In this document: positions 1 through 64,000 of the stretch, one piece after another
Layout of the letters: every line of letters starts with the position of its first letter
Numbering within the stretch: the first letter of the stretch is position 1
Assembly (NCBI GenBank): GCA_049324715.1
Contig: JBMOMR010000049.1
Location: 8,026-72,025 of the forward strand
DNA: 64,000 nt
From: Chloroflexota bacterium
GTDB taxonomy: Bacteria; Chloroflexota; Anaerolineae; Anaerolineales; Villigracilaceae
Direction of reading: 5' to 3'
Notes under the pieces: generated by a model
Seen by the model: the letters and a program-made list of their open reading frames with translations, nothing else
Databases searched by the model: none
What the model was told of the DNA's origin: nothing
Made by a program: the position numbers and the translations under genes

Positions 1-1154
1 AAGCACAGGATCGGCTGACGTTCCTTCTTCGGTTTCAACGAACGGACGGCGATGTATTCCAGGATGCGTTCCTTCGGCTTCTTGAGTCCGTAGTGGTCGC
101 GGTCCAGGATCCGCGCCGCGTTCTTCACGTCGAGATTATCTTCGGTGACGTTCATCCACGGCAGGTCGAGAATCCAATCGAGATAGGTGCGGATGATGCC
201 CACTTCGGGGGCCATCGGCGGCATCTGGTTCAGGCGCTCCAGTTCCTTCATCGCCACTTTGCGCGCCTCGTCGGGCAAGGCGGCCTTCTCGATGCGCTGT
301 TTCAGTTCGTTGGCGTCCTTGGTGAAAATGTCTCCCTCGCCCAGCTCGGTCTGGATCTGCTTCATCTGCTCGCGCAGATAGTACTCGCGTTGACTCTTGT
401 CCACTTCGTTCTGGACGCGCGAATGGATCTCGTCTTCCAGTTCCAACACGTCCACTTCTTCGGCAAGAATTTTATTCATCCGTTGCAGGCGGGCGCGCGG
501 ATCGACCATCATCAAGAGCGTCTGCCGCTCCTCGAGGTTGAGCGAAAGCGACGTGGCGACCATGTCCGCAAGCCAGCCTGGCTCGGAGATGTTCATCGCG
601 AAGAGATGCGCCTCCTCGGGGATGGAGCGGTCAAGTTGCACACAGCGGTCGAAGAGGTCCAGCACGGAGCGCATCGTGGCCTGAGTCTGACGGTCGGCGG
701 TCGTCGGCTCGAAGACGACGCGCGCCCGCACCTTGATGTATGGCCGCACGCGGATGAACTCCACGATCTCGACGCGCCTGCGTCCCTGCACCAGCGCGGA
801 CGAGGAACCGTCGGGCATCGAGAGCAGGCGTCCAACCGCCATTTCCACGCCAATGGGCAAAAAGTCCTTCAAGCCAGGTTCTTCCACTTCGGGGTCGCGT
901 TGCGTCAGGCCGATCACGGTCTGATTGCGATGCTGTGCCTCCTGCAACGCGAGCAGGGAGCCTTCGCGGCCCACAAAGATCGGCGAGACCATGCGCGGGA
1001 ACACCACCAGGTCGCGTAACGGTAATACCAGCGCCTCGATGATTCCGTGCTCGTCCGCTTCCATGTTTGGCACGCGATAGAGTTCCTCGGTGCGTTGTGA
1101 AAGCGCCAGGTTAAAATTTTCGTCTTCTTCGTTCCAGTCTTCGGGATGATTCAT
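1..1154 (-). CDS. lon: ATP-dependent protease Lon, N-terminal part; the 3' end runs off the window start
   Basis: The reverse strand translates MNHPEDW...LPLRDLVVFP...LDRDHYGL.KPKERILEYIAV, a Lon N-terminal substrate-binding domain leading into the pre-AAA+ motif. The listed + strand ORF 93..1019 is its antisense shadow. Confidence 0.8.
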   Translation of the reverse strand, partial: MNHPEDWNEEDENFNLALSQRTEELYRVPNMEADEHGIIEALVLPLRDLVVFPRMVSPIFVGREGSLLALQEAQHRNQTVIGLTQRDPEVEEPGLKDFLPIGVEMAVGRLLSMPDGSSSALVQGRRRVEIVEFIRVRPYIKVRARVVFEPTTADRQTQATMRSVLDLFDRCVQLDRSIPEEAHLFAMNISEPGWLADMVATSLSLNLEERQTLLMMVDPRARLQRMNKILAEEVDVLELEDEIHSRVQNEVDKSQREYYLREQMKQIQTELGEGDIFTKDANELKQRIEKAALPDEARKVAMKELERLNQMPPMAPEVGIIRTYLDWILDLPWMNVTEDNLDVKNAARILDRDHYGLKKPKERILEYIAVRSLKPKKERQPILC

Positions 1155-1196
1155 TTCTGCTCGATTTTCGATTTACGATATTGAATTTACGATTTC

Positions 1197-1280
1197 CGTC
1201 ATTGCGAGCGGAGCGAAGCAATCTCCTACACGTTGTGCAGATTGCTTCGTCGGGGAAAGCGCCCTCCTCGCAATGACGGA
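1197..1280. promoter_or_regulatory. Long nested inverted repeat between the folC stop and the lon start, preceded by (CGATTT)n-like direct repeats at 1161-1197
   Basis: Outer arms CCGTCATTGCGAG / CTCGCAATGACGG and inner arms CGAAGCAATCT / AGATTGCTTCG, read directly from the sequence. Confidence 0.5.
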
Positions 1281-1299
1281 AGGAACAGCGAATAACCAT

Positions 1300-2625
1300 T
1301 TACAAATTACCACTTACCTTCTTCCACGCCGCCATCACCTCCGCAGTGACGAACATGCTCCCCGCGGATAGGACAATGCTACCATCTTTTGCGGATAGTT
1401 CCAGCGCCCGCGCCAACGCGGCCGAGACGGGCGTAACCGCTTCATTCGGGACTTCGAGCGTGTCAGCCAACCCCTGAATTTTCTCCACTTCCAGTGCGCG
1501 TGGATGGTCGGCGCGCGTGACAATGAGTTTGCGGATCTTCGGCTTCAACTCGCGTAGCATCCCCGCCAAATTCTTATCCTCCGAAGCGCCGAGGATAAGA
1601 TAAACGGGCCTTGCGGGGAAATACGTCTCCAGCGTTTCGCACAGACGGGCGAACGAGTCGTCGTTGTGCGCCGAGTCAAAGATGACGGGCGGCTCGCGGC
1701 GTGCCACTTCGAAGCGGGCGGGCCATTTTACCTGAGAAAACCCTTTTTGGATGTCTTTCTCGGAAATTGACAACCCACTTGTCTGGAGCGCGAGGTAGGC
1801 AGTGGCCGCGTTGATCATTTGGTGCGTACCGAGTAATGGAATATTCACGTCTAATTTAGTAGCCCGCCGAACATCCGTTAGTCGAATGGACTGCCCATCC
1901 AATGTGGAATCCAACGATTCAAATTCGACATCTCGTCCCACCACGGTCAGGGATGCGCTCTTCTCTCTGGCTATACGCAAAAGAACTTCGGCTGCCTCCT
2001 CCTTCTGCGGAGAAGAGACAACAGGCACGCCCGCCTTGATGATGCCCGCCTTTTCGCCGGCGATCTTTGCCAGTGTGTCCCCGAGCACAGCCATATGATC
2101 CATCGAAAGTGACGTGATGACCGAGACGCGCGGCGTAACCACATTTGTCGCGTCGAGGCGCCCGCCGAGGCCCACTTCGACGATAGCCGCGTCCACGCCC
2201 GCGTGTTGAAAGGCGAGGAAGCCGATGGCTGTGGTAATCTCAAAGGTGGTCAGTTTGGGGATGCGCGCCACAGCGGGCTTCACCTCGTCCACGAGCGCGA
2301 CCAGCCTCTCGTGAGTCAGAGGCGAGCCGTCCACCTGGATCCGCTCCACGTAGTCTTCCAGATGCGGCGAGGTGTACAATCCCACCTTGTAGCCCGCGGC
2401 AGCCAAAGCGGAAGCGCACAATGCAGACGTGCTCCCCTTCCCCTTCGTCCCCGCCACGTGGATGATCGGATATGCATTTTGCGGATTGCCAAGCGCGTCC
2501 ATCAGGGCGAACATGCGGTCGAGGTTGAAATCGGCCTTCGCCAATTCAGAAACGTGTTTGAGACTATAATCCACAAAACTGTAGAGGTAATCAAGGGCAA
2601 GGTTGTAGGCGGTTTCGGTGTCCAT
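1300..2625 (-). CDS. folC: Bifunctional folylpolyglutamate synthase / dihydrofolate synthase
   Basis: Mur-ligase-type P-loop HVAGTKGKGST and overall FolC-like sequence over 441 aa. Confidence 0.85.
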   Translation of the reverse strand: MDTETAYNLALDYLYSFVDYSLKHVSELAKADFNLDRMFALMDALGNPQNAYPIIHVAGTKGKGSTSALCASALAAAGYKVGLYTSPHLEDYVERIQVDGSPLTHERLVALVDEVKPAVARIPKLTTFEITTAIGFLAFQHAGVDAAIVEVGLGGRLDATNVVTPRVSVITSLSMDHMAVLGDTLAKIAGEKAGIIKAGVPVVSSPQKEEAAEVLLRIAREKSASLTVVGRDVEFESLDSTLDGQSIRLTDVRRATKLDVNIPLLGTHQMINAATAYLALQTSGLSISEKDIQKGFSQVKWPARFEVARREPPVIFDSAHNDDSFARLCETLETYFPARPVYLILGASEDKNLAGMLRELKPKIRKLIVTRADHPRALEVEKIQGLADTLEVPNEAVTPVSAALARALELSAKDGSIVLSAGSMFVTAEVMAAWKKVSGNL

Positions 2626-2669
2626 GCTGTGATTGTAATCGGAAAATCAAATCATCAAAAAGGAACTCC

Positions 2670-3950
2670 ATGAAAGCGCGCAACATTTTTCTCTTCATCA
2701 CCCTGATCGCTTCGCTCGTGCTTTCCTCCTGCGGGGGAATTCCCCAGGCCAGCGGGAACATCTCGTTCATGGTCTTCGGCGACCCCGCCGAACTCGCCGC
2801 CTACCAAACTTTGGTGGACGCCTTCCACGCGAAACATCCCGAAATCAAAGTGGAATTGATCCACATCCCCGGGCAATCGGACTACCGCAAACGCCTCGCC
2901 GCGGACCTGACAGCGAGTACGCCCGCCGATGTGGTACTCATCAACTATCGGCGTTACGCGCCCTTCGCCGCGCTGGGTGCGCTGACCCCGCTGGATTCGT
3001 ACTTCAACAATTCCGAATTGATTGCGAAGGAGGATTTCTACTCCGAATCGTTCGACCCCTTCATCTACGAGGGACAGTTGATGTGCATCCCGCAGAACCT
3101 TTCTAGCCTGGTCGTCTACTACAACAAGGAACTCTTCGATCAGGCGGGCGTCGCCTACCCGTCCGCAGATTGGACGTGGGACGACTTCCTCGCCACCGCG
3201 CAGGCGTTGACCCAAGACACGAACGGCGATGGGACGACCGACCAATTCGGCGTCGGCATCGAAGCCTCGCTCATCCGCTTCGCACCATTCGTCTGGCAGG
3301 CGGGCGGCGATCTCGTGGACGATGAAACCAATCCCACCATGTTGATGCTCGACACTGACGAAGCCTTCGACGCCATTGATTTCTTCGTCAGCCTGCAGAC
3401 CATCCACCACGTGGTACCCAACGCAGAAGAGGAAACCGCGCAGGATAGCGAAAGCCGCTTCATCAATGGTACAACGGCGATGTTCTTCAACAGCCGCCGC
3501 GGCGTGCCCACCTACCGCGAGTCCGCTGTCTTCGATTGGGACGTGGCCGCCCTGCCGCAAGGCGAGACCAAAGCGGGCATCCTCCATGCGGACGGCTACT
3601 GCCTGCCGAGTGCCTCGAAGAACAAGGACGCCGCCTGGGTCTTCATTGAATTCGCAAACTCCGCCGAGGGCCAGACCATCGTCGCCGCGTCGGGACGAAC
3701 TGTCCCTTCGTTGAAAGCGGTCGCCAACTCGCCCGCCTTCCTCGACCCGAAGTCCCGACCCGCCAACAGCCGCGTCTTCCTCGACACCATCCCGTTCATG
3801 CGCGCCCTGCCCGTCCACGCGAACTGGGCCGAGATCGAAGACGCCGCGGGCGAGGAAATCTGGCGCGCTTTCTATGGTGAGGCCGATCCATATGAAGCCC
3901 TGATTCGCGCCGTGGAACGCTCGCGCGAGATTTTCGCGCTTACTCAATGA
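2670..3950 (+). CDS. Carbohydrate ABC transporter substrate-binding lipoprotein (solute-binding family 1)
   Basis: Signal peptide with lipobox LSSCGG; family-1 SBP-like sequence; followed by two permease genes. Confidence 0.8.
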   Translation: MKARNIFLFITLIASLVLSSCGGIPQASGNISFMVFGDPAELAAYQTLVDAFHAKHPEIKVELIHIPGQSDYRKRLAADLTASTPADVVLINYRRYAPFAALGALTPLDSYFNNSELIAKEDFYSESFDPFIYEGQLMCIPQNLSSLVVYYNKELFDQAGVAYPSADWTWDDFLATAQALTQDTNGDGTTDQFGVGIEASLIRFAPFVWQAGGDLVDDETNPTMLMLDTDEAFDAIDFFVSLQTIHHVVPNAEEETAQDSESRFINGTTAMFFNSRRGVPTYRESAVFDWDVAALPQGETKAGILHADGYCLPSASKNKDAAWVFIEFANSAEGQTIVAASGRTVPSLKAVANSPAFLDPKSRPANSRVFLDTIPFMRALPVHANWAEIEDAAGEEIWRAFYGEADPYEALIRAVERSREIFALTQ

Positions 3951-4033
3951 TATGAAAACGGGACGCGGAGAACGCGGATGGACGCGGATACACGCTGATT
4001 TTTCTTTTTTCTCCGCGTTTTCCGCTTAAATCC

Positions 4034-4936
4034 GTGCCCGTCCGCGTCCATTTTCTTCAAACCATCGTGAAATCCACCCGACGCCAATCCCTCGCCCTGC
4101 TCACCCCCTACCTGCTGGGAGCATTCCTGCTCGTTGCCCTCCCAGCAGGCATTTCCTTCGCGCTGGCATTTCATCGTTACAACGGCATCACCCCGCCCGT
4201 CTTCAACGGTATTCAAAATTTCCAATATCTGCGTCTCGAGCCGCTGGCCTGGGTGGCCATCATCAACTCCCTGCTCTACATCGTGCAGGCCGTCCCGCTT
4301 CGCATTCTCGCCGCGCTCGGGCTGGCTCTCCTCCTCAACCGTCCGCGCAAAGGAATCGGCGTCTATCGCGCCGCGGCCTACCTCCCCACCGTCATCCCCG
4401 ACGCCGCCTACGCCCTCACCTGGACGTGGATTCTCAACCCCATTTACGGGCCGCTCAACCTCGTCCTTGGCGCGCTCGGCCTGTCCACTCCCGCCTGGCT
4501 CGCGGATCAGGATTGGGCGTTGCGTGGACTCGTCCTGATGTCCCTGTTTCAGGTCGGCGAGGGATTCGTCATCCTGCTGGCGGGCCTCCGTCACATCCCG
4601 CGCGAATACTACGACGCCTCCCGCGTCGACGGCGCGAGCCGCGTCCAGCAATTTTTCCGAATCACCCTGCCCCTGCTCAGTCCGTGGCTCATCCTGCTCA
4701 GCATCCGCGACATTGCCCTCTCCTTCCAAAACACCTTCACCCCCGCCTACCTGATGACGCGCGGCGGTCCCTACTACGCCACTTTCTTCGCCCCGCTGAT
4801 GATCTACGAAGAGGCCCTCGACAACTTCCGCTTCGGGATTGGCTCGGCCATGATGCTGATCATCTTTGCCGTGACTTTGATCCTCTCCCTGCTGGCCTAT
4901 TTCGTGTTCGAGGAATCGGGATTGGATGCAGACTAA
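4034..4936 (+). CDS. Carbohydrate ABC transporter permease (MalF/UgpA-like)
   Basis: Six predicted TM helices; EAA-like loop GLRHIPREYYDASRVDGAS. Confidence 0.8.
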   Translation: MPVRVHFLQTIVKSTRRQSLALLTPYLLGAFLLVALPAGISFALAFHRYNGITPPVFNGIQNFQYLRLEPLAWVAIINSLLYIVQAVPLRILAALGLALLLNRPRKGIGVYRAAAYLPTVIPDAAYALTWTWILNPIYGPLNLVLGALGLSTPAWLADQDWALRGLVLMSLFQVGEGFVILLAGLRHIPREYYDASRVDGASRVQQFFRITLPLLSPWLILLSIRDIALSFQNTFTPAYLMTRGGPYYATFFAPLMIYEEALDNFRFGIGSAMMLIIFAVTLILSLLAYFVFEESGLDAD

Positions 4937-5744
4937 AACCCCCGCCTCCTTCCTGACCCGCCACCTGCTTCCGTTTCTATTGACGGGACTCTTCCTCCTG
5001 CCCCTCGTCTGGATGTTCTCCGCCTCCCTACGCGTCGCGGGGATGCCTCCCAGCCCCACCTTCGAACTGATTCCCCACCCGTGGACATTCGCCAACTACG
5101 CGCACATCTTCGACATCCTGCCCTTCGGACGCTACCTGCTCAACTCCCTCTTCGTCGCGCTGACGGGTGTCCTGCTCACCCTGCTGACGGCTTCGTGGGC
5201 TGGCTTCGGGATGTCGCAACTCGGTCCGCGTGCCCGCTTGCGCCTGCTGGTGCTGTCCATCATCCTGCTGATGATCCCTGTCACCGCGTTGTGGCTGGCG
5301 CGTTTTGTCTTCTTCGCCTGGCTGGGAATCAGCAACTCGCACTTCGCATTGATCGCCCCCGCGCTGATGGGATCGAGTCCGCTCTTCATCCTGCTCTTCT
5401 ACTGGAACTTTCGCCGCGTGGACCGCGCCGTCTTTGAGTCCGCGCAAATGGACGGGGCCAATCTGCTGAAAATCTGGTGGCACATCGCCCTGCCGCTGGC
5501 GCGTCCCGCGTTGATGGCGGTCGGGATGCTGGCCTTCTTCTTCTATTGGAACGACTTCATCAATCCCCTGCTCTATCTCCGCTCGCAGACGCTCTACACC
5601 CTGCCCGTCGGCCTGCTCCAACTCCAGGAAATGGACAAAACCAACTGGCCGCTCCTCATGGCCGCCTCCGTTGTGATGACCGTCCCCGCGCTGGCGGTGT
5701 TTACTGCTTTGCAACGTACCTTGCTGTGGTGGGAGATGGAATGA
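4926..5744 (+). CDS. Carbohydrate ABC transporter permease (MalG/UgpE-like)
   Basis: TM permease with ESAQMDGAN EAA motif; overlaps the upstream permease by 11 nt. Confidence 0.8.
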   Translation: MQTKTPASFLTRHLLPFLLTGLFLLPLVWMFSASLRVAGMPPSPTFELIPHPWTFANYAHIFDILPFGRYLLNSLFVALTGVLLTLLTASWAGFGMSQLGPRARLRLLVLSIILLMIPVTALWLARFVFFAWLGISNSHFALIAPALMGSSPLFILLFYWNFRRVDRAVFESAQMDGANLLKIWWHIALPLARPALMAVGMLAFFFYWNDFINPLLYLRSQTLYTLPVGLLQLQEMDKTNWPLLMAASVVMTVPALAVFTALQRTLLWWEME

Positions 5745-5753
5745 TATGTTTGC

Positions 5754-5810
5754 TTGACTTCTCTCTCTAAAAGATGTACAATTTGTATAATTTGTACGTC
5801 TTGTACATCA
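5754..5810 (+). promoter_or_regulatory. Sigma70-like promoter TTGACT-N17-TACAAT with three TGTACA palindromic operator repeats upstream of the yefM-relE pair
   Basis: TTGACT at 5754-5759 and TACAAT at 5777-5782; TGTACA at 5775, 5793 and 5802; SD AAGGAGA at 5812-5818. Confidence 0.55.
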
Positions 5811-5822
5811 TAAGGAGACAAA

Positions 5823-6098
5823 ATGCCTACTTTAACAATTCAAAGCGGCGAAGCGCGCGCCAAATTCCGTGATTTATTGGATAACGTATTGGCTGGTAAA
5901 GGCGACGTGATCATCGAACGCAACGGCAAAAGCGTCGCAGTTGTGATTCCAGCGGTGGACTACGAGCAAATCCGCGCAGAATTGGATGAAATGCGCGCCG
6001 TGCGGGAAGCCGCGGCGGCCTACGAAGAATGGAAGAGCGACCCATCCGTTGCCCGTGCATGGGAGGATGTGGATGCAGAGTTGGGAAAAACAGGATGA
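5823..6098 (+). CDS. Type II antitoxin, Phd/YefM family
   Basis: 91 aa with Phd/YefM-like N-terminus; the stop overlaps the downstream toxin start (ATGA). Confidence 0.8.
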   Translation: MPTLTIQSGEARAKFRDLLDNVLAGKGDVIIERNGKSVAVVIPAVDYEQIRAELDEMRAVREAAAAYEEWKSDPSVARAWEDVDAELGKTG

Positions 6099-6367
6099 CC
6101 GAGGCGCGCTGGCAGGTCATCATCCACCGCAAGGCGGAAAAAATATTGAAGCGGCTGGATGGTGACATACTGGAACGCATCCGCCGCGCCATCCGTGGCT
6201 TGGCCAGCGAACCTCGCCCCATGGGCTATAAAAAACTAAGCGGCTATGAAAATCTCTATCGCCTGCGCGTCGGAGATTGGCGAATCATCTACGCCATCGA
6301 GGATGATAAATTGATCGTGCTGGTGCTTGAGATTTCCACACGCGGCGGCGCTTATCGCGACTTTTAA
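6095..6367 (+). CDS. Type II toxin, RelE/ParE family mRNA interferase
   Basis: About 90 aa, MTEARWQVIIHRKAEKILKRL...YRLRVGDWRIIYAIEDDKLIVLVLEISTR is a RelE/StbE fold signature. The ATG lies inside the listed longer ORF 6029..6367. Confidence 0.8.
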   Translation: MTEARWQVIIHRKAEKILKRLDGDILERIRRAIRGLASEPRPMGYKKLSGYENLYRLRVGDWRIIYAIEDDKLIVLVLEISTRGGAYRDF

Positions 6368-6484
6368 TGGCTGTCGTTCCCGCGCTCAAAAATAAGGCTC
6401 ATTGGGAATTTTCGTGACGCGCCCCACTTATAGGGGCGAACCCGTGTGTCCGCACTATAATTTCAAAATAGCCATCCACTGGAG

Positions 6485-7426
6485 TTGACCATGCAACGCC
6501 TCTTGTTTTTATCCCTCCTGACAATTTTCTTGAGCGCCTGTGCCGCGCCGATGACCAGCACGCCCATTCAGACTTCGGAAGTCAACATCACTCCCACAAC
6601 CACACTAATGCCGCCAAGCGAGACGCCAACTTTGACTCCGCTTCCAGTGGCAACTGAGGATCCGTACGTTTGGCGTTTGGTGGGAGAGAAAGGGGAGATT
6701 GCGGTTAGAGACATTGATCTAACACTTTGGCCAGGGACAGAGGGAGAACAGAAGTTTGCGGTGAACCCAGAATATGCGGGACAGCTGCGCAGAGCGATGC
6801 TTATGCATATTTATGCGGTTAACTGGGCGGCGGATGAGACCTTTAAGGCACAATACAAGACATATGATAAATGGCAAGAGGCGATAGATGTGGAGCCAGA
6901 GAAGTTGTGGGATATTTATCTGGACGAGCCACATCCAACTGCCTACAATACGGGCGGGTGGGGGATGGTACAGCCAGTGAAGGTAAGACAGCCAGTGTCG
7001 CTAAAAAGCGTGAGTTTGGAGCTGGTAGCACCAGAAAAAGCGAGGCCGTTAGTAGATAAACAGCACGGATATACTAAGCAGCATGCCTACAATGCTTATC
7101 AATTGGAAGTCGTTGTTGGTCCAGGCGGGAAGCCGATGGTGCAAATGAACTTTGCAAATACAATGGAGAGTGATGATACTGTGCATGGCCTAACGGCAAT
7201 TAAGCCAGGGGTAAATATTGATGCAAACGCGAGAATGTATGTGATTGGTTTAAATATGTTTAAACAGTATGCCGAGTGGATGGCAGGAGGGTTTGGTGGG
7301 GATGATACACGGGTAATAATGGAAAGAGGAGCTTTGTCAGTTGATTCAACGCAGAATTTGGGAGAGTTAAAAAAGGATAAATTTGAAAGCTGGGCAAATG
7401 AGGAGCCTTTAGTAGTGCCGAGATAG
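6485..7426 (+). CDS. Hypothetical lipoprotein (lower-GC island)
   Basis: Signal peptide with lipobox LSAC; no recognisable domain; local GC clearly below the flanks. Confidence 0.55.
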   Translation: MTMQRLLFLSLLTIFLSACAAPMTSTPIQTSEVNITPTTTLMPPSETPTLTPLPVATEDPYVWRLVGEKGEIAVRDIDLTLWPGTEGEQKFAVNPEYAGQLRRAMLMHIYAVNWAADETFKAQYKTYDKWQEAIDVEPEKLWDIYLDEPHPTAYNTGGWGMVQPVKVRQPVSLKSVSLELVAPEKARPLVDKQHGYTKQHAYNAYQLEVVVGPGGKPMVQMNFANTMESDDTVHGLTAIKPGVNIDANARMYVIGLNMFKQYAEWMAGGFGGDDTRVIMERGALSVDSTQNLGELKKDKFESWANEEPLVVPR

Positions 7427-7451
7427 GAAGAGCGTTGATTTGACCCGATAG

Positions 7452-7964
7452 GTGTGGGATGATGGGAAGATGAAGCGGTTGCTGGTGGGAGTATTTGTAA
7501 TATTGGTTCTTCTGACGGTTACTGTAACAAGAATGGTAAAAATTAACGGGAAGGTGATATGGGTGAGTGCTTTCCCCGATAGAGGGTGGGTTATAAATGA
7601 GGAGGCGAGGGATATATTAGCAGAATTGGCGGGAGAGAGCGGTAATGAGGGGTGGGTGATCGTGTATTTGCCTGTGGCGTACAAAGAAACCAAGGTAGGC
7701 TACGGGCGGGGGGATGACCCGCCTTTGTACTATGCCGAGTGGAGCAGGTGGAGGCAGATCCCTGTTTTGCGAATTTATGTCAACTGGGGGCTGTGGCGGG
7801 AATATAGTGAGAGCAAACGGGATCAGGGACTGGCGGTAATAATTACAAAAGAGTTGCAGGAATTTTGGCAGGCAGGAGAAGTGGGGAAAACGGTGGAGAG
7901 GAAGGCGCTAAGCGGAGAGATCATGCCATGGGGACTGTGGGCGTGGGGGAGGGGAGATGAGTAG
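7452..7964 (+). CDS. Hypothetical membrane-anchored protein
   Basis: N-terminal TM helix; Trp/Tyr-rich; same island and strand as neighbours, with an 8-nt overlap onto the next gene. Confidence 0.45.
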   Translation: MWDDGKMKRLLVGVFVILVLLTVTVTRMVKINGKVIWVSAFPDRGWVINEEARDILAELAGESGNEGWVIVYLPVAYKETKVGYGRGDDPPLYYAEWSRWRQIPVLRIYVNWGLWREYSESKRDQGLAVIITKELQEFWQAGEVGKTVERKALSGEIMPWGLWAWGRGDE

Positions 7965-8265
7965 ACGTTGGCTACTGGTAGTTGCGATATTGATTGTGGG
8001 CATGTGGATGGGAGCAAGGGTGGTGCGGGCGGCGTGTACGGGAGAGGTAAAGTGTGCGTTTGATGATGATTTTGGGGCATGTGACTTTACTTCTGACCAG
8101 TATTATGTGCGGGCCTGTAATGACAGTTGTGGGAGTGGGACGTGTGACCCGCCAGAGTGCGAGATTAGTACCACGTGTGATACGGTGGGGGGTGGGGGGA
8201 CACTGCTGTGTGCGGATGCGACGCAGCCGACGTGTAGTCTGGGGGCGTGCAGCGGCAGAGAGTGA
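7957..8265 (+). CDS. Small secreted cysteine-rich protein
   Basis: Signal peptide followed by 11 Cys in roughly 75 mature residues, with Gly runs; ATGA-type overlap with the upstream gene. Confidence 0.45.
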   Translation: MSRRWLLVVAILIVGMWMGARVVRAACTGEVKCAFDDDFGACDFTSDQYYVRACNDSCGSGTCDPPECEISTTCDTVGGGGTLLCADATQPTCSLGACSGRE

Positions 8266-8280
8266 GGCTATAATTCAATC

Positions 8281-8700
8281 ATGGACACTTGCTTCGTCTG
8301 CCGCAAACACAATGGACTTGAACCCGCCCCTCCTGGCGGCTACATCTACGAGGACGCACACTGGATGGTTTGCCACGCGCCCACCAAAATGGGTCCACTG
8401 GGGACGCTGTTCATCGAGTCACGGCGGCACTTTCTCACCTACGCCGAAATGACGGACGAGGAGGCAGCGTCCCTCGGCGGCGTGTTGAAAAAGACCTATG
8501 CCGCGCTGATCCTTCACTCGCAAGCCGAACGCATCTACCAACTATCCACGATGGAGGGCGCGCCACACTTCCACTGCTGGATCGTCCCGCGCCGCAAGGA
8601 GGTCACCGAGCGCGGACTGAAATTCCTCACCCGCGACGATTCCTGCGATGACGCGGAGGCCGCGTCACTGGCGGAGAAAATCCGCGAAGCGATGAAGTAA
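8281..8700 (+). CDS. HIT-family (histidine triad) hydrolase
   Basis: HFHCWIVPR histidine-triad motif; N-terminal CxxC. Confidence 0.7.
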   Translation: MDTCFVCRKHNGLEPAPPGGYIYEDAHWMVCHAPTKMGPLGTLFIESRRHFLTYAEMTDEEAASLGGVLKKTYAALILHSQAERIYQLSTMEGAPHFHCWIVPRRKEVTERGLKFLTRDDSCDDAEAASLAEKIREAMK

Positions 8701-8732
8701 GGCGGAATGGCATTCCGCCCCACAAATTTACC

Positions 8733-9014
8733 ATGCTCGGACAACTCACCATTCACCTTCATCTTCCTGCCTGTTCCTCGCTCAAAGAAAAGCGCAGACG
8801 GCTCAAGCCGCTCATTGCGCGTTTACACAAGGAATTCAACGTCTCGGTGGCGGAGATGGATTTGCAAGACAAGTGGACGGAGGCGATCCTTGCCTGTGCG
8901 CTGGTCAACTCCGACGCGGTTGTGGTTCGCCAATCCCTGCAAAATGTGGCAAAATGGGTGGAATCCCATTGGACAGATGGGGATGTGATCGACCAAAAAA
9001 TCGAAATCGATTGA
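8733..9014 (+). CDS. DUF503 (YlxP-like) protein
   Basis: LTIHLHLPACSSLKEKRRRLKPLIARL...FNVSVAEMDLQDKW matches the YlxP family pattern. Confidence 0.7.
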   Translation: MLGQLTIHLHLPACSSLKEKRRRLKPLIARLHKEFNVSVAEMDLQDKWTEAILACALVNSDAVVVRQSLQNVAKWVESHWTDGDVIDQKIEID

Positions 9015-9031
9015 ACGTTTAACGTTCAACG

Positions 9032-9838
9032 TTGATCAGGAGAATTATGGATCTGGGTCTCAAAGATAAAATCGCCCTCGTCGCGGGTTCGTCCCGCGGA
9101 CTGGGCTATGCCACCGCTTCGGCGTTGGCGAAAGAAGGCTGCAAGGTTGCCATCAACGGGCGGGATGAATCCAAAATAAAAAGCGCGGCCGAGAAATTAA
9201 GCAAGGAAACTGGAGCGCATGTCATCGGGTTGGCAGGCGATGTCGGCTTGCGCGATGTGCCCGCTCAACTGGTCGCACAGACTGTGGAAGTATTTGGCGG
9301 GTTGGATATTCTCATCACCAACTCGGGCGGGCCGAAGCCTGGCACATTCGAATCGCACGACGAGGCCAACTGGCAGAACGCCATTGACCTGTCACTGATG
9401 AGCCACGTCCGCTTGATACGCGTGGCCCTGCCCCACCTCCGCAAATCGTCCGCTGCCAGCGTGTTGACGGTGACATCCTATTCCGTGAAGCAACCCATCC
9501 CCAATCTGGTATTGTCGAACAGCGTGCGCGCCGCCACGGTGGGACTGACCAAGTCCCTCGCGTTGGAACTTGGCACGGACGGAATTCGTTTCAATTCCAT
9601 CCTGCCAGGCTGGACGGAGACAGAACGCGTCACAGAGTTGATGACTGCCCGGGCAACCGCGAACCAGACCTCGGTCGAGGAAGAGACGCGCAAACAATCG
9701 GCGGAGAGTCCGCTTGGTAGAATGGGACATCCCGAAGAGTTCGCCAACGCGGCCGCGTTCCTCGTCTCGCCCGCCGCGTCGTACATCACAGGCGTCATGC
9801 TCAACGTGGATGGCGGCATGTACAAGGGTACGCTTTAA
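9032..9838 (+). CDS. SDR family oxidoreductase (3-oxoacyl-ACP reductase-like)
   Basis: Rossmann motif VAGSSRGLGYATA, catalytic region SYSVKQP, NVDGG tail; the true start is probably at 9047 (MDLGLKDK). Confidence 0.8.
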   Translation: MIRRIMDLGLKDKIALVAGSSRGLGYATASALAKEGCKVAINGRDESKIKSAAEKLSKETGAHVIGLAGDVGLRDVPAQLVAQTVEVFGGLDILITNSGGPKPGTFESHDEANWQNAIDLSLMSHVRLIRVALPHLRKSSAASVLTVTSYSVKQPIPNLVLSNSVRAATVGLTKSLALELGTDGIRFNSILPGWTETERVTELMTARATANQTSVEEETRKQSAESPLGRMGHPEEFANAAAFLVSPAASYITGVMLNVDGGMYKGTL

Positions 9839-9883
9839 TTTTCGGTTTAAAATTTCGAGCGAAGATTTAAGATTGGAGAATTT

Positions 9884-10069
9884 ATGAGCAAAACCATCTG
9901 CCTGAATTGCGAACGCACCGAGCACGAAACGCCCCTGCTGATGCTGACCTTTAAAGGCGAGGCGAAATTTATCTGTGCGCAATGCCTGCCCACGCTGATC
10001 CACAAACCACACCTGCTGGTGGAAAAACTGCCTGGGATGCAGATCACGCCCGCGAAACACGAGCATTAA
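9884..10069 (+). CDS. Small zinc-ribbon protein (CxxC...CxxC) immediately upstream of murJ
   Basis: GGAG sits 7 nt upstream of the ATG; CLNC...CAQC pair; 61 aa. Confidence 0.4.
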   Translation: MSKTICLNCERTEHETPLLMLTFKGEAKFICAQCLPTLIHKPHLLVEKLPGMQITPAKHEH

Positions 10070-10078
10070 ACGTACCCA

Positions 10079-11584
10079 ATGAACAAACTTTCCCGTGTCA
10101 GCAAAAACTCGCTTATCGTCGCGGCGTTCTTTTTCCTCGACAAGATCCTGGCCTTCGTGCGGACGGGCATCATCTCGCGCCAGTATTCCGATGAAGTGCA
10201 CATGCTGGATACGTTCCACGCGGCCAACAACCTGCCCGACGTGCTGTTCGCGCTCATTTCTGGCGGCGCGCTGGCGATGGCATTCATCCCGCTCCTCACC
10301 GAATACCTGACTACCAAAGACCGCGCCGCCGCCTGGGACTTATTCTCGCGCGTCGCCAACGTGGCCTTCCTCATCACCGGTTCCATCGCCGTCATTATCG
10401 CCATCTTCGCCGAGCCGATCGTCAACGCGGAGATCGGCATCGCGCCAGGCTTCGGCACGGAGCAACGCGCCCTGCTGGCCGAACTCATGCGTCTCAACCT
10501 CATCGGCACGATCATCTTCTCCATCAGCGGCCTGGTGATGGCGAGTTTGCAGGCCAACCAGCATTTCGTCCTGCCCGCGCTCGCGCCCGCCATGTACAAC
10601 ATTGGTCAGATCATCGGCGCGATTTTCTTCGTCCCGCGCTGGGGCATTCACGGACTCGTCTACGGCGTCATCCTCGGCGCGGCCATGCACCTGCTCATCC
10701 AAATTCCCGCGCTCTTCAAATTCGGATTCAGATGGACTCCATCCCTCGACATCCGCCACACGGGACTGATCGAAGCCCTCAGCCTGATGGCGCCTCGTCT
10801 GTTGACGATGGGCGGGATCCAACTCATTGTGCTGGCGCGCGACAACCTCGCTTCGCGCCTCGACCAGGTAGGGGCTGTCACCGCCCTCACCTCTGGCTGG
10901 ATGATCATGCAAGTCCCTGAGACGATCCTCGGGACGGCCATCGCCACCGCCATGCTCCCCACCCTCTCCGAGTTCGCGGCGCGCGGGAATTGGACCGCGT
11001 TTCGCGACACGATCGAGCGCGCCCTGCGGGTTTTGATCGCGCTGACAATTCCCGTCGCGGCGGTGATGGCCGCGGGCATCCATCCCCTCGTCCGCGTCAT
11101 CTTCGGCTTCGACGAGGCCACCTCCACCTTGCTCACGTGGACGGCGCGCGCCTACCTTCTCACGTTGACGGGATACACCATCCACGAGGTGGCGGCGCGG
11201 TCGTTCTACGCGCGCAAAGAGCCGATGTTCCCGCTCTACGCGGTGTTAATCCGCCTGGTCATTTTCCTCGGCATCGGCATCGTCGGTGTGACGTTGTTCC
11301 GTGAGATTGGCGCGCCCGTCATTGCCTTCGCGGAGATCGCGTTGCTCATCGAGGCCATCATCCTGTTCAAGTGGCTCTCGAATCGGACGCATGAACCCAT
11401 CCACGTGGGTAGTTCGGTGGTGCGCGGGCTGGTGGCAGCGCTCGTTGGCGGCGTGACCGCCTACGGTCTCGCGTGGGGCGTGCCGGGCGGGGCAGTCGTC
11501 ACCGCGTTGTTGGGAATGTCCGTGGGCGGGATCGTCGCCCTCGCCATCGTCTGGAAGGACGTCCGCCTGCTGTTGCATTTGTGA
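10079..11584 (+). CDS. murJ: Lipid II flippase MurJ
   Basis: About 14 TM helices; the N-terminal SLIVAAFFFLDKILAFVRTGIISRQY and overall sequence are MurJ/MviN-like. Confidence 0.85.
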   Translation: MNKLSRVSKNSLIVAAFFFLDKILAFVRTGIISRQYSDEVHMLDTFHAANNLPDVLFALISGGALAMAFIPLLTEYLTTKDRAAAWDLFSRVANVAFLITGSIAVIIAIFAEPIVNAEIGIAPGFGTEQRALLAELMRLNLIGTIIFSISGLVMASLQANQHFVLPALAPAMYNIGQIIGAIFFVPRWGIHGLVYGVILGAAMHLLIQIPALFKFGFRWTPSLDIRHTGLIEALSLMAPRLLTMGGIQLIVLARDNLASRLDQVGAVTALTSGWMIMQVPETILGTAIATAMLPTLSEFAARGNWTAFRDTIERALRVLIALTIPVAAVMAAGIHPLVRVIFGFDEATSTLLTWTARAYLLTLTGYTIHEVAARSFYARKEPMFPLYAVLIRLVIFLGIGIVGVTLFREIGAPVIAFAEIALLIEAIILFKWLSNRTHEPIHVGSSVVRGLVAALVGGVTAYGLAWGVPGGAVVTALLGMSVGGIVALAIVWKDVRLLLHL

Positions 11585-11647
11585 AATTAGAATGAGAAAC
11601 CAGGCTTCTTAAAGAAACCTGGTTTCTCCCGGAGTATAATTGTCCCC

Positions 11648-12631
11648 ATGTCTGATCCAATCCTTGAAACGACCCAAGAGAGCCAACCGGCTCGCAAAAA
11701 GAAATTTCGCGCGAACTGGCGCGGCTTCCTGCTCGGCGCGCTGGCGCTGATCGTTATCGTCGGCCTTGGCGCGTTCGGCGGATACCAGCAAGCCATCGGT
11801 GACCGCGTGCAGGCCCAGTCTGAAGTGATTTCCCAGCAGTTGACCGAGCAATACGCGCTGGCCCTGCTGGACATTGCCGCGGGGCGCTATGGCCCGGCGC
11901 AGGAACGCCTGAAATTCATTATCGAGCACAACCCGTCCTTCCCCGAGGCAAGCCAGAAACTGGCCGAGGTGATGGTGATGGCGGCCATCCCTACCGCCAC
12001 TCCCCTGCCCACTGTGACTCCCACCCCCGACCTGAGCGGCGTGGAGGAGATTTACCAGCGCGCCCTGCAGGCCAGCAACAGCCTGGACTGGCCGAACGCG
12101 CTTGCCAACCTGGATACCCTGCGCCGCAAGGACCCGACCTACCGCACTGCCGAAGTGGACGGGATGTACTATTTCGCGCTCCGCAATTACGGCTATGACC
12201 TGATCATCAAGCAGGGCAATCTGGAAGGCGGCATCTATCAACTGACGCTGGCCGAACGCTTCGGTCCGCTGGACAGCCAGGCCAATGGTTTGCGCGAGGG
12301 GGCGCGGCTGTATGTGCTGGGCGCCAGTTTCTGGGACCTGGACTGGAAGAACGCGGTCTTCTATTTCTATCAGTTATACACTGGCTGGCCTTCCCTTTGG
12401 GACGGCACCATGACCGCCAGCGAACGGTTCCGCGTGGCCTCCATGCGTTACGGCGACGAACTCTTCGCACTGGAACAATGGTGTCCCGCGTACGAACAAT
12501 ACCAGAACGCCCAAAAGATCGGCAACCTGGATCCGACCAGTGAGAAGAATGCCTACATCGCCATGATGAAGTGCCTGCCGCCCGCGCCAATCATCCCCAC
12601 GGAACTGCCGACGGAACTTCCCACTCCCTAG
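11648..12631 (+). CDS. Hypothetical single-TM protein with TP-rich linker
   Basis: N-terminal TM helix, helical repeat-like body, PTELPTELPTP tail. Confidence 0.5.
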   Translation: MSDPILETTQESQPARKKKFRANWRGFLLGALALIVIVGLGAFGGYQQAIGDRVQAQSEVISQQLTEQYALALLDIAAGRYGPAQERLKFIIEHNPSFPEASQKLAEVMVMAAIPTATPLPTVTPTPDLSGVEEIYQRALQASNSLDWPNALANLDTLRRKDPTYRTAEVDGMYYFALRNYGYDLIIKQGNLEGGIYQLTLAERFGPLDSQANGLREGARLYVLGASFWDLDWKNAVFYFYQLYTGWPSLWDGTMTASERFRVASMRYGDELFALEQWCPAYEQYQNAQKIGNLDPTSEKNAYIAMMKCLPPAPIIPTELPTELPTP

Positions 12632-12634
12632 CAC

Positions 12635-13144
12635 ATGGACACTCCCCCCATCTGGGCGCTGACTCTGGTCTATTGGTTGCACATGCTGGCCACTGTGGCG
12701 TGGATCGGGGGGATCGTTTCCATTTCCATCCTCGTCCTGCCCGCGGCGCACAAGAGCCTGAAACCTGCCGACCTGCTGGCTTTTATCGAGGCCATCCAAA
12801 AACGGCTGGAACCGCTGGCCTGGTTCAGTCTCGGCCTGTTGATTGCAACAGGACTCTTCCAACTCAGCGCCAATTCACACTACAACGGTTTCTTCGATGT
12901 CAGCACGCAGTGGTCACTGGCGATCCTCATCAAACACGGACTGGTTGTGGTGATGGTGGTCGTCAGCGCGGTGCAGACGTGGGAGGTGCTTCCCGCCATC
13001 CGCCGCACGCTGATGCGACGCGACAAGGGCGCGAGCGAAGAGGAGATCGTCAAGTTGCAAACGCGCGAAGAGCGCCTGTTGCGGATGAACTTCATCCTCT
13101 CCATTTTGATCCTCGGCGCGACGGCGTTGGCAAGGGCGGCATAA
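12635..13144 (+). CDS. Hypothetical four-TM membrane protein (CopD-like topology)
   Basis: Four hydrophobic helices; no firm family assignment. Confidence 0.45.
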   Translation: MDTPPIWALTLVYWLHMLATVAWIGGIVSISILVLPAAHKSLKPADLLAFIEAIQKRLEPLAWFSLGLLIATGLFQLSANSHYNGFFDVSTQWSLAILIKHGLVVVMVVVSAVQTWEVLPAIRRTLMRRDKGASEEEIVKLQTREERLLRMNFILSILILGATALARAA

Positions 13145-13149
13145 CAGGT

Positions 13150-13192
13150 ACACACCAAAAACGAGACTCGCAGTGAGTCTCGTTTTTTCGTT
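13150..13192. terminator. Bidirectional rho-independent terminator
   Basis: ACGAGACTC-GCAGT-GAGTCTCGT followed by TTTTTTCGTTTT, sitting between convergent genes. Confidence 0.8.
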
Positions 13193-13206
13193 TTACGAAT
13201 TGCGTT

Positions 13207-14559
13207 TTACAACTTTATCACTTGCTGCGCAGGAGAACCCGCCAGGTCATACACCATTGCGCCCGTGATCCTCACTGGCACGATCTCCCCCACCTTCAAC
13301 TCATTCTCCACAAAGACCATGCCGTCAATTTCGGGCGCGTCGCGATAGGAACGTCCAACGGAGACGCCGTCGTTGTAGCCCTCGATGAGGACGTCCAACG
13401 TCCTGCCGACGTAGGATTGATTCACCTGCAAGGACACTCCCTGCTGGATCTCCATGAACCGTTCGTATCGTTCCTGCTTGACCTCGGGCGGGACCGGGTC
13501 TCCGAGAGGCTCGGAACTCGTCCCCGGCTCGAACGAGAATTGGAACGCGCCCGCGCGGTCAAAGCGGACCTCGCGCAGGAACTCTTCCAACGCGCGGAAC
13601 TCTTCCTCCGTCTCACCCGGGTAGCCGACAATGAACGTACTGCGGATGGCAATATCGGGCACCTTGGCACGCATTTTCTCGAGGGTCTTGTGCACCCACT
13701 CCATATTGGAGGGACGCTTCATGCGGTACAACGTCTTCGGATCCGCGTGCTGGAGAGGCATATCCAGATAATGCAGGATCTGTTTGGACGAGGACATCAC
13801 GTCGATCAGGCGGTCGGTCACGTAGCCAGGATACGCGTACATGACGCGGATCCAATCCAGATCGGGGACCGAAGTGGTGAGATTTTCCAGCAAAACGGCC
13901 AGCCCGTCCTTCATCCCCAGGTCATGACCGTAATCTGTCGTGTCCTGCGCGAGCAGGATCAGCTCGCGCACGCCCGCGTCGCGCAGACGACGCGCCTCGT
14001 CGAGGATGGTCTCCATCGGACGCGAGACGGCCGTCCCTTTGATGAGCGGGATGGCGCAGAACGCGCAGGGACGGCGGCACCCGTCCGCCACCTTGAGATA
14101 GGCCGCGGCGCCGAACACGTTCGCTCGGACGGTATCTGCCTCATCGGTCCCGACGGTGGCGGCCTCGGGCAGGTGATACAGCGGCTGGGGATGAGACGTC
14201 TTCCGCAAGTCACGCACCACCTGCAGGATGTCCATCCAGCGACGTGTGCCGAGGATCCCATCCACACCGGGGACTTGTTTCGCGACGTCCATGCCGTAGC
14301 GCTGGGTGAGGCATCCCGCCGCGATCAACACCTGACCGTTGCGTTTTGATTTTGCCAGTTTGCGTAATTCGCGAATGGATTCGTCGCGCGCCGAGCCGAT
14401 GAAGCCGCACGTGTTGACGATCAACACGCTGGCATGCGAGGGTTTCTCCACAGACTGATACCCGTCGCGGACGAGCAATTGCGCCATCGAATCAGAGTCG
14501 ACCGTATTTTTCGAGCAGCCTAAAGAGACCAGATGAAATGTGTTTTTTATTTTTGTCAT
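13207..14559 (-). CDS. rimO: Ribosomal protein S12 methylthiotransferase RimO
   Basis: N-terminal VSLGCSKNTVDSD, radical-SAM CxxxCxxC (CAFCAIP) and a C-terminal TRAM domain over 450 aa. Confidence 0.8.
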   Translation of the reverse strand: MTKIKNTFHLVSLGCSKNTVDSDSMAQLLVRDGYQSVEKPSHASVLIVNTCGFIGSARDESIRELRKLAKSKRNGQVLIAAGCLTQRYGMDVAKQVPGVDGILGTRRWMDILQVVRDLRKTSHPQPLYHLPEAATVGTDEADTVRANVFGAAAYLKVADGCRRPCAFCAIPLIKGTAVSRPMETILDEARRLRDAGVRELILLAQDTTDYGHDLGMKDGLAVLLENLTTSVPDLDWIRVMYAYPGYVTDRLIDVMSSSKQILHYLDMPLQHADPKTLYRMKRPSNMEWVHKTLEKMRAKVPDIAIRSTFIVGYPGETEEEFRALEEFLREVRFDRAGAFQFSFEPGTSSEPLGDPVPPEVKQERYERFMEIQQGVSLQVNQSYVGRTLDVLIEGYNDGVSVGRSYRDAPEIDGMVFVENELKVGEIVPVRITGAMVYDLAGSPAQQVIKL

Positions 14560-14574
14560 AACGTTAAATCCAAT

Positions 14575-15531
14575 TTAAGGAGCGGGAGTACGCGTGGGAG
14601 TCGCGGTCGGTGTGGGCGTTAACGTGAGGGTGGGCGTGGGCGAGATCGTGGGCGTGGGGCCAATGGTGGCCGTCGGCGTGATGACACCTTCGGCACGATA
14701 GATCAGGTTGACGTTTTCACCGTACCGACCCAGCAGACCCATGTCACGCTGGTTGTAGGTCAATCGCAGGGCCGCGCCGTTGCCCGCCAGAATTTCGATC
14801 TCGGTCGCCGCCTCGAAGGGATAGGCCGTGCCCGGGGTGACGCGCCCATCGAACACCACCTCGCCGTCCACGGTCACGCGCAGGTACGTCCGCTCGTTGG
14901 CGATGATGTTGATCTGCACGTTCACGCCCTCAGGAATCGTCGGCAGGCCAACAGGCGTTTCGAACGCGGCCAGGGTGGCGGTCACATTTCCCAGATCGAG
15001 CAATACGGAGGTCGGGGCGGCTGTGCCGAGAGGCGCAAGCGACGGCTCCAGCAGGATATCGATCATCGGCAGCGCGGTGGCCTTGGCCTCGGCGCTCGTC
15101 TTGATCACGTGTTGCACGCCCCAAACGGAAAACACCACGATCGCCAGCACCAATCCGATAGCGGCCAGGTCGGCGACCATGAACCCGCGCAAGGGCGGAA
15201 CGCTGGCGGGCGCGCTCGGCGCGGGACGTCCGCGCGCGCCGGGCGGCAGGGGATGCCGCTCGCGATGCCGCACCTGCAACACGTCCGCAAAGTTCAACAG
15301 CAGGGCGTCCACGTCCAGGTCGAGGAACGTGGCGTAATTGCTCAACATGCCGCGTGTCTGCACGGCGGAGGGCAGGCCGTCAAAATCGCCCCGTTCCAGC
15401 GCCAGCAAATAATGGGCGCGCAAATGGATGTGGCGTTCGATCTCCTCGCGCGTCAGGTTGAGCGTTTCGCGGCGCTCGCGTAATTGCGCGCCGATGGCGG
15501 CGAACATCTCATCGGAGGAACGGGCGCGCAA
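14575..15531 (-). CDS. RodZ-like protein (XRE-type HTH, then a TM helix, then DUF4115), ending in a TPTPT tail
   Basis: HTH in LTREEIERHIHLRAHYLLALERGDFDGLP, one TM helix, and a C-terminal beta domain with the ERTYLRVTVDGEVVFDGRV pattern. Confidence 0.7.
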   Translation of the reverse strand: MRARSSDEMFAAIGAQLRERRETLNLTREEIERHIHLRAHYLLALERGDFDGLPSAVQTRGMLSNYATFLDLDVDALLLNFADVLQVRHRERHPLPPGARGRPAPSAPASVPPLRGFMVADLAAIGLVLAIVVFSVWGVQHVIKTSAEAKATALPMIDILLEPSLAPLGTAAPTSVLLDLGNVTATLAAFETPVGLPTIPEGVNVQINIIANERTYLRVTVDGEVVFDGRVTPGTAYPFEAATEIEILAGNGAALRLTYNQRDMGLLGRYGENVNLIYRAEGVITPTATIGPTPTISPTPTLTLTPTPTATPTRTPAP

Positions 15532-15761
15532 ATTGTCTGCAACTGGATCGGACTCGACCTGCGGACTGGGCGACTCGTCCCCCTCTGGAATCGACTCCGA
15601 TTCCGCCTCTTCCCTGACCTCGTCCTGCCGCGGCTTCGAGGCGCGTCTCCCCGCCCCCGCGAACAGACGCGTCCATCCGCTCGGACGAGGCTCGTCCGCT
15701 TCGACAATTTCCTTCGGTTGTGTGACTTCGATTTCGGGGGGAGATTCAACCCGCGGCGCGG

Positions 15762-16433
15762 CTATCGGCGTTTCTTCGACTGCCTGGCTTTCGGGGAGAC
15801 TTTTTTTTTATCTTCGCTCTTCGCGGTAGATTTCGCGGCCGCTTTCGGTTTGGTCGTCTTCGGCTTGGAAGTCTTCGCGGCGGACGCGGATTTTTTCTTC
15901 GAGGAGGACGCGTCTGTTTTTCGAATGAGCGTAGGCGCGGACTCTATCTCGGGGGTGACGACAGATGTCTCGTCCACCGCAGGTTCGGGGACAGATTCCT
16001 GCACGGTGGCAGGCTCGGGCGCAGATTCGGATTCGGCGGCAGGTTCTTCGGGGACGGATCGTCTCAGCAGGCGCGCCCAAAACGGACGTCGGACCGGCTT
16101 CTCGTCCGCAGGTGACGCGGGTGGAGTCTCCTGCGCGGTGACCGACGCGGAAGGCGGTGTCACTTCCACGGGCGCGGAGACCGCGGGGGACGATTCCACC
16201 AAATCCCCATCACTCAGTTCCTTCATGGCGGCTTCGAGATCGAGGCCGAGATAATCGGCATAGAGACGCAGAAAACCGCGGCTCTGTGCGGCGGAGGACA
16301 TGACCGAATAGTTATCCGATTCGAGCGCCTGCAAATAATGGGCGCGGACGCGGGTGGCTTCTGCGGCCTTGTCGAGACTGATCTGACGCGATGTGCGGAG
16401 TTTCTTAAGGCGTTGTCCGATGGTTTCTTGCAT
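15762..16433 (-). CDS. RodZ-like HTH protein paralog with a Lys/Ala/Pro-rich disordered tail
   Basis: HTH in ISLDKAAEATRVRAHYLQALESDNY...RGFLRLYADYLGLD; C-terminus KKKSASAAKTSKPKTTKPKAAAK. Confidence 0.6.
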   Translation of the reverse strand: MQETIGQRLKKLRTSRQISLDKAAEATRVRAHYLQALESDNYSVMSSAAQSRGFLRLYADYLGLDLEAAMKELSDGDLVESSPAVSAPVEVTPPSASVTAQETPPASPADEKPVRRPFWARLLRRSVPEEPAAESESAPEPATVQESVPEPAVDETSVVTPEIESAPTLIRKTDASSSKKKSASAAKTSKPKTTKPKAAAKSTAKSEDKKKVSPKARQSKKRR

Positions 16434-16499
16434 GGCAAAAGTTTACCACAATCAGAGAGAAACCCGTTTTCTTCGAAGAAAACGGGTTTCTGGCTTTGG

Positions 16500-17063
16500 T
16501 TATTCAGCGGGTGTTTCGGGAGCGGCTTCGGCCTGTTCTTCAGCGGGAGCCTCGGCCTCGGCTTTGGGTTTGGCCTTTTTGGCTTTGGCCTTCGGCTTCT
16601 CTTCCTCTTCCGCCTCTTCGCCTTCGCGGTGGACGGTGATCTTGATCTCGGGGACGAGGTCCATCGTCAGGCGGATGTGGGCAGTGTAGTCGCCGACCTC
16701 GCGGATGGGTTGCATATCCACCTGCTGGCGTTTGACCTCGAAGCGGACCTTTTCGGTCAGGGCGGTGGCCACATCCTGCGTGGTGATCGAGCCGTACAAT
16801 TTGCCCGTCTCACCAGCTTTGACGACGAATTCCAACGCAACACCGTTGATCTGGTCGGAGAGGCCTTTGAGTTCCTCGTTCAGCGAAGCGCGGCGGATTT
16901 CTGCCTGGCCCTTGATGCGCTCGATTTGTTTCAACGCGCCCGCGGTGGCTAGCACGGCCAGTCCCTGCGGGATGAGGAAGTTGCGGCCGTAGCCATCGGC
17001 GACCTTTTTGACATCGCCAGCGCGGCCCAGTTTGTAAACGTCCTTGATGAGCATGACTTTCAT
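16500..17063 (-). CDS. rplI: 50S ribosomal protein L9 with an acidic/Lys-rich C-terminal extension
   Basis: MKVMLIKDVYKLGRAGDVKKVADGYGRNFLIPQGLA is the L9 N-domain signature. Confidence 0.85.
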   Translation of the reverse strand: MKVMLIKDVYKLGRAGDVKKVADGYGRNFLIPQGLAVLATAGALKQIERIKGQAEIRRASLNEELKGLSDQINGVALEFVVKAGETGKLYGSITTQDVATALTEKVRFEVKRQQVDMQPIREVGDYTAHIRLTMDLVPEIKITVHREGEEAEEEEKPKAKAKKAKPKAEAEAPAEEQAEAAPETPAE

Positions 17064-17183
17064 TTTGAATCAAGCCCTTTCTTTGGAAAATGTCAGGGCG
17101 AAGGGTACCACGCCCTGCGGCGGCAGATTGTACCAGAGGATGTGCGTCTTGCCAATTGGAAACAGGCGGGGTAAGATAACCGT

Positions 17184-17564
17184 ATGGACAAATTCTCCAT
17201 CAACTGGCGGCGGGTTGGCGTGTTCGTGGGGATCGCGGCTCTTTCTCTGATCGTCATCGAATTCAACGCCCGCCTCGAAGAACTGAACCGACTGACGGAG
17301 GAGGCCGAAACCTACCGCGTCGAGGCCACCCAGGCCATGCAAACGCAGATCGCATTGCAGACACAAGTGGCCTACGCGACCTCCGAAGCGGCGGTAGAGG
17401 ATTACGCCCGCGGCGACAACCACATGGTCGAGGAGGGAGACATTCCCGGTGTGCCGTATGGAAGCGGGAACGGCGCGCCTCTTCCCACGGCCACGCCCAT
17501 GCCCACGGCCACACCCATGCCAAACTGGCAGGTCTGGTGGGATCTATTCTTTGGCGAACGATAG
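17184..17564 (+). CDS. Septum formation initiator (FtsB/DivIC-like) protein
   Basis: Single TM helix plus a coiled coil (EELNRLTEEAETYRVEATQ) and a Pro/Thr tail. Confidence 0.55.
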   Translation: MDKFSINWRRVGVFVGIAALSLIVIEFNARLEELNRLTEEAETYRVEATQAMQTQIALQTQVAYATSEAAVEDYARGDNHMVEEGDIPGVPYGSGNGAPLPTATPMPTATPMPNWQVWWDLFFGER

Positions 17565-17645
17565 CAGGTCACGCCTGCAAAACAAGGTCATCAGGTACAC
17601 GCCCCGCCCCCTGCCGAATACCCGCAAACAGGACAACTTAAGTTG

Positions 17646-17682
17646 AGAAGGCCGTCGTAATCGAGACGGCCTTTTTTACATG
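17646..17682 (+). terminator. Rho-independent terminator
   Basis: AAGGCCGTC-GTAATCGA-GACGGCCTT followed by TTTTT. Confidence 0.75.
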
Positions 17683-17851
17683 CGGGACATTTTTGACCAG
17701 GACGCGGTGCGCGGCAAACGATAGTTTTTCGAGCCTTCCGCTTCGCCGCGGGACGGGAGGACGGTTTCCCGTTTCGATCAGGTGTGGACTTGCGTTTGAC
17801 TGCCATTTCAGTGAATAGACGCGGCCTGCAACCAAAGATTTACCGCGTCGA

Positions 17852-18529
17852 TCATCCTAAACCAACCAGCCGCGACAACCCATCGTGGTCGGTGAGCACG
17901 AATTCAGTGCGGGTGACTTCGATCAGTTTCTTATCCGAGAAATTATATAACGCGCGGCAGACCATCTCGCGCGTCGAGCCGACGCGGGCGGCCATTTCAT
18001 CCAGCGTCAGGTTGCGCGAAATGGACGAGTCACCTGCCTGTTTGAAATGATCGAGCAGGAGGCGGGCGAGACGTCCAGCCACGGGCTGGAAGGCCAGACC
18101 CTCCACGAGGTCGCTGGCGCGCTGCATCCTTTCGGCCATCAGGCGGCTGAGTTCCCAGGATGCTTTTCCATTGCGGAGCAGGATCGGCAGGATGGTGGCG
18201 CGTGACCAAAGGTAAAGGTGACAATCCTCGCGCACTTCCAACGAAACGGGCATGGGCGCGTCCTCGTGGAAAAATGCCAATCCCCAGAAAACCTCCCCGC
18301 GCCCAAAATGACCCACGTGCAAGTTGCGTCCTTCCGAAGATTCTTTGATCGCCTCGATCACCCCGTCTGCAATCAACAACAAATACGGCCAGATGTCACC
18401 AAACAAAACCACCTTCTCCCCCTTTTGATAGTGATGCAAAGAGGCCGCCTGCTCCACCTGTTTCAAGTCCGATGGAGCGATAATTTGAAAGATGGGGTTC
18501 TCAGTCAGTAAGGTGGATAGTTCGCTCAT
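17852..18529 (-). CDS. Crp/Fnr family transcriptional regulator
   Basis: cNMP-binding beta-roll plus a C-terminal HTH (TLDEMAARVGSTREMVCRALYNF). Confidence 0.8.
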   Translation of the reverse strand: MSELSTLLTENPIFQIIAPSDLKQVEQAASLHHYQKGEKVVLFGDIWPYLLLIADGVIEAIKESSEGRNLHVGHFGRGEVFWGLAFFHEDAPMPVSLEVREDCHLYLWSRATILPILLRNGKASWELSRLMAERMQRASDLVEGLAFQPVAGRLARLLLDHFKQAGDSSISRNLTLDEMAARVGSTREMVCRALYNFSDKKLIEVTRTEFVLTDHDGLSRLVGLG

Positions 18530-19206
18530 CGCTCTGTGCCTCCTGCAAGGTTTTCCAGTTTCTCACGATCCAAAAAAGCGAATTCCACGCGGTTGACGCG
18601 GATCAGACCCTCGTCGGCGAAGCGGTGCAGGGTGCGGCTGACCAGCTCGCGGGTAGTCCCGACCGTATCGGCCATCTGGTCAAGGGTCAGGTTACGCGGC
18701 GCGGGTCTTCCATCCACAGGGTTGTAGTGAGTCAACAGCAGGCGCGCAAGGCGTCCCGCTACGGGGTGAAAGGCAAATCCATACACCACCTCGCGCACAT
18801 TGCGCATATAACGAATCAGGATATTGGAGACATCCCACGCGGCTTGCGCGTTCTTTTGGATGATGGGCAGGATCGCATCGCGTTCCCAAAGATAAAGCAC
18901 CGCGTCTTCGCGGACCTCGAGCGAGGCGGGCATCGAGAGGCCGTCTACCACCGAATGTCCCCAGACCACCTCGCAGGGACGGAGCGTGAACACCACCTGA
19001 CGACGGCCTTCGGGCGAGAGCATCGCCCACTCCAGCCGCCCCGAAGCGATATAGGCCACATACGGCCATTCCTCCCCCTGCCAGCAGACAAATTCATCTC
19101 TGCTGAATTTCTTTTCGGTTGCCTTCGCCACCAGTTCGGCGCGTTCACGTTCGGTCAACTTGGAAAAAACAGGTGCTTGCGAAAGGCATTCCAGGATATT
19201 GGGCAT
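18526..19206 (-). CDS. Crp/Fnr family transcriptional regulator
   Basis: Paralog of the adjacent regulator (…FHPVAGRLARLLL…NLTLDQMADTVGTTRELVSRTL); 4-nt overlap with the downstream gene. Confidence 0.8.
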   Translation of the reverse strand: MPNILECLSQAPVFSKLTERERAELVAKATEKKFSRDEFVCWQGEEWPYVAYIASGRLEWAMLSPEGRRQVVFTLRPCEVVWGHSVVDGLSMPASLEVREDAVLYLWERDAILPIIQKNAQAAWDVSNILIRYMRNVREVVYGFAFHPVAGRLARLLLTHYNPVDGRPAPRNLTLDQMADTVGTTRELVSRTLHRFADEGLIRVNRVEFAFLDREKLENLAGGTER

Positions 19207-19326
19207 GAACAGTCTCCAGACAAGTTATAAAAATGCAAAGACGGATTTACACCTTCATGATATTTTACTCATGCAAAAATCTCCTGCTTTGGCAGGTTCA
19301 TTATATCAACTTCAAGGAGAAGCAAA

Positions 19327-20331
19327 ATGAAGAACGAAACCACGAAGACTCAACGCATCATCATGACCATTGTGGCGGTTGTCGGCGGCTTGTACCTGAT
19401 GCTGTTGGCGCCCACCCAGGCCATGCAAACCCTGAAGATCGCGCTCGACCAGGTGCTCCTGCGCCTTGTGCCGCACGACGCGGATTTCTACCCCGCTGTA
19501 CCCGTTCTCTCGACCACGTTCTCAGCCTGGATCATCGCCTTCGTCTTTTCTGGCGCCATGCTGTTGGTGGTGGCGAAGAAACTCTACGACGGAGTGAAGT
19601 GGGCACGCGCCGCCGCGCTGGGACTGTTCGCCATCCCCTCGGTCGCGGGGATGACCATGATGATTCCCTGGTTCGTGCTGGTTCTGGCCGAATATCCTGA
19701 AAAGGGCGTCCCGCCGCATACCATCAACGGAATGCCACCCGCCATGCCGATCCTGTTCGTCAACCTGCTGTTCTACTTCATCATCCTGCTTGCGGATACT
19801 GACACGCTCAAGAACAAGGCGCTGAAACTTATCCCCTACACCGCGTTGGGAATCGTCTCTGGCATGGTCTTCATGAACGCACAGCACGGTGTGCGCTACT
19901 TCATCCACATCCCTGGCGAGTTCGTCACTGGTGCGGATGGTCTGATTGCCGCCAACCCCACCCCGCCTCCGTTCACGTCCGCGCTGGCGCATTACATCAC
20001 CAATCTCGATCATCTGGATTGGCAAACCTTTGAATTTGTTTCAGAAAAAGCCGTGTACAGCCCGCAAACGCTGGCGCTCCTGCTCGGCGGCTTTCTGCTC
20101 TACATTGCGTCCGTGCTGTTGATCGTCTCCATCCCACTGATGGCGATGAAGAACAAAGCGGGCTGGTACATCGCCACCGCCACCACACTGGCGACCGTCG
20201 TTGTCAGTTTCCAGGGCTTCATCGTGCGGCATTCCACCGAATGGCTGCAGGGCGGGATGCTATCCGCTGTGCTGTTGGCGATCCTGCTCATCCCCGCCTT
20301 CAAGCAATTCCTGATCGAAAAAGGCGAATAA
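19327..20331 (+). CDS. Polytopic membrane protein, paralog family A (A1)
   Basis: About 8 TM helices; the shared block AKKLYDGVKWARAAALGLFAIPSVAGMTMMIPW is also present in the 21224 and 22233 genes. Confidence 0.65.
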   Translation: MKNETTKTQRIIMTIVAVVGGLYLMLLAPTQAMQTLKIALDQVLLRLVPHDADFYPAVPVLSTTFSAWIIAFVFSGAMLLVVAKKLYDGVKWARAAALGLFAIPSVAGMTMMIPWFVLVLAEYPEKGVPPHTINGMPPAMPILFVNLLFYFIILLADTDTLKNKALKLIPYTALGIVSGMVFMNAQHGVRYFIHIPGEFVTGADGLIAANPTPPPFTSALAHYITNLDHLDWQTFEFVSEKAVYSPQTLALLLGGFLLYIASVLLIVSIPLMAMKNKAGWYIATATTLATVVVSFQGFIVRHSTEWLQGGMLSAVLLAILLIPAFKQFLIEKGE

Positions 20332-20410
20332 TCGCCCGATAAAATTATCCACATTCTCCTTTGTAAACTGGAGCCAGTCACCTGGCTCCAGTTTACTTTT
20401 TCACACACTG

Positions 20411-21100
20411 TTATTCCGCACCAGCAAGTCGCTCCAACGCCGCGCGATCATGGACGGTGATGGTGGCCCGTGTCACCTGGAGCAGGCCATTCTTTTGGAG
20501 CTGATAAAGGGAACGACAGACAACTTCGGGGGAGGAGGCCACCCTGGATGCGATCTGATCAAGAGTCAGATCACGCTGCGCCGAGTTCTCCGTGGCGGGG
20601 ACTTGTTCCAATAATAACTTTGCCACGCGACCCGTCACGGGCTGAAAGGCAAGGTCAGAAATCGTGTCCCGTCGCTTGCGAATCAATCTGGTCTGACGAG
20701 CCAATAAAGCGCGAATCGCTTCGGGGTTTTCAAACAGAATTTGGAGAACGGTCTCCCCCTCCCATTGATAAATTACGCTTTCTTGGGCAGCCTCCAGTGT
20801 AGACGGCGCGGGTTCCCCATCAAAAAGTCCGTGCGCCCAGAATACATCTCCCTTCTCCCAAGTAGAGACAACATAACTCCGCCCATCCGTCGAGCGAATG
20901 ACAGCCCGCAGTTGTCCCGATGCGATCAGAAATGCGTTTGTCCAGGGATCTCCCTGCCAGAAAAGTGATTGATCCCGTTCCAGGACGCGTCGAATGGCTA
21001 ATGAAACCAACCGCTGTTTTTGATTGGCGGTAAATTTTCCAAATACTTCGGTATTTTCCAACAAGGCATCCAGGTCGGACATGCTTCTGATCCTTTCCAA
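20411..21100 (-). CDS. Crp/Fnr family transcriptional regulator
   Basis: cNMP-binding domain plus HTH (LTLDQIASRVASSPEVVCRSLYQL); divergent from family-A gene A2. Confidence 0.8.
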   Translation of the reverse strand: MERIRSMSDLDALLENTEVFGKFTANQKQRLVSLAIRRVLERDQSLFWQGDPWTNAFLIASGQLRAVIRSTDGRSYVVSTWEKGDVFWAHGLFDGEPAPSTLEAAQESVIYQWEGETVLQILFENPEAIRALLARQTRLIRKRRDTISDLAFQPVTGRVAKLLLEQVPATENSAQRDLTLDQIASRVASSPEVVCRSLYQLQKNGLLQVTRATITVHDRAALERLAGAE

Positions 21101-21142
21101 TTATTAGAAACGTCACTTATTCTTGACAAATATCAAGGTGTG

Positions 21143-21156
21143 AATGGACAAAGACA
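21143..21156. promoter_or_regulatory. FNR/CRP-type palindromic box TTGAC-AAAT-ATCAA
   Basis: Matches TTGAT-N4-ATCAA with one mismatch; lies in the divergent intergenic region between a Crp gene and the A2 membrane gene. Confidence 0.5.
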
Positions 21157-21223
21157 GATAACATATGTGCATGTCATCACAACCTGAACCCAGTTCAGGA
21201 AAAATTATAACATCGGAGGAAGA

Positions 21224-22108
21224 ATGTTATCTGCAACACCCCGTAATTCACGTCTCATCGTAATCACCCTCGTGGTGATCGCCGCGATCTTGATGATCGT
21301 GTGGGTACCCTTCATCGGGTTTGATATGTCCAACCCAATCGTCCAAGGTCAGCAGGCCCGCATCGAAAAGTTCAAGGCAGAGGGAACACCAGAGATGGCT
21401 GTTCAAGCCGCGCTCCTGGAGCTGACGGTCTGGCTGGTTTCTTTCTTCTATCCGTTTTGGAGTGTGCTTTCCGTGGTAGCCGGCGTTGCGCTATTGGTGA
21501 TTGCAAAAGACCTCTATAACGGAGAGAAATGGGCACGCGGACTCGCCTTGCTGTGCCTGTCAATCCCGTCCATGGGCGGCGCGTACATGATCGTGCCGTG
21601 GATGAATTTCGTCGGAAGCGTGCAGGGCGGATTCCCGCCCGCGGTCATCATCATGACGGTTGGCCTGATCCCGTACTTCGCCCTGTTGTTGCTCGAAAAA
21701 GGCGACTGGATGCAGAAGATTGTGGACTTCCTAGTCTTCCTGATGCTGGGCGTTATCTCCGCTGAATCCTTTGCCAACGGTCACGCGGCCTTCCGTATCC
21801 TGTATGGACACCCCAAGCGGCCTCTCTTTGCTGAGGGCATTTCCATCACTTACGTCGGCTGGCTGGGACTGTGGATCAGCGCGGCATTGACCATCGCGGC
21901 CATCTACCTGCTGGGCAATCGCAAACTCTCCGGATGGTATTATGCCTATATCGGCGCGTGGGTGGCCATTATCGCCGGCGGAGCCACGCACTATGTCCGC
22001 CACGCCACCAATGACTACCTCTACAACGTTTTGATGGGAGTGAGCCTTGTCGTCATGCTTCTCATCCCTGTTTTCAAGCAACGCCTGCTGAAAGAGTATT
22101 CAGGCTGA
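21224..22108 (+). CDS. Polytopic membrane protein, paralog family A (A2)
   Basis: Paralogous to 19327 and 22233 through the shared block AKDLYNGEKWARGLALLCLSIPSMGGAYMIVPW. Confidence 0.65.
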   Translation: MLSATPRNSRLIVITLVVIAAILMIVWVPFIGFDMSNPIVQGQQARIEKFKAEGTPEMAVQAALLELTVWLVSFFYPFWSVLSVVAGVALLVIAKDLYNGEKWARGLALLCLSIPSMGGAYMIVPWMNFVGSVQGGFPPAVIIMTVGLIPYFALLLLEKGDWMQKIVDFLVFLMLGVISAESFANGHAAFRILYGHPKRPLFAEGISITYVGWLGLWISAALTIAAIYLLGNRKLSGWYYAYIGAWVAIIAGGATHYVRHATNDYLYNVLMGVSLVVMLLIPVFKQRLLKEYSG

Positions 22109-22184
22109 GCACATTCTCCTTTGCAACTCGGGATCCAAATCGGGGTCCCGAGTTTGCTTTAAGGCAAAGATTTTACAAACCGCT

Positions 22185-22200
22185 TGTGATACCTTTCACA
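22185..22200. promoter_or_regulatory. CRP-type box TGTGA-N6-TCACA
   Basis: TGTGATACCTTTCACA ends 33 nt upstream of the A3 start codon. Confidence 0.55.
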
Positions 22201-22232
22201 CAGAATTTCCAACCACCATCCTGGAGGACGCT

Positions 22233-23078
22233 ATGAAAGATACATCGCAAGCCAATCGTAATATCATGTCCGTTATTGCCATTGTAATCGGACTGGCAAT
22301 GGCCTATCTCATTCCGTTCCTGGTCCAAACATCACTGGAACGGGTATTGGTTCATTTGTCCGCACACATCAAGGCAGGGAATCCCACTTTCTCGAGTGGA
22401 TTGCCCATGTTTGACCTCTTCTACTCTGCTTGGCGGGCGCTCATCTTTGCGGGCGGCGCAGGCTTAATTGTCATCTCGCAGGAGATCAGAAAAGGCCGCG
22501 AGTGGACCTTTCCTCTTGCCCTGTCACTTTTTGCCCTGCCCTCCATCGGCGGCTTTTTCATGTTCCTGCCCTATGTGAGTTGGGTGCCTGGCTTCCCCCT
22601 TCCGATGGTTATCGCCTTCATTGGCCTGGCGGGTTATTGGGCGTTTATTTTCCTCCACCACGGCACAAAGGCGCAAAAATGGACGCGTTTTGCCGCGTTG
22701 ACCTTCATCGGCATGTTGGCCACACACGCCTTCACCATCGGCATCGGCGCGCAACGCACCATGGCAACCCGTCCCGGCTTCCCCATGTATCCAGATTTTA
22801 CGTGGTGGCTCTTCCGCTGGGCTGGCGAAGTGAACTGGGTGGCGGTCATCTTCCTGTTCATGTCCATTCCCCTGCTGGCGATGGGAAAGCGCCGCGGCTG
22901 GTGGATGGCGGTCATCTCAGCCATCACGATCCTGATGATCAACGTCCCAACGCAATTCATCCGCACGAAGACGCTGGACTACTTCTATGGAGCGCTGCTT
23001 GCCATCGGTGTGTTGGTTTTCACTCTCATTCCATATTTCAAAAAACAACTTTTGGAAGAAAAATCATCAGAGGCCTGA
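22233..23078 (+). CDS. Polytopic membrane protein, paralog family A (A3)
   Basis: Paralogous block REWTFPLALSLFALPSIGGFFMFLPY. Confidence 0.65.
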   Translation: MKDTSQANRNIMSVIAIVIGLAMAYLIPFLVQTSLERVLVHLSAHIKAGNPTFSSGLPMFDLFYSAWRALIFAGGAGLIVISQEIRKGREWTFPLALSLFALPSIGGFFMFLPYVSWVPGFPLPMVIAFIGLAGYWAFIFLHHGTKAQKWTRFAALTFIGMLATHAFTIGIGAQRTMATRPGFPMYPDFTWWLFRWAGEVNWVAVIFLFMSIPLLAMGKRRGWWMAVISAITILMINVPTQFIRTKTLDYFYGALLAIGVLVFTLIPYFKKQLLEEKSSEA

Positions 23079-23140
23079 TTTCAGGCGCATTCTCCTTTAG
23101 GACCTCCCCCTTGTGATACAAGGGGGAGGTAACTTCAACC

Positions 23141-23290
23141 ATGAAAATCAACCCACGCTACTACCCCTACATCATCCTTGCCGCGTATATGGTTTTCCTC
23201 CTGCTTGGCATCCTGCTTGGCTTCGGACCGGAACGCGGTGGCGAAGACGGCGGTCACGGTCTCCTATTGTTGAGGCAGGCTTGCGCATGA
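23141..23290 (+). CDS. Small (49 aa) single-TM protein, translationally coupled (ATGA) to the 4Fe-4S membrane protein
   Basis: Strong SD GGGGGAGGT about 10 nt upstream of the ATG; the hydrophobic helix YIILAAYMVFLLLGILLGF; its stop overlaps the next start. Not in the ORF track as a separate call, because the track merges this frame differently (23113 extension). Confidence 0.45.
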   Translation: MKINPRYYPYIILAAYMVFLLLGILLGFGPERGGEDGGHGLLLLRQACA

Positions 23291-24111
23291 CCACGAAAAC
23301 AGCCTCGCTTTCCAAAAGCCGACGCGTCATCCAGTGGCTGGCGGTGATCGGCACATTCCTGCTCGGACTGCGCCACATCATGCCAGGCGAAACCTCGCGC
23401 GGCGGGTCATTCGACTCGTTCTGTGCCTTCGGCGGGATCGAAACATTGTTTCCCTATCTTTTCAATGGAAGCGTGCTCAAATCCACCAACCTGCTCAACT
23501 TCTCGATCCTGACCGCCACGCTGGGCGTCGCGCTCGTGGCGGGACGCGCCTTCTGCGGCTGGCTGTGCGGACTGGGCGCGCTCCAGGATTTCGTCGCAGG
23601 ATGGACACGGAAACTTCTTGGCAAAAGACGTCACGTCCGCGGCAAAGCCAGCCAAACGATCCTGCCTCTGCGCCTGCCTTCCTCCATTGACCGCCCGCTG
23701 CGGTACGCCAAATATCTTGTGCTTGCGGTGATCCTGTTTGCCAGTCTCTACACGGTTTATCCGCCCCTGCGAGAGTTCTGTCCCGTGCGCGCCGTTTTCA
23801 GCCTGAAGATGACCGCGCTCCTGTGGCTGACGCTCGTCGTCTTTGTTGCAGGATCAATTTTGGTGGAACGCTTCTGGTGCAAATATCTATGTCCGCTCGG
23901 CGCGGCGCTGGCGCTCTTCAACAAAATTTCGCCCGTGCGGCTGGTCAGCAGTTCCACCTGTAACAACTGCGGACGTTGCGACATCGAATGTTCGATGGGC
24001 ATCGCAGATGTGCCAAACAATCTGGCCGATGCCGAATGTATCCGCTGTCTCGAATGTTTGGACACTTGCGCGCGCGACGGATCACTCGAATTAAAAGTGA
24101 TTACCAAGTAA
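23287..24111 (+). CDS. 4Fe-4S binding membrane protein (NapH/MauN-like polyferredoxin)
   Basis: TM helices with CxxC pairs and two C-terminal ferredoxin motifs, CNNCGRCDIEC and CIRCLECLDTC. Confidence 0.7.
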   Translation: MTTKTASLSKSRRVIQWLAVIGTFLLGLRHIMPGETSRGGSFDSFCAFGGIETLFPYLFNGSVLKSTNLLNFSILTATLGVALVAGRAFCGWLCGLGALQDFVAGWTRKLLGKRRHVRGKASQTILPLRLPSSIDRPLRYAKYLVLAVILFASLYTVYPPLREFCPVRAVFSLKMTALLWLTLVVFVAGSILVERFWCKYLCPLGAALALFNKISPVRLVSSSTCNNCGRCDIECSMGIADVPNNLADAECIRCLECLDTCARDGSLELKVITK

Positions 24112-24144
24112 AATGAAAAGCAGGCGACAAAAGACGCATCTTTC

Positions 24145-24858
24145 ATGACCACTGGCCTGCCTCCCGCTCCCCAACATTTTACTCGGCTGAAAGCGCTCCT
24201 CGCCCGAATCCGCCACTTTGACGGAATCCCACCCGAGGTCCAGGAAAGAATCGCCGCGTCTGCATCCCCGCGTCACTTCGCGGCGGGACAGGTCATCTAC
24301 ATCGAAGGTGAACCCGCAGAGGCGCTTTACCTGCTGGAACGCGGCTGGGTGAAAGCCACGCGCATGTCACGCGACGGGCGCGAGCAGGCGATGTTGTTTC
24401 TCGAGTCGGGGGAAATCTTCGGCGATATCGCCGTGTTCAGCGGCACAACCTACCCTGGCACGGTGGTGGCGCTCGAAGACGTGGACGTGTGGACAATCCC
24501 CGCTGACAATTTTTTGGAGTTGACCAAACAATATCCCGCGCTGGCGATGGCGGTCATCCGTCACCTGAGCGGCCGCGTGCTGCACTACATCAGTCTGGTC
24601 GAAGACCTGTCCCTGCGAAATGTGGAGGCGCGGCTAGCGAACACGCTATTACAGCACGCCGAAGCGCGCGAAGGACAATTGATCGTCCCCCGCCGTGACT
24701 GGACAACGTTCGATGAAATGGCCGTGCGACTCGGGACGGTGCGCGATGTGTTGAGCCGCGGGCTGAAGACGCTCGAAGCGGATGGATTGCTCAAGGTGGA
24801 GAAGCAGGCTATCGTCCTGCTCGACCCGAAAGGTCTGGCGGAACGCGGCAAATTGTGA
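24145..24858 (+). CDS. Crp/Fnr family transcriptional regulator
   Basis: cNMP-binding domain (GEIFGDIAVFSG) plus HTH (TFDEMAVRLGTVRDVLSRGLKTL). Confidence 0.8.
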   Translation: MTTGLPPAPQHFTRLKALLARIRHFDGIPPEVQERIAASASPRHFAAGQVIYIEGEPAEALYLLERGWVKATRMSRDGREQAMLFLESGEIFGDIAVFSGTTYPGTVVALEDVDVWTIPADNFLELTKQYPALAMAVIRHLSGRVLHYISLVEDLSLRNVEARLANTLLQHAEAREGQLIVPRRDWTTFDEMAVRLGTVRDVLSRGLKTLEADGLLKVEKQAIVLLDPKGLAERGKL

Positions 24859-24887
24859 AATTTCGCACGACAAAAGTCGTATGCAAA

Positions 24888-24940
24888 AAGCAGGTCAGTC
24901 TGTACACTGGGAACAGACTGACCTGCTTATTTTTGTGATG
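24888..24940 (+). terminator. Rho-independent terminator
   Basis: GCAGGTCAGTCTG...CAGACTGACCTGC followed by TTATTTTT. Confidence 0.8.
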
Positions 24941-24942
24941 CG

Positions 24943-25209
24943 ATGACCAACCCTTCCGCCTCAAACCTGGACGAAAAACTGCGCGCTACCATCCTGTCCC
25001 GTTTCGCGGCGGATGAGCGCACCGCCTACGCCAACTTGCGCGTGGGTGTGCTGAACAGGATCGTCCACCTGGCGGGCGTAGTGAATTCCATCGAGACGCG
25101 CGTCCTCGCGGCGGAACTGGCCGAGGAGACGGAGGGGGTACGCGGCGTGGTCAACCGCATCGAAGCGCCAGGTGCGCCCAGCCCTGCGCGGAGGATTGAT
25201 CTCACGTAG
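24943..25209 (+). CDS. BON domain protein (OsmY-like)
   Basis: LRVGVLNRIVHLAGVVNSIETRVLAAELAEETEGVRGVVNRIEA is a BON-domain pattern. Confidence 0.65.
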   Translation: MTNPSASNLDEKLRATILSRFAADERTAYANLRVGVLNRIVHLAGVVNSIETRVLAAELAEETEGVRGVVNRIEAPGAPSPARRIDLT

Positions 25210-25290
25210 CACCGCAAGATTTGATTTATCATGCGCCTTCACAGGCAACATGAAGTTGCGGTACTGAATAAAATCATCAAGGAGAATGAA

Positions 25291-26106
25291 ATGAAAAACA
25301 ACCACAAACTCGGAGCCTTTCTTGCCATACTTGGATTTGCCGCAGGCCTCCTGTGTCTGTATTTCATCGCCGACACATACAACGCCGTCATTCACACCCA
25401 CTTCAACGCGGGTGATTGGGAGGAGAGCAACACTGTCCGCATTGTGTACGCGGTGCTTGGCTGGCTGGGGACGGCGGCTGGCGCGCTCTCTTCCGCGGTG
25501 TTGTGGGGATTCCTACACAAACAGGATTGGGCCTGGTTCTGGGGCGCGGTGGCCGCGACCGTCCTCCTGCTGGCGGGATTCTTCCCGATGATCCCCGCCG
25601 CGGATAGTGGACTGCCCGTCCCGACGATGTGGGTCTTTCTGCTGGCCGCCGTGATGTGGTTCGGCATGTTGTTCGTCGGCGGCGTGAGTGGCAAGGTCAT
25701 CACACTGACATTCGTCGCGGGGCTGGCATACGTGCTGACGTTCATTGACGGGGTCGCGCCCATCTCCAAATTCCAAAGCACCTTCCAGACGCCGACAACG
25801 TTCGCTGAGAACGCGAACACGTTCTGGAATGGACTGTACGTTCTTTCGCAACAGGTGAATTGGTGGGGAGCGGCGGCCTGGGCGGTCTTTATTTTCGCGG
25901 CGCTCAAGCAAAAATCGTGGGCGATACCCATTGGCATCTTTGCCGCGGTCATGTCCATGATCGGTGGATATCCGATGGGCATCCATAACGTGGCGGAAGT
26001 CCAGCGCTTCTCGATGTTCCTCCCCGCGCCCATCCTGAGTACAGTATTACTGATCGTGCTTTTACTTCCCAGCACACAAAAGTTGCTAGAGAGCAAACAA
26101 TCCTGA
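25291..26106 (+). CDS. Polytopic membrane protein, paralog family B (B1)
   Basis: SD AAGGAGA 5 nt upstream of the ATG; about 65% identical to the 26123 gene (ARWAWFWG.VAATV..LAGFFP.IP...GLP.PT.WVFL). Confidence 0.65.
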   Translation: MKNNHKLGAFLAILGFAAGLLCLYFIADTYNAVIHTHFNAGDWEESNTVRIVYAVLGWLGTAAGALSSAVLWGFLHKQDWAWFWGAVAATVLLLAGFFPMIPAADSGLPVPTMWVFLLAAVMWFGMLFVGGVSGKVITLTFVAGLAYVLTFIDGVAPISKFQSTFQTPTTFAENANTFWNGLYVLSQQVNWWGAAAWAVFIFAALKQKSWAIPIGIFAAVMSMIGGYPMGIHNVAEVQRFSMFLPAPILSTVLLIVLLLPSTQKLLESKQS

Positions 26107-26122
26107 TAATCGGAGGTTCTCC

Positions 26123-26914
26123 ATGAAAGGAAACAACAAGTTAGGGACAGTCCTGTCCATCGTCGGCATCCTGACTGGACTGCTGGTCCTGTTCCTGATG
26201 GCAAGCATCTATCAGGTCAATATTGACGGCAAACTGGCAGGGGAACGTCCCGACGAGGCCATCACAGTGCAGATCGTTTTTGCCCTGCTGGGCTGGCTGG
26301 GGGTTGCCGCGGGAGCCTTGTGGGTGATGGTCTTGTACGGCTTCCTGAACAACGCAAGATGGGCCTGGTTCTGGGGGACGGTGGCCGCCACGGTCCAGAT
26401 TTTGGCGGGATTCTTCCCGATCATCCCACCCTCCAGCATCGGCCTGCCCGCGCCGACCATCTGGGTGTTCCTGATCGCGTTCGTGCTTTGGTTCGGGATG
26501 CTCGTCATCGGCGGCGTGGACAAGAAGATTATCGCGCTGGCCTTCGTCAGCGGGCTGGCGTATGTGCTGACGTTCATTGATGGCGTCGGCGCGATCTCGC
26601 GTCACCAGACCGAGGCGAAGGGTTTCATCAGTTCGATGTACGCCATGTCGCAGATGGTGAACTGGTGGGGCGCGGCGGTTTGGGCGTCCTTTATCTTCGG
26701 GCTGGTGAAGGGTAAATCGTGGGCGCTGCCCGTCGGCGTCTTTGCGGCGGCCATGTCCATGTTTGGCGGATTCCCCGTCGGTGTGACGGATGTGATCGTG
26801 AAGGGCCGATTCTCGATGTTCCTGGTCGCGCCCGTCATGAGCACGGCGTTGCTCGTCTACTTGTTGCTCCCGTCCACGCGGAAGATGATCGAAGCGTGGA
26901 ATGCGGCGTCGTAG
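26123..26914 (+). CDS. Polytopic membrane protein, paralog family B (B2)
   Basis: Tandem paralog of B1; only a 16-nt spacer separates them. Confidence 0.65.
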   Translation: MKGNNKLGTVLSIVGILTGLLVLFLMASIYQVNIDGKLAGERPDEAITVQIVFALLGWLGVAAGALWVMVLYGFLNNARWAWFWGTVAATVQILAGFFPIIPPSSIGLPAPTIWVFLIAFVLWFGMLVIGGVDKKIIALAFVSGLAYVLTFIDGVGAISRHQTEAKGFISSMYAMSQMVNWWGAAVWASFIFGLVKGKSWALPVGVFAAAMSMFGGFPVGVTDVIVKGRFSMFLVAPVMSTALLVYLLLPSTRKMIEAWNAAS

Positions 26915-26925
26915 CGGGAAGTTTC

Positions 26926-26980
26926 AGTACCGCAACATTCATCTCGCGCATCACAGGCAACATGAATGTTGCGGTACTGG
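26926..26980. promoter_or_regulatory. Inverted repeat with 18-nt arms (CAGTACCGCAACATTCAT / ATGAATGTTGCGGTACTG); a degenerate copy sits upstream of B1 at about 25222-25266
   Basis: Perfect 18-nt arms around a 19-nt spacer; the copy CACAGGCAACATGAAGTTGCGGTACTG occurs upstream of the family-B start. Confidence 0.55.
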
Positions 26981-27040
26981 CATGGGGCTGGGACAAGGCT
27001 TGGGAGGCCGCGCCCGCTTCAGGTCAGGTGCGAAGCGCAG

Positions 27041-27056
27041 TGTGATAAATGTCACA
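27041..27056. promoter_or_regulatory. Perfect CRP-type box TGTGATAAATGTCACA
   Basis: TGTGA-N6-TCACA lying 62 nt upstream of the C1 start codon. Confidence 0.6.
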
Positions 27057-27117
27057 GAAATTGGACACGTCTTGTGCAACAATTCACTTAAGTCCAACAA
27101 AAAAGGAGAATGCACAA

Positions 27118-27726
27118 ATGGCACCAATCAAAGACATCATCTTCCTGCTCTTGACGGGCGGCCTCGCCGCCTACCTCTGCTGGTATTTTTGGCAGAGGTA
27201 CAATTTGCACAAGGCACTGCACAACATCTACTATCTGATGGGGTTTGCAGTGCTTTTGGTTTCGGGACTGCTGTTGATCTTCCTCGGCCTCGACATCCTT
27301 GCTTCGCCCTACGTGCTGACCGTGGCCAGCCTGATCCCGCTCGGCATCTCGATGGGACTGGCTGAGGAGTACTTCCCCGCCTGGAAGAAGTATTTCAAGT
27401 GGTTCGCGTTGATCGGCTTCCTCGCCATCGCGGTGACCAGCATCGGCGGGATGGACTCGCTGAAGAAGATCGCCGTTCCGCTCTTCCACGGCGTGGCGGG
27501 ACTCGTGATCTTCCTCGGACCGTTCCTGGCGAAGGGCGCGCCGAAGGGCTTCTACTGGGTCGGAATCGGCGGCGTGCTGATCGGCCTCGGCGGCATTGCG
27601 CTGGCCTTCATTTCGGTCGGCGCGCAGTTGCTGTTCTTCAGCCCTGAGTTCGTCATGCTGATCCTCACCCCACTCCTGTTCCTGATGGCGGGCGCGTTCA
27701 CGCTCGGTTTCACCCGCAAAGGGTAA
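27118..27726 (+). CDS. Polytopic membrane protein, paralog family C (C1)
   Basis: RBS AAAAAGGAGAATGCACAA precedes the ATG; paralogous to the 31370 gene (GGVLIGLGGIALAF vs GGALIGIGGLALSF). Confidence 0.6.
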   Translation: MAPIKDIIFLLLTGGLAAYLCWYFWQRYNLHKALHNIYYLMGFAVLLVSGLLLIFLGLDILASPYVLTVASLIPLGISMGLAEEYFPAWKKYFKWFALIGFLAIAVTSIGGMDSLKKIAVPLFHGVAGLVIFLGPFLAKGAPKGFYWVGIGGVLIGLGGIALAFISVGAQLLFFSPEFVMLILTPLLFLMAGAFTLGFTRKG

Positions 27727-27736
27727 TTCAAAACCT

Positions 27737-27823
27737 GTACACGGATTACACGGACACAATAGAGTTACACGGATTTATAAAAACAATCCGTGTAACTCCG
27801 TCAAATCCGCGTAATCCGTGTAC
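27737..27823. repeat. Symmetric array of six TACACGGATT half-sites forming an imperfect palindrome of about 88 nt
   Basis: Two forward half-sites (TACACGGATTACACGGAC), then the perfect inverted pair TTACACGGATT-N9-AATCCGTGTAA, then two reverse half-sites (AATCCGCGTAATCCGTGTAC). Confidence 0.6.
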
Positions 27824-27921
27824 CGCTCTTCCCGCAATCATTTGTCTTTTGTCAAAGACAGCCAGCCCGATTTGTGATATTTTTCAGCAGACTGACAACA
27901 ATCCATTTAGGAGTACATCCT

Positions 27922-29457
27922 ATGCAATTTGTCAAAGACCGTTTCGATTATCTCTTCCGTTCCACGCGCGGGCTGACCTTGGTCGCCATTGCGGTGGTTT
28001 CCATCATTACCGCCATTTTCGGAACGCTTTCTGGCCCAATGGTGGAGTGGGGCATCAAAGACATCACCGTGCGCGTGCTCGGTTTGAAACTGGTCGAGGC
28101 AGACCGTGAGGGACGCATCATCATGCTCTACCACACGATCGCCATGACCATCACCGCCATCGAAGTCTATTTCATGACCGAGATTCTGCCGATGAAACGT
28201 CACGAACAGACGATCATCAACGGGACGATCACTGTCGGGTACCTGACAGCAGCCATCTTCGGCCTGCTCTTTGCCTACTGGGGACACAACTTCATCTTCC
28301 ACGGGCTGTTTCTGGTCGGACAGTCGTTGGTTTTCTTCGCGGGTATTTTGCTGACTGTGGCACTCAACCCCTGGAAGAAAGAATACCGACTGGATAAAGA
28401 CTCGCCTCATGCCCGTTCCAAGGGCGGCATGGACCTGGAACGCCTGGCGTTCTTCGTCATGGCGATTGCCATGTTGGTCTCTGCCACCTTCGGCGCTGTG
28501 ACAGGCTCATTCTGGGGCAACGGTCACGAGACCTTCCTCGGCGAAGACCTGATTCGTATGCCACATAAGACCGAGTTACAGAAAGCCATCATCGGCCACC
28601 TGCACATTATGCTCACCCTGCTGGCTGTGGGCATCACGCTCATCGTGGGACGCTGGGTCAAATTCAAGGGCGTCCTGCAAAAGATCGCCATGCCGCTGAT
28701 GGTCATCGGTATCATCGGCACCACCGCAGGAGCGCTCTCGGTGGTCTGGTTGGAATGGGCGCATACCATCATCTATGTCGGCTCGACCTTCATCATGCTG
28801 TCGGCGTTGATGTACGTCATTTATTCCTGGGACATGCTCATCAAGGAAGGCACGGCGGGTATTCAGAAGCCGAACTTCTTCCAGAAGATTGGCGCGTTGC
28901 TGCGTGACCCGCTCAAGTTCGGGCCTGGCTGGCAAATGGTCTTCATGAACTTTACGGTCAGCGGCGTGGGCATTTTCATGGCGGTCAAACTGGAGGAGAT
29001 CTTCCGCGTCTGGCCCCACCGCGAGGAACGCATCACCCTGACGGGACACTGGCACATCCTCTCGGGGCTGATCGCCACTATCATCCTGATGTACTTCGCC
29101 GACCTCTCGGGCTTGAAAGGCAAAGTCCGCAAGTGGTTCGGCTGGGCCATTATCCTCCTCTCCGACGTTGCCTTCGGCTCCGCCACCGTTTTCTCGATGA
29201 AGCGCCTCTTTGTGGACGAGATCAACCAGCAGGGCATCGTCAACACCACCATGCTCCTCATGGATCTGGGGTTGGGCATCCTTCTCGTTGCATTGGCGAT
29301 CTTCATGATCTGGAGGTTATACGACTTGCTCCAAAAGAAAGGCCACTGGTCCATGGAATATGCGGCGGAGCGCAAGACCAACGCCGAGGCGGAACTCGCG
29401 GAACAGAAACGCAAAGCCGAGGAACTCAACGCCATTTTGAAGGAGGTGTCGAAATGA
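27922..29457 (+). CDS. Large polytopic (about 12 TM) membrane protein with a C-terminal coiled coil; function unknown
   Basis: RBS AGGAG; 12 hydrophobic segments; C-terminal EAELAEQKRKAEELNAILKE; ATGA-coupled to the downstream FGE-like lipoprotein. Confidence 0.6.
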   Translation: MQFVKDRFDYLFRSTRGLTLVAIAVVSIITAIFGTLSGPMVEWGIKDITVRVLGLKLVEADREGRIIMLYHTIAMTITAIEVYFMTEILPMKRHEQTIINGTITVGYLTAAIFGLLFAYWGHNFIFHGLFLVGQSLVFFAGILLTVALNPWKKEYRLDKDSPHARSKGGMDLERLAFFVMAIAMLVSATFGAVTGSFWGNGHETFLGEDLIRMPHKTELQKAIIGHLHIMLTLLAVGITLIVGRWVKFKGVLQKIAMPLMVIGIIGTTAGALSVVWLEWAHTIIYVGSTFIMLSALMYVIYSWDMLIKEGTAGIQKPNFFQKIGALLRDPLKFGPGWQMVFMNFTVSGVGIFMAVKLEEIFRVWPHREERITLTGHWHILSGLIATIILMYFADLSGLKGKVRKWFGWAIILLSDVAFGSATVFSMKRLFVDEINQQGIVNTTMLLMDLGLGILLVALAIFMIWRLYDLLQKKGHWSMEYAAERKTNAEAELAEQKRKAEELNAILKEVSK

Positions 29458-30404
29458 AACGGACACTCTTCATCCTGGCCCTGCTTGCGCTGACTCTCGC
29501 CGCCTGCGGAAACGCTCCAAGCGTTGGTTCCATCACGCCTCCTTTCATAGACCCTGGAATTGACCCCGAATCCTGGGCCACTGTCCCTGCTGGTGAATTC
29601 CCCTACGGCCAGCACGACCACATGACGATGGTGGATTACGATTACGAGATCATGGTCACCGACGTGACCAACGAACAGTATGCCCGCTTCCTGAACGCGG
29701 CCCTGACCGACGGGACCGTCAAAGTCGGCGAAGTGGAAGTGGAGGCAGGCGAACAGATCTGGCACGAGACGGGCGTGCATGGCGCGTACCCTGGCGATCC
29801 CTTCGACGGCTACGAGCACGAAGAGGAGATCAGGGCTGGCGACAAACTCTACGCCCCCACCCAGGTGGAGGGCCTGCGCCTGACCTTTGACGGCGCGCAA
29901 TTTACCGCCATCTACGAGTATGGCAACCACCCAATGACAATGGTCACTTGGTTCGGCGCGAACGCCTACTGCCAATATTACGGTTGGCGTTTGCCGACCG
30001 AGATCGAATGGGAAAAAGCCGCGCGCGGCACCGAACTGGTGAACGGTCACGGCCTGCCCTACCCCTGGGGCGAGCACATCGAACGCAACAATGCCAACTA
30101 CTACTCGTCCTTCGACCTGTTCGAGAAGATGTTCGGAAAACTCGGCAATACCACGCCCGTCGGATTCTTCAATGGCAAGACCTACGACGGCTACACAACC
30201 CTCGACTCCGCCTCGCCCTATGGTTTGTACGACATGGCGGGCAACGTCTGGCAATGGACAGGCGACGACTATCCCGACCAGCACTACCGTATGTTGCGCG
30301 GCGGTAGTTTCTACACCTACGAAGTGGACCTGCGCGTCTGGAAGAACAACTCGGCTGGGCCGCAGTATTACAGCCCCCAAGTCGGCTTCCGTTGCGTGAG
30401 GTAA
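29454..30404 (+). CDS. FGE/SUMF1-family lipoprotein, non-catalytic variant (NirV-like)
   Basis: Lipobox LAACG. FGE motifs are present: GWRLPTEIEWEKAARG, LYDMAGNVWQW, RGGSF…GFRCV. There is no Cys pair between RGGS and GFRC, so it is not predicted to be a catalytic FGE. Confidence 0.7.
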   Translation: MKRTLFILALLALTLAACGNAPSVGSITPPFIDPGIDPESWATVPAGEFPYGQHDHMTMVDYDYEIMVTDVTNEQYARFLNAALTDGTVKVGEVEVEAGEQIWHETGVHGAYPGDPFDGYEHEEEIRAGDKLYAPTQVEGLRLTFDGAQFTAIYEYGNHPMTMVTWFGANAYCQYYGWRLPTEIEWEKAARGTELVNGHGLPYPWGEHIERNNANYYSSFDLFEKMFGKLGNTTPVGFFNGKTYDGYTTLDSASPYGLYDMAGNVWQWTGDDYPDQHYRMLRGGSFYTYEVDLRVWKNNSAGPQYYSPQVGFRCVR

Positions 30405-30482
30405 AATTGAGAGAGCAGAGAGTAGAGAACAGTCACTATCTCTACTCTCTAATTATCTACTCTCTCGCTTTAGGAGTTCCCC

Positions 30483-31370
30483 ATGACCACCGCCACCCAA
30501 TCGTCAATCGCAAATCGCAAATCAAAAATTTCCCACTACTGGCCGCTCACCAAACCCCTGCAAACAGGCTTGCTCCTCGCAACAGGTTTGGCTGGTTACA
30601 TGAGCGCACGTTGTCCCGTCTTCAACATCGGGACGTTCCTCGGCGTGGCGGGAAGTCTCTTCCTCGCCATCGCGGGGAGCACCGTGCTCAACATGTGGTG
30701 GGACCGCGACATCGACGCGAAAATGGGGCGCACCCAAAAGCGCGCCACCTCTTCGGGACAGGTGACTGAAAACGAAGTCCTGCGTCTCGGCTTGATCCTG
30801 TCAGTGCTGGGCGTTGGCTGGGCGGTGGCGATTGACGCGCTCTACGGGCTGATCGTCTTTGCAGGTCTCTTCTTTGATGTGGTCGTTTACTCCATCTGGC
30901 TCAAGCGCCGCACGGCGTGGAGCATCGTCTGGGGCGGCGTTTCGGGTGCCATGCCCATTCTGGCAGGCCGCGCTCTCGGTCTCGGTTACGTGGACTGGAT
31001 CGGCCTGACGCTCGCTCTCGGCATCCTCTTCTGGATCCCCACCCACACCCTCACCTTCAGCATGAAGTTCGCCAAAGACTACGCCGCGGCCTGCGTTCCC
31101 ACCTTCCCATCCACGTATGGACTCGGATTCACCCGCGCCACCATCGCGGTCTCATCGGTGCTGGCCGCGCTGGCAATGGTCATCGCTGGCTACGGCATCG
31201 GCATGGACTGGGGCTTCCTGCGCCTGCTCGGTGTGCTGTCTGCGGGCCTGCTCTTGCTGGCCGTGGCTATCACCTTCAAGCCCTCCGAGCGCGTCAACTT
31301 CGGCCTGTTCAAGTACGCATCCATCTATATGCTGGCTGCGATGATTTTGGTTGTTATCGAAGTAATGTAA
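30483..31370 (+). CDS. UbiA-family prenyltransferase, heme O synthase (CtaB/CyoE)-like
   Basis: NMWWDRDIDAKMGRTQKR resembles the CtaB NxxxDxxIDxxMxRTxxRP motif; about 8 TM helices. Confidence 0.6.
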   Translation: MTTATQSSIANRKSKISHYWPLTKPLQTGLLLATGLAGYMSARCPVFNIGTFLGVAGSLFLAIAGSTVLNMWWDRDIDAKMGRTQKRATSSGQVTENEVLRLGLILSVLGVGWAVAIDALYGLIVFAGLFFDVVVYSIWLKRRTAWSIVWGGVSGAMPILAGRALGLGYVDWIGLTLALGILFWIPTHTLTFSMKFAKDYAAACVPTFPSTYGLGFTRATIAVSSVLAALAMVIAGYGIGMDWGFLRLLGVLSAGLLLLAVAITFKPSERVNFGLFKYASIYMLAAMILVVIEVM

Positions 31371-31975
31371 TGAAAATGTCCCCCCTCGACCGCGTCCTCC
31401 TCCTCGTCACTGGCCTGCTTGCCGCGTATCAAGTGGCGGTGGGCATAGACGGCTTCGGCGCGGTCCCCATCATCGCTTACACCATCGCCTTCGGTGTCCT
31501 GCTCGTGGCGGGACTCCTGCTCATCATCTGGGGCTTCGACGTGTTGGATTCGCCCGTGGTGGTCATCGTCTCGACGGCCATCCCGCTCTCCATCTCATTG
31601 GGACTCGTCTGGCAGTACCTCGTTTCATTTCGGACCTCGTACCTGGTCTTCGCCATTTTGGGTTTCCTCGCCGTGACGTTGACCCGCTCGATCCCCACCC
31701 CTGGCAAAATCCCCACCATCATCCTCGCCCTTGTCCACGGCATCGCGGGCATGACGATCTTCCTGCTCCCCATCCTCTTCTCCGTCCAGGGGATGACCCA
31801 GCCGCTCTTCTCCCTCGTCGGCGTGGGCGGCGCGCTGATCGGCATCGGCGGGCTGGCGCTGTCCTTCCTCAAGGCAGGCAAACCCATCCTCTCGAAAGAA
31901 CTGATCCTGAAGATCCTGCCCGTCATCCTGTTCCTGATGACACTCTGCTTCGTAATTGGTTTCAAGTATGGATAA
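31370..31975 (+). CDS. Polytopic membrane protein, paralog family C (C2)
   Basis: Its start overlaps the UbiA stop (TAATG); paralogous to C1; the listed ORF 30917..31975 is an upstream extension in the same frame. Confidence 0.55.
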   Translation: MKMSPLDRVLLLVTGLLAAYQVAVGIDGFGAVPIIAYTIAFGVLLVAGLLLIIWGFDVLDSPVVVIVSTAIPLSISLGLVWQYLVSFRTSYLVFAILGFLAVTLTRSIPTPGKIPTIILALVHGIAGMTIFLLPILFSVQGMTQPLFSLVGVGGALIGIGGLALSFLKAGKPILSKELILKILPVILFLMTLCFVIGFKYG

Positions 31976-32453
31976 GACGCAAGTCCTCTCGTATCTCGCC
32001 CATCTCAAATCCTTTCGCGGCGAGTTGAAGAAAAGCCGCTACAAGATCTGGCTGCGCGCCTTCCTGCTGGTCCAATTCTCGGCACTGTTTTGTATCTATT
32101 TCGTTCGCGACATCGGCAACGGATATTTCAGTTGGACGCGTGTTCTGGAAGTGTTCGCCTGCTTCATCCCAGTCGGATTCCTGCTGAGTCTCATTGTCCC
32201 CATGAAAGCGGACGTGGAACTCGGCGCGGTTACCCTCTCGCTCGACCGCTTCTACCTCTTCCTGATCTGGTTTCTGGTCATCGCCAAACTCATCATCGGA
32301 CGCATCCCATTCTTCACCCCTGAAGCGGACTTCATCATGTCGGCCATCATCGGCATCATGTTCGGCAGGCTGGGAGGCATCGGGCTGAGAGTTCGGCAAT
32401 TGAAAGTGCAATATGGTTTCATAAAAAGACAAAACTCAACAGGTCACGCATAA
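31956..32453 (+). CDS. Hypothetical four-TM membrane protein
   Basis: Overlaps the C2 end; hydrophobic helices; the likely start is 31968 (MDKTQ). Confidence 0.45.
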   Translation: MVSSMDKTQVLSYLAHLKSFRGELKKSRYKIWLRAFLLVQFSALFCIYFVRDIGNGYFSWTRVLEVFACFIPVGFLLSLIVPMKADVELGAVTLSLDRFYLFLIWFLVIAKLIIGRIPFFTPEADFIMSAIIGIMFGRLGGIGLRVRQLKVQYGFIKRQNSTGHA

Positions 32454-32487
32454 GGCGTGGCCTATTTTTTCTCAAAAGGAGAATGCA

Positions 32488-33171
32488 ATGTCCCACAACA
32501 GTTTCTTCGCAAAATCCCTCCGTTTCATCGGCATCGTGCTGATGGCGCTCACGGGCGGATTTACCCTGCTGGGCGGCGTTGGCACGTCCTGCGTCGCCAT
32601 CAGTCCCACAGGCTTCGGCGAAAGCATGGCCCCGCTGGCAAAACTCCAGTGGTTGTACATCCTGTTCGTGCTGGCAGGGATCACCATCGGCGTGCTGGGC
32701 ATCCGCGCCACCATCGCGCTCATCAAAGGCGCGGACAAGTCCTACCGCGACGCGTTGTACGCCTTGATCGCGGGTGTGGTGGTCGGGTTCGTCCATATCT
32801 TCGTCTCACGCGCCCTGCGCGGCAAATCCATGCCCGTGGACGCGGTGGTGTACACGACCGTCCTCACGCTGGTCATCTTCCTGCTCTTCAAGATCCCCGC
32901 CATCTGGCAGGGCGTGGACTTTGCCAAGGCCAAAGCGGAGAAGAACAAACCCGCGGGCGGCGCGGCGGCCATCCTGCTCGGCCTCCTGACGCTCACCATC
33001 CAATACACAATGGGGCCCACTCACACCTGGGACAACGTCAACTATGCGGACGCCTTCAACCTGTCCATGACGGGGATTGGGATTGGATTGTTGCTCCTCG
33101 GCGCGGCGGTATTCGTTCCGTGGCGAGCGCTTCTTCTATTCCGAAGGAATGGAATGATTGTAAAGGCATAA
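32488..33171 (+). CDS. Polytopic membrane protein with a family-C-like RBS and N-terminus (C3)
   Basis: RBS CAAAAGGAGAATGCA precedes the ATG, the same motif as upstream of C1; the L(M/L)TGG N-terminal helix resembles C1. Confidence 0.5.
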   Translation: MSHNSFFAKSLRFIGIVLMALTGGFTLLGGVGTSCVAISPTGFGESMAPLAKLQWLYILFVLAGITIGVLGIRATIALIKGADKSYRDALYALIAGVVVGFVHIFVSRALRGKSMPVDAVVYTTVLTLVIFLLFKIPAIWQGVDFAKAKAEKNKPAGGAAAILLGLLTLTIQYTMGPTHTWDNVNYADAFNLSMTGIGIGLLLLGAAVFVPWRALLLFRRNGMIVKA

Positions 33172-33286
33172 ACATCAATCCACAAAAATCCCGAGGGGAT
33201 GACATGATTCACTCGATCTATGCCATCCCTTCGGGATTCCGAAAACTGACCCCTCGTTTTATAATCATTTCACCCCTTCGGGGTTT

Positions 33287-33715
33287 TCATCCCCATAGTT
33301 CCTTCGTTAACTCGATTATCTGATTCTGCTGTTCCGCGCTCAAACCAACAAACGGGGAATTTGCATCAGTCGTATCGCGGTTCTCCACGATCAACACTTT
33401 TGCATCCTCGCTGAATGTGTGCGAGTGCCAGGCGCCGCGCTTCACGTTGTAGAGTTTGTGCGGCTCCATATCCACCGCGTGGACGGCGGTCACGCTTTCG
33501 TCCCCCTCCCCCAGGAATAGGATACATCGTCCCGCCAGTAGGACGAAGACCTCGTCCGTCTCGATGTGTTTTTGCATCCAATTAATCTTTTCGGGCACGA
33601 GGTCGGGCGTGTAATTCATCAGCGCCACGCGCCAACTCTGATAGTCAATGAGCGGCTTGTAGTCGGGGCCGTTGTGTTCGCGGATTTCGAGGAGGGATTC
33701 GGGGAGAGTGGTCAT
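33287..33715 (-). CDS. Cupin domain protein
   Basis: VFVLLAGRCILFLGEGDESVTAVHAVDMEPHKLYNVKRGAWHSHTF is a cupin_2 pattern; the listed longer ORF 33287..34144 over-extends across the ferredoxin gene. Confidence 0.6.
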   Translation of the reverse strand: MTTLPESLLEIREHNGPDYKPLIDYQSWRVALMNYTPDLVPEKINWMQKHIETDEVFVLLAGRCILFLGEGDESVTAVHAVDMEPHKLYNVKRGAWHSHTFSEDAKVLIVENRDTTDANSPFVGLSAEQQNQIIELTKELWG

Positions 33716-33766
33716 GCCATGGATTCTACTCCAGTCTGCGGACGGCTTTCGAGTATACTCGGCACA

Positions 33767-33982
33767 ATGCCTCGTCTGATCCGCATCCGCATCAACCTGG
33801 ACCTCTGTCAGGCCTGCCAGCAATGTTCGGCGCTGAAGATCTGTAAGCCGCGCGCCATCATGCAGCCTGACCCGGGGGAATCTCCGTACCTGGATATCGA
33901 GCGTTGTCGCGATTGCGGCGTCTGCATGGAAGCCTGTCCGTTTCGGGCGATCGAGTTGACGGGCACGTTCCCCCAAGCCTGA
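33767..33982 (+). CDS. 2x[4Fe-4S] ferredoxin
   Basis: CQACQQCSALKIC and CRDCGVCMEACP motifs; 71 aa. Confidence 0.65.
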   Translation: MPRLIRIRINLDLCQACQQCSALKICKPRAIMQPDPGESPYLDIERCRDCGVCMEACPFRAIELTGTFPQA

Positions 33983-34182
33983 TAAATCGAATAAGGGAAA
34001 ATCTCCCCCACAGCACGCGGGGGCGAGAAAACGCGTCCATTGCCGCGCCCGCCTCAAGTCAAGAAAGATGCGGATTTTTGCATCCGCATCAATTTTATTT
34101 AATTTAGGATTGACAATTTCAATATTATAAGTATAATTATTCAAAGATAATCAATTTTGTTTTTCGTTTTCTTGAGGCCGAA

Positions 34183-35469
34183 ATGCAAAATCCTAACCAA
34201 CCTGTCCCCCAAAACTGGGCTGTCCGCTTTTTCACCATCTTCGCGGGACAGGCCTTTTCGCTGTTCGGCTCGTCTGTGGTGCAGTTCGCACTGGTCTGGT
34301 ATCTGACCCTCAAAACGGGATCGGCTACGGTGCTCGCGACCGCCTCCCTGTTCGCCATGTTGCCGCAGATCCTGCTCGGACCGATCGCGGGGACCGTGGT
34401 GGACCGCGGCAACCGCCGCCTCATCATGATCGTTTCAGACTCGCTGATCGCCCTGTCCACGCTCGTGTTGATCTACCTGTTCTGGGTGGGCAAAGTGGAA
34501 GTCTGGTACATCTACCTCATCTCCGCCATCCGCTCGCTGGGTGGCGCGTTCCATTATCCCGCCATGGCGGCATCCACCACGTTGATGGTTCCCGAAAAAC
34601 ATTTGGCGCGCGTGGCTGGCGCAAACCAGACCCTGCAGGGATTGGTGAGTATCGTCGCGCCGCCCATCGCCGCGCTGCTCGTGGCGGCCATGCCCACACA
34701 GAACGTGCTGATGATCGACGTGCTGACCGCCATCCTAGGCGTGGCTCCCCTGCTCTACTTCTCCGTCCCTCAGCCCGCCTCCGACTCCACCGAAGCGGGC
34801 ACGGCTCCGAAAAGTTTTCTACAAGACCTGGGCGCGGGATTCAAATACGTGGTCTCCTGGCCTGGCCTTTTGATGCTCGGCCTGATGGCTACTCTCCTGA
34901 ATTTCCTGCTCGCGCCCACCAGTGCGCTCACGCCCCTGCTCGTGACCAAATACTTCGGCAAAGGCGCGCTCGAACTCGGCAGTCTCGATTCGCTCTTCGG
35001 CATCGGGATGATCATCGGCGGCCTCATCCTCAGCGCGTGGGGCGGGTTCAAAAGACGCATGGTCACCTCGCTGACGTTCATCGCGCTCTTCAGTTTCGCC
35101 ATCCTTGCCATTGCCATCGCCCCCGCCGACAAGTTCTGGATCATGCTGGCTGCGATGTTCGCGTTCGGATTATTCCTGCCATTCGTCAACGGCCCCATCC
35201 ACGCGCTGTTCCAATCCCTGATCGAGCCGAACATGCAGGGACGCGTCCTCTCGCTGGTCAACAGCGTGGCGCAGGCCATGATGCCGCTCAGCCTGCTGAT
35301 CGCTGGTCCCGTCAGCGACGCGACCAGCCTGCAGACCTGGTTCTGGGTCGCGGGCATTCTCAACCTCGCCATCGCGCTGATCGGATTCTTCGTCCCTGCG
35401 CTGATTCGGATCGAGGACAATCACCACTCGAAGGTGAACGAGACCGAGACCGTCGCCGCGGCGGATTAA
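34183..35469 (+). CDS. MFS transporter (EntS/macrolide-efflux-like)
   Basis: 12 TM helices; MFS motif GPIAGTVVDRGNRR; TTGACA-N16-TATAAT promoter at 34111-34138. Confidence 0.8.
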   Translation: MQNPNQPVPQNWAVRFFTIFAGQAFSLFGSSVVQFALVWYLTLKTGSATVLATASLFAMLPQILLGPIAGTVVDRGNRRLIMIVSDSLIALSTLVLIYLFWVGKVEVWYIYLISAIRSLGGAFHYPAMAASTTLMVPEKHLARVAGANQTLQGLVSIVAPPIAALLVAAMPTQNVLMIDVLTAILGVAPLLYFSVPQPASDSTEAGTAPKSFLQDLGAGFKYVVSWPGLLMLGLMATLLNFLLAPTSALTPLLVTKYFGKGALELGSLDSLFGIGMIIGGLILSAWGGFKRRMVTSLTFIALFSFAILAIAIAPADKFWIMLAAMFAFGLFLPFVNGPIHALFQSLIEPNMQGRVLSLVNSVAQAMMPLSLLIAGPVSDATSLQTWFWVAGILNLAIALIGFFVPALIRIEDNHHSKVNETETVAAAD

Positions 35470-35562
35470 TCTTTCCAAACGAACGAGCGCGTCCCACCAT
35501 CCAAAAATAAAACAGGGTTGCATTTCTGCAACCCTGTTGGTCGGAAAACCAATCTTGTAGTC

Positions 35563-35775
35563 TTACGTGAGCAGGACAACGTTCGCCGCCTGAAGGCCCT
35601 TCGGCCCTTCTTCGACGGAGAACTCCACCTTTTGCTCAGCCTCCAATTTTTTGTAACCTTCCATCTGCAACGCGCTGAAATGGACAAAAACATCCTCGCC
35701 ATTCTCGCGGCCGATGAAGCCGTAGCCCTTCGTGGCATTGAACCACTTGACGGTGCCAACAAAACGTTCAGACAT
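35563..35775 (-). CDS. csp: Cold-shock protein (CspA family)
   Basis: [21 protein letters not shown]…DVFVHFSAL carries the RNP1 and RNP2 motifs; long 5' UTR; hairpin terminator at 35497-35530. Confidence 0.85.
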
Positions 35776-36056
35776 GCTACTTTCTCCTAACAGAAACAGA
35801 ATTCGCCCGGTCGTCCGTTTCGCTTGCAACGGGCGAACGCGGGCACGTTCGCTAATTTATCACTTCTAATTGGACATGTCAAGCCCAAATTTTATTTTCT
35901 TCCGAATCGTCGCAAAACGCGAGACAAGATGGACCCACGGCGGTGACCACCTCACCCGCGGGACCCCACGCTGGATGACCATCCGCAACTCCTCTGGACA
36001 TAAAATATTTTTTTCAAGGACAAGATTCCCCTCCAAATTAGCAATGCTGAATTAGA

Positions 36057-37343
36057 CTACACGATACATACTACTCTAAAACCAACATTATTTAATGCTT
36101 CCTCATCGGGAAGAAAAGTATATCGGCTAGAAACACGCGCACCGTACTGATAGAAACTCCACGCGCCCCCGCGTAATGCAAGCCCTGTGCATGATCTGTC
36201 ATAATAATTAGCCTGCCATTCCCAAACATTGCCAGCCATATCCATCACCCCATGTGTGCTAATTCCACGTAGGTAGGCGTTCACCGGAGTGGTACCGCCA
36301 ATATTGTAATGGACATTTGCCCGTCGCGCGATTTCCCTATCGTTCCTCGTCGCTATGTGAGCCTTATCCCATGGATAACGAGACATTGGATTTTCTCCTC
36401 CCGCTGCGGCTGACCACTCAATTTCCAAAGGAAGGCGGATTTGTTTAGGGTGAAAATCTGGATTTGCAAGTTCTTCAAGACTGTCCTTCCAGTTACGAAG
36501 TAGCCATTTGCAATAGGCATTTGCCTCATACCATGAAATAGCAACTACAGGATGATCGTGTTTAACAATGCCAAGTTCAGCATCGTGCCAATAGGTAGGG
36601 AAATATCCTGAAATTTTCGATTTACTTTTTAACCACTTCCAACCTTCATTTTCCCACTGACCAATTTGGATACAGTTTTCGTTGAATTTAGGAAACTCAG
36701 TCCATATCGAATCGTTTACAGAAAAATCAAGCGAAGATAAAAAACGTTCGTACTGTACATTAGTGATGGGATATTTGCTAATATGGAATGTATAAGGAAC
36801 TTGACCAATGGGTATAGAAACGAATCTATGCAGATCAAAATCATCGCTATCCTTAAAATCCAATGCCAGTTCCGCAGGTGTCTTTCGATCCAAATCGCGG
36901 GCGCATTTCTCTAGCGCTTGCAATAATTGTGGATAGGCATACAAGGAAGAATCGCCTATGGAATGGCTAGCAAACCTAATATGATGTAAATGGTTAAGAC
37001 AAAATGGAACATCACAATTGTCAAACAAATAAGGCACAATAAAAATTCTACCGTCAGGTTTGTTTTTTGAAATATCTAAAGCCTCCTTAATTTCTCTTTG
37101 AACATAGCCATCTTTAGTTGTAGACTCTTTCGAGAGACAAATAATAATATTGTCCACAGTACTCATGACTTTAAGAATCTTCATATCCCATTTTTCCCCC
37201 GGTAGCAGTTGCTCTTCAGCTATCCAAGGGTCGATCCAAGCCTCAGTTTTTAAGCGATCGTATAACTTACGCGCTTTAGATTCATCTTCCTGAGCATGGC
37301 AGATAAACACACTAAGTTTTCGATGCGTTGAGGATATAGTCAT
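36057..37343 (-). CDS. TIR domain protein fused to a C-terminal non-catalytic FGE/SUMF1-like domain (low-GC island)
   Basis: TIR motifs are SVFICHAQEDESKARKLY, YVQREIKEAL and RIFIVPYLFDNCDVP. FGE motifs are ISWYEANAYCKWL, MDMAGNVWEW, RGGAWSFYQY…GFRVVC. No Cys pair follows RGGAW. Local GC is about 40%. Confidence 0.75.
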   Translation of the reverse strand: MTISSTHRKLSVFICHAQEDESKARKLYDRLKTEAWIDPWIAEEQLLPGEKWDMKILKVMSTVDNIIICLSKESTTKDGYVQREIKEALDISKNKPDGRIFIVPYLFDNCDVPFCLNHLHHIRFASHSIGDSSLYAYPQLLQALEKCARDLDRKTPAELALDFKDSDDFDLHRFVSIPIGQVPYTFHISKYPITNVQYERFLSSLDFSVNDSIWTEFPKFNENCIQIGQWENEGWKWLKSKSKISGYFPTYWHDAELGIVKHDHPVVAISWYEANAYCKWLLRNWKDSLEELANPDFHPKQIRLPLEIEWSAAAGGENPMSRYPWDKAHIATRNDREIARRANVHYNIGGTTPVNAYLRGISTHGVMDMAGNVWEWQANYYDRSCTGLALRGGAWSFYQYGARVSSRYTFLPDEEALNNVGFRVVCIV

Positions 37344-37420
37344 AGAAACCAGCCTAATATTTTATGCGAACAAGTTCAATAGCCAATTAACTAATCCTAC
37401 CTGAAATTGTGGGTAGTACT

Positions 37421-38101
37421 TTATTGTCTCAAATCGGCTTTGAATTTCTTGATCACAAAAGCATACCGAGAAGCCAAATGAAACCAAGGGGGAGACCACT
37501 TAACGCATGGAACGCTATTTTTGATAGCCTGCCGTAAACCAATTGGGTTGTCAAACCAATGGAGGAAAAGTAGGGATCGTCCAACTTCTATTGCCGCGTG
37601 TGCATCCGAACCAACTGTTCCTGCCACATTATACCTTTTTGCAAACCATTTTGCATGATTATTAAACCACGGCAACATACACCGTGAGTTGAACACCTCA
37701 ATTGCATCCACCAACGGGACAATTTCCTCCAAATCGAACAGTGCCCAGCCCCCTTTCCGCAACCTGTCGAACGGATGCGACACGCTGATAAACGCCCCCT
37801 GCTCCCGCAACCGACGGATCGTCTCCTGCGGCGAAAGCCCCGCGGGAACCTCCTCCGACACGAACGCGGCCAGAATCTCCCCCCGCGTCGTCATAACCTC
37901 CTCCCCGACGATGATCCGCTCTGGGTCAATTCTCTGTGCTTCGAGTGCCCCCGCAATGGAATTGTGATCCGTCACAACGACGCGGTCAATCCCCTTCCGC
38001 CGCGCCGCCGCGACCAGGTCCGCGGGACGGAGGAGGGAGTCCGCTGAGGCGGAGGTGTGGCAGTGGAATTCTACACGAAATTGGGATGATATTTGTGGCA
38101 T
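37421..38101 (-). CDS. PHP-domain metal-dependent phosphoesterase
   Basis: HCHTSASADSL is the PHP motif I; additional His and Asp residues (DHNS, SHPF, GSDAHA). Confidence 0.7.
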   Translation of the reverse strand: MPQISSQFRVEFHCHTSASADSLLRPADLVAAARRKGIDRVVVTDHNSIAGALEAQRIDPERIIVGEEVMTTRGEILAAFVSEEVPAGLSPQETIRRLREQGAFISVSHPFDRLRKGGWALFDLEEIVPLVDAIEVFNSRCMLPWFNNHAKWFAKRYNVAGTVGSDAHAAIEVGRSLLFLHWFDNPIGLRQAIKNSVPCVKWSPPWFHLASRYAFVIKKFKADLRQ

Positions 38102-38197
38102 TCGTTACTTGACAAAGAAGTTTTTGCCAGTATATACTGACAGTACGAAATACGCAAAGACGACTTTGGTTTAGCCGGTGGCGGAGAGCATCGCTGA

Positions 38198-40042
38198 ATG
38201 AACGTGATTGCGTTTCTCAATAACATGTTCGTCCTAGCCAACGCAATGTTGGATGTTGCGTTTCTTTGGGGTGGAATAATTCTGCTTCTTGCAGTTTATC
38301 CCGTTTACTTTTTCTCGTCTAATCTCAAAAAATACACAAAGGAACATCACGGTCCAGAACTGCTGATGCAAACCGTTATCCTTGTCCTGATCGTCGCGGT
38401 AATTGCATTAGTTTGGGCGCTTCCAGATATCATCTGGGCATTCAAAATGCGGGTAAGCGAACCATCGACTACCTCAATCACACTAAATGTAGTTACCGAT
38501 ACAATGAGGATTGATAGGCAGATCGGTTGGAACGAAAAGCCATCCATCGTGCTAAATATGTCTAATGAAGCATTGACAATCGATGAGCCCGTCACTTGGG
38601 GACAATTTGCATGGACTTTTTCATCGATTCGCTGGGGAGTGCTCCTCCTCGCATTTTTTGCCGCCGCATATCTATTGGGACGCGAACACGGAAAAAACCG
38701 ATGGCTGATTTCTGCTGTTGGACATGTTGCGGTGATTGCGATTGGCTGGATTGTCAATTTTTGGATGGGTATTATCTTCATTTCCATACCAATCATTGTC
38801 ATGTACTATGGCGCACTCTATGATCTTGCAAATGTTGTCCTTCCCGCATCAAATCCCGAAGACCGCGCGGAGAAGAAGAAAAAGTTCTTTGTGCTGGCAT
38901 CCTACGCCTGGGGAACCCAGGCGCCCCTCACAGTTGTGGATGACCACGCCTGGAAAAAATATGAACCGCGCATCTCCGGTGATATTACATGGGAATTTTC
39001 TGAATTCCCTATTCCATTCCTGAATAAACTTCAGCGCCCCGGGCTGATCTGGACAAAGTCCCACCAGGTAGCCGCAATTTCTGGCGGAACGAACTTCAGG
39101 CGCATAGATGGTCCCGGCGTGATATTTCCCAGCAAGTTGGAACGTCTCGACCAGGTTTTTGATTTACGGATACAACTCCGCACCAGGGAAATTGAAGTTG
39201 TTAGCAAGGATGGCATCCGCTTTATCGCGCGCTACTTTACCGCGTTTCGCCTCGATAAAGATGAGTGGAACAAGGAACTCTACGACAAAATTCGTCCACT
39301 CAACCCGCTTCTGCGCGGTGCAGACAAGTTGAGTTACACCAAGGGAAGTTTCCCCTTCTCCCACGCGCGTATTCAAGCGACCTTGAGCACTACCAGTACA
39401 AAAGTCAGTGAAGGGACACCGCTCATCCTGTGGGATCAGTGGGTGATGAACGTGGTCGAAGACCAGACGCGCAAGATCATCTCGCAAAAGAATCTGGACG
39501 AGATGTGGCGTCCTACAAATGATTATAAATTTGCCAATGCAATGGATGTTATCGCAATCGAACTCAAGGCAAATTCTGAATTGGCATTGCGCGCGGCTGG
39601 CATTTTGCTGGTTGCCGCTCGAGTGGTGAATTTCAAATTCCTGTTCACAGAAGAACAGGGCGACGAAATTGCCAAGCAGCAAATCCACACATGGGGCTCC
39701 GAATGGGAAAGAAAACGTCACGGCATCCTTGCAGAAGCAGAAGCGGAGGCAGAACGCGCACAACAGGAGGCGCGCGCCTACGCTGAGTCATTGCTTTTGA
39801 ATTCCATCGCGGAAGGCCTGCAAAAAACACACGAGATCAACCCAGAGTTACCTCGCCATGTTATAGCGATGCGTTTCTTGAGTTCACTTCAAGATTACGT
39901 TCACAAAGAAATGTCAGAAGAAGAGGAAGGCGAGGAAGAGAAAAACAACAAGACCAGCGAAAAAGAAAAGAGAGAAATGTTGAGCAGGTATTTCAAGGAT
40001 TGGCAGGACACCTTCTTCTCGGGCCGCGGCACGGAGAAATGA
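38198..40042 (+). CDS. Membrane protein with an N-terminal polytopic region and a C-terminal SPFH/band-7-like domain plus coiled coil
   Basis: About 6 TM helices; the SPFH core is VFDLRIQLRTREIEVVSKDGIRFIARYFTAFRL; C-terminal AEAEAEAERAQQEARAYAE; low GC. Confidence 0.6.
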   Translation: MNVIAFLNNMFVLANAMLDVAFLWGGIILLLAVYPVYFFSSNLKKYTKEHHGPELLMQTVILVLIVAVIALVWALPDIIWAFKMRVSEPSTTSITLNVVTDTMRIDRQIGWNEKPSIVLNMSNEALTIDEPVTWGQFAWTFSSIRWGVLLLAFFAAAYLLGREHGKNRWLISAVGHVAVIAIGWIVNFWMGIIFISIPIIVMYYGALYDLANVVLPASNPEDRAEKKKKFFVLASYAWGTQAPLTVVDDHAWKKYEPRISGDITWEFSEFPIPFLNKLQRPGLIWTKSHQVAAISGGTNFRRIDGPGVIFPSKLERLDQVFDLRIQLRTREIEVVSKDGIRFIARYFTAFRLDKDEWNKELYDKIRPLNPLLRGADKLSYTKGSFPFSHARIQATLSTTSTKVSEGTPLILWDQWVMNVVEDQTRKIISQKNLDEMWRPTNDYKFANAMDVIAIELKANSELALRAAGILLVAARVVNFKFLFTEEQGDEIAKQQIHTWGSEWERKRHGILAEAEAEAERAQQEARAYAESLLLNSIAEGLQKTHEINPELPRHVIAMRFLSSLQDYVHKEMSEEEEGEEEKNNKTSEKEKREMLSRYFKDWQDTFFSGRGTEK

Positions 40043-40043
40043 C

Positions 40044-41435
40044 ATGAAACTCCCTGACCCAGACCTCGTCAACTGGCAAACCGCCTACAGCCGCGATGAT
40101 GCCTATCGGGATTTTGGCAAGTATGCCCGATATTACAAGTATCTGTTATTTGCGAGCATTGGCCTTATTGCGGTTTTTATGGCAATCCAATTCTCACCAG
40201 CCGTTGACCAATGGGTTTCCCATTATTTGGGTAAATCGGATGCTTTGACAAAGGCGTCCATCCTGATGACCTTCCTGCTGGCCTTGTTGGCGGGGTACAT
40301 TGCCCTCTCGCTTATTCGGTCCAGGGCATTTCATTTTGCGACCTTGTTCTTTAGTGATTTTCATCAACCGCCTGAAGGCATCGAGCCAGCAAAAATCATC
40401 AAATACCGTCTCCACGGCAAATTCAAACTACCATCGCCGTTCACGATGATTTTTCAATTCAAATACATCATGGCAAAAGAAGGAGAGTTTATCAAAGCCG
40501 ATCAATGGCCTGCATGGATGGCGCGCACGCTTGGAGGTCCATTACTACTGATCGTATTTGACGGATGCGCCTTATATCTCGAACGCGGCAACCGTTTCTC
40601 GCGCGTTGTCGGCCCCGGGGATAAAATCCCCTTCTTGGAATGGTATGAAACTATCAAGTACGTGGTGGACCTGCGGCCAAGAGTCCGCGAGGATAAATTC
40701 GATGTTTGGACCAAGGATGGGATCAAGATAGAAATCAAGGCGCGCGTCGAGGGTCGCATCGGAGACCCCAAGAAGACGGACCCCGAAGGAAAGTTGATAT
40801 ATCCCTACGACCCAATGGCTGTACAAAAAGCCATTGAACGCTATGCCCTGCGCTGGTCTACCTGCCCGGAGGGAGAACCCGTTGAATTCACGTGGATTGA
40901 CGCAGTTTGGGGGCAGGTAACGGGGATAGTTCCAAGTTATATCGGTAGCAGAACATTAGATGACCTTCTACTAGAAAACCGAAAAAGTGGACAAATGCTC
41001 TCTCCAATTGCTGTTCAAGAGATGTTCGATAAACTAAATAATACTACTCAGGGCTTTGGAGTTTATGTAACAGATTTTCAAATCGTAGAAATAAAGATTC
41101 CACACGAAGTAGAGGAACTTCAAAAGGAATATTGGAAAGCAGAAAGACAAAGCGTGTCTACTATCTTGGGCGGACAGACCAAGGCACTCTATATTAGGTC
41201 TAGAGAAAAAGCCCGTGCAGATGCTCAACGCGACTTGATACTATCTATTGCTGATGGGCTTGAAAAGAATGAAAACGAAAATGAAAATGAACGCTTTACA
41301 GCACCCTTGCTTCTAACTTTCTCAAAAATCCTAGACAATAGCCTTAGCGACCCTCTTATGCGAGCGTACTTAGCAACAGCGACCCTTGAAACTCTTGAGA
41401 AACTACAGAGTATGCTTTCAAAGACATCTCAATAG
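40044..41435 (+). CDS. SPFH/band-7 (stomatin/HflK-like) membrane protein
   Basis: Two N-terminal TM helices; the SPFH core is LERGNRFSRVVGPGDKIPFLEWYETIKYVVDLRPRVREDKFDVWTKDGIKIEIKARVEGRIGD; overlaps the upstream gene (TGAcATG). Confidence 0.7.
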   Translation: MKLPDPDLVNWQTAYSRDDAYRDFGKYARYYKYLLFASIGLIAVFMAIQFSPAVDQWVSHYLGKSDALTKASILMTFLLALLAGYIALSLIRSRAFHFATLFFSDFHQPPEGIEPAKIIKYRLHGKFKLPSPFTMIFQFKYIMAKEGEFIKADQWPAWMARTLGGPLLLIVFDGCALYLERGNRFSRVVGPGDKIPFLEWYETIKYVVDLRPRVREDKFDVWTKDGIKIEIKARVEGRIGDPKKTDPEGKLIYPYDPMAVQKAIERYALRWSTCPEGEPVEFTWIDAVWGQVTGIVPSYIGSRTLDDLLLENRKSGQMLSPIAVQEMFDKLNNTTQGFGVYVTDFQIVEIKIPHEVEELQKEYWKAERQSVSTILGGQTKALYIRSREKARADAQRDLILSIADGLEKNENENENERFTAPLLLTFSKILDNSLSDPLMRAYLATATLETLEKLQSMLSKTSQ

Positions 41436-41444
41436 GACAATCTA

Positions 41445-42488
41445 ATGGTTCTTAACCTTCAATTAATAACTAGTTGGCTTGAAATAGAAGATGGCAGGAT
41501 TGTTGATCTAAAAAACAGCATCATGGCCACATTTGGTAACCCTCAAAAAATGCGTCCATTGATTGATCGACAGTGCGAAAACCGAGAGCAAACCCATTGC
41601 CTCTCGTGTGAAAGCGAAAGTGGGTGCTTGATTTTAAATGGAATTGTTTATCTAGAGTTAGGAGAAATTGAAAACGCAATAAGAGAGATTGAAAGTGCCA
41701 ACCGGCATTTCCGTAATAAAAATGAGACTCTAAATCAAATTATCGGTCTCGTATTGCTGGGACAAGCTTATGAGGATAAGAGAAAGGACCATTTAGCTCT
41801 CCGTGAATACGAACAAGCACAAAATGTTCTTGGAAACTATCGTCGAATCCATGCAAACGATTACTTAACAAAAGCTGAAGCCCTAAAAGATATCCTAGAC
41901 GGAAAAATCTCTGAACTTTCAGAGTCAAACTTTTCTGGCAATAGTTCACCAGCAGGTTCTGTAAATACAAATCCCAATCAAGCTATCAACGCCGGAAAAG
42001 ATTTTCTCGCGTTATTTTCCATTCCAATTTACGGAACCGTCGAAGCGGGCCTAGATGGCACATTGCACATAGATCATTTCAACATTTTCACGATTATCAA
42101 CCAAGTCGAGCTTAAAAAACAACTTTATGATGTCTATAATGTGCATGGCACCGCAGAGGCAGATCGGCAAATAACCATTACAACAAAGAGAGAACATGGC
42201 TGGCTGCGCGTTCATGGTCTAAGCATGAACGACTGGGATTTGCCTTTTAGCGAAAACGATTATGTTTTATTCTACAAATCCCAGACTGCGTCACATCATG
42301 ATTTTGTTATTGCATCAAACACCGACCCGTCAGGCGAAATAGATCTAATGGTCAAAAGATTTGACGCAGAAAAAAATCAATTGGTTTCCAAGTCGAAGGA
42401 TAAAAGCAAGCCGTATGGACCCATTCCAGTTGATGAGAGACACCAAATCGTAGGCATTGTAATCGCCATTGCCAAACCTGCCAAATAA
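41445..42488 (+). CDS. LexA-like S24 peptidase domain protein with a novel Cys4/helical N-terminal domain and no HTH
   Basis: The C-terminal LRVHGLSMNDWDLPFSENDYVLF…DLMVKRF matches the LexA/CI Ser-Lys dyad region. The N-terminal cluster is C-x7-C-x2-C-x5-C. Confidence 0.65.
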   Translation: MVLNLQLITSWLEIEDGRIVDLKNSIMATFGNPQKMRPLIDRQCENREQTHCLSCESESGCLILNGIVYLELGEIENAIREIESANRHFRNKNETLNQIIGLVLLGQAYEDKRKDHLALREYEQAQNVLGNYRRIHANDYLTKAEALKDILDGKISELSESNFSGNSSPAGSVNTNPNQAINAGKDFLALFSIPIYGTVEAGLDGTLHIDHFNIFTIINQVELKKQLYDVYNVHGTAEADRQITITTKREHGWLRVHGLSMNDWDLPFSENDYVLFYKSQTASHHDFVIASNTDPSGEIDLMVKRFDAEKNQLVSKSKDKSKPYGPIPVDERHQIVGIVIAIAKPAK

Positions 42489-42532
42489 CAACCAGACAAA
42501 AACAACGGGAATTTACGGGTAAAATAAAAGTT

Positions 42533-43459
42533 ATGCCCTCTCCCCTCCTCCTCGGCTCCTCCTCCCTCGACATCGTCGGCCGCCTGGATTCTGACCTCCA
42601 GCCAGGCACGTCCAATCCCGCGCGGATACGCACCTCGTACGGCGGGGTGGCGCGGAATGTGGCTGAGAATTTGGCGCGGCTGGGGCAGCCCGTGAAACTC
42701 GTCAGCGTGGTGGGCAAGGATCGGTCTGGGGACGAGTTGCTCGAGAGCACCGCCTCCGCGGGCGTGGATGTGTCTGCGGTCCTCCGCACCGACCTCTACC
42801 CCACAGGCTTCTACATGGGCGTGGTGGATTCTCGGGCACATCTCCGTTTCGCGGTGGACGATATGCGCGTCATGTCGGAACTCACGCCTGAATATCTCCA
42901 GCAAAACGCCAGCCTTTTTGATGAAGCCAGTCTCGTTTTCATGGACGGCAACCTGCCCGAAGCCACGCTCAAAGCCGCGGTGGCACTCGCCCGAAAGGCG
43001 AAGGTCCCCATTTGCGCTGATCCCGCCTCCTCGGTCCTGGCGGAGCGATTACAACCTCACCTCGGCAAACTGCATCTCGTCACCTGCAACGTCGCAGAGG
43101 CCGTCGCCCTCACAGGTCAGGCTTTCGAGTCGTCCGATCCACGCGCGGCGCTGGAAGATGCCCGCGCCCTGTTATCCAAAGGTGCGGACATCGCGCTTGT
43201 CACGCTCGCGGAATTCGGCGTGGTGTACGCCACCGCCGAGACGAGCGGGCACATCCCCGCCATCCAGACGCCCATCCTCGACCCCACAGGCGCGGGTGAC
43301 GCGCTCACCGCGGCCGTCCTCTTTGGCCTCGTCAACGAAATGGAAATTGACGACGCGGTGCGGCTCGGCGTTTCTGCCGCGTCGCTCACCCTGCGGCACT
43401 CGGGCACCGTCTTCCCCCAACTCACGCTCGAAAAACTCTACGAACAATTGGTGATCTAA
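42533..43459 (+). CDS. psuK: Pseudouridine kinase (PfkB family)
   Basis: Ribokinase-like fold with the DPTGAGDA motif; immediately upstream of psuG. Confidence 0.7.
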   Translation: MPSPLLLGSSSLDIVGRLDSDLQPGTSNPARIRTSYGGVARNVAENLARLGQPVKLVSVVGKDRSGDELLESTASAGVDVSAVLRTDLYPTGFYMGVVDSRAHLRFAVDDMRVMSELTPEYLQQNASLFDEASLVFMDGNLPEATLKAAVALARKAKVPICADPASSVLAERLQPHLGKLHLVTCNVAEAVALTGQAFESSDPRAALEDARALLSKGADIALVTLAEFGVVYATAETSGHIPAIQTPILDPTGAGDALTAAVLFGLVNEMEIDDAVRLGVSAASLTLRHSGTVFPQLTLEKLYEQLVI

Positions 43460-44391
43460 TGAACTCTCTCCCTGCCTCCTTTATCGTTAAGGATGACGTC
43501 AAACGCGCCTTGAAACTGGACCAGCCCGTCGTCGCGCTCGAATCAACCGTCCTGACTCACGGACTCCCGCATCCGACCAACCTCGCGCTGGGTCGCGACA
43601 TGGAGGCCGCCGTCCTCGCTGACGGCGCCACGCCCGCCACGATCGCCGTCCTGCGCGGCACGATCCGCGTCGGCCTGACGGATGAAGAACTCGTCGAAGT
43701 CGCGCAATCCAGCACCATGAAGATCAGCCGCCGCGACTATGCCGCCGCCATCGCAAAAAAAGCCAGCGGCGGGACAACCGTGGCAGGGACGATGTTCGCG
43801 GCCGACAAAGTCGGCATCAAGGTTTTCGCGACGGGAGGCATCGGCGGCGTGCACAAGGAAGGCCGCTTCGATGTTTCCACCGACTTGCAAGCGCTGGCCT
43901 CCACACAGATGATCGTCGTCTGTGCGGGTGCGAAATCCATTTTAGATTTGCCGTCCACACTGGAGATGCTCGAAACGAACGGCGTCCCCGTTCTCGGCTA
44001 CGGCACGGACGAGTTCCCCGCCTTCTTCTCGCGCTCCAGCGGATTCAAAACCAGCGCCCGCGTCGACTCGCCGCAAGAAGTGGCGGAGTTTGCCCGCGCC
44101 CATTGGGAAATTGGAATGCCGTCTGCTGTGTTGGTCTGTCAGCCTATCGCAGAGAAAGATGAGATCTCCCGCGAGGAAATTGACCCCATCGAGGAACGGG
44201 CCTCGCTCGAAGCGCAGGAAAAGGGGATCAGCGGTCAGGCACTGACGCCGTTCCTGCTTCAGCGCGTGAACGAGTTGACGAACGGAAAGTCCATGCGAGC
44301 GAACATATCGTTTTTGCTCAACAACGCCCACCTCGCTGCGCAGATAGCGAAGGCGATGGCCCCCACAAAGATTAAGATCAAGGCGATGTAA
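43459..44391 (+). CDS. psuG: Pseudouridine-5'-phosphate glycosidase
   Basis: YeiN/PsuG-like sequence (…ALESTVLTHGLP…GGIGGVHKE…). Confidence 0.85.
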   Translation: MNSLPASFIVKDDVKRALKLDQPVVALESTVLTHGLPHPTNLALGRDMEAAVLADGATPATIAVLRGTIRVGLTDEELVEVAQSSTMKISRRDYAAAIAKKASGGTTVAGTMFAADKVGIKVFATGGIGGVHKEGRFDVSTDLQALASTQMIVVCAGAKSILDLPSTLEMLETNGVPVLGYGTDEFPAFFSRSSGFKTSARVDSPQEVAEFARAHWEIGMPSAVLVCQPIAEKDEISREEIDPIEERASLEAQEKGISGQALTPFLLQRVNELTNGKSMRANISFLLNNAHLAAQIAKAMAPTKIKIKAM

Positions 44392-44392
44392 A

Positions 44393-44444
44393 TACAGAAC
44401 CCTCCGAGAGATTAGTTTCGGAGGGTTCTTTCATTTTTATTTTT
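44393..44444. terminator. Bidirectional rho-independent terminator
   Basis: GAACCCTCCGA…TCGGAGGGTTC followed by TTTCATTTTTATTTTTT. Confidence 0.8.
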
Positions 44445-44954
44445 TCAACCTGCGTTATTCAACATATCTTTCACCAATTGCTCGGGGACTTGCACAGCGA
44501 CCACCTCGCCTTTCACGGTGACCACTCCGTTGACCGTGATCCATTCCTCAATAATGACCTTCCTCCCTTTCACTTCTTTCACCTTGCCGCGAATTTCAAG
44601 CGTGGGGCCGAGGGGAGTGGGCTTCAGATAGTCCACATGCAGAGAGGCGGTCAGGTAGCGGAGCGGAGGCTCGGTGTCCATCTCGCGGTTTTCGGTGCGG
44701 TAGCCAGCCGCGGCGGCGGTCCCCGTCCCGTGGCAGTCGATCAGCGAAGCGAGCAATCCGCCATAAACGTAGCCAGGAATCGCCGTGTGGTACGGCTGGG
44801 GGTTGAAGTACGCGACCGATTCGTCCCCATCCCAATGACTCTTGATCTGGTGGCCGAGTTCGTTCTGGCTTCCACATCCATAGCAGACGGCGAAATAATC
44901 GGGGTAGTAATCCTGAAAGGCCTTATCAGACATGCAATGAAATCTCCTTTTCAA
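44445..44954 (-). CDS. PaaI/hotdog-fold thioesterase
   Basis: Hotdog-fold pattern with the N-terminal Zn-ribbon-like CYGCG; GYVYGGLLASLID. Confidence 0.6.
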   Translation of the reverse strand: MKRRFHCMSDKAFQDYYPDYFAVCYGCGSQNELGHQIKSHWDGDESVAYFNPQPYHTAIPGYVYGGLLASLIDCHGTGTAAAAGYRTENREMDTEPPLRYLTASLHVDYLKPTPLGPTLEIRGKVKEVKGRKVIIEEWITVNGVVTVKGEVVAVQVPEQLVKDMLNNAG

Positions 44955-44979
44955 AAATAGAGCGAGATGGGTTCTCGCT

Positions 44980-45807
44980 CTACGGTGTTGCGGTTTGTGC
45001 GCTCGTTGGAGTTGGGCTGAGCGTCGCAGAAGGGATGGGCGTGGGAGGCGCGTCCCCTTCCACGGTGAACGAACCCGCGCGTTTGAAGATTACGCCCACG
45101 TAAATTTGCACCGAGTATTCCCCCGGTTGCCAGCCGCCAGTGGGAAAATCGCACTCGCTGTAATAATAGCCGCCTGTGCCGCCGTCCCACGGATAACTCT
45201 CGAAGCAGTCCATCAACTCGCCGTTACGGTACCAGAGCGCCGTCCACTGCGAGCCAGGGACCATGCCATCGTACGAAAAAGTGGCAAAGACCCTCTGGAT
45301 CGGATTGCGGAACAATGTGGACGGGTTATCGGGCAGGCCGCCGACCACCGCCGTGGAAAACACCAGCGGACTGATGACCGCGTCGGGATTGGGCGTCACC
45401 ACGCTGATGAATCCCGCCTCCACGACCAACGGGAGAAACGGGGTTGCTGTTCCTGTCGGCGTGTCGGTGACGAGGGGTGTATCGGTGATGGTGGGCGTCA
45501 GTGTAATGGTGGGAGTGAGCGTAATCGTCGGGACGATGGAGGGCGTCAGCGTGGGGGCGATGGTGGGCGTTGGCGGGTAGATCTGGAAGGCAACTTTCAA
45601 TCCCGCGGTGGGAAGTAGGATGGCAAGCACGACCATGATCAGCGCGCCAAAGAACATCCACCACGCGGCAGACATGCGTGACTGACGCAGGCGGTAGAAC
45701 GTCAACTTGCGGGCAGATTGGAGGATTTGCAGTCCGTTGCGGGCAACCAGCAACGCCCCCAACCCAAGGATGACCGCAATCGCAATGATGCCAGAGCGAA
45801 TGTCCAT
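44980..45807 (-). CDS. Hypothetical membrane-anchored protein with TP-rich linkers
   Basis: Two TM helices; PTPTI repeats; the conserved C-domain (WYRNGELM…GEYSVQIYVG) is shared with the next gene. Confidence 0.5.
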   Translation of the reverse strand: MDIRSGIIAIAVILGLGALLVARNGLQILQSARKLTFYRLRQSRMSAAWWMFFGALIMVVLAILLPTAGLKVAFQIYPPTPTIAPTLTPSIVPTITLTPTITLTPTITDTPLVTDTPTGTATPFLPLVVEAGFISVVTPNPDAVISPLVFSTAVVGGLPDNPSTLFRNPIQRVFATFSYDGMVPGSQWTALWYRNGELMDCFESYPWDGGTGGYYYSECDFPTGGWQPGEYSVQIYVGVIFKRAGSFTVEGDAPPTPIPSATLSPTPTSAQTATP

Positions 45808-45829
45808 ACGATGATTATAGCACTGCCCG

Positions 45830-46651
45830 TCAGCGCGTCGGAGTGGCGCTCGGCGTCTCGGATGGAGGCGGGCTGGAGGTCCAGGTGGGAGACGAGGTGG
45901 GCGTATCGGTCGGCGTGGGCGGATTGCCCCTCAGCGTGAAGCGCCCCGTCGCCTTCCACTGCGCCCCCACGAAGAACTGCACTTCGTATTCCCCTTGGTG
46001 CCACTCGTGGATCGCAGGCTCCCATTTGACGGACGCACCGCCGCGTCCGCCCGATTCCCATGGACCGCTCTCGAAAAAGACCAGTTCGCCGTTGCGGAAC
46101 CACAACACGGTAAATTGAGCGCCATACGTCATGTGGCTGTAGGCAAAACTGGCGTACATGCGGAGAATGGGATTGGTGAACTCGAAACGATTGCCGATCG
46201 GATAATTACCATCCAGCGCTTCGGAAAAACGAATGTCGTTGATGACGGCGGAGGGCTGCGGCGTGACCGAACTGACCACCATGATTTCCAGTGAGATGGG
46301 CAAATGCGGAGTCGCTGTGGATGTGGCCGTGGCGGTCATCGTGCGGCCGGGGCGCGGCGTGGATGTCGGCGTGCGGCTCGGCGTGACAACCGCCGGCGAT
46401 GCGATCACCGCGGTGGCTGTCGGTTCGGGAGCAAGGATCGGAATGCGAGCGCGGTACAAAAGCAGGGCGACCACCGCCAGTAACAGCGACGCGCCCGTCA
46501 TCCACCAACCCGCGAGCACGCGCTGTCGGCGGTGTCGGAAGTAGATGGTTCTGCTTCCCAGCCGCAGGGCGCGCACGCCCGAAAGTAGCAGAAAGAAAGA
46601 AACGGCTACAAGAATGAAAACGAGCAGGTTGGTCCTGCTGAACAAGTCCAT
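45830..46651 (-). CDS. Hypothetical membrane-anchored protein, tandem paralog of 44980..45807
   Basis: Same architecture (WFRNGELVFFESGPW…GEYEVQFFVG). Confidence 0.5.
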   Translation of the reverse strand: MDLFSRTNLLVFILVAVSFFLLLSGVRALRLGSRTIYFRHRRQRVLAGWWMTGASLLLAVVALLLYRARIPILAPEPTATAVIASPAVVTPSRTPTSTPRPGRTMTATATSTATPHLPISLEIMVVSSVTPQPSAVINDIRFSEALDGNYPIGNRFEFTNPILRMYASFAYSHMTYGAQFTVLWFRNGELVFFESGPWESGGRGGASVKWEPAIHEWHQGEYEVQFFVGAQWKATGRFTLRGNPPTPTDTPTSSPTWTSSPPPSETPSATPTR

Positions 46652-46724
46652 GGGAAAATTATACCGCTCTTGGGTGTTTTATAGCACGCTTGACGCTCGT
46701 TCCCGCCTATGCTAAAGTCGGTGC

Positions 46725-47549
46725 ATGACCGAACTCGTTTTCCTCAAATTGGGTGGATCGCTCATCACCGACAAGGACAAGCCCTACACACCTCGCCTCG
46801 ACAAATTGAAAGAACTGGCGGACGAAATCGCCTCTTCCCTGACATCAGACCGGCACCTGGTCCTGGGGCATGGTTCTGGCTCCTTTGGCCACGCGGCCGC
46901 GAAGCAATACGGCACGCGGGATGGGTTGCGGCCCTCACCCCCTGCCCCCTCTCCCGATGACGGGCGAGGGGAATATTGGAAAGGTTTTGCCGAGGTCTGG
47001 TTCCAGGCTTCGCAGTTGAACCGCTTCGTGATGGAGGCGCTGCGCGCGGCGGGAATCCCGTCGGTGGCGCTGGCGCCCATTTCCGCGGTGACCTCGCGCG
47101 AGGTCCGTGTGGCGCGCTGGGATTTGACTCCGCTTCGCTCCGCGCTGGAGGCGGGACTGCTTCCCGTCATCTACGGGGATGTGATCTTCGACGAAGCGCG
47201 CGGCGGGACGATCCTCTCGACCGAAGATTTGTTCACCCATCTGGCGTGCGAACTCCGCCCGAACCGCATCCTGCTCGCGGGACTGGAGGCGGGCGTCTGG
47301 GAGGACTTCCCTGCGCGGACGCGGCTCGTAAGCGAGATCCACTTCCAGTCGTATGAGGCGATGCGAGCGGGAATCGGCGCCTCCGCCAGCGTGGACGTCA
47401 CCGGGGGGATGGCGGCCAAAGTCGAACAGGTCTTCGGGCTGGTACAGCAGGTCTCGGGCTTGACTGCACAAATTTTCTCGGCCGAAGAGCGCGGAAATCT
47501 GGCCCGGGCGCTCGCCGGGGAACGTGTTGGCACGCTTTTGCGCCCGTAA
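46725..47549 (+). CDS. ipk: Isopentenyl phosphate kinase (amino-acid-kinase fold)
   Basis: LKLGGSLITDK and HGSGSFGH motifs. Confidence 0.6.
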   Translation: MTELVFLKLGGSLITDKDKPYTPRLDKLKELADEIASSLTSDRHLVLGHGSGSFGHAAAKQYGTRDGLRPSPPAPSPDDGRGEYWKGFAEVWFQASQLNRFVMEALRAAGIPSVALAPISAVTSREVRVARWDLTPLRSALEAGLLPVIYGDVIFDEARGGTILSTEDLFTHLACELRPNRILLAGLEAGVWEDFPARTRLVSEIHFQSYEAMRAGIGASASVDVTGGMAAKVEQVFGLVQQVSGLTAQIFSAEERGNLARALAGERVGTLLRP

Positions 47550-47640
47550 GTGACAAAATACGTGACGGAAGTCCATTGCTTTTTGTGAATTTTTTCGTTA
47601 ATATCAGGGTAATAACCAACCAATGTAAGGAGACCCTAAC

Positions 47641-49629
47641 ATGGCAACAGCAAAAAAGCCTACCAAGAAAGTCGCAACCAAGAAGGTCGTAAAGAAGAAG
47701 GTCACGGTTAAAAAAGCCGCCGCCAAGAAATTCCCCTACAAGCCCACCAAACTGAAACTGCTCAATCCCGTCCCCTCGGACATCGAGATCGCGCAGGCTG
47801 GAAAATTGAAACCCATCCTCGAGATCGCCAAAGAGCTGGGGATCAAGGATAGCGAACTCGAACTTTTCGGCCCGTACAAGGCCAAGATCAAACTCGAAAT
47901 CCTCGACCGTCTTGCCAAGCGCAAGAACGGCAAATACATCGACGTGACCGCCATCACCCCCACCCCACTGGGCGAGGGCAAGACCACGACCACCGTCGGC
48001 GTTTCGCAGGCGTTGGGCACTCACCTTGGCAAGAAGGTGATGACCGTCATCCGCCAGCCATCACAGGGCCCGACCTTTGGCATCAAGGGTGGCGCGGCCG
48101 GTGGCGGCTACTCGCAGATCATCCCAATGGAGGATTTCAACCTCCACCTGACCGGCGACATCCACGCCATCACCGCCGCACACAACCTGTGCGCCGCCGC
48201 GTTGGATGCCCGCATTATGCACGAGGCCAACACCCCCGATGACGAGAAACTCTTCAATGCGCTCTGCCCGCCCAACAAAAAGGGTGAACGCAATTTCTCT
48301 CCGAGCATGCTGCGCCGCTTGAAGAAACTTGGCATCGAGAAGACCAACCCCAACGATCTGACCCCCGAAGAGAAGAGCCGCTTCGCCCGCCTCGACATCG
48401 ACTACAGCGGTGTGCAGTGGCGCCGCGTCATTGACATCAATGACCGCATGCTGCGCGACATCCAGGTAGGCTTGGGCAAGGACGAGGCTGGTTTCGAGCA
48501 CAAATCTGGCTACGATATCACCGTCGCCTCCGAGATCATGGCCATCCTGGCGCTGACCACCGACATCGAAGACATGCGCGACCGCCTCGGCCGCATGGTC
48601 GTGGCTGTCAACCGCAAGGGCGAAGCCGTCACCGCGGAAGACCTCGGTGTGGCTGGCGCGCTGACCGTCCTGATGAAGGACGCCATCAAGCCGAACCTGA
48701 TGCAAACCCTCGAGGGGACTCCCGCCATCGTTCACGCGGGACCGTTCGCTAATATCGCGCACGGACAGTCCTCCATTATCGCTGACAAGATCGCGCTCAA
48801 GATGGCCGATTACGTCATCACCGAATCGGGCTTCGGCGCCGACATCGGCATGGAAAAATTCATGGACATCAAGTGCCGCTACTCGGGCCTGATCCCGAAT
48901 GTGGTGGTACTGGTGGCAACCGTCCGCGCGCTCAAGATGCACGGCGGCGGCCCGAAGGTGGTTGCTGGCAAGCCGTTGGCCCCCGAATACACCGATGAGA
49001 ACCTCGAACTGCTCCAGAAGGGCCTGCCCAACATGGTCCAGCACATCGAGAACGCCCTCAAGTACGGTGTGAACGTGGTCGTGGCGGTCAACTCCTTCGC
49101 CAACGACACACCCGCCGAGGTGGAAATGGTCCGCAAGGCCGCCATCGAAGCCGGCGCCATGGACGCGGTCGTCTCCCGCCACTGGATGGAAGGCGGCAAG
49201 GGCGCCATCGCCTTGGCCGAAGCCGTCGTCAAGGCCTGCGAGAAACCCAGCAACTTCCAGTTCCTCTATCCGCTGAACATTTCGGTCAAGGAAAAGATCG
49301 AGACCATCGCCCGCGAGATCTATCGCGCCGACGGTGTGGATTACACCCCCGAAGCCGAAGCCAAGATCGAGCAGTTCACCAAGCTCGGATTCGGCGACCT
49401 GCCGCTCTGCATGGCGAAGACCCATCTCTCGTTCACCGACAAGGCGGACCAGAAGGGTGCGCCGCGCGGCTTCCGCGTGACCATCAGCGACATTCGCGCC
49501 TCGGTTGGTGCAGGCTTCCTGTATCCGCTGCTCGGCACGATGCGTACGATGCCCGGTCTGCCCACTCGCCCGGTCTTCTACGATGTCGATCTCGACCTCG
49601 AGACCGGCAAGGTGCTCGGCCTGTTCTAA
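47641..49629 (+). CDS. fhs: Formate--tetrahydrofolate ligase with an N-terminal Lys/Ala-rich (histone H1-like) extension
   Basis: [15 protein letters not shown]-loop and full-length FTHFS; the first ~40 aa are [16 protein letters not shown]. Confidence 0.9.
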
Positions 49630-49654
49630 ACCGTTGCGGACTAATGTCCGCGAT

Positions 49655-49700
49655 CTGAAATACGAGGCGGCTGGATTCTTCTCCAGCCGCCTTTTTGTTT
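49655..49700 (+). terminator. Rho-independent terminator
   Basis: AGGCGGCTGGA-TTCTT-CTCCAGCCGCCT followed by TTTTTGTTTT. Confidence 0.85.
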
Positions 49701-49716
49701 TCAAGCACCCTGCCGC

Positions 49717-50277
49717 TTATGGACAAGCGCCGATGTCCACCTGGTAAATCACACAGCCCGGCTCGACATCCGTCATGGGCCAACAACAGCCCGCCGCGGA
49801 ACTATACCCATATCCTGCAGGACAACGCCCCGCGGTTTCATCAAGCGGAGGCGCCGAACAAGAGGCCGTGCAGACTTTCACCCTGTAGGAATGAAGCTGC
49901 TCGCCGGTACAACTGAACTGATGAACACCACTCCAGGTTTTCTCGTCTGTGCAGGTCATTCCAGTATCCAACACTTCGAAGGCGGCATCGGCGGAAATCC
50001 CGATACTGGTGTAGGGAACTTTCTTATTACAGGTTTTGTTCAGTGTCCCCACACTGGGATCGGTACAGGCTCCTGCAAAAGGATCCACGCTGCACACCGG
50101 GGCAGGCTGGGTTGGGATGATCGTGGGAACAGGCGTTTCAGTGGGGGGCGAAAGTGTGGGGAGAACAATGGCAGTTGGCGCAGGTGTGGGCGTATTGACC
50201 GGCACGAAGACGGTAATACACCCTGTCAGAAAGACAGCGAGGATGAGCACGAACGCCAGTGAATATTGCCATTTCAT
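49717..50277 (-). CDS. Cys-rich lipoprotein related to the C-terminal region of the adjacent FGE protein
   Basis: Lipobox LTGC (start MKWQYSLAFVLILAVFLTGC); the motif CPAGYGYSSAAGCCWP resembles CPAGFSFNDASQCCQAP of the 50315 gene. Confidence 0.55.
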   Translation of the reverse strand: MKWQYSLAFVLILAVFLTGCITVFVPVNTPTPAPTAIVLPTLSPPTETPVPTIIPTQPAPVCSVDPFAGACTDPSVGTLNKTCNKKVPYTSIGISADAAFEVLDTGMTCTDEKTWSGVHQFSCTGEQLHSYRVKVCTASCSAPPLDETAGRCPAGYGYSSAAGCCWPMTDVEPGCVIYQVDIGACP

Positions 50278-50314
50278 TTGGTTCCCTCCGCAAGGAATTG
50301 AGTGTGGTGTTTGC

Positions 50315-52075
50315 CTACTTCTCCAGCTCGCAAACGCTATCTTTTTCGTTCCAGACACAACCATTGGATTGATTGTTGATGCACTGCACCTCAGTGGTGT
50401 GCTGTCCACAATTATAAAGCGGAGCGCATTGCAGCATGTCTACAGAAACGAAAGTACATCCCGTGGACGCGCTGGCCTGCTCGACGCGCGGGGCGCACGC
50501 ACCCGTGGACGGGTCATACGCGAATCCAGGTTGGCAATCGGGATAAAGGCCGATGGCCGGCGCCTGACAGCATTGGGAGGCATCATTGAACGAGAATCCC
50601 GCCGGGCAACCCACATAGCAGGTGCTGGCAAGTGACGGGTCGTTGATGCCGTAGAGATTGCAGTTGGCCTGTCCATTGGCAGGGACACAGCCGCCGAATA
50701 ACGCGTCGAAGTATTGCCCGGAGGGGCACTGATTGTCGAGGCCGATGGTGGGGCGGCAAACCTGTCCCGTGGAATCAAGCGCGTAGCCCGGCGGACAGCC
50801 CTCAGGTCCGCTTTGAGGCGTGATCGGGGTGTAGGCGCACTGTCGGGTGGCGGGGTCATACGCGTAGCCCGGGTCACACACCGCGTTCCCCAACGGGACG
50901 GTGGCGGGCTGTTGGTCGTCACAAGAGGAGTTGCAAACTTCCAGCGTGCCGCTCGTGGCATCGGGACCCGTACAGGTGACCTGCAACATGCCGCCCACGA
51001 TGGCATCGGTGCATTGATAGCCTGCCGTGCGGATGCGATAAGTGGTGCCAAGCGGAAGGATGATCGTATTGGACGGGACTTTGCCCTTGCAGGATGGTCC
51101 CACCCTCTGCGCCACAGGAACGGTGCAAAGACTGGACGGCGTGGGCGCGGTCAACTCGCCGGGCAGGTAGGGACTGGCCTGGCAATACGCCGGGAAATTG
51201 ATGGGTTGCTGGACGACACAACGGAAACCCAGGTCGCGGCTGGTGTAATTCGGGTCGGCGGGACGGCGGATGGAGGAGGCGATCTGCGTGGCGTCGCTCT
51301 CGAAGCTACTGCCGCGGATCACGCGATAGACGCCGCTTTCCGCACCGGGCGGATCCTGAATGGGCGAGGTGGCGTAGTAGGAGGCGTCGTACCAATCGGC
51401 CACCCACTCGAAGGCGTTGCCAGCCATATCGAGCGCAAGGTAGGGACTGGCGCTTTCAGGGTAGGAAACCACACTCTTGGTGGAGCCTCCGCAACCCGCG
51501 TAGTTCAACAGGTCACAGGAGGGCTGCTCGTTGCCCCAGGGATAGGTATTTCCGCCGGGACCGCGGGCGGCTTTCTCCCATTCGGCCTCGGTCGGCAGGC
51601 GTCCGCCAGCCCAGTTGCAGTAGGTGTTGGCCTGTTCCCAGTTCACGCCCACAACGGGGTGGTCGGCGTAAGTCGGGTTGGTGTACACCGGTCCGCCGGG
51701 GGTGGAGGCGGGCGGCGCGCAAACACCAACGCCCACACACAACGCGTACATGCGATTGGTGATCTTGGTGCGCGAAATCCAATAAGCGGAGAGACTGACC
51801 GAGTGGCTGGGGTTGTCGGCCCCGTTGCCGCCCATGGTGAACTGCCCCGCTGGGACATATGCCAGCGACCCGCCGTCCATCCAGGACATGACCGTCCCCG
51901 CGTTCGGCCCGCTGAGCTGGATCGGAACCAGCGTCGGGACGGCGGTCTCGGTGACGACGGAAATCAACGTGGGGGTGGGCGGTTCGGAGGTCGCAGGGGT
52001 CGCGGTCGGCGCACAGGCGGTGAGAAGGATCGCCAGTGCGAGGCCCAGTCCAAACAATGCTTGCAGTTTTTTCAT
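50315..52075 (-). CDS. Lipoprotein with an N-terminal non-catalytic FGE/SUMF1-like domain and a C-terminal Cys-rich repeat region
   Basis: Lipobox LTAC; FGE motifs GGRLPTEAEWEKAARG, LDMAGNAFEW, IRGSSF…GFRCVV with no Cys pair; about 7 repeats of C-P-x-G-[YF]-x-[YF]-D-x(n)-C. Confidence 0.7.
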   Translation of the reverse strand: MKKLQALFGLGLALAILLTACAPTATPATSEPPTPTLISVVTETAVPTLVPIQLSGPNAGTVMSWMDGGSLAYVPAGQFTMGGNGADNPSHSVSLSAYWISRTKITNRMYALCVGVGVCAPPASTPGGPVYTNPTYADHPVVGVNWEQANTYCNWAGGRLPTEAEWEKAARGPGGNTYPWGNEQPSCDLLNYAGCGGSTKSVVSYPESASPYLALDMAGNAFEWVADWYDASYYATSPIQDPPGAESGVYRVIRGSSFESDATQIASSIRRPADPNYTSRDLGFRCVVQQPINFPAYCQASPYLPGELTAPTPSSLCTVPVAQRVGPSCKGKVPSNTIILPLGTTYRIRTAGYQCTDAIVGGMLQVTCTGPDATSGTLEVCNSSCDDQQPATVPLGNAVCDPGYAYDPATRQCAYTPITPQSGPEGCPPGYALDSTGQVCRPTIGLDNQCPSGQYFDALFGGCVPANGQANCNLYGINDPSLASTCYVGCPAGFSFNDASQCCQAPAIGLYPDCQPGFAYDPSTGACAPRVEQASASTGCTFVSVDMLQCAPLYNCGQHTTEVQCINNQSNGCVWNEKDSVCELEK

Positions 52076-52177
52076 TCATCACTCCTGCGGCAGAGTTTTA
52101 CCCGCCGCGGCAGAAATTATACCCGCGCACGTTGAACCTCTCTCAGACTATATTAAGCAAGAAGAATCGTCCGCTTT

Positions 52178-53101
52178 TCACTTCCCTATGAAAAACTCGC
52201 GTAGGAATTGGGCATACTCCGACGATAAAGGCAGATACGGGAAATGTCCCACTCCCGACATCGTGTGAATCACCGCCGAGGGATACGTCTCCTTCAACTG
52301 TTCGCGCAGGGCGGCTTCCACCAGCGGGTCGTTATCCGCTTCCATGATCATCACGGGGATTCCCAGCGCGTCGGGATTCGGCGCGGTGAATTTTTCGACC
52401 ACACAGCGATACCGTCCCGCCACCTGTGCGCGCGAGACGCGTCCGTAACTGAGTTCCATCAGAAAGGCCATCGTCAACTCGTCATTGCCCGAGGCGGGAT
52501 AAACCGCTTCCACAAAACTGCCGCGCAACACGTCAATCACCAGCCATTCGGGCAGGAAGGGAATCAGCCCGCCGATCGTCCCGTTTTTCTCTTTGATCAA
52601 ATCGTTGGGCGGGAAGGTGTTCGAGAACACGGCCCGCGAAACACGGTCGGGATGGGTCGCCACGAGATACTGCGCGAAATATCCGCCGAGCGACGTGCCG
52701 ACGATGTTGGCCTTGTCCACACCCTCCGCGTCCAAAATCGCAAGCGCGCCCGCTGACATCTCCTCCAGCGTGTTCACCGCGGGATACGTCACTGAGATGA
52801 CGCGGTATTCCGACTGCAATTCCTCCATCACGCGCCACCAGATATCGTACGCGCCCGTCATGCCATGCAAAAACAAGATCGTTTCGTTTCCCTGCCCGAA
52901 TGAAACATACTCCCAATCCGTGCCGTTCACTTCGATGACCTTCGGTGGATGCGCGGTGCGAAACTCTTGCAATGAGGCGACGATATCCGAATCCACCTTT
53001 GCATACACATCGTCAAATGCGACGCGCGGGATGGGCCACACGTAAACGGTCAGCAGGATGACCAGCAAGACAAGTGAAATGATGCGTATTTTGGATTTCA
53101 T
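52178..53101 (-). CDS. Alpha/beta-hydrolase-fold protein with an N-terminal membrane anchor
   Basis: Nucleophile elbow GTSLGG; C-terminal HFPYLP. Confidence 0.6.
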   Translation of the reverse strand: MKSKIRIISLVLLVILLTVYVWPIPRVAFDDVYAKVDSDIVASLQEFRTAHPPKVIEVNGTDWEYVSFGQGNETILFLHGMTGAYDIWWRVMEELQSEYRVISVTYPAVNTLEEMSAGALAILDAEGVDKANIVGTSLGGYFAQYLVATHPDRVSRAVFSNTFPPNDLIKEKNGTIGGLIPFLPEWLVIDVLRGSFVEAVYPASGNDELTMAFLMELSYGRVSRAQVAGRYRCVVEKFTAPNPDALGIPVMIMEADNDPLVEAALREQLKETYPSAVIHTMSGVGHFPYLPLSSEYAQFLREFFIGK

Positions 53102-53176
53102 GTGAACCTCTCCCACAATAGTACCGCGAGATTCATCTTGTAACCATACTGGGCAATCTAAATCTCGCGGTACCGA

Positions 53177-54082
53177 TCAATCTTTTGCCAACGACAGGAA
53201 GACATCCTCCAGCGTCGGTTCGCCGCGCTCGATTTTTTCGATTTCCACACCCGCGCGGGTCAACGCCTCTTTCAGCGCTTCAGGCTGGACCTCGCGGCTG
53301 ATCGTCCGCAAATGATCGCCCGCCAACCCCACGCGTTGGACTCCCGCCACGCGTCCCAGAGACTCGAGTCCCGTTTCGAGGGGATGGGCGTAGACTTCCC
53401 ACACGTCGCCCTGAATAATGGACTTCTTCAAATTTGTCGGCGTGTCCATGGCGAGCAACTTCCCCGCGCGCATAATGCCGACGCGTTCGCAGTATTCGGC
53501 CTCATCCATGTAATGGGTTGTCACCAAAATCGTCACGCCGCTCTCGGCCAGTTCATAGATCAAGTCCCAGAAGGCGCGGCGCGCGGACGGATCCACGCCC
53601 GAGGTGGGTTCGTCGAGGAAGAGCAATTTCGGTTCGTGAACGAGGGCGATGCCGAGGGCGAGTCTCTGCCGCCAGCCTGCGGAGAGGGATTTCGTCAGCG
53701 TGGACTCGTGACCAGCCAGGCCGACCAGCTCGAGGGTCCGCGCGATGCGGGTTTTGTCCGTGATGCCATAGACACCGCCGTAGAACGTCAAATTTTCCAG
53801 CACGGTCAAGTCGTCGTAGAGCGCAAACTTCTGCGACATGTATCCCGCGCGGGCGCGAACTTCCTCGCTCTGCGTGAACGCGTCGAAGCCGAGGACAGTC
53901 GCCTTGCCGTCGGAGGGTGCGAGCAGGCCGAGCAACATGCGGATGGTGGTGGTCTTGCCGCAGCCGTTCGGGCCGAGGTAGCCGACAACTTCGCCCACGC
54001 CGACTTCAAAGTTGATGTGGTCTACTGCGACGAAATCGCCGAATTTGCGGGTGAGATTTTGGACGGAGATGACAGGGTTCAT
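53177..54082 (-). CDS. ABC transporter ATP-binding protein (ABC-2 exporter type)
   Basis: Walker A GPNGCGKTT, signature LSAGWRQRL, Walker B LLFLDEPTSGVD. Confidence 0.85.
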   Translation of the reverse strand: MNPVISVQNLTRKFGDFVAVDHINFEVGVGEVVGYLGPNGCGKTTTIRMLLGLLAPSDGKATVLGFDAFTQSEEVRARAGYMSQKFALYDDLTVLENLTFYGGVYGITDKTRIARTLELVGLAGHESTLTKSLSAGWRQRLALGIALVHEPKLLFLDEPTSGVDPSARRAFWDLIYELAESGVTILVTTHYMDEAEYCERVGIMRAGKLLAMDTPTNLKKSIIQGDVWEVYAHPLETGLESLGRVAGVQRVGLAGDHLRTISREVQPEALKEALTRAGVEIEKIERGEPTLEDVFLSLAKD

Positions 54083-54119
54083 AAGGGTCTCAAGTCGAAA
54101 GTCAACGAACGCTAAACGT

Positions 54120-55133
54120 TTAACGTTCCGAGAGGGCGATGAAGATATCCTCGAGCACGGGCGGGATGGGACGAAGTTCGTGGAGAGTTGCGCCTGCCTG
54201 GTCGATTTCCTTGGTCAGGCGGGCGATCACGTCGCTGGCTGTGTTCTCTTTGACGCGCACGTGGAGTTTGTCGCCGAAGGCCGCCACGTCTTCCACATCC
54301 GCGTCCTGGTGTGCGACGTGTCGCAGGGTGTTGATGGGATCGCCGCGCAACTGGAGGACGCGTCCGTTGAGGCGGGCGCGGAGATTCGAGGGGGTGTCTT
54401 CGGCGATGATTTGTCCAGCCTTCATGAAGCCAACGCGGTGACAACGCGAGGCTTCGTCCATGTAGGGAGTGGAGATGATGACGGAGACAGAGGGAGATTG
54501 GTGATCAGAGATCGGAGATTGGCGATTGGTTATTGACGTGTCTACGTGTGTACCCGGCTGCGAAACGAGTTTGATGACGAGTTGCCAGAAGTCCTGCCGC
54601 GTGACGGGATCGACACCCGTGGTGGGTTCATCGAGAAGGAGCAGGCGCGGACGCGTGACAAGGGCGGAGGCGAGACCGAGTTTTTGCTTCATCCCGCCCG
54701 AAAGTTGACCCGCGCGGCGATCCTTGAAATCGGCCAGACCGACGAAGTCGAGAATCTCCATGCAGCGCGGGAGCCACTCGTCCGACTTCAGTCCGCGCAC
54801 CTCGGCAAAGAAGCGGATGTTCTCCAGCACGGTCAGGTCTTCGTACATCGAGAAACGCTGCGAGAGATAACCGATCTGCGAACGCGCCTGTTCCACTTGC
54901 TTGAGGATGTTGTAACCGCAGACTTGGATCTCACCCGCGTCGGGCAACAACGCACCGACGAGCAGACGCATGGTGGTGGTCTTCCCCGCGCCGTCCGAGC
55001 CGACGAGCCCATAAATTTCGCCTGGGGCAATATTCAGACTCACGCCGTCAACGGCACGGTTGTTGCCGAAGGATTTTTTGAGGTTGGTTGCTTGAACGAG
55101 GGTATCGGTCATTGTGATCCTGTCGAAAGTCAA
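54120..55133 (-). CDS. ABC transporter ATP-binding protein with an insertion of about 20 aa between Walker B and the H-loop
   Basis: Walker A GSDGAGKTT, signature LSGGMKQKL, Walker B LLLLDEPTTGVD; then the inserted PGTHVDTSITNRQSPISDHQSPS before TPYMDEA. Confidence 0.8.
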   Translation of the reverse strand: MTFDRITMTDTLVQATNLKKSFGNNRAVDGVSLNIAPGEIYGLVGSDGAGKTTTMRLLVGALLPDAGEIQVCGYNILKQVEQARSQIGYLSQRFSMYEDLTVLENIRFFAEVRGLKSDEWLPRCMEILDFVGLADFKDRRAGQLSGGMKQKLGLASALVTRPRLLLLDEPTTGVDPVTRQDFWQLVIKLVSQPGTHVDTSITNRQSPISDHQSPSVSVIISTPYMDEASRCHRVGFMKAGQIIAEDTPSNLRARLNGRVLQLRGDPINTLRHVAHQDADVEDVAAFGDKLHVRVKENTASDVIARLTKEIDQAGATLHELRPIPPVLEDIFIALSER

Positions 55134-55245
55134 AGGTCGAAGGTCGTCGAAAGTCGGTCAAAGGTTAAAAGTCGAAGGTCGGTTAGGCTTCGTAGTCAGC
55201 GGAGTCGTCGGAGATGCGGCGAGGGTGAGGGTTGGATTCGAGATA

Positions 55246-55593
55246 TTAGATAAAGTTGGCGATTTGGCGGGCACAGGTTTCGGCGGTTGCGTAAGTGTCT
55301 TTGAATTGTTCTTCTGTGATGTACTTCAGGTCGAGAGCAACATAGAGCTGAGCGCGTACTTCGCCAGCAGAGGCACGTGCCATACCAAGGAAATTGATGA
55401 ACTGTACATCCGTGCGGCTTTCAAACCCTTCGGCGATATTGCTCATCACAGAGACACTTGCCCTGCGAATCTGGTCGCGTAGCCCAAAATCCTTGTTAAA
55501 ACCAATCAGGTTTGTATACGCATAAATCGAATTAATCAAATGACGTGCCGTCTTCCATGCCTCGATGTCTTCAAAACGAGAAATTACGGCCAT
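55246..55593 (-). CDS. Four-helix-bundle protein (23S rRNA intervening-sequence-type)
   Basis: The N-terminal FEDIEAWKTARHL…IAEGFESRTD…NFLGMARASAGEVRAQL is the TIGR02436 pattern; GC is below its neighbours. Confidence 0.7.
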   Translation of the reverse strand: MAVISRFEDIEAWKTARHLINSIYAYTNLIGFNKDFGLRDQIRRASVSVMSNIAEGFESRTDVQFINFLGMARASAGEVRAQLYVALDLKYITEEQFKDTYATAETCARQIANFI

Positions 55594-55644
55594 GATTTTT
55601 CATCTCCTTGGAAGTGTTTTTGACTTTGGACCTTCGACCTTTGA

Positions 55645-56106
55645 CTAATTCGGATGAACAATCACAACCGCCTCCTCCGCCGCCAGCCCTTCCAATTGCT
55701 CGCGGCTGGGACGGCGCGGAAGTCCATGCGCTTTCTCCATAATGAGTCCGATCATGTGCGGATGACGCTGGAGACGGACTTCGAGAAAATCGGCAAAGCG
55801 GCTCGGATCGGTGACCACTTCGGCCTGGCCTTCGAGGCGTTTCGCACCGACGCGGATTTCCACGCGTGGATCGGACTGGATGTTGCGGACCCAGTCTGCT
55901 TTCCGTCCGCGCGCCGCGCCGAGGTAGTAATCGTCGCCGATTTTTTCGTACTGTAAAGGCGTGACTCGCTTGAGGCCAGACTTGCGTCCCGTGGTCGTCA
56001 GAAGGAGGATGATCCTGCCGATGAGCGGTCCCAGCCCGAGGGCGTAGAGGACGCGATGGATCTTTTGGATGTGTTTCATTTTTGTCCAATCGAACGGGGG
56101 ACTCAT
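55645..56106 (-). CDS. Deazaflavin-dependent nitroreductase-family protein (DUF385/PNPOx-like)
   Basis: LLLLTTTGRKSGLKRVTPLQYEKIGDDYYLGAARGRKADWVRNIQSDPRVEIRVG follows the DUF385 pattern. Confidence 0.65.
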   Translation of the reverse strand: MSPPFDWTKMKHIQKIHRVLYALGLGPLIGRIILLLTTTGRKSGLKRVTPLQYEKIGDDYYLGAARGRKADWVRNIQSDPRVEIRVGAKRLEGQAEVVTDPSRFADFLEVRLQRHPHMIGLIMEKAHGLPRRPSREQLEGLAAEEAVVIVHPN

Positions 56107-56184
56107 GGTGTACTCCTTTCCACGAGGATGGTCACAGATCGAAAGTCAAAAGTCAAACCGACCTTCGACCTGTGACTTTTGACT

Positions 56185-57612
56185 TTATTGAAAAACAACA
56201 TCCGCGGGCATGCCGATCTTCAGCTGGCCTTCCGCGTCGGCGACGCTCAACTTGATGGCATAGACCGTCGAACTGCGCCCATCCACCGTCTGCACATTAC
56301 GCGGGGTGAACTCGGCCTTGTCGGAGATCTGGATCACGGTCGCGGTAAAGCTCGCCCCGGGGAACGAATCCACCGTAACTGTGGCCTGTTGTCCCAACGC
56401 GATCTGTCCGTAACGGTCTTCGGGGATGTAAACGGTAATGGTCAGGTTGCCAAGTTCACCAACAACAAAGGCGGTCGAGCCTGGTTGGAGAAAAACGCCA
56501 ACCTCCGCATTACGCGTCAACACGACGCCATCGATCGGCGCGGTGATGGTCAGTTTGGACATTTGCGTATCGATCAAGGCCAGGCTGGCTTCGGCCTGCT
56601 GGACCGCGCCTCCCGCCTGTCCCAGGGCGGCATTGGCCTGCTCCAGGGCGGCCGCGGCGATCTTGACCTGCGGGGAGTATTCGCCCGTCTGCAGGCGGGT
56701 CAACGTGTCGAACGCGACCTCGTAGCGTTCGCGTGCAACTGACAAAGCCGCGCGGGCGGTGAGCACAGCATCGGCGGCATCGGTATCCAGCAATTCATCA
56801 TAGGCTTTCTGCGCTTCGTCCAATTCGGACTCTGCCAGATCGAGAGAATCCTGGGCGGCCGTCACCACGTCGCTAACGCCGCTGAGACTTTTCGCGATCT
56901 CGATCTTCGTCCGATAGGTGGAAAAATGAGGCGGCATCTCAATGTCATCGGGGCTGACGGTTCCGCCCGTGACCTGCGAGCGGTCGTACACAGCTTTCGC
57001 GACCAGATACCCGACCCTCGCTTCCGCCAGACGGGTCTCCGCCTCCACAAAATCGGCGTTCTTCAAGTCACTGATGACGGCATCGAGATCGCTCTGGGTC
57101 TTGACCAGACTCTCGCTGGCGGCCTTCACTTCAGCCTGTGCGGCGGCAATCTGCTCGGCCTGCGAGAAATACCACAGAGGCTGGTCAAACTGCGAAGGGG
57201 CGCGATAGACCCAATCCGACAGGCGGGCGGATCCCTGCTGGGCCCGCGCGGAGACCAGCGCCGCGTCGTATTGCGCCTTCGCGAGGGACTGTGCGCTTTG
57301 CGCTGTCAGCAGGGCGTTTCGGGCAGATTCGACCTGGGCGGCCGCGACCGCGCGTTGGGCAGTCAGCAGGCTCGGGTCCAGACGAAGAAGCGGGTCGCCC
57401 TTCCGAACGGCCTGCCCCTCGTCGACGAGGATTTCCGTCACCCTGCCCGCGAGTTCAGGCGCGACGTTCACCTGGGTCGCTTCGATGGTGCCTGAGGCAG
57501 TGATCTGACCGTTATCCTGATTGAGAATTTGCGAGGCGACGAAGTAAACGCCGATGATGACCAGCACGGCAATGACAACAATGGCGGGAAGCGGCGGACG
57601 TTTGTGGTTCAT
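56185..57612 (-). CDS. HlyD-family periplasmic adaptor / secretion protein
   Basis: N-terminal TM helix, long coiled coil, C-terminal beta-barrel (QLKIGMPADVVF). Confidence 0.8.
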   Translation of the reverse strand: MNHKRPPLPAIVVIAVLVIIGVYFVASQILNQDNGQITASGTIEATQVNVAPELAGRVTEILVDEGQAVRKGDPLLRLDPSLLTAQRAVAAAQVESARNALLTAQSAQSLAKAQYDAALVSARAQQGSARLSDWVYRAPSQFDQPLWYFSQAEQIAAAQAEVKAASESLVKTQSDLDAVISDLKNADFVEAETRLAEARVGYLVAKAVYDRSQVTGGTVSPDDIEMPPHFSTYRTKIEIAKSLSGVSDVVTAAQDSLDLAESELDEAQKAYDELLDTDAADAVLTARAALSVARERYEVAFDTLTRLQTGEYSPQVKIAAAALEQANAALGQAGGAVQQAEASLALIDTQMSKLTITAPIDGVVLTRNAEVGVFLQPGSTAFVVGELGNLTITVYIPEDRYGQIALGQQATVTVDSFPGASFTATVIQISDKAEFTPRNVQTVDGRSSTVYAIKLSVADAEGQLKIGMPADVVFQ

Positions 57613-57688
57613 GGTGAGTCTCCTTGGAAATTGCCCTTCGATCGCGGGTCCCAGCGAACACGCGACCCTCCGTTCAGGGCGGGGGATT

Positions 57689-58816
57689 TTAGTCCAGGCG
57701 TTTGCGGAAGCGCAACGCGGCGGCGGTCATGATGGCAACTGCAAAAAAGGTCATCGCGATGACGTCGGTCTGGATCATGGCAAGTCCGACACCCTTCAAC
57801 AGGAGGGATCGCAGAATGACAAGGTAGTAACGCAACGGCATCAAATAGGATATCCACTGCAAGACTTTGGGCATGGCTTCGAGAGGGAAGAAGAAGCCAG
57901 AGAGGAAGATGCTCGGCAGAAGCGTCATCCAGACGGTGAGCATGGCTTCCTGTTGGGTGTTGGCGATAGTGGACGCGAACAAGCCAATGCCAAGCCCTGT
58001 AACAAGGAATACCAGCGAGAGCAGGATGATGAGTCCGATATCGCCGCGGATGGGCATTCCGAACCACCAGTGACCGACGGCCATCACCTCGAGGGTGTTA
58101 AAGAATCCGAGAATGACGTAGGGCATGAGCTTGCCGACGATCAATTCCCATGGACGGATGGGCGTGACGATGAGTTGCTCGATGGTGCCGCGTTCGCGTT
58201 CACGCACAACAGAGGTGGCGGTCAGGATGGCAGCGATGGCGAAAAGCACCATGCCGATCACCCCAGGGATCATGAAGTGCGCGCTGATCATATCGGGGTT
58301 GTACCAGACGGTGGTGTGGACCTGCACGGGAGGCTGGACGCGCAAGTCCATTCCCGTGCGCGCAATGCGTTCGACGAGAATCTGGGTGGCATGGGACTGG
58401 CTGATGAGTTGCGCGGCAGAGAGGGCGGTGGAGGCGCTGGTCGGGTCGGAACCGTCGAGGATGAACGCGACCTGGGCCGTGCCATCTGCAAGTCGATGGG
58501 CGTAATCGGGCGGGATGATGACCGCGGCACGCGCGTCGCCTCGCGAGATCAGTTGCTCGATCTCCGCCTCAGACTGGACATCATACGCGATCCGAAAATA
58601 ATCTGCGGCACGATAGGAATCGAGCAGGGCGCGCGACTCGGGACTGCGACTCTGGTCCAAAACGGCCAGCGGGATGTTGCGCACGTCACTGGTGGCGGAA
58701 TATCCCAGCAGGAATAACTGCATGATCGGGATGACCAGGATCATCACCAGCGTGCGCGTGTCGCGGAAGATCTGGATGAATTCCTTGCGGATGATGGAGA
58801 GGAGGCGGGTATTCAT
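57689..58816 (-). CDS. ABC-2 type transporter permease
   Basis: An N-terminal periplasmic domain followed by six TM helices; ABC-2 family pattern. Confidence 0.8.
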   Translation of the reverse strand: MNTRLLSIIRKEFIQIFRDTRTLVMILVIPIMQLFLLGYSATSDVRNIPLAVLDQSRSPESRALLDSYRAADYFRIAYDVQSEAEIEQLISRGDARAAVIIPPDYAHRLADGTAQVAFILDGSDPTSASTALSAAQLISQSHATQILVERIARTGMDLRVQPPVQVHTTVWYNPDMISAHFMIPGVIGMVLFAIAAILTATSVVRERERGTIEQLIVTPIRPWELIVGKLMPYVILGFFNTLEVMAVGHWWFGMPIRGDIGLIILLSLVFLVTGLGIGLFASTIANTQQEAMLTVWMTLLPSIFLSGFFFPLEAMPKVLQWISYLMPLRYYLVILRSLLLKGVGLAMIQTDVIAMTFFAVAIMTAAALRFRKRLD

Positions 58817-58910
58817 GGGGACTCCGTTGAAAAGGATGAATGCGGAAGGATGAAGGATGAATGTTCAATGCAGGCAGCTATAGACCGATGCGGTTTTCAT
58901 CCTTCATAAT

Positions 58911-59528
58911 TCATCCTTCATCCTTAAGAATGCCGTGCAGATAAATATCCATGTAAGTGTCTGCGGCGTCTTTTGGCATAAGTTTGCTGATCACGGAATT
59001 GGCTGTGACCATCTCCGTAACGAAATACGAGATGATCATGCCGAAGAATGAACGCAGAAACATGGCGGGGTTGTTGATTCGCAATCCCTTGCGGACTTTC
59101 AACATCTGCTCGAAGATGGGCAACACCTTCGGGGCGATCTCCTTGAACATGCTCGCGCCGTGTCTGCCGCTGAATTCCACCATCTCGATCATCATAAGCT
59201 TGATGTAAACAGGATTGTTGCCAAGTTCAGTCACCGTGATCTTGAATGCGTTCCGCAGGAACTCCTCGGCGGTTTCGCCGGGCGCTTCCATGACCAGCGG
59301 CAAAATGAGTCTGTAGGGATGCTTATCCACAACAATGGCTTCGAATATCTCTTCCTTACTGGCAAAGTGATTGTAGATTCCGCCCAGCGCCAGTCCCGCA
59401 CGTTCAGCGATCTGCCGCATGGACGTGGCGTGGTAGCCCTGCTCCATGAACAATTCGATCGCCGCGTCTTCGATGGCAAGGCGGGTGGTTTCACCTTTGG
59501 TGGGAGTGTCTTTCGGTTTGGGAGACAT
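58911..59528 (-). CDS. TetR/AcrR family transcriptional regulator
   Basis: The N-terminal HTH is RLAIEDAAIELFMEQGYHATSMRQIAERAGLALGGIYNHF. Confidence 0.85.
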   Translation of the reverse strand: MSPKPKDTPTKGETTRLAIEDAAIELFMEQGYHATSMRQIAERAGLALGGIYNHFASKEEIFEAIVVDKHPYRLILPLVMEAPGETAEEFLRNAFKITVTELGNNPVYIKLMMIEMVEFSGRHGASMFKEIAPKVLPIFEQMLKVRKGLRINNPAMFLRSFFGMIISYFVTEMVTANSVISKLMPKDAADTYMDIYLHGILKDEG

Positions 59529-59550
59529 TATTCCTTCTTGTACAAAAATG

Positions 59551-59564
59551 AACGAACGTTCGTT
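59551..59564. promoter_or_regulatory. Perfect 14-bp palindrome AACGAACGTTCGTT immediately upstream of tetR, a candidate operator
   Basis: Lies 23 nt upstream of the tetR start codon. Confidence 0.55.
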
Positions 59565-59938
59565 TTTATTTTACGCCAACCCATCCGTTTGTCAAGGCTT
59601 GCAAAGCGGTAAAATATTCCCCCGATGAAAAGGTCTTCGCTTCTCTTGTATCTCCTGCTCGGATCGATATTGCTCTGCCTGATTGCGACACAACTCCAAC
59701 CTGTCCTGCTCCGAACATTGGATGCGGTGGACGGGAGTTTTGGTCTGCGCCCCATGACCCACCAGTGTGCGGGACTCAGACTGACGGGCGGGGCGGTGTC
59801 TGCGCGATTCCCATCCGCAGATTGGGAGGGGACGATCGGGTTTTTCCACGTCCGCTACTTCGTCACGCGTGATGCGATGGACCGGGACTTTTGTCTCGGG
59901 CAGGATGTCTGGTTCGGCGAGTGAGTATAATCAGGCGC

Positions 59939-60712
59939 ATGTCCAAGATCCTTCTCCCCTTATTGCTAGCGCTCTGCATCGTTTTATCGTCTTGCGCGTC
60001 CCCCGCGACCGCGACCGTCACACCCACCATCGTTTCGTCCACAGACACCGCGACACCCCTTCCACCGAGCGACACGCCCACGCCAACCGACACAGCGACA
60101 CCGGTCCCACCCACTGCAACTCCACTTCCCACCGAGACCGTCACTCCATCACCAGTTCCAATCGTGGAGAGCCTGAAGGCCGTCGTCAACACCAATTTGC
60201 TCAGTTGCCGCTACGGCCCGGGCGCGGAATATCTTTATCTTGACGGGTTCCTCCAGGGCCTGAACGTCAGATTGGTCGGTTGGACGGGAGGCAGTAACTG
60301 GGTCTGGGTAAAAGGCGACAAGCGAAACTGCTGGGTCAACGCCAAATTCCTGGACATCGAGGGCGATTTCAAAACCCTGCCGGTCGTCTACCCGGACCTT
60401 GCACCGCTTCCCGAATCCCCCTATTACTCCCCGTCCACGGTGTTAAGCGCCAACCGCGATGGCAACAAAGTGACCATCATTTGGCTCGGGGTTCCCGTCA
60501 GCCCGGGCGATTACGAAAAACCCAACATGTTCATCTACGTGATCGAGGTCTGGCGCTGTGAAGGCGGACAACTCATCTTCGATCCGCTGTTTGCCAATTA
60601 CGAAACCATCTCGTTCATTGACGAACCAGGCTGTGCCCAGCCATCGCATGGCCGTGTATTCGTGCAGGAAAAACACGGCTACGCGGGACCCGCTGAGATC
60701 CCCTGGCCGTAA
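59939..60712 (+). CDS. Lipoprotein with a TP-rich linker and an SH3-like domain; paralog of 63105..63881
   Basis: Lipobox LSSCAS; CRYGPGAEY…NWVWV is an SH3_3-like pattern; the conserved C-terminus is EPGCAQPSHGRVF…GYAGPAEIPWP. Confidence 0.55.
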   Translation: MSKILLPLLLALCIVLSSCASPATATVTPTIVSSTDTATPLPPSDTPTPTDTATPVPPTATPLPTETVTPSPVPIVESLKAVVNTNLLSCRYGPGAEYLYLDGFLQGLNVRLVGWTGGSNWVWVKGDKRNCWVNAKFLDIEGDFKTLPVVYPDLAPLPESPYYSPSTVLSANRDGNKVTIIWLGVPVSPGDYEKPNMFIYVIEVWRCEGGQLIFDPLFANYETISFIDEPGCAQPSHGRVFVQEKHGYAGPAEIPWP

Positions 60713-60772
60713 ACTGTAGTGACGATTTCACAGTGTATAATTGCATCCAATCTTGCAGATAAGGAAAAAGGG

Positions 60773-61366
60773 ATGACTGATCTTACCTGGATCGAAATCA
60801 TCTACTGGGCATCAACAATAATCGGCGGGACTCTTTTCATCCTCCGTTTGATCATGCTGTTTATCGGGGGCGGAGTCAGTGACGATGGGCTTGACTCGGC
60901 CCTTGACGCGAACATCGACGCGGGCCACACCGATCTGGCCGATCATCACGGGGACGCAGATGTAAGTTTCAAATTGTTATCTCTCCAAGGATTGACCTCC
61001 TTCTTCATGATGTTCGGTCTGGTTGGACTGGCCCTGCTAAAGGCGGGATTGCCCGTGCTATTGACCGTGCTCGGCGGAATTATTGCAGGCCTCGGCACAG
61101 TCACCATCATCAGTCTGATATTCACCCAGATGAAACGACTCCAAACCGATGGGACGGTTAACATCCAGAACACCATCGGGCAGGATGGGAATGTGTACCT
61201 GACCATCCCCAAAAACGGATCGGGGCAGGTGCAGATCATCGTGCAGGGATCGCTGAAGATTTTCGATGCGGTTTCCAGCAACAAGAATCCAATTTCCACG
61301 GGCGAGAAGATCCACGTTGTAGGCGTGGCGGGTGGCAACACCCTGATCGTGGAAAAAACCAAGTAG
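60773..61366 (+). CDS. NfeD-family membrane protein (short YuaF-like form with a C-terminal OB fold)
   Basis: RBS AAGGAAAAAGGG; two TM segments; the C-terminal beta-rich domain is GSGQVQIIVQGSLKIFDAVS; sits immediately upstream of the flotillin gene. Confidence 0.65.
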   Translation: MTDLTWIEIIYWASTIIGGTLFILRLIMLFIGGGVSDDGLDSALDANIDAGHTDLADHHGDADVSFKLLSLQGLTSFFMMFGLVGLALLKAGLPVLLTVLGGIIAGLGTVTIISLIFTQMKRLQTDGTVNIQNTIGQDGNVYLTIPKNGSGQVQIIVQGSLKIFDAVSSNKNPISTGEKIHVVGVAGGNTLIVEKTK

Positions 61367-61384
61367 GCCCAGGAGGAGCACCCA

Positions 61385-62995
61385 ATGAATGCTGCAGGTT
61401 TTGGAATACTTTCACTGATCGCTTTTATCGTACTGGCCTTCTTCACGGTGGCCTTCATGGCCAGCCGCTACAAACGCTGTCCATCGGACAAGATCCTTGT
61501 CATTTACGGACGCGTGGAAAAAGGCCGCTCCAGCAAAACGACCCACGGCGGCGGCGCGTTCGTCTGGCCGCTCATTCAGGATTACGCCTACCTGAGTCTG
61601 ACGCCCATCACGATCAACATCCCGCTGGAGAACGCGCTCTCCCTGCAAAACATCCGCATCAACGTGCCGAGCACGTTTACCGTGGGCGTCAGCACTGCGC
61701 CCGAGATCATGAGCAACGCGGCCGAAAGGATCCTGCGCCTGCCGCAGAATGCCATCGAGGAAATGGCCAAGGAGATCATCTTCGGCCAGTTGCGTCTGAC
61801 GGTCGCCTCCCTGACCATCGAGCAGATCAACCAAGACCGCGAGAGTTTCCTCGAGGCCATCCGCCGCAACGTGGAGCCCGAACTCAACAAGATCGGTCTG
61901 CAACTCATCAACGTCAACATCACCGACATCACCGACGCGTCCGATTACATCGCCAGCATCGGTAAGAAAGCCGCATCGGAGGCGATCAACCAGGCAAAAG
62001 TTGACGTTGCGCAACAAACCAAACACGGCGCCATTGGTGAAGCGCTTGCAATTCAGGAACAGGAAATCAAAGTCGCCCAGGCTATGGCCGAAGCCGAGAT
62101 CGGACGCAAGACTGCGGACGCCAACCAGCGCAAGAAGGTGCAGGAACAGGAAGCCGACGCGGTGCAGGGCGAAAACACCGCCAACGCCAACATCGCCAAA
62201 TACAACGCCAACCTCGAGATCGAGCGCGCCAAAGCCAGCGCCGATTCCGAAAAGGGAAAGAAATCCGCCGAGGCCGACCAGCGTATCTTCGTTCAGGAAC
62301 AGGAAGCGCAAGCCATCAAAGGCGAGAACACGTCCAAGGCAAACATCGCCAGCTATAACGCCGAATTGGAAGTGAAACGCGCGGCGGCATTGAAACAGGC
62401 TGAAGTCGCGCGCTTCGAAGCGCAGGTTGCCATCCAGCAGGCGCTTTACAAGGCCGAACAGGAACGCCTGCGAGCGGAGGAAGTTGTCCGCCAAGAGATC
62501 GAGAAGAACAAGGTCGAGATTGCTGCGGAGGCCCAGGCAGAACGGACCCGCCGCGAGGCCAAAGGCGAAGCGGACGGCATCCTCGCCAGGTATCAGGCCG
62601 AGGCCGAAGGTATGCGCAAATTGCTCGAAGCCAAGGCGGATGGCTATCGCCGCCTGGTGGAAAGCGTGGGCGGGGACGCGCAAGCCGCATCCACGTTGCT
62701 GATGATCGAAAAACTCGAAGAACTTGTCGCACGCCAGGTGGAAGCCATCAGCAACCTCAAGATCGACAAGATCACCGTCTGGGACTCGGGCGGCAATGGC
62801 GACGGTTCCTCCACTTCGAATTTCATCGCCAACCTGTTCAAGAGCCTGCCGCCGCTCCAGGAGATCTCCGAAATGGCGGGGGTTCAATTGCCAGAATATC
62901 TCGGCAAGGTCAAAGGCCAGGAGACGACGGTGGTATCGGCAGATCCCACGGAGGCAGAGGATGCCCCGCCGCCATCCAAGGGGAAAGCCAAGTGA
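61385..62995 (+). CDS. Flotillin-like SPFH protein (FloT/YuaG-like)
   Basis: N-terminal TM helix, SPFH domain and long Ala/Glu-rich flotillin repeats (EAQ…AEA); 536 aa. Confidence 0.85.
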   Translation: MNAAGFGILSLIAFIVLAFFTVAFMASRYKRCPSDKILVIYGRVEKGRSSKTTHGGGAFVWPLIQDYAYLSLTPITINIPLENALSLQNIRINVPSTFTVGVSTAPEIMSNAAERILRLPQNAIEEMAKEIIFGQLRLTVASLTIEQINQDRESFLEAIRRNVEPELNKIGLQLINVNITDITDASDYIASIGKKAASEAINQAKVDVAQQTKHGAIGEALAIQEQEIKVAQAMAEAEIGRKTADANQRKKVQEQEADAVQGENTANANIAKYNANLEIERAKASADSEKGKKSAEADQRIFVQEQEAQAIKGENTSKANIASYNAELEVKRAAALKQAEVARFEAQVAIQQALYKAEQERLRAEEVVRQEIEKNKVEIAAEAQAERTRREAKGEADGILARYQAEAEGMRKLLEAKADGYRRLVESVGGDAQAASTLLMIEKLEELVARQVEAISNLKIDKITVWDSGGNGDGSSTSNFIANLFKSLPPLQEISEMAGVQLPEYLGKVKGQETTVVSADPTEAEDAPPPSKGKAK

Positions 62996-63104
62996 TGGAC
63001 TCAAAAAGTTTTACAAGGAAGGCCCGGCGCTCGCCGGGTCTTCCTTTTCACTCATACTTTCATCAGTTAGAATGTAAGATGAAAACCTATCGACAAGGAG
63101 CATC

Positions 63105-63881
63105 ATGAAGAAGAAAATAATCCTCCTATTCAGCCTGTTTATCGTGACCCTCTCCGCCTGCGGAGGCGCGGACTCGACTCCAGACCCCGCGCTCGACCCC
63201 GCCATTGCGATGACCGCGGCCTTCGCCACTGTGAACGCGTCCTTCACCCAGACCGCGCAGGCCATCCCGACCACGCCTCCCCTTCCCACGGAGACGCCCA
63301 CAGCCACCGCGCTTCCACAACCAGCCGAATTTGTGCCGACCAATACCATCCCCATCACCATCACGGCACCGGCGAACTGCCGCTTCGGACCCGATACCGT
63401 GTACATCGGCCCGGGCGGATTGCGCACCGGCAAGACCCTGGAAGCGATCGGCCGCGACACCAGCGGACAGTGGCTGCTCGTCCGCGAGGCGGGCGGGAAG
63501 AATTCCTGCTGGGTTAACGTTATCGCCATGAGCGTGCAAGGAGACATCAACACGCTGTCCCTTGCGCCCGTCAGCCTGCTTTTTACCGCAGGATACCCGT
63601 CCCCCGCCAACGTCACTGCGACACGCAACGTGGACCAGGTCACCATCAGTTGGGCGGAAGTCCCTCTCCAACCCAAGGACACCCATCCCGAAGGCCGTTA
63701 TTTCCTTGAAATGTGGCTATGCGCCAACGGCACGCTGACGTACACTCTGCGCTCCACCAACGACCTGACCATCACCGTCATTGACCAGCCCGGATGCGCC
63801 GAGGCTTCGCACGGGCAAATCTACACTGCCACCCGCATTGGCTATTCCCAGCCAGCCGTTATTCCCTGGCCCACACCTTAG
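63105..63881 (+). CDS. Lipoprotein with an SH3-like domain; paralog of 59939..60712
   Basis: Lipobox LSACGG; CRFGPDTVY…SCWVNV; C-terminal QPGCAEASHGQIY…GYSQPAVIPWP. Confidence 0.55.
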   Translation: MKKKIILLFSLFIVTLSACGGADSTPDPALDPAIAMTAAFATVNASFTQTAQAIPTTPPLPTETPTATALPQPAEFVPTNTIPITITAPANCRFGPDTVYIGPGGLRTGKTLEAIGRDTSGQWLLVREAGGKNSCWVNVIAMSVQGDINTLSLAPVSLLFTAGYPSPANVTATRNVDQVTISWAEVPLQPKDTHPEGRYFLEMWLCANGTLTYTLRSTNDLTITVIDQPGCAEASHGQIYTATRIGYSQPAVIPWPTP

Positions 63882-63902
63882 AAAAATCAAACTCCGCTTT
63901 AA

Positions 63903-63942
63903 AAATCCCGCTGAAAGGCGGGATTTTTATTGGAAATATCCA
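63903..63942 (+). terminator. Rho-independent terminator
   Basis: AAATCCCGC-TGAAA-GGCGGGATTT followed by TTATT. Confidence 0.8.
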
Positions 63943-64000
63943 AAATAGTATTGACAAAATAAATATATGCTTTTAGAATACGAAACGTTGGTTCAAAAAT

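Follow-up and report, generated by a model that had tools for sequence, protein, structure and literature searches.

The described systems closest to the element analysed here are the REP/REPIN repeats and their RAYTs, in which short, dispersed extragenic palindromes, mostly downstream of genes and sometimes clustered, form long hairpins with paired arms, one small nuclease-type gene is flanked by the repeats, and superfamilies span phyla (PMC3733652, PMC6006769). The element at positions 27737-27823 of the window (the whole 64-kb stretch of DNA analysed here) belongs to a class sharing these features, but the two differ in the repeat itself, with a GTAG/CGTC tag and inverted REP palindromes in the one and direct arrays of a 9-nt unit in the other, in the enzyme (HUH-Y1 versus the PD-(D/E)XK-fold GxxExxY protein found with CACGGATT arrays) and in the extent of conservation, which covers a tetranucleotide in REPs and the whole 8-9-nt unit across phyla here. 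A second parallel is provided by the 23S rRNA intervening sequences (IVS) with S23p/four-helix-bundle ORFs, as in Coxiella, small selfish cassettes with a ~120-aa ORF in a stem loop of terminal inverted repeats, which are transferred horizontally and excised at the RNA level by RNase III (PMC4990558). The window also has a four-helix-bundle gene between inverted arrays (55122-55646), but IVS lie in rRNA, whereas the window element is intergenic and ORF-less and its full-length relatives carry GxxExxY genes.

Direct repeats of the heptamer TAACTGA, reported from Beggiatoaceae, Cyanobacteria and Bacteroidetes, resemble the nonamer arrays in being short tandem intergenic units of distant phyla with no known transfer mechanism (PMC4679880). 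They often adjoin start codons, as do the solo CACGGATT arrays of phage-like contigs, but differ in the unit and its length, in having no reported associated gene and in being nearly always direct, about half of the listed metagenome CACGGATT arrays having an inverted partner. Correia/NEMIS and ERIC MITEs are ~100 nt long, have terminal inverted repeats and give RNase III-cleavable RNA hairpins in 3' or intercistronic UTRs; they are internally deleted derivatives of larger elements, which we count as a likeness to the nonamer elements. The latter differ in that their ends are tandem nonamers, with no TA or other target duplication seen and no DDE partner found. The GxxExxY family itself (PF13366) is described as of 'function unknown', with 'multiple transfers' between divisions (PMC3424549). 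No description of an association between GxxExxY genes and nonamer arrays was found in the literature, where a search by sequence also returned no paper with the hairpin, chance matches apart, and the element class appears undescribed. As set out below, the window element is probably a gene-less miniature, a MITE/REPIN-like member of a widespread class of inverted (N)CACGGATT arrays whose full form carries a GxxExxY gene.

Anatomy and setting of the window hairpin

Direct reading of the sequence at 27737-27823 gave an 87-nt imperfect hairpin of three forward and three reverse nonamers of the TACACGGAT type, laid out as G-TACACGGAT-TACACGGAC-acaatagag-TTACACGGATT-tataaaaac-AATCCGTGTAA-ctccgtcaa-ATCCGCGTA-ATCCGTGTA-C. 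The left outer arm (27737-27755), a G followed by the tandem nonamers TACACGGAT (27738-27746) and TACACGGAC (27747-27755), pairs with the right outer arm (27805-27823), made up of ATCCGCGTA (27805-27813), ATCCGTGTA (27814-27822) and C27823, and both are 100% conserved in the orthologous locus L110. Each arm has one decayed unit: on the left ACAATAGAG (27756-27764), third from the centre, forms a bulge or internal loop and pairs in the minus strand solely via G.U, and on the right CTCCGTCAA (27796-27804) was recognised by sequence reading and in the fold. The inner stem consists of TTACACGGATT (27765-27775) and AATCCGTGTAA (27785-27795), recovered by both sequence reading and repeat search, which form a perfect central pair around the loop TATAAAAAC (27776-27784); in related elements a GxxExxY gene occupies the equivalent of this loop. 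Four of the six half-sites are exact to TACACGGATT, and when this string was allowed up to one mismatch, five of its seven matches in the 64 kb (2.7 expected) fell within the 87 nt. The repeat search reported arms of 46 nt, 78% complementary and spaced by 9 nt. The sequence-only reading had described six half-sites forming an imperfect palindrome in the spacer between C1 and the 12-TM gene, arranged about a perfect central pair, and both statements were borne out.

When folded as RNA, the hairpin reached minimum free energies of -48.6 kcal/mol on the plus strand and -61.7 kcal/mol on the minus strand, in each case far beyond dinucleotide shuffles (z = -11.3). The minus strand thus folds 13 kcal/mol better than the plus strand, which makes the window copy awkward for a sense-strand RNA role. 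In a scan of the window and 18 family loci against Rfam, no hairpin matched at the gathering threshold, and E-value mode gave only sub-threshold matches to miRNA-precursor hairpins. The earlier suspicion that a simple terminator was less likely held up, as the terminator scan called nothing at the hairpin and the sequence after the stem, CCGCTCTTCCCGC, contains no T-tract, so that the G+C-rich stem with a direct U-tract of an intrinsic terminator is not found here; no sigma-70-like site was called in the hairpin region either. By contents and position the element shows three of the features by which the class is delimited, namely at least two tandem (N)CACGGATT units facing their reverse complement (3 + 3 units), complementary and compensated arms (from the folding on both strands and from family-wide covariation) and an intergenic location tens of nt from a stop codon, here 11 nt past the TAA at 27724-27726.

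This stop codon ends the upstream ORF, C1 (27049-27726, plus strand), which has no Pfam hit and whose orthologues were called as 201-229 aa. The hairpin ends ~100 nt upstream of the ATG at 27922 of the 12-TM gene (27922-29457, plus strand), which encodes a 511-aa membrane protein, also without a Pfam hit, that is highly conserved in Anaerolineales-type Chloroflexota; a database entry 100% identical to it derives from an Anaerolineales-like Chloroflexota MAG. Between the two, a second palindrome, TGTCTTT-tgtc-AAAGACA, was confirmed at exactly 27843-27860; it is contained in a conserved box, TTTGTCTTTTGTCAAAGACa (27841-27860), which is separate from the repeat element and 100% identical to L110.

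Orthologous loci were fetched via relatives of the 511-aa protein. In L110 (protein identity 94%) the hairpin is found at the equivalent place with 4 substitutions in 87 nt (95.4% identity) and the adjoining 27824-27860 is 100% identical, as against 84-88% for the flanking ORFs and 73% for third codon positions; the copy is therefore under constraint or being homogenised and is no decaying relic. Loci L116-L120 (93%, same gene order) have an unrelated hairpin, AGACTTCGGAAGTCT..AGACTTCCGAAGTTT, followed by GGCTTTTGTT, with a T-rich tract after the hairpin in L116, while the slot is taken by CCCCCAAATTCGAC..GTCGAATTTGGGGG in L111 and by still other stems in L113, L115 and L121. All orthologous spacers fold strongly (-22 to -50 kcal/mol), and the hairpin slot behind the upstream gene is thus conserved with interchangeable contents. 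In all orthologous loci examined, a box of the form TTTG(T/A)C(T/A)TTT..(T/C)AAAGAC lies 81-84 nt before the ATG (107 nt in L111), followed by TTGTGATATTTTT, at a fixed position whichever hairpin precedes it. The 12-TM gene therefore keeps the second palindrome and not the nonamer array, which argues against the array as an operator. Judging from its conservation, the box at 27841-27860 is a better candidate for the promoter or operator of the 12-TM gene, and work on the regulation of this gene would best begin there.

A second, degenerate member of the class was found at 3961-4049, where units of the ACGCGGAT type (ACGCGGAG/ACGCGGATG/ACGCGGATA/CACGCTGATT) face TCCGCG..AATCCGTG..TCCGCGTCC (MFE -46.1 kcal/mol, z -5.6). 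It begins 11 nt past the stop of the ORF at 2670-3950, and its presence means that 27737-27823 is not the sole copy of the CACGGATT class in the 64 kb of this genome.

Distribution of the hairpin and of its nonamer unit

A scan of one genome per species, covering 185,579 species, for TTACACGGATT-N5-15-AATCCGTGTAA returned the exact inner stem at 116 sites in 109 loci of 66 genomes, each from a different species, and at least 13 phyla, against a chance expectation that we calculate as ~0.4 (596 Gb x 11 gap lengths / 4^22). The genomes belong to Bacteroidota (22), Acidobacteriota (15), Chloroflexota (11), Verrucomicrobiota (4), Planctomycetota (3) and Desulfobacterota (2), the remainder being single bins of seven other groups and two unclassified bins. 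Up to 15 loci were counted per genome (in one Chthoniobacter MAG), with nine in one Chloroflexia MAG. The matches are not a binning or assembly artefact, since some contigs are longer than 1 Mb and one match lies in the complete genome of Desulfonema magnum.

All sites have the F..F-loop-R..R architecture, with further (N)CACGGATT units beyond the 11 nt fixed by the search; a typical element reads CCACGGATT-NCACGGATT-ACACGGATT-loop-AATCCGTGT-AATCCGTGN-AATCCGTGG. Palindromic extensions outside the core are lineage-specific. With one site taken per genome, mirrored positions pair far above permutation to ~13 nt past the core and more weakly to ~25 nt; for example, at offset 7, 40 of 64 sites showed a Watson-Crick pair compared with 18.7 +/- 3.6 after permutation, and four pair types were represented. 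Since several Watson-Crick pair types occur per mirrored column, the arms remain complementary during sequence drift. In L031, a 62-nt tandem array consists of one arm plus the inner hairpin reiterated, with no repeat-spacer units.

With crude ORF calls, the sites were almost always intergenic, 23 between convergent, 44 between tandem and 7 between divergent genes, and the hairpin centre was mostly 30-90 nt from a stop codon. The family is spread across many phyla, intergenic and preferentially 3' of genes, with covarying arms. All-against-all blastp of 676 ORFs revealed no recurrent neighbour protein family, and genes located between two nearby hairpins are housekeeping genes. The element had no blastn match in plasmids, and the exact inner hairpin had no match in viral contigs. 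The elements showed neither a recognisable target-site duplication nor a clean empty site; the T-rich left and A-rich right flanks prolong the palindrome and would conceal a short palindromic duplication. No significant strand asymmetry was seen with respect to flanking-gene direction (G.U 112 versus A.C 110), and the preference for a lower MFE on the sense strand was weak (26 versus 17 of 43 tandem-context sites, p = 0.085), so that these tests do not separate an RNA-level from a DNA-level role. The hairpin class repeatedly gives rise to long perfect stems in 3' UTRs of Bacteroidota, Acidobacteriota, Chloroflexota, Verrucomicrobiota and Planctomycetota.

The unit also occurs outside hairpins. 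A scan of viral and metagenome contigs for direct tandem CACGGATTNCACGGATT gave at least 120 matches in each. Among the metagenome matches listed, an inverted partner within 80 nt had two or more reverse units in 44 and one unit in 24, and 62 arrays were solo; among the viral-contig matches listed, solo direct arrays dominated (132 versus 25). The solo arrays of viral contigs occur in both orientations with respect to genes, frequently right beside a start or stop codon, and they are not accounted for by a picture of hairpins and cassettes. Arrays of gut Bacteroidales resemble 20-nt terminal inverted repeats around a variable core of 50-60 nt. Because the unit is conserved beyond the hairpin alone, it is plausible that the nonamers are recognition units of some protein, as opposed to sites for a regulator of the neighbouring gene. 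Comparison of the nonamers by eye with the DnaA box, parS, CRP site, sigma-54 promoter, attC and CRISPR repeats led to the rejection of each.

GxxExxY genes between nonamer arrays

Forward and reverse arrays spaced 250-5000 nt apart were sought, and 11 pairs were obtained. In locus L254, the pair encloses a 137-aa ORF with matches to PF13366 PDDEXK_3 (E 1.9e-33) and TIGR04256 (7.9e-35); the last nonamer contains its ATG (CACGG-ATG-GG), and ATCCGTGTAATCCGTGG follows 15 nt after its stop. When all ORFs of the 2.65 Mb fetched were searched iteratively, three GxxExxY ORFs emerged (L254, L023 and L300), all touching arrays. The L023 protein shares 31% identity with that of L254, and the stop codon of its gene is the TAA of an ATCCGTGTAA unit. 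Further GxxExxY genes were picked through protein homology, independently of the repeat. Three of these (L362, L371 and L376) have CCACGGATTACACGGAT.. 0-6 nt from the ATG and ..ATCCGTGNAATCCGTGG 9-12 nt past the stop, and an Ignavibacteriaceae GxxExxY gene (L377/L379), whose product is ~64% identical to the L023 protein, has cas4 and cas1 on its two sides, with CACGGATTTCACGGATTTCACCGATT.. and AATCAGTGAAAATC(A/C)GTGTAATCAGTG as its flanking arrays. Overall, inverted CAC(G/T)GATT arrays or full hairpins flanked the gene in 7/7 GxxExxY loci examined, a sample biased in that three came from repeat-selected DNA and three are homologues 73-82% identical to one of those. The start or stop codon is within, or no more than 15 nt from, the arrays in 6/7.

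An internally deleted copy was detected 47 nt downstream of the full element of L376, at 10492-10571 of that locus, where the arrays enclose ~20 nt of the 5' end and ~16 nt of the 3' end of the ORF. As read from its sequence, this copy is a direct intermediate between a gene-bearing element and a gene-less hairpin.

Genes for proteins with Amuc_1100 domains are neighbours of the GxxExxY gene in L362. On the phage contig L132, an HNH endonuclease gene lies between nonamer arrays.

A GxxExxY gene was found neither in the 64 kb of the window nor in the related loci fetched (~86 kb), so this genome is linked to GxxExxY by sequence family alone; in viral contigs the search for related loci confirmed none. 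A PDB sequence search with the GxxExxY profile gave no relative, and AlphaFold2 run on a shallow GxxExxY alignment reached a mean pLDDT of 49.6, too low for a usable model. This very large family has many thousands of members, most of them on ~1-kb metagenome contigs, which in our reading is to be expected of repeat-flanked multicopy genes.

Origin of the element and alternative explanations

In summary of what was observed, GxxExxY genes are array-flanked, an internally deleted intermediate exists and the window copy is orthologously retained. In the model that we favour, the arrays of the full form would enclose a ~125-140-aa GxxExxY gene (PF13366 PDDEXK_3, TIGR04256; PD-(D/E)XK nuclease fold) at the position of the hairpin loop, and loss or absence of the gene would leave two facing arrays that form a hairpin of 50-110 nt. 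Recognition of the nonamers would fall to the GxxExxY protein or, with lower likelihood, to a host factor, and the cassette would be copied to new sites through a putative nuclease activity, either by homing into empty arrays or by a transposition-like move; the identity of the nonamer across phyla would be explained because the GxxExxY protein reads it. In the window, transcripts of the upstream operon presumably carry the hairpin at their 3' end, where it could serve as a generic stable 3' stem, which may block 3' exonucleases, be a substrate of RNase III or insulate the 12-TM promoter, and the unrelated hairpins of relatives would serve an equivalent 3' role. If the link between arrays and gene is true, CACGGATT arrays would be a concrete substrate for a protein family of many thousands of members, the frequent occurrence of GxxExxY genes on ~1-kb metagenome contigs would be explained, and the RAYT/REPIN and IVS/S23p systems would gain a counterpart built on a PD-(D/E)XK protein.

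Two alternatives treat the hairpin as a matter of the locus itself. The sequence-only reading had proposed a multi-site operator, bound by a Crp paralogue or by some other regulator, so that a protein such as the nearby Crp-family member (Crp-like gene at 24145-24858) would act on the six nonamers to control the 12-TM gene. The units are indeed regular and symmetric, the array is strongly conserved compared with L110 and lies upstream of the conserved promoter-like box, a possible position for an activator, and the solo direct arrays at other sites point to recognition of the unit itself. However, the array begins 11 nt past a stop codon, and relatives with 90-95% identical 12-TM proteins and the promoter box either have no array or have unrelated hairpins, the array not being conserved with the promoter in L111, L113, L115 and L116-121. 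It has unrelated genes beside it, none of them recurrent, across 66 species from 13 phyla or more, is under-represented between divergent genes (7/74) and contains no TGTGA-N6-TCACA-type site and no TGTGA/TTGAT-type half-sites, and the covariation of the arms preserves a pairing that independently read half-sites would not need. Regulation through the array is thus very improbable; the array is not an operator controlling the 12-TM gene, and a false lead is removed in that the six 'half-sites' are not its regulatory array. A terminator or 3'-stabilising hairpin that evolved locally and is unrelated to elements elsewhere would agree with the location 11 nt past the stop codon and with the strong hairpin in the slot of every relative, including the L116 hairpin with its T-rich tract, but the window hairpin has no U-tract and no terminator call, and the sharing of one nonamer architecture by 66 species rules out a local origin by chance. 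This reading is contradicted as an origin, for which it is extremely unlikely, and is retained solely for the host-level role within the favoured model.

The remaining alternatives accept a dispersed family and assign it to another agent. The elements could be REP/REPIN sequences mobilised by a RAYT (Y1 HUH transposase) or classical MITEs of a DDE insertion sequence, with the GxxExxY genes as passengers in their loops. The REP-like behaviour, extragenic, downstream of genes, beside tandem and convergent ORFs and sometimes clustered or tandemly amplified (PMC3733652), is consistent with this, as are the RAYT subclasses reported from Bacteroidetes, Planctomycetes and Acidobacteria to have 'atypical secondary structures' (PMC6006769) and the gut Bacteroidales arrays with their likeness to terminal inverted repeats around a variable core. 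Against it, the 20-40-nt palindrome with a GTAG/CGTC foot that characterises REPs (PMC3733652, PMC6006769) is not found, there being no such tag at either foot and the arms being tandem nonamers. No ORF with an HUH...Y motif was present among the 676 ORFs (~0.78 Mb) beside hairpins, which is a weak test given that RAYTs are single-copy. In the arrays and flanks examined, the inverted ends of a DDE-type MITE are present but the target-site duplication and the transposase partner are absent, no transposase being found between or beside paired arrays. Moreover, the array-enclosed gene is repeatedly of one family, with codons at the arrays in 6/7 loci, unlike random passengers. Mobilisation by a RAYT or DDE enzyme therefore seems unlikely. 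The earlier suggestion of a MITE/REP-like repeat is essentially upheld: the element is dispersed, multi-copy and intergenic, with covarying arms and gene-bearing relatives, but it shows no target-site duplication and its partner is GxxExxY and not a RAYT or DDE enzyme. Alternatively, the nonamer may be the binding unit of a conserved host factor (nucleoid, replication or RNA-binding), at whose sites GxxExxY genes merely prefer to reside, the arrays having arisen and being maintained for the host's benefit. Hairpins, solo arrays and phage-like contigs of different phyla share the unit, in both orientations relative to genes, and the window copy is constrained though no GxxExxY gene is nearby. 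In addition, UACACGGAU resembles RUACARGGAUGU, the CsrA SELEX consensus. But its GGA would be buried in a long stem, no candidate common to all phyla was identified, and the nonamer does not match the DnaA box, parS, CRP site or sigma-54 consensus in our comparison. The patchy distribution, with the exact core in 66 of 185,579 species, points to a selfish element more than to a universal host site, and we regard a host factor as the basis of the family as quite unlikely.

The origin as a gene-less relative of GxxExxY-bearing elements hence remains the favoured account. A broader proposal, which we put forward tentatively and hold to be somewhat less probable than not, is that GxxExxY proteins are the nucleases of undescribed cross-phylum selfish cassettes with inverted CACGGATT arrays at their ends, that they read the nonamers and copy the cassette into empty arrays or intergenic DNA, that the gene-less hairpins are miniatures or homing sites reused as 3' RNA stems and that four-helix-bundle genes may form a sister system. 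In the window, a four-helix-bundle gene of the '23S rRNA intervening-sequence protein' family (TIGR02436; 55246-55599, minus strand) lies between inverted arrays spanning 55122-55646, built from the unit AAAGTCR/AAGGTCG, with 55128-55145 and 55629-55646 being 100% complementary over 18 nt. A gene-less hairpin of the same unit is located at 56142-56186. Small ORFs enclosed as a loop between inverted tandem-unit arrays, and accompanied by ORF-less miniatures, look like a general design, akin to that of the S23p-bearing rRNA intervening sequences (PMC4990558), and another four-helix-bundle gene was found between inverted GATGGTTA arrays in L016.

Conserved box upstream of the 12-TM gene, and insertions

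Upstream of the gene for the 511-aa 12-TM membrane protein (27922-29457, plus strand), a box, TTTGTCTTTTGTCAAAGAC(A), that contains the second palindrome was found together with TTTGTGATATTTTT at 27841-27886; it is probably the promoter or operator of that gene. This arrangement was kept at a set distance of 81-84 nt (107 nt in the relative L111) 5' of the ATG in all orthologous loci examined, and this position was independent of the identity of the preceding hairpin in the orthologous loci compared. The box shared 100% identity between the window and L110, the orthologue with the same hairpin. Also within the region, TGTGATATTTTTCAGC showed a loose likeness to a CRP half-site.

In one relative (L112, 2530-3996), the gene immediately 5' of the 511-aa gene encodes a DDE_5 transposase and is separated from it by only 4 nt, with both the C1 gene and the hairpin absent. 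The intergenic spacer before the 511-aa gene is an insertion hot spot. In a CRISPR-Cas locus of an Ignavibacteriaceae population (L377-L381, 1501-1872), a GxxExxY gene together with its flanking arrays has inserted between cas4 and cas1 and is present across many samples.

Other inverted arrays in the window

The window further contains a minus-strand gene (55246-55599) for a four-helix-bundle protein (TIGR02436, E = 2.8e-30) of the 23S rRNA IVS protein/Avd-like family. Together with its flanking inverted arrays of tandem 7-mers (AAAGTCR/AAGGTCG) it spans 55122-55646, the stretches 55128-55145 and 55629-55646, for example, being 100% complementary, and this cassette-like layout parallels the GxxExxY/CACGGATT design. 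A gene-less hairpin of the same unit, AAAGTCAAAAGTCA-17 nt-TGACTTTTGACTTT, is located at 56142-56186, 0.5 kb from the four-helix-bundle gene.

At 58832-58925, an intergenic hairpin with a minus-strand ORF on either side has arms (AAGGATGAATGCGGAAGGATGAAGGATGAAT ... ATTCATCCTTCATAATTCATCCTTCATCCTT) built of tandem AAGGATGA units and separated by 34-41 nt. Because GGATGA is common to this hairpin and some CACGGATGA units, it may represent a third unit type of the inverted tandem-unit array design. A degenerate array hairpin of ACGCGGAT-type units, which are similar to the Chitinophagales variant GGAACGCGGATGACGCAGATT, occurs at 3961-4049, 11 nt past the stop of the ORF at 2670-3950 (z -5.6, MFE -46.1 kcal/mol).

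Arrays in phage-like contigs and other genomes

Among the matches listed for the phage-like contigs (L122-L241), CACGGATT nonamers formed 132 solo direct arrays versus 25 in hairpins, a count that takes in some coding matches likely due to chance. The solo arrays among these matches occurred in either orientation, frequently had a TTTT(A/G)AC lead-in and often took up all of the space from a stop codon to the ATG that follows it; examples of arrays in viral contigs are found in L147 (11502), L201 (858) and L153 (4715).

In a Chitinophagales MAG (L031, 3655-3997), the inner hairpin together with the right arm is repeated in six tandem copies of 62-65 nt; the spacing is CRISPR-like, but a CRISPR array was rejected in favor of the reiteration of one element arm. 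Long tandem heptamer arrays were present near CACGGATT hairpins in a Muribaculaceae MAG (TTTTGAC/TTATTAC; L036, 7819-7999) and in Desulfonema magnum (CACAAAT/TCCAAAT; L087, about 7517-7560), both recalling the cyanobacterial STRR repeats.

Follow-up and report, generated by a model that had tools for sequence, protein, structure and literature searches.

A mosaic Chloroflexota locus with paired SPFH genes and a LexA-like S24 protein: a possible SPFH-scaffold conflict module

In this report, we show that a low-GC block in a stretch of Chloroflexota DNA of 64,000 nucleotides (hereafter the window) occupies a conserved Chloroflexota locus as a mosaic of three modules: module i is a segment that carries a TIR-FGE gene, and modules ii and iii make up a cassette, termed type A, of two SPFH genes (P3 and P4) and an S24 peptidase gene (P5) (Table 1). 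Our best reading of the type A cassette, to which we give an even chance on the strength of sequence comparison, is a conflict module that is built on an SPFH scaffold and has a proteolytic switch. An earlier note on this DNA had taken five genes, including a PHP phosphoesterase gene, for one unit inserted between csp and psuK and for a candidate novel defence system. The single unit is not borne out: PHP is a core gene, TIR-FGE a separate insertion and P3-P4-P5 an old occupant of the site. The defence proposal is kept in altered form, carried by TIR-P3 fusions in defence islands and by the shuffling of cassette alleles, and no longer by a five-gene island.

Table 1. Features of the locus (positions in the window; residue numbers where indicated)
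Feature	Position	Strand	Remarks
csp (cold-shock protein)	35563..35775	-	CSD 98 bits; core left flank, outside the system
Relic of original PHP 3' end	35869..35997	-	43 codons + stop; tblastn, L131 PHP residues 186-228, 95% identity
Module i, foreign 1.66-kb segment	36000..37661		TIR-FGE gene + replacement PHP 3' end; GC3 ~0.36
TIR-FGE, 428 aa	36057..37343	-	TIR_2 67.5 bits, 2e-18; FGE-sulfatase 120 bits, 1.3e-34 (Pfam)
FGE/C-type-lectin-fold domain, C-terminal in TIR-FGE	36069-36791	-	Non-catalytic; Pfam
TIR_2 domain, N-terminal in TIR-FGE	36963-37310	-	Pfam
PHP phosphoesterase, 226 aa	37421..38101	-	Pfam PHP + PHP_C; core gene, mosaic here
Best sigma-70-like promoter match of the region	38109..38138	+	TTGACA-18-TATACT, 11/12; consensus match only
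P3, 614 aa	38198..40042	+	5-6 TM helices; SPFH by profile and structure comparison
P4, 463 aa	40044..41435	+	Two TM helices, cytoplasmic SPFH/Band_7 (41.9 bits), helical C-terminus
Recombination breakpoint inside P4, boundary of modules ii/iii	40743..40892		Drop in window-vs-L131 DNA identity
P5, 347 aa	41445..42488	+	Peptidase_S24 39.1 bits (Pfam) behind helical TPR-like N-domain
P5 TPR-like helical domain	residues 1-161	+	With Cys52/55/61; disordered linker follows
P5 putative LexA-type cleavage site Ala201-Gly202	42045-42050	+	Family columns
P5 S24 predicted catalytic residues	Ser260 42222-42224; Lys304 42354-42356	+	Family columns
psuK + psuG, core right flank	42533..44391	+	PfkB; pseudouridine kinase under NCBIfam equivalog cut-off

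A GC scan of the 64-kb window confirmed the claimed compositional anomaly, with values of 0.39-0.50 at 36001-42000 vs 0.52-0.64 in the rest, and all earlier domain calls (TIR, FGE, PHP, SPFH twice and S24) hold by Pfam, profile-profile comparison and Foldseek. The deficit is concentrated at third codon positions (GC3: TIR-FGE 0.36, P3 0.53, P4 0.48, P5 0.36; all other window genes 0.55-0.87) and is not uniform, since the 5' two-thirds of PHP (37662-38101) have a native GC3 of 0.72 and the 3' third 0.36. The three recombination modules differ in GC3 and in history, and a search for an integrase, a tRNA or a flanking repeat at the block found none. The genes proved to be strongly co-localised, and the objection that they might be dispersed housekeeping genes with no co-localisation therefore falls away.

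PHP is a core flanking gene and not part of an acquired unit. More than 100 related loci have it next to csp regardless of the other neighbour, with the order and orientation of the two genes kept in most PHP-anchored loci, and it is still carried by the rare sites that are empty of any cassette (L111 and L117). Its identity between loci follows that of psuG (rho 0.51-0.65) and not that of P4 (rho 0.16); the product also has an NCBIfam match to the CehA/McbA metallohydrolase domain, under cut-off. In the window, only the 5' part of PHP is native and the 3' part (37421-37661) is foreign, residues 1-146 being 89-90% identical to close relatives vs 51-52% for residues 147-226. The two closest relatives, L015 and L131, have a csp product 99-100% identical to that of the window and lack module i, with identical breakpoints in both (36000 and 37661); the left-flank alignment with each stops at 35999, and the translation of the PHP relic ends in RWSPPWVHLVSRFATIRKKIKFGLDMSN and the stop. 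Thus, module i is a laterally acquired TIR-FGE gene; its insertion supplied the foreign PHP 3' end and accounts for the relic of the old one. An orthologue 57% identical occupies the same slot at only one other locus, L004, where all five genes recur in this order. The best PDB match of the FGE domain is the non-catalytic SUMF2/pFGE, with PorK/GldK next, and the RGG..W segment lacks a Cys pair; the TIR domain keeps a YVQREI glutamate motif. Conflict proteins of multicellular bacteria combine an N-terminal effector with a C-terminal FGS domain of C-type-lectin fold (Kaur et al. 2020, PMC7159879; Dore et al. 2024, PMC10907252). TIR-FGE shares this domain order, its host belongs to a filamentous-type Chloroflexota lineage, and the protein is probably a stand-alone sensor-effector of this known type; no vWA-MoxR, STAND or DGR components were seen near it and a search of 30000-50000 gave no template/variable repeat pair.

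The type A cassette has a different history. P3-P4-P5 stands at the position between PHP and psuK/psuG across Anaerolineae, with the synteny reaching Herpetosiphon and Chloroflexus MAGs; the cassette is therefore no new insertion in this genome. At least two alternative SPFH-pair cassettes, type A (P3/P4) and type B (Q1/Q2), fill this slot in Anaerolineae and other Chloroflexota, and some SPFH pair is present in ~77% of PHP-anchored loci (37/48), across classes. A P5 family member lies directly 3' of P4 in 36 loci, and in most loci P5 or Q2 is separated from psuK/psuG by at most 25 nt or overlaps it, so that psuK/psuG is probably co-transcribed with the cassette. The best promoter match lies in the divergent spacer between PHP and P3, where 96 nt separate the two gene units. 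Type A genes carry a GC3 deficit (-0.13 for P3, -0.145 for P4 and -0.21 for P5) in 86-100% of 44 loci, P5 being the lowest of the cassette in every locus; type B is near-native (-0.05 and -0.07). Between L015 and the window, flank proteins are 93-99% identical and P3, P4 and P5 49, 55 and 29%, with identity returning at 89% exactly at 42533. Across all pairs of loci, psuG identity correlates with that of PHP (rho 0.51) vs only rho 0.23 with P4, and the alleles are roughly equidistant (~50-60% identity) regardless of host distance. L131 has flanks of 92.6% DNA identity to the window and a P3 of 95%, with another P4 C-terminus and another third gene: DNA identity falls from 94-98% to 67% at the breakpoint within P4 and is noise beyond 41456, and P4 is ~97% identical over residues 1-300 and ~60% over residues 301-463. 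The type A cassette is thus hyperdivergent, decoupled from host phylogeny and exchanged in modules between near-identical strains; no homologue turned up on a phage or a plasmid.

P3 and P4 are paralogous SPFH proteins with a cage-type fold, as judged from profiles and structure models. The window sequence of P3 has no Pfam match; its SPFH assignment comes from profile-profile comparison with P4 (hhalign, 98.5%), from precomputed PF01145 on many homologues and from Foldseek matches of its AF2 model (pLDDT 69) to HflK/C, stomatin and prohibitin (E 1e-6) and also to flotillin, QmcA and MVP. Hydropathy and the model suggest a variable polytopic membrane head (residues ~1-160), a TM hairpin (~165-214), the SPFH domain and a long coiled-coil helix (490-547); the N-terminal region is the least conserved stretch of P3/P4 (27% mean identity), and the head matches no known effector. 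P4 starts 1 nt past the P3 stop and has weak PDB matches to PH stomatin, HflC and QmcA. Identities of P3 and P4 covary (rho 0.72-0.91), and one protein, P0384, fuses a P4-like and a P3-like half. Hydropathy predicts that the SPFH domains and P5 are cytoplasmic.

P5 makes the pairing of SPFH with S24 as unusual as had been supposed. In Foldseek, its AF2 model (pLDDT 73) matches LexA as well as the C-terminal domain of lambda cI, with the cI fragment bearing the cleavage site among the matches. Every family member has Ser260 and the same three of the four Cys, and no fewer than 90% of them retain Lys304 and Ala201-Gly202; the TPR domain has a mean identity between loci of only 19%, and P5 is the most variable part of the cassette products. 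With conserved Ser, Lys, Cys and Ala-Gly positions against a hypervariable TPR domain, P5 looks like a sensor. In LexA, cI and UmuD, the cleavage site lies 35-38 residues before the Ser. The P5 site is 59 residues ahead of it, in a stretch of low confidence in the AF2 model, and a test for covariation between the P4 C-terminus and P5 found none.

Several known systems share parts of this arrangement. HflK/HflC-FtsH of E. coli (PDB 7vhp, 7wi3, 9cz2) has tandem paralogous SPFH genes with an N-terminal anchor, SPFH domain and long coiled-coil helix, and a link to proteolysis, as in type A; HflK/HflC structures are the top Foldseek matches of P3, and P4 has weak hflK/hflC NCBIfam matches (21 bits vs a cut-off of 159). 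However, the cassette SPFH domains are predicted to face the cytoplasm and not the periplasm, the partner is a soluble, presumably self-cleaving S24 protein and not the AAA+ FtsH, and the cassette is hypervariable, with exchange between lineages. In Pyrococcus, the PH1510 protease cuts the C-terminus of stomatin. Such SPFH-NfeD operons (PH1511 stomatin with PH1510; QmcA-YbbJ, PDB 8z5g) likewise have an SPFH gene co-transcribed with that of a dedicated Ser-Lys serine protease, and QmcA is among the fold matches of P3/P4; in contrast, P5 has neither the NfeD OB-fold nor a ClpP/S49 fold. It combines a TPR domain and an Ala-Gly site of its own with the S24 fold of LexA/UmuD, and is not membrane-bound. 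P5 resembles LexA, UmuD and lambda cI in its S24 fold, Ser-Lys dyad and Ala-Gly site on the strand before the catalytic domain, but it has a TPR-like helical N-terminus with a Cys cluster in place of a DNA-binding domain, ~24 extra residues between site and Ser, and a gene behind membrane SPFH genes, not in the SOS regulon. The eukaryotic vault (an MVP cage with the DUF4062 NADase TEP1) also links an SPFH-fold cage protein to a TIR-like NADase; MVP structures, including the ADP-ribose-bound vault, are among the P3 Foldseek matches, and ADP-ribose has been reported at the MVP shoulder. This is a resemblance of parts only, with homology seen only in the SPFH fold, no NADase inside the window's cassette and a cage that would be membrane-bound and not a free particle.

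The link to immunity comes from relatives of the cassette. Five clusters of type A P3-type proteins (P0235, P0240, P0287, P0333 and P0344; 27-56% identical to P3) carry an N-terminal TIR_2, which with a linker replaces P3 residues 1 to ~162, the membrane head, and all five have a P4-type partner next in line. A type I/IIG N6-methyltransferase lies directly upstream in three contigs, and a transposase, a type I REase fragment, PemK and PIN toxin-antitoxin pairs and a HerA-like ATPase also occur nearby. These fusions are found specifically on type A. The window TIR is 37-50% identical to the fused TIRs over 117-145 aa and belongs to the same subfamily. TIR or TIR-like genes also flank six canonical type A loci, namely the window and L004 (TIR-FGE), L027 (TIR-caspase), L108 (TIR), L131 (DUF4062 directly after P4) and L024 (DUF4062-STAND); DUF4062 has been reported as an antiphage NADase (10.64898/2026.05.01.722283). 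Like the TIR NADase abortive-infection systems (Thoeris ThsB, TIR-STING/SAVED, Swarozyc DUF4062), the TIR-P3/P4 pairs and TIR-FGE carry TIR_2 with the glutamate motif, and L131 recalls Swarozyc in its DUF4062 gene. Unlike them, they have no ThsA, SAVED, STING or cyclase partner, the ThsB_TIR match is under cut-off, and the SPFH-pair scaffold is present in none of those systems. The earlier view that no named defence system matches was upheld, as PADLOC v2 yielded TIR-domain-level matches only and none of its models matches P3, P4 or P5.

What the data show directly are the order of the genes, their domains and catalytic residues, the mosaic origin, the shuffling of alleles and the TIR-P3 fusions in defence-island contexts; from these we infer how a conflict module of this kind might work. 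By analogy with HflK/HflC, P3 and P4 would assemble into a hetero-oligomeric ring or cage at the cytoplasmic side of the membrane, and P5, a cytoplasmic protein in which a LexA-type Ala-Gly site connects the TPR and Ser-Lys S24 domains, would be a self-cleaving switch that keeps or sets the state of this assembly. S24 cleavage could be induced by a RecA*-like co-protease signal, by a phage protein bound to the hypervariable TPR domain or by thiol or metal stress at the Cys cluster. The scaffold would then shift its state and activate the variable N-terminal head of P3, a membrane domain in the window and a TIR NADase in mobile relatives, with cell arrest or death as the outcome; TIR-FGE might cooperate. 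Consistent with this reading are the fusions and P4 partners beside RM, toxin-antitoxin or HerA genes, the shared TIR subfamily, the TIR/DUF4062 neighbours, the allele shuffling, the type A-specific GC3 deficit, the sensor-like P5, the cage-type fold and the P0384 fusion. Against it, SPFH pairs are as frequent across classes as one would expect of a core function, P3-P4-P5 is packed tightly against psuK/psuG, no PADLOC model matches any of its three proteins, phage or plasmid homologues were not found, and the TIR/DUF4062 neighbours occur at only ~6 of ~52 canonical type A loci and could merely share a hotspot. Furthermore, the TIR-fused versions lack P5, and thus the proposed switch is not general, the P3 head is unlike known effectors, and the cleavage-site spacing and missing P4-P5 covariation also weigh against it.

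The main rival, possible though clearly less probable, is that P3/P4, like Q1/Q2 of type B, are a housekeeping membrane module, the Chloroflexota counterpart of HflK/C or stomatin-NfeD. The scaffold would organise or protect membrane proteins, P5 would be a partner protease or stress-released regulator that trims SPFH tails in the way that NfeD/1510-N acts on stomatin, the nearby TIR, DUF4062 and STAND genes would be hotspot passengers, and the TIR-P3 fusions a separate exaptation. S24 and NfeD proteases are both Ser-Lys enzymes. The frequency of the pair and rarity of empty sites, the far-reaching synteny with operon-like gaps to psuK/psuG, the native composition of type B, the fold matches and the lack of a PADLOC match all speak for this rival, but an operon 29-55% identical where its flanks are 93-99% and swapped in modules between near-identical strains is unexpected, as are the persistent GC3 deficit specific to type A and P5, the type A-specific TIR fusions in RM or toxin-antitoxin contexts and the hypervariable TPR domain. 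Far less probable is a self/non-self or envelope-variation locus, in which the variable P3 head or loop and the alleles would serve filament kin recognition or phage-receptor avoidance; the near-equidistant alleles, the divergent P3 N-terminal region and the reported richness of filamentous Chloroflexota, the hosts, in such systems (PMC7159879) favour it, but variation peaks in the cytoplasmic P5 and not in the exposed P3 loop, a cytoplasmic location is predicted for the SPFH domains as well, and the TIR fusions point to an intracellular effector. Similarly improbable is block transfer of one five-gene island, which the contiguous low GC, the shared 96-nt spacer and the gene order of L004 would suit, since L131 and L015 have PHP-P3-P4 without TIR-FGE, PHP is native in its 5' composition and sequence and persists without any cassette, and three separate modules without integrase, tRNA or flanking repeat already contradict it.

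With relatives fused to TIR immune domains elsewhere, the type A cassette may therefore, if it is indeed immune, represent an undescribed kind of bacterial immune module.

SPFH proteins (stomatin, prohibitin, flotillin and HflK/C) are membrane scaffolds, and the searchable literature assigns no SPFH protein to an anti-phage or conflict system. Here, a pair of SPFH genes, P3 and P4, is followed by P5, a gene for a LexA-like S24 protein, and the three form what we call the type-A cassette, in the slot between the PHP gene and psuK/psuG. The low-GC block that the earlier note had singled out was recovered in full: GC is 0.39-0.50 across 36-42.5 kb versus 0.52-0.64 elsewhere in the window, and the gene models and domains proposed for all five genes agree with those found by ORF calling and domain search. 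GC3 is 0.36 in TIR-FGE (a fusion of TIR and FGE/SUMF1-like domains), 0.53 in P3, 0.48 in P4 and 0.36 in P5, with all other window genes at 0.55-0.87; because the deficit lies at third codon positions, amino-acid composition was ruled out as its source. P4 starts 1 nt after the P3 stop and P5 starts 9 nt after P4; the NCBI protein names, from a Chloroflexota MAG, are ACOYZ6_09875 and ACOYZ6_09880. The window contains neither a tRNA nor an Rfam family, no direct or inverted repeat of note flanks the block, and the ORFs found around it include no recombinase or integrase. Comparison with related loci nevertheless overturned the view of the block as a single five-gene island: TIR-FGE is a separate insertion, PHP belongs to the core flank, and the position of P3-P4-P5 is old and shared. 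Two other regions of the window attracted attention. At 7001-8000, GC drops locally to 0.48 with a very strong GC skew (+0.46), and two ORFs there, a Trp-rich one with one TM helix (7452-7964) and a Cys-rich, signal-peptide-like one (7957-8265), have no Pfam match; at 44980-45807 (minus strand), a membrane-anchored protein without Pfam match carries a Pro/Thr-rich repeat region (TLTPTITLTPTITDTP...), with tandem repeats at 45488-45570.

Features of the block, and TIR or TIR-like genes adjoining type-A cassettes (plain coordinates refer to the window; L numbers are related loci on other contigs)
Feature	Position	Strand	Remark
Relic of original PHP C-terminus, 43 codons	35869-35997	-	95% identical to L131; between csp and TIR-FGE
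TIR-FGE (TIR_2 + FGE-sulfatase)	36057-37343	-	domain search
PHP	37421-38101	-	domain search
P3, polytopic, 614 aa	38198-40042	+	ORF
P4, two-TM Band_7 protein	40044-41435	+	domain search
P5, S24 peptidase with helical N-domain	41445-42488	+	domain search
Module i	36000-37661		three-module block
Module ii	37662 to about 40870		three-module block
Module iii	about 40870 to 42532		three-module block
TIR-FGE	window, L004		beside type-A cassette
TIR-caspase	L027:13872-16088		two genes after P5
TIR	L108		beside type-A cassette
DUF4062	L131:8233-9126	+	after P4; gene partial at contig end
DUF4062-ORC/Cdc6-like-wHTH (DUF4062-STAND) + two nSTAND5 ATPases	L024:13522-19976		after P5

The history of the block can be read from its two closest relatives, L015 and L131, whose flanks are nearly those of the window (L015: csp 99%, psuK 95% and psuG 93% protein identity; L131: 92.6% DNA identity, with MFS at 97% and csp at 100%). 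Module i is missing from both relatives, with two breakpoints common to both, and it is the only part of the block that is absent from close relatives, as P3-P4 occur in them and P5 is replaced in L131. The right breakpoint falls within PHP, whose residues 1-146 are 89-90% identical to the proteins of L015 and L131 and whose residues 147-226 are 51-52% identical, and the GC3 of PHP changes from 0.72 to 0.36 at the same point. The relic of the original PHP C-terminus is the direct footprint of the insertion event, and together with the breakpoint inside PHP it shows that TIR-FGE came on a 1.66-kb foreign piece with its own PHP 3' end, which recombined within PHP. Elsewhere, TIR-FGE was found at one further locus only (L004, 57% identity, same slot). 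PHP itself was ruled out as a component of the system: it co-evolves with the flanks (its identity follows psuG, rho 0.51-0.65, not P4, rho 0.16) and is present both at empty sites and at those occupied by type B, the alternative SPFH pair Q1-Q2.

In TIR-FGE, TIR_2 spans residues 12-127 and FGE-sulfatase spans residues 185-425, an effector N-terminal to an FGS/C-lectin fold. The FGE domain most resembles SUMF2, an inactive paralogue, and PorK/GldK, with the catalytic Cys pair missing. Effector-FGS proteins are a known kind of sensor-effector (PMC7159879; PMC10907252), and TIR-FGE has the same N-effector/C-FGS order as the conflict proteins of this kind (PMC7159879); unlike in those systems, a vWA-MoxR/STAND core was not found at 33000-45500. 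No template/variable repeat pair, as in DGR diversification of the FGE domain, was found in 30000-50000. TIR-FGE also differs from Thoeris, as ThsB_TIR gives 16.8 bits for the window TIR, below the cut-off of 21.2, no ThsA-like gene is present among the ORFs of 33000-45500, and PADLOC returned no Thoeris match for the window genes. Most simply, TIR-FGE belongs to this known effector-FGS kind and is a sensor-effector in its own right that landed in the neighbouring slot. Its TIR is 37-50% identical to the TIRs fused to P3, with the glutamate motif kept in common, and as a member of the same TIR subfamily it may yet cooperate with the scaffold.

A genome scan with the P4 profile yielded 43 loci, mostly in Anaerolineales, and in almost all of them the order was csp< PHP< P3> P4> (P5>) psuK/psuG>. 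This order is kept down to 30% P4 identity, including in MAGs labelled Herpetosiphon and Chloroflexus, and a P5-built profile placed a family member immediately after P4 in 36 loci; the position of the cassette is therefore ancient and common to these lineages. A PHP-anchored metagenome scan gave 80 loci, 48 of them classifiable for having enough sequence 5' of PHP. The slot held the type B pair in 29 of the 48, type A (with or without P5) in six and both types in two, while three (L111, L117 and L129) had no pair before psuK/psuG and eight showed other contexts. The slot is empty in L111 and L117, where 24 and 471 nt separate PHP from psuG or psuK; in L129 an unrelated ORF lies within the 1.5-kb gap. 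Q1 and Q2 are further SPFH paralogues (profile-profile probabilities of 99.4% for Q1 with P3 and 97.9% for Q2 with P4), and some type B cassettes include a P5-family gene or are inverted. The slot nearly always holds an SPFH pair, the identity of the pair varies, and the window has the minority type.

Several arrangements at this slot deserve mention in their own right. Inverted Q1-Q2-P5 cassettes occur in L002 (11424-17248, minus strand), L084, L100, L112 and L114; in L002 an ORC/Cdc6-like P-loop ATPase (525 aa) comes next, and two SPFH cassettes stand head to head. Such an ATPase was found after P4 in L002, L006, L007 and probably L051, and in L006 and L007 it alone is retained there. In L077 (1-6892), the PHP orthologue is flanked by another slot occupant, an unrelated co-directional cluster of four genes (364, 372, 727 and 825 aa) whose 825-aa product begins like a response regulator. 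In addition, the last gene of the cassette, P5 or Q2, runs into the start of psuK/psuG or comes within a few nucleotides of it in L013, L028, L029, L030, L034, L041, L083, L104, L115 and others, and these junctions imply co-transcription of the SPFH cassette with the pseudouridine catabolism genes. This arrangement suggests that the cassette and psuK/psuG may form one transcript from the PHP/P3 spacer; the best promoter-like match, at 38109-38138, lies within that spacer.

The type-A genes diverge far more than their surroundings. In L015, P3, P4 and P5 are 49, 55 and 29% identical to those of the window, with flanks at 93-99%, and DNA similarity is lost over 38293-42532 and comes back exactly at the psuK start. 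Where two loci share 80% or more identity in psuG, P4 identity spans 36-77% and P5 identity 23-56%, and the correlation between psuG and P4 over locus pairs has a rho of 0.23. P4 is about 55% identical to the window both where psuG is 93% and where psuG is 58% identical, which is not as expected from a merely fast clock. P3 and P4 identities co-vary (rho 0.72-0.91), P5 is uncorrelated with either, and the TPR domain of P5 has a mean identity of 19% between loci. In L131, P3 is 95% and P4 residues 1-300 are about 97% identical to the window, identity drops to 67% at the border of modules ii and iii, and the gene after P4 encodes not P5 but a protein of DUF4062, which is reported to be a TIR-like NADase with antiphage activity (Swarozyc; 10.64898/2026.05.01.722283). 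This joint swap of the P4 C-terminus and P5 is a single-case observation, and the co-evolution that it raised was not supported, since the correlation over 276 locus pairs (rho 0.16-0.21) equals that for the P4 N-terminus. Across 44 loci, GC3 relative to PHP/psuKG is -0.13 for P3, -0.145 for P4 and -0.21 for P5, which is lower in 100% of cases; the type B values of -0.045 and -0.067 are near native (csp, for comparison, -0.04). Type A cassettes are therefore persistently low in GC across many hosts, which fits a laterally circulating pool better than a recent event in this genome.

P4 matches PF01145 with 41.9 bits (cut-off 23.6). P3 has no Pfam match on its own sequence and is an SPFH protein on four lines: a tblastn match with P4, an hhalign probability of 98.5% to P4, PF01145 in many homologues, and the fold of its AF2 model (pLDDT 69), for which Foldseek returned HflK/C, stomatin and prohibitin at E 1e-6, and also flotillin, QmcA and the major vault protein (MVP). 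P3 is laid out as a variable head with three to four TM helices and a 69-residue loop, followed by a TM hairpin, the SPFH domain and, in the AF2 model, a 58-residue helix (490-547) and an acidic tail; P4 has a TM hairpin whose two ends are predicted to lie in the cytoplasm. The N-terminal membrane anchor (by hydropathy) and the C-terminal long helix (in the P3 model), which serve ring or cage assembly in the SPFH superfamily, are thus present, and P3 and P4 may assemble likewise. In a 1055-aa homologue, P0384, P4-like and P3-like halves are fused, giving one protein with two SPFH units, which argues that P3 and P4 work together and is consistent with a hetero-pair. The pair is distinct from HflK/HflC in lacking any equivalog-level match (TIGR01933, 21 bits versus 159.4; TIGR01932, 17 bits versus 134.4). 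The HflK/HflC cage faces the periplasm around its partner FtsH; for P3 and P4, the positive-inside rule predicts cytoplasmic SPFH domains, and no ftsH is present in the conserved neighbourhood of the loci. It also departs from the SPFH-NfeD operon, as the third gene here encodes Peptidase_S24 with TPR, without an NfeD or S49 match in Pfam or NCBIfam. An exhaustive search of 1.84 billion cluster representatives found 470 relatives of P3, 75 of them at E <= 1e-30, and the P3 family is small and lineage-restricted. Viral contigs contained no relatives of P4 or P5, and phage and plasmid collections gave no P3 match.

P5 matches PF00717 (39.1 bits; cut-off 23.3), and in structure it comes closest to LexA and the C-terminal domain of lambda cI (Foldseek E 1e-5), including a fragment with the cleavage site. 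The model shows a TPR-like helical domain at residues 1-161 (good confidence), a disordered linker and an S24 beta-domain, and there is no TM segment. Across the family, Cys52, Cys55, Cys61 and Ser260 are invariant, and at least 90% of sequences retain Lys304, which with Ser260 makes up the Ser-Lys catalytic dyad, and Ala201-Gly202 (VEAG); the candidate Ala201-Gly202 site lies 59 residues from the Ser, in a region (residues 193-216) where the model has low confidence. LexA and cI repressors have an N-terminal DNA-binding domain, whereas residues 1-161 of P5 are all-helical and TPR-like, with no HTH match. Thus, the structural matches and conserved residues point to P5 as a putative LexA-type self-cleaving module with a TPR/Cys domain in place of the DNA-binding domain.

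The components of the cassette belong to known families, and the suspicion that their combination corresponds to no named defence system was borne out by PADLOC-DB v2.0.0, in which no system model matched. P3 and P4 had no match, P5 had a weak TPR match only, TIR-FGE had TIR-domain matches, and PHP had a 46-residue match to Ppl. Searches of the literature for SPFH/Band 7 with S24, TIR, anti-phage or abortive infection returned nothing relevant, and neither PADLOC v2 nor the searchable literature describes an SPFH pair with a TPR-S24 switch, a TIR-SPFH fusion or cassette exchange at a fixed locus.

Links to immunity come from the relatives of P3. Three of the ten length outliers scanned (P0287, P0333 and P0344) carry an N-terminal TIR_2, with the P3 match beginning at residue 255-275, and a word-indexed search added P0235 and P0240. 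By score, each of the five fusions is a type-A P3, and the next gene is always a type-A P4, with P5 in none; PADLOC gave no match for their SPFH parts or partners. In the fusions, TIR and a charged linker take the place of P3 residues 1 to about 162 and the TM hairpin is kept, so TIR and SPFH lie on the same (cytoplasmic) side; by this alignment, the membrane head of canonical P3 stands in the effector-domain position. On three contigs, an 858-aa type I/IIG N6-methyltransferase lies 20 nt upstream of the fusion, and the surroundings include a DDE transposase and a fragment of a type I REase; other fusions neighbour PemK and PIN toxin-antitoxin pairs or a HerA-like 1140-aa ATPase. The tight row of N6-adenine methyltransferase, TIR-SPFH and P4-type genes, seen at L048 (5404-11385) and on the independent contigs L049 and L050, may be a three-gene system. 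TIR or TIR-like genes also adjoin the cassette in 6 of about 52 canonical type-A loci and in none of the 29 type-B-only loci (rough p about 0.08), and the four TIR_2 ORFs that the 690 kb of loci contain all fall within 2.5 kb of a cassette (rough p about 0.04); this enrichment near type A is suggestive only. In L027 and L024, conflict-system genes cluster at the same locus.

Taken together, we put the chance that the type-A cassette is a conflict module at about even. We infer a possible mechanism from the demonstrated architecture, catalytic residues, mosaic history, allele exchange and TIR fusions with their contexts. P3 and P4 would form a hetero-oligomeric ring of the HflK/C type at the inner face of the membrane, and P5 would act as a one-shot proteolytic switch, its hypervariable TPR/Cys domain sensing the trigger and its cleavage altering the state of the scaffold; the scaffold would then switch on the P3 head, causing membrane damage here and NAD+ hydrolysis in the TIR versions. 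As the main alternative, the SPFH pair may instead be a housekeeping module, an explanation that we consider rather unlikely even with high slot occupancy, deep synteny, the native composition of type B and the tight, often overlapping junctions of P5 or Q2 with psuK/psuG on its side. It would still leave a first SPFH-S24 pairing and clear modular allele exchange at a core locus. Both readings would be reconciled if type B were the resident scaffold and type A a derived, conflict-associated paralogue, which is possible.

A wider form of the conflict-module reading, which we put forward tentatively and hold to be doubtful as yet, is that the type-A pair is the chassis of a new immune class, an SPFH cage with swappable heads and sensors and with alleles under diversifying selection. 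The heads would be the membrane domain here and a TIR NADase in the mobile versions, the sensors would be the self-cleaving TPR-S24 switch in this cassette and, in other alleles, DUF4062 or ATPase genes, and the alleles would circulate among Chloroflexota. The MVP shoulder domain is SPFH-like. In the eukaryotic vault, DUF4062 is the NADase of TEP1, with ADP-ribose at the MVP shoulder (10.64898/2026.05.01.722283). If the chassis reading is true, the vault (MVP shoulder and TEP1) would have a prokaryotic parallel or antecedent in the pairing of an SPFH cage and a TIR-like NADase.

This SPFH pair with a putative LexA-like proteolytic switch shows the behaviour of an immune locus: its site is fixed, and the alleles there are hyperdivergent and exchangeable. 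TIR domains occur in its nearest relatives, which lie inside restriction-modification and toxin-antitoxin islands. Should the function be confirmed, bacterial immunity would gain a new architectural principle in the control of effectors by a membrane cage, a widespread Chloroflexota gene cluster would have a testable role, and there would be a simple bacterial model of how SPFH-fold cages and TIR-like NADases work together, which has only just become a question for the vault.

Follow-up and report, generated by a model that had tools for sequence, protein, structure and literature searches.

How a TIR domain comes to be joined to a domain of the formylglycine-generating enzyme (FGE) family in one polypeptide, and what such a protein might do, is the question raised by an open reading frame at positions 36057..37343 (minus strand) of the 64 kb stretch of DNA analysed here (the window). 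The TIR-FGE-like (TIR-CLec) gene is complete, with an ATG start, 428 codons and a TAG stop, as judged by its reading frame and Pfam content, and it has a GC content of 0.41 compared with about 0.59–0.64 in the housekeeping genes that flank it. A reading made from the sequence alone had proposed a TIR effector fused to an FGE-like sensor with no NTPase between them. Both domains do score above their Pfam cut-offs within the 428 residues, and no NTPase domain was found by Pfam in the polypeptide or adjacent to it in the window. Inspection of the N-terminus (MTISSTHRKLSVFICHAQED) by eye shows no signal peptide or transmembrane segment, and the protein appears to be cytoplasmic.

The TIR domain comprises residues 10–127 (36963..37316, minus strand), for which Pfam, the AlphaFold2 (AF2) model, Foldseek and a family profile all indicate a flavodoxin-like beta-alpha core. 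The Pfam TIR_2 match extends over residues 12–127 (E=2e-18, 67.5 bits against a cut-off of 28), and TIR box 1 (VFICHAQED) and box 2 with the BB-loop (LLPGE) are evident and conserved. The AF2 model proved usable. TIR strands and helices span residues 10–117 with a pLDDT of about 85–91 over residues 11–70, while the C-terminal part of the domain has values of 54–75 and residues 100–130 are of low confidence. Foldseek matched the TIR model to the NADases TIR-STING (9lmq) and SPARTA TIR-APAZ (8u72/8isy), and to 7un8, MyD88 and TRR-2. Used as a single sequence, the TIR region had no meaningful match in the PDB and a family profile was required, which matched 7uxr, AbTir (7uwg/8g83), PdTIR (3h16), Cat1 (9mud), 8qlo and 8ifk. 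The glutamate of YVQREIKEAL, previously picked out as lying at the NADase catalytic position, is E84 (codon 37092..37094, minus strand), the putative catalytic residue of a [W/Y]xxxE motif (Y80-V-Q-R-E84). Both Y80 and E84 are at least 90% conserved in an alignment of 41 family sequences, and in the comparison of the family profile with the PDB, E84 aligns with the last glutamate of WTEYE, the WxxxE motif of the bacterial TIR structure 7uxr. We take this position to be that of the catalytic glutamate, as established for AbTir/SARM1-type TIRs. The TIR domain is probably NAD-cleaving, and would be coupled to the FGE-like domain as effector to sensor.

The TIR domain might instead generate a signal, such that ligand binding leads to a cADPR isomer or similar messenger acting on a separate effector, as with ThsB in Thoeris, and not to NAD+ depletion. 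The family profile also matches makers of cADPR isomers such as AbTir, TIR-only genes lie immediately upstream of TIR-FGE in two related loci (L083 and L085), and there is a weak similarity to ThsB_TIR (16.8 bits, below the cut-off of 21.2). However, none of about 12 contexts examined contains a partner effector (SIR2/SLOG/Macro or other) that is conserved, and there is no ThsA-like neighbour (SIR2 or transmembrane with SLOG/Macro). PADLOC-DB v2 returned neither a Thoeris match nor any whole-protein or system-level match, its matches being limited to the TIR segment, which aligns with the TIR portions of models for Argonaute-associated, SAVED-TIR and RT-TIR systems. We regard a signal-generating TIR as unlikely.

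The two domains are separated by a linker of about 45 residues (128–173; 36825..36962, minus strand), in which AF2 places helices at 133–150, 156–164 and 167–172 with low to medium pLDDT. According to the entropy profile its sequence and length vary between family members, and it is also found in TIR-only paralogs, with genes in L096 and L100 aligning to query residues 3–157 and 10–167, respectively. The FGE/SUMF1-like C-type-lectin-fold domain follows at residues 174–428 (36060..36824, minus strand) with a pLDDT of about 87–97 over most of its length. Pfam FGE-sulfatase (PF03781) matches residues 185–425 (E=1.3e-34, 120.4 bits against a cut-off of 23.3), and Foldseek matches the domain to FGE (5ssx, 4.6e-9), CalU17, EgtB, ToxD, PvdO, PorK and TvpA (2y3c), the last of which was also matched by HMM. 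Among PDB sequences, SUMF2/pFGE matches best (1y4j, 1.4e-22 with the family profile).

It had been claimed that the catalytic cysteine pair is replaced by SFYQYG and that the protein cannot make formylglycine, and the alignments agree. Directly after RGGAW, and followed by ARV, is the Cys-less SFYQYG, at a stretch where human FGE has CHRSYC. Cysteine is present at the FGE catalytic positions in none (0/21) of the family rows displayed, out of 41 aligned, and over all 41 sequences no Cys-containing column is listed as conserved there. The protein has no CxxxxC, Cu-binding pair and is therefore not a formylglycine-generating enzyme. Two further FGE-like open reading frames in the window (about 29463–30404, plus strand, and about 50315–52075, minus strand) likewise have no cysteine at this site, as had been noted, but they encode secreted lipoproteins in unrelated contexts and add little as an argument for binding over catalysis.

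An identical protein in NCBI is named 'SUMF1/EgtB/PvdO family nonheme iron enzyme [Chloroflexota bacterium]', and on this annotation the C-terminal domain would be an enzyme (FGE, an EgtB/OvoA-type sulfoxide synthase or PvdO-like) to which the TIR domain is accessory. Generic PF03781 membership and weak NCBIfam similarities to GldK, SenA, EgtB, OvoA and PvdO point in this direction, but the latter reach 15–70 bits against equivalog cut-offs of 350–500 (38–43 bits against 360–420 for the EgtB/OvoA/SenA sulfoxide/selenoxide synthase models). Furthermore, Pfam reports no DinB-like iron-binding N-terminal domain, the N-terminus being the TIR domain, variability in the family peaks at the positions equivalent to the FGE active site, and SUMF2/pFGE, the best sequence match, itself has no Cys pair at the aligned positions. 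An enzymatic role was rejected on the absent Cys pair and the sub-cut-off NCBIfam scores, and we consider it almost certainly incorrect. Many solved structures of this fold belong to proteins other than FGE (SUMF2, PorK, EgtB, OvsA, PvdO, ToxD and TvpA), which further limits the weight of the Cys-less FGE-like proteins elsewhere in the window. SUMF2/pFGE and the window protein have the anchors ARV..R...P......GFR in common and both are missing the Cys pair, while PorK has in common with the window protein an insertion between AYCxW and RLP. However, SUMF2, PorK/GldK, PvdO and the EgtB C-domain are secreted, ER/periplasmic or biosynthetic, with no TIR fusion among them, in contrast to the apparently cytoplasmic, TIR-fused protein studied here.

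The FGE-like domain is, rather, a non-catalytic C-type-lectin-fold module of the kind mutated by diversity-generating retroelements (DGRs), named FGS or CLec in work on conflict systems and DGRs. That it is a binding or sensor module, as was supposed in the sequence-only reading, is supported because it is fused to varied effectors elsewhere and because family members differ strongly from one another in their binding face. At 45–55% identity the module is found in other proteins on NACHT, NACHT+SMODS, Metallophos+NACHT, Ser/Thr kinase, TPR and 2xTIR. It is the same sensor module as in STAND/NACHT-FGS systems (Kaur et al. 2020/2021; PMC7159879, PMC8195603), three of which (P0177, P0184 and P0189) match the query over residues of about 160–427 with 45–46% identity. 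TIR is among the recognised effectors of these systems, which differ from the window protein in that the latter has no NTPase switch, its TIR and FGS domains being joined by the helical linker. FGS has been proposed as an intracellular lectin-like sensor of invaders (PMC8195603, PMC7159879), and a preprint on bacterial NACHT proteins terms FGS an 'antigen receptor-type' domain (10.1101/2022.07.19.500537). Intracellular FGS/CLec domains have been proposed to serve bacterial conflict systems as antigen receptors resembling antibodies. In the literature we found no identified ligand for intracellular FGS/CLec domains, no experimental study of a TIR-FGS protein and no paper that names a TIR domain together with FGE-sulfatase.

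The architecture is neither rare nor unusual. All of the best 120 database matches (120/120) have TIR_2 and FGE-sulfatase in proteins of about 410–460 residues, there are 520 representatives at E<=1e-30, the protein itself is already in NCBI, and TIR-like N-termini are already known on CLec/FGE-type DGR targets (PMC7517822, PMC10907252). The TIR-FGE protein belongs to a large, uncharacterised family of uncultured Chloroflexota/Anaerolineae and is typical of it, representing a putative bacterial immune sensor of a type already known, not of a new one.

Key context missed by the sequence-only reading is the apparent hypermutation by DGRs in relatives of the protein and its absence in the window copy. 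Entropy profiles concentrate the variability of the family at residues 381–387, 396–401, 406, 408–411 and 413–420, flanked by invariant anchors. Between the anchors RGGAW and GFRV, the stretch at residues 396–420 (SFYQYGARVSSRYTFLPDEEALNNV; 36084..36158, minus strand) is equivalent to a DGR variable region by its entropy and by the residue pattern of the whole family, and is presumed to be the ligand-binding face; it is hypervariable in the family as a whole but fixed in the subgroup of the window copy. A second variable loop (residues 381–387, YDRSCTG; 36183..36203, minus strand) lies just before RGGAW and has an entropy of 2.6–3.3 bits per column. The same C-terminal CLec/FGE fold is present in the CLec variable proteins of DGRs that carry signalling or effector domains at the N-terminus, examples being the Treponema TvpA fold, cyanobacterial multidomain proteins (PMC7517822) and TIR/CHAT/STAND targets of Thiohalocapsa and of multicellular bacteria (PMC10907252). 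The window protein has their anchor layout (RGGxW...ARV..R....P.......GFRV) and a variable region that closes at the GFR anchor.

The relatives bear an adenine-mutagenesis footprint. In three clusters of near-identical (>=90%) members the differences are mainly in the variable-region stretch. Variable-region codons ending in C make up a fraction of 0.75 in L083, 0.50 in L084 and 0.62 in L090, compared with 0.20–0.25 elsewhere in the gene (Fisher p of 1e-6, 1e-3 and 2e-5, respectively), and the three variable regions have one nucleotide frame in common. A cognate A-rich template would be expected to match the frame TCGTGG-(AAC)n...CCG AAC AAC AGG AAC AAC AAC ATC GGTTTTCGTGTG. Among 47 unique, non-identical variable regions, 95% of the residues are NNC-codable, compared with a background of 77%, and single variable positions are limited to L/H/R/P, to I/F/V/L (twice) and to R/W/G. 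Hence, in these relatives the binding-site residues are restricted to the set reachable by adenine mutagenesis. A contig scan with the family alignment and generic peptide patterns gave mostly distant FGE-only loci among the matches listed, and supplied loci carrying template repeats and RTs. One of these, L018 (Bryobacteraceae), has an RT, a template repeat and two TIR-FGE targets in a single locus, with 14 of the 18 template-target mismatches at template adenines. No template repeat was found near the close homologs L081–L088 and L001–L005, and among the homologs with listed contexts none has an RVT_1 gene call within 10 kb. Since the footprint-bearing homologs lack a nearby RT in these contexts, and L083 and L084 lack a nearby template repeat as well, their diversification would have to act in trans. 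These patterns suggest that in most family members the binding face is a DGR variable region, hypermutated in many relatives of the window protein.

The window copy differs from such proteins on each of these counts. A blastn search of the gene against the 64 kb window (word size 7) gave no repeat longer than 19 nt and no template repeat, and tblastn with the L018 DGR RT, a query that does detect RTs in L014, L017, L024, L032 and L035, found no RT in the window; a local DGR for this gene was rejected on these results. Could the copy still be an active target, with a DGR at another site in the genome acting on it in trans? Cyanobacteria provide documented cases of remote variable proteins (PMC7517822), a local RT and, where checked, a local template repeat are also missing from family members with a clear footprint, and the search covered 64 kb of the genome. 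However, third-position C is not enriched in the variable region (0.16 versus 0.16, p=0.6), the nucleotide frame common to the relatives has decayed, and eight residues, not seven, lie between P412 and GFR, which is an indel when set against the canonical template frame. In addition, the variable-region-like stretch is conserved among 11 subgroup members, is (near-)invariant within their 90% clusters and, at 65% conservation in the subgroup, compares with 54% for the TIR domain and 62% for the FGE core. Continued diversification in trans is, on this evidence, highly improbable. The window copy and its closest subgroup appear, from their sequences, to be a frozen version with a binding face under purifying selection that is not currently variable.

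The distribution of the footprint in the family and the residue composition of the face suggest, on an unrooted comparison, that the DGR target came first and was frozen later. We tentatively propose, as a possibility somewhat short of an even chance, that the subgroup is a hard-wired descendant of a hypermutating receptor. DGR adenine mutagenesis would have explored a face rich in Tyr, Asp and Asn, the link to the retroelement would have been lost, and purifying selection would then have maintained the protein in different genera as an innate immune sensor encoded by a single gene, fixed in the germline and free of an NTPase, whose TIR NADase fires on binding of one specific ligand. If true, this would be a natural case of 'adaptive-like diversification, then fixation' in bacterial immunity, and a tractable non-mutating model for the ligands of DGR-diversified intracellular sensors.

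In all four static-subgroup loci (the window, L081, L092 and L093/94), genes for an S24 peptidase, a Band_7 protein and a protein of approximately 560–614 residues are followed divergently by PHP and then TIR-FGE. PHP and TIR-FGE are on the same strand with a gap of 77 nt, and the genes of the block are also low in GC (0.40–0.48). These features, and a TIR-only gene that follows S24 in L096 and L100, would fit a multigene system in which TIR-FGE acts with the PHP phosphoesterase, the divergent membrane protein, SPFH/Band-7 and the TPR-S24 peptidase. Such a system is nonetheless very unlikely. Six closer relatives of the block (L095–L100) keep PHP, the 614-residue protein and SPFH but have no TIR-FGE where sequence past PHP exists, the same syntenic slot being without it in L100, where CSD is directly beside PHP, and in L097, where EF-Tu lies beyond PHP; in L097, L098 and L099 there is no TIR gene of any sort in the available sequence. 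The remaining family members examined are in unrelated contexts. PfkB and IndA are syntenic as well, and the adjacency of PHP and TIR-FGE is therefore explained by shared ancestry. Obligate coupling to the PHP/SPFH/S24 block, raised by the fourfold adjacency, was rejected on the metagenome loci that have the block without TIR-FGE. The gene is an accessory, low-GC insertion beside a conserved block and not part of an obligate operon.

The same conservation bears on whether the protein is an immune sensor at all, as the frozen site could bind an endogenous ligand in a regulatory or developmental receptor (self/kin recognition, programmed cell death or stress) of filamentous Anaerolineae. This would be consistent with a binding face conserved throughout a subgroup of 55–63% overall identity and with the similar chromosomal position adjoining PHP and CSD that is kept in four loci, and 'regulatory pathway tuning' has been proposed for multidomain variable proteins of cyanobacteria (PMC7517822). 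We nevertheless think it rather unlikely, as presence or absence of the gene differs among close relatives of the locus, its GC is atypically low, the module is common to NACHT, SMODS and caspase-type conflict architectures (PMC8195603), and a TIR with the catalytic glutamate is typical of abortive-infection effectors.

We therefore favour, with slightly better than even confidence, a cytoplasmic single-polypeptide sensor-effector with a frozen CLec face and ligand-induced activation of a TIR NADase, its defence role being assigned by analogy. The ligand of the CLec face would be specific and intracellular, and is probably multivalent or derived from an invader. Its binding would gather TIR domains into a composite active site, as in TIR-STING, TIR-SAVED, Cat1 (CARF-TIR) and SPARTA TIR-APAZ, and the assembled TIR would cleave NAD+, leading to growth arrest or abortive infection. 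Those proteins have the closest TIR fold, the window protein having the glutamate at the catalytic position, and follow the same logic of a TIR domain with a single ligand-binding domain. They are activated by ligand-induced oligomerisation, which for the window protein may be expected by analogy, and they sense a cyclic nucleotide or nucleic acid, whereas the sensor here is predicted to be a lectin-fold binder of protein or glycan.

The TIR-FGE family represents the simplest wiring of an FGS/CLec receptor, which is attached straight to its TIR effector without an NTPase switch. In the frozen subgroup the binding site is fixed and is conserved in several lineages of uncultured Anaerolineae, which is convenient for ligand and NADase work and allows one to ask whether clustering by lectin-fold sensors alone activates TIR. 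Phage or plasmid carriage was dropped as an explanation for the gene, since IMG/VR and PLSDB gave distant FGE-domain matches only, none of them over the TIR region. Genomic contexts of the family consist mostly of housekeeping genes, TA modules or transposases being seen only now and then. A promoter and terminator scan found no minus-strand terminator between PHP and TIR-FGE, and a weak promoter-like site (9/12) was identified at 37386–37359. Finally, for genome annotation, the name 'SUMF1/EgtB/PvdO family nonheme iron enzyme' misleads when applied to TIR-FGE-type proteins, which number in the hundreds.

The TIR-FGE gene (36057-37343, minus strand) runs from an ATG start to a TAG stop and encodes 428 amino acids. 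Residues 12-127 match the Pfam family TIR_2 (E=2e-18; 67.5 bits, cut-off 28) and residues 185-425 match FGE-sulfatase (E=1.3e-34; 120.4 bits, cut-off 23.3). An AlphaFold2 model built from a 41-sequence family alignment has a mean pLDDT of 79.5, with values of ~85-91 for residues 11-70 of the TIR domain that fall toward its end, mostly ~87-97 in the C-terminal domain, and lower confidence for the helices between both domains (residues 133-172). Foldseek searches of the PDB matched the N-terminal half of the model to TIR-STING (9lmq, 7un8), SPARTA TIR-APAZ (8u72, 8isy, 8i87), MyD88 and a Hydra TIR, and the C-terminal half to FGE, CalU17, EgtB, OvsA, ToxD, PvdO, PorK and TvpA (2y3c), a variable protein of a diversity-generating retroelement (DGR). 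Hence the fusion of a TIR to an FGE-like domain proposed in the sequence-only reading is recovered both by Pfam and in the predicted folds. The protein lacks an NTPase, and inspection by eye revealed no signal peptide or membrane segment at its N-terminus, so the C-terminal domain is probably cytoplasmic.

Invariant positions in the family alignment are F13, A17, D20, G49, C69, S71, K77 and G79, with conservation of 90% or more at Y80 and E84. A profile of the family TIR region found the bacterial TIR structures 7uxr, AbTir (7uwg/8g83), PdTIR (3h16), SPARTA TIR-APAZ and Cat1 among PDB entries, and aligned the family 'GYVQKE' opposite '-WTEYE' of 7uxr, so that E84 occupies the Glu position of the [W/Y]xxxE motif, the catalytic residue in SARM1/AbTir-type TIRs. 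E84 is the Glu of YVQREIKEAL that had been placed at the NADase catalytic position, an assignment that the alignment upholds, and from its sequence the TIR domain looks catalytically competent.

The C-terminal domain had been described as Cys-less, and indeed SFYQYG replaces the Cys-containing 'CHRSYC' stretch of human FGE and the family alignment contains no conserved Cys at the FGE catalytic positions. The top PDB sequence match of the domain is SUMF2/pFGE (1y4j; 1.4e-22 with the family profile), in which the Cys pair is likewise absent at the aligned positions. GldK, SenA, EgtB, OvoA and PvdO were rejected as identities, the NCBIfam equivalogs scoring 15-70 bits against cut-offs of 350-500. 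The domain is neither FGE nor any of the fold's named enzymes; an identical protein in NCBI is named 'SUMF1/EgtB/PvdO family nonheme iron enzyme [Chloroflexota bacterium]', and an enzymatic role for the domain is hardly credible. It is also true, as had been pointed out, that all three FGE-like proteins in the window lack the Cys pair, but this says little about the TIR fusion, since the other two (29463-30404, plus strand; 50315-52075, minus strand, 586 aa) carry lipoprotein signal sequences (…LAACG and …LTACA) and are thus secreted, in unrelated contexts. The second extends at its C-terminus into a long Cys-rich region that faintly matches the chitin-binding CBM_14 family, and the two genes share 37 nt at 89% identity (29992-30028 and 51561-51597).

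A survey of TIR-FGS architectures had been suggested from the sequence, and in a collection of 5.8 billion proteins 120 of the 120 best hits are TIR_2+FGE-sulfatase proteins of ~410-460 aa, assigned, where source names are given, to Chloroflexota, Anaerolineales or Anaerolineaceae. When 1.84 billion cluster representatives were searched exhaustively with HMMER, 520 proteins reached E<=1e-30, many of which match only the C-terminal module (query residues ~160-427, 45-55% identity), preceded by NACHT, NACHT+SMODS, Metallophos+NACHT, Ser/Thr kinase, TPR repeats or two TIR domains. The shared module is 'FGS', a sensor that computational work has described in bacterial conflict systems (PMC7159879, PMC8195603) and that a preprint on bacterial NACHT proteins terms an 'antigen receptor-type' domain (10.1101/2022.07.19.500537). 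C-type-lectin-fold (CLec)/FGE-type DGR variable proteins with TIR-like N-termini have been reported in cyanobacteria (PMC7517822), and CHAT+TIR+CLec and TIR-STAND-CLec DGR variable proteins in multicellular bacteria (PMC10907252). The TIR-FGE architecture is a common one that has been documented before, and this protein is a typical representative of a large, already catalogued TIR-CLec/FGS class linked to DGRs. Literature searches yielded no experimental work on TIR-FGS proteins, and searches of IMG/VR (viral contigs) and PLSDB (plasmids) yielded no full-length TIR-FGE relative.

The binding face of the non-catalytic lectin-fold domain is the evolutionary hot spot of the family. Sequence entropy peaks at residues 381-387, 396-401, 406, 408-411 and 413-420, bracketed by the invariant anchors RGGxW, ARV, R407, P412 and GFRV, a stretch that coincides with the FGE active site and, in the CLec fold, with DGR variable regions. 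Within three clusters of proteins at least 90% identical (P0050, P0096, P0048), members diverge chiefly here, with a variable-column density of 0.47-0.54 versus 0.12-0.28 elsewhere. The homologs L083, L084 and L090, which come from different assemblies and have 47-50% identity to the query, have a single nucleotide frame in common, TCG TGG NNC NNC … CCG NNC NNC AGG NNC NNC NNC NTC GGT TTT CGT GTG, and in their variable regions the third codon base is C at frequencies of 0.75 (Fisher p=1e-6), 0.50 (p=1e-3) and 0.62 (p=2e-5), respectively, versus 0.20-0.25 in the remainder of the gene. Across the canonically laid-out variable regions, 47 of them unique, NNC codons can encode 95% of the residues found at variable positions, versus a 77% background; one position is restricted to L/H/R/P (CNC from a CAC template), two to I/F/V/L (NTC from ATC) and one to R/W/G (NGG from AGG). 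These restricted sets are exactly those that adenine mutagenesis of one codon would produce, and the binding face bears a DGR footprint. No reverse transcriptase (RT) lies within 10 kb of the footprint homologs and no template repeat was found near those checked (L090 not included); judged from their footprints, they would have been diversified, necessarily in trans.

The whole apparatus occurs together in a Bryobacteraceae MAG (L018; JBEKMJ010000094.1, contig 1-6413), a complete DGR cassette with an FGE-domain target gene (245-1906), an RVT_1 RT (2077-3447), an A-rich template repeat (3499-3625) and two tandem TIR_2+FGE-sulfatase genes. The first of these (3609-5165) has a clear adenine-mismatch variable region, its 3' end showing 18 mismatches to the template over 127 positions, of which 14 fall on template adenines; the second (5247-6413) is more diverged from the template. 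AAC-repeat, A-rich template-like sequences ending GGxTTyCGx were also observed in distant FGE-domain loci: L014 (~6360-6480), L017 (~7440-7560), L024 (~4130-4250), L030 (~2230-2340, minus strand), L032 (~19950-20070) and L035 (~2990-3110), with a DGR-type RT match nearby in all except L030. FGE-fold-targeting DGRs are therefore frequent in the fetched Chloroflexota, Nitrospirota and other MAG loci.

In the window the gene is a frozen copy. No repeat of the gene longer than 19 nt occurs in the 64 kb window, and the DGR RT query, which finds RTs in five other loci, has no match there. Its codons end in C equally often in the variable region and the remainder (0.16 versus 0.16, p=0.6), the nucleotide frame common to the three footprint homologs has drifted, and the spacing from P412 to GFR is eight residues compared with seven in the canonical layout. 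In the subgroup formed by the 11 closest homologs (55-63% identity), conservation reaches 65% in the variable-region-like stretch, no lower than in the FGE core (62%) or the TIR (54%). The stretch has the near-fixed motif YYQYGARVS(R)RYT(Y)LPD(D) and is invariant or nearly so inside the members' 90% clusters. That the window copy is still diversified in trans is highly improbable. The residue types in its stretch are still Tyr, Asn, Asp and Ser, the kinds typical of DGR variable regions, and we infer that this subgroup descended from a diversified receptor whose specificity is now fixed, a polarity read from family distribution and residue composition.

A sensor-effector role, as put forward from the sequence, is reasonable. 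The non-catalytic lectin-fold module is reused with many effector and switch domains. By analogy with TIR-STING, TIR-SAVED, Cat1 and SPARTA, in which TIRs assemble into an active NADase, we lean slightly towards a mechanism in which the CLec face would bind a specific ligand, possibly a multivalent target, that would cluster the protein; the clustered TIR domains would assemble into an active NADase, and NAD+ loss would then halt growth. A non-immune regulatory receptor has a small but real chance of being correct, and a signal-producing TIR acting through a separate effector is quite unlikely. With its frozen binding site and NTPase-less wiring, the protein has some value as a model for finding what such sensors recognise.

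In all four static-subgroup loci (the window, L081, L092 and L093/94) a same-strand PHP phosphoesterase gene precedes TIR-FGE, and the pair faces a divergent set encoding a 560-614-aa membrane protein, an SPFH/Band-7 protein and a TPR-S24 peptidase. The window PHP/PHP_C gene (37421-38101, minus strand; 226 aa, CehA/McbA-like) is 77 nt upstream of TIR-FGE, and the N-terminus of its product is weakly similar to RNase RNM, a 3',5'-bisphosphate phosphatase and the anti-phage Ppl protein. On the plus strand are the 614-aa multi-pass membrane protein (38198-40042; no Pfam hit, homologs with a faint Band_7 match), the SPFH/Band-7 protein (40044-41435) and the TPR + Peptidase_S24 (LexA/UmuD-like) protein (41445-42488). 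This low-GC set (0.40-0.48) stays together as a conserved block in 10 or more related loci and matched no known defence system in PADLOC; it could represent an uncharacterised module, associated with the membrane, for stress or conflict. A further 285-aa ORF (33287-34144, minus strand) has no Pfam match at E<=0.01.

The 4/4 adjacency would suit TIR-FGE as part of a PHP/SPFH/S24 system. However, in a metagenome scan with the 614-aa protein, six closer block relatives (62-72% identity) keep PHP, the 614-aa protein and SPFH, often with S24, PfkB and IndA, and TIR-FGE was not found in them where sequence past PHP exists; a cold-shock gene abuts PHP in L100 and EF-Tu lies beyond it in L097. Membership in such a system is thus very unlikely. 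The PHP gene stays beside the SPFH block with or without TIR-FGE. More distant family members have unrelated neighbours, and the one in L086 is flanked by nucleotidyltransferase and HEPN-type genes. Since the block occurs without TIR-FGE and TIR-FGE in unrelated contexts, the gene is an accessory, compositionally atypical insertion with no obligate partner. The GC content of 36000-42500 is 0.44-0.48 versus ~0.56-0.62 in the rest of the window (TIR-FGE and block genes 0.40-0.48, PHP 0.54, flanks 0.59-0.64), and TIR-FGE homologs are lower in GC than their neighbours at nearly every other locus examined, L083 being the exception.

TIR_2-only genes lie directly upstream of the homolog, on the same strand, in L083 (9370-9999, 209 aa) and L085 (2409-3404, 331 aa), two unrelated contexts, which suggests that hetero-oligomeric TIR pairs are possible. 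In L096 and L100 a 235-aa TIR_2-only gene, ~40% identical to the query TIR and linker, follows the S24 gene. In L100 an inserted IS element (7900-9029; HTH_32/HTH_23 + DDE_3 transposase) separates the SPFH gene from S24, consistent with the region being an insertion hotspot.
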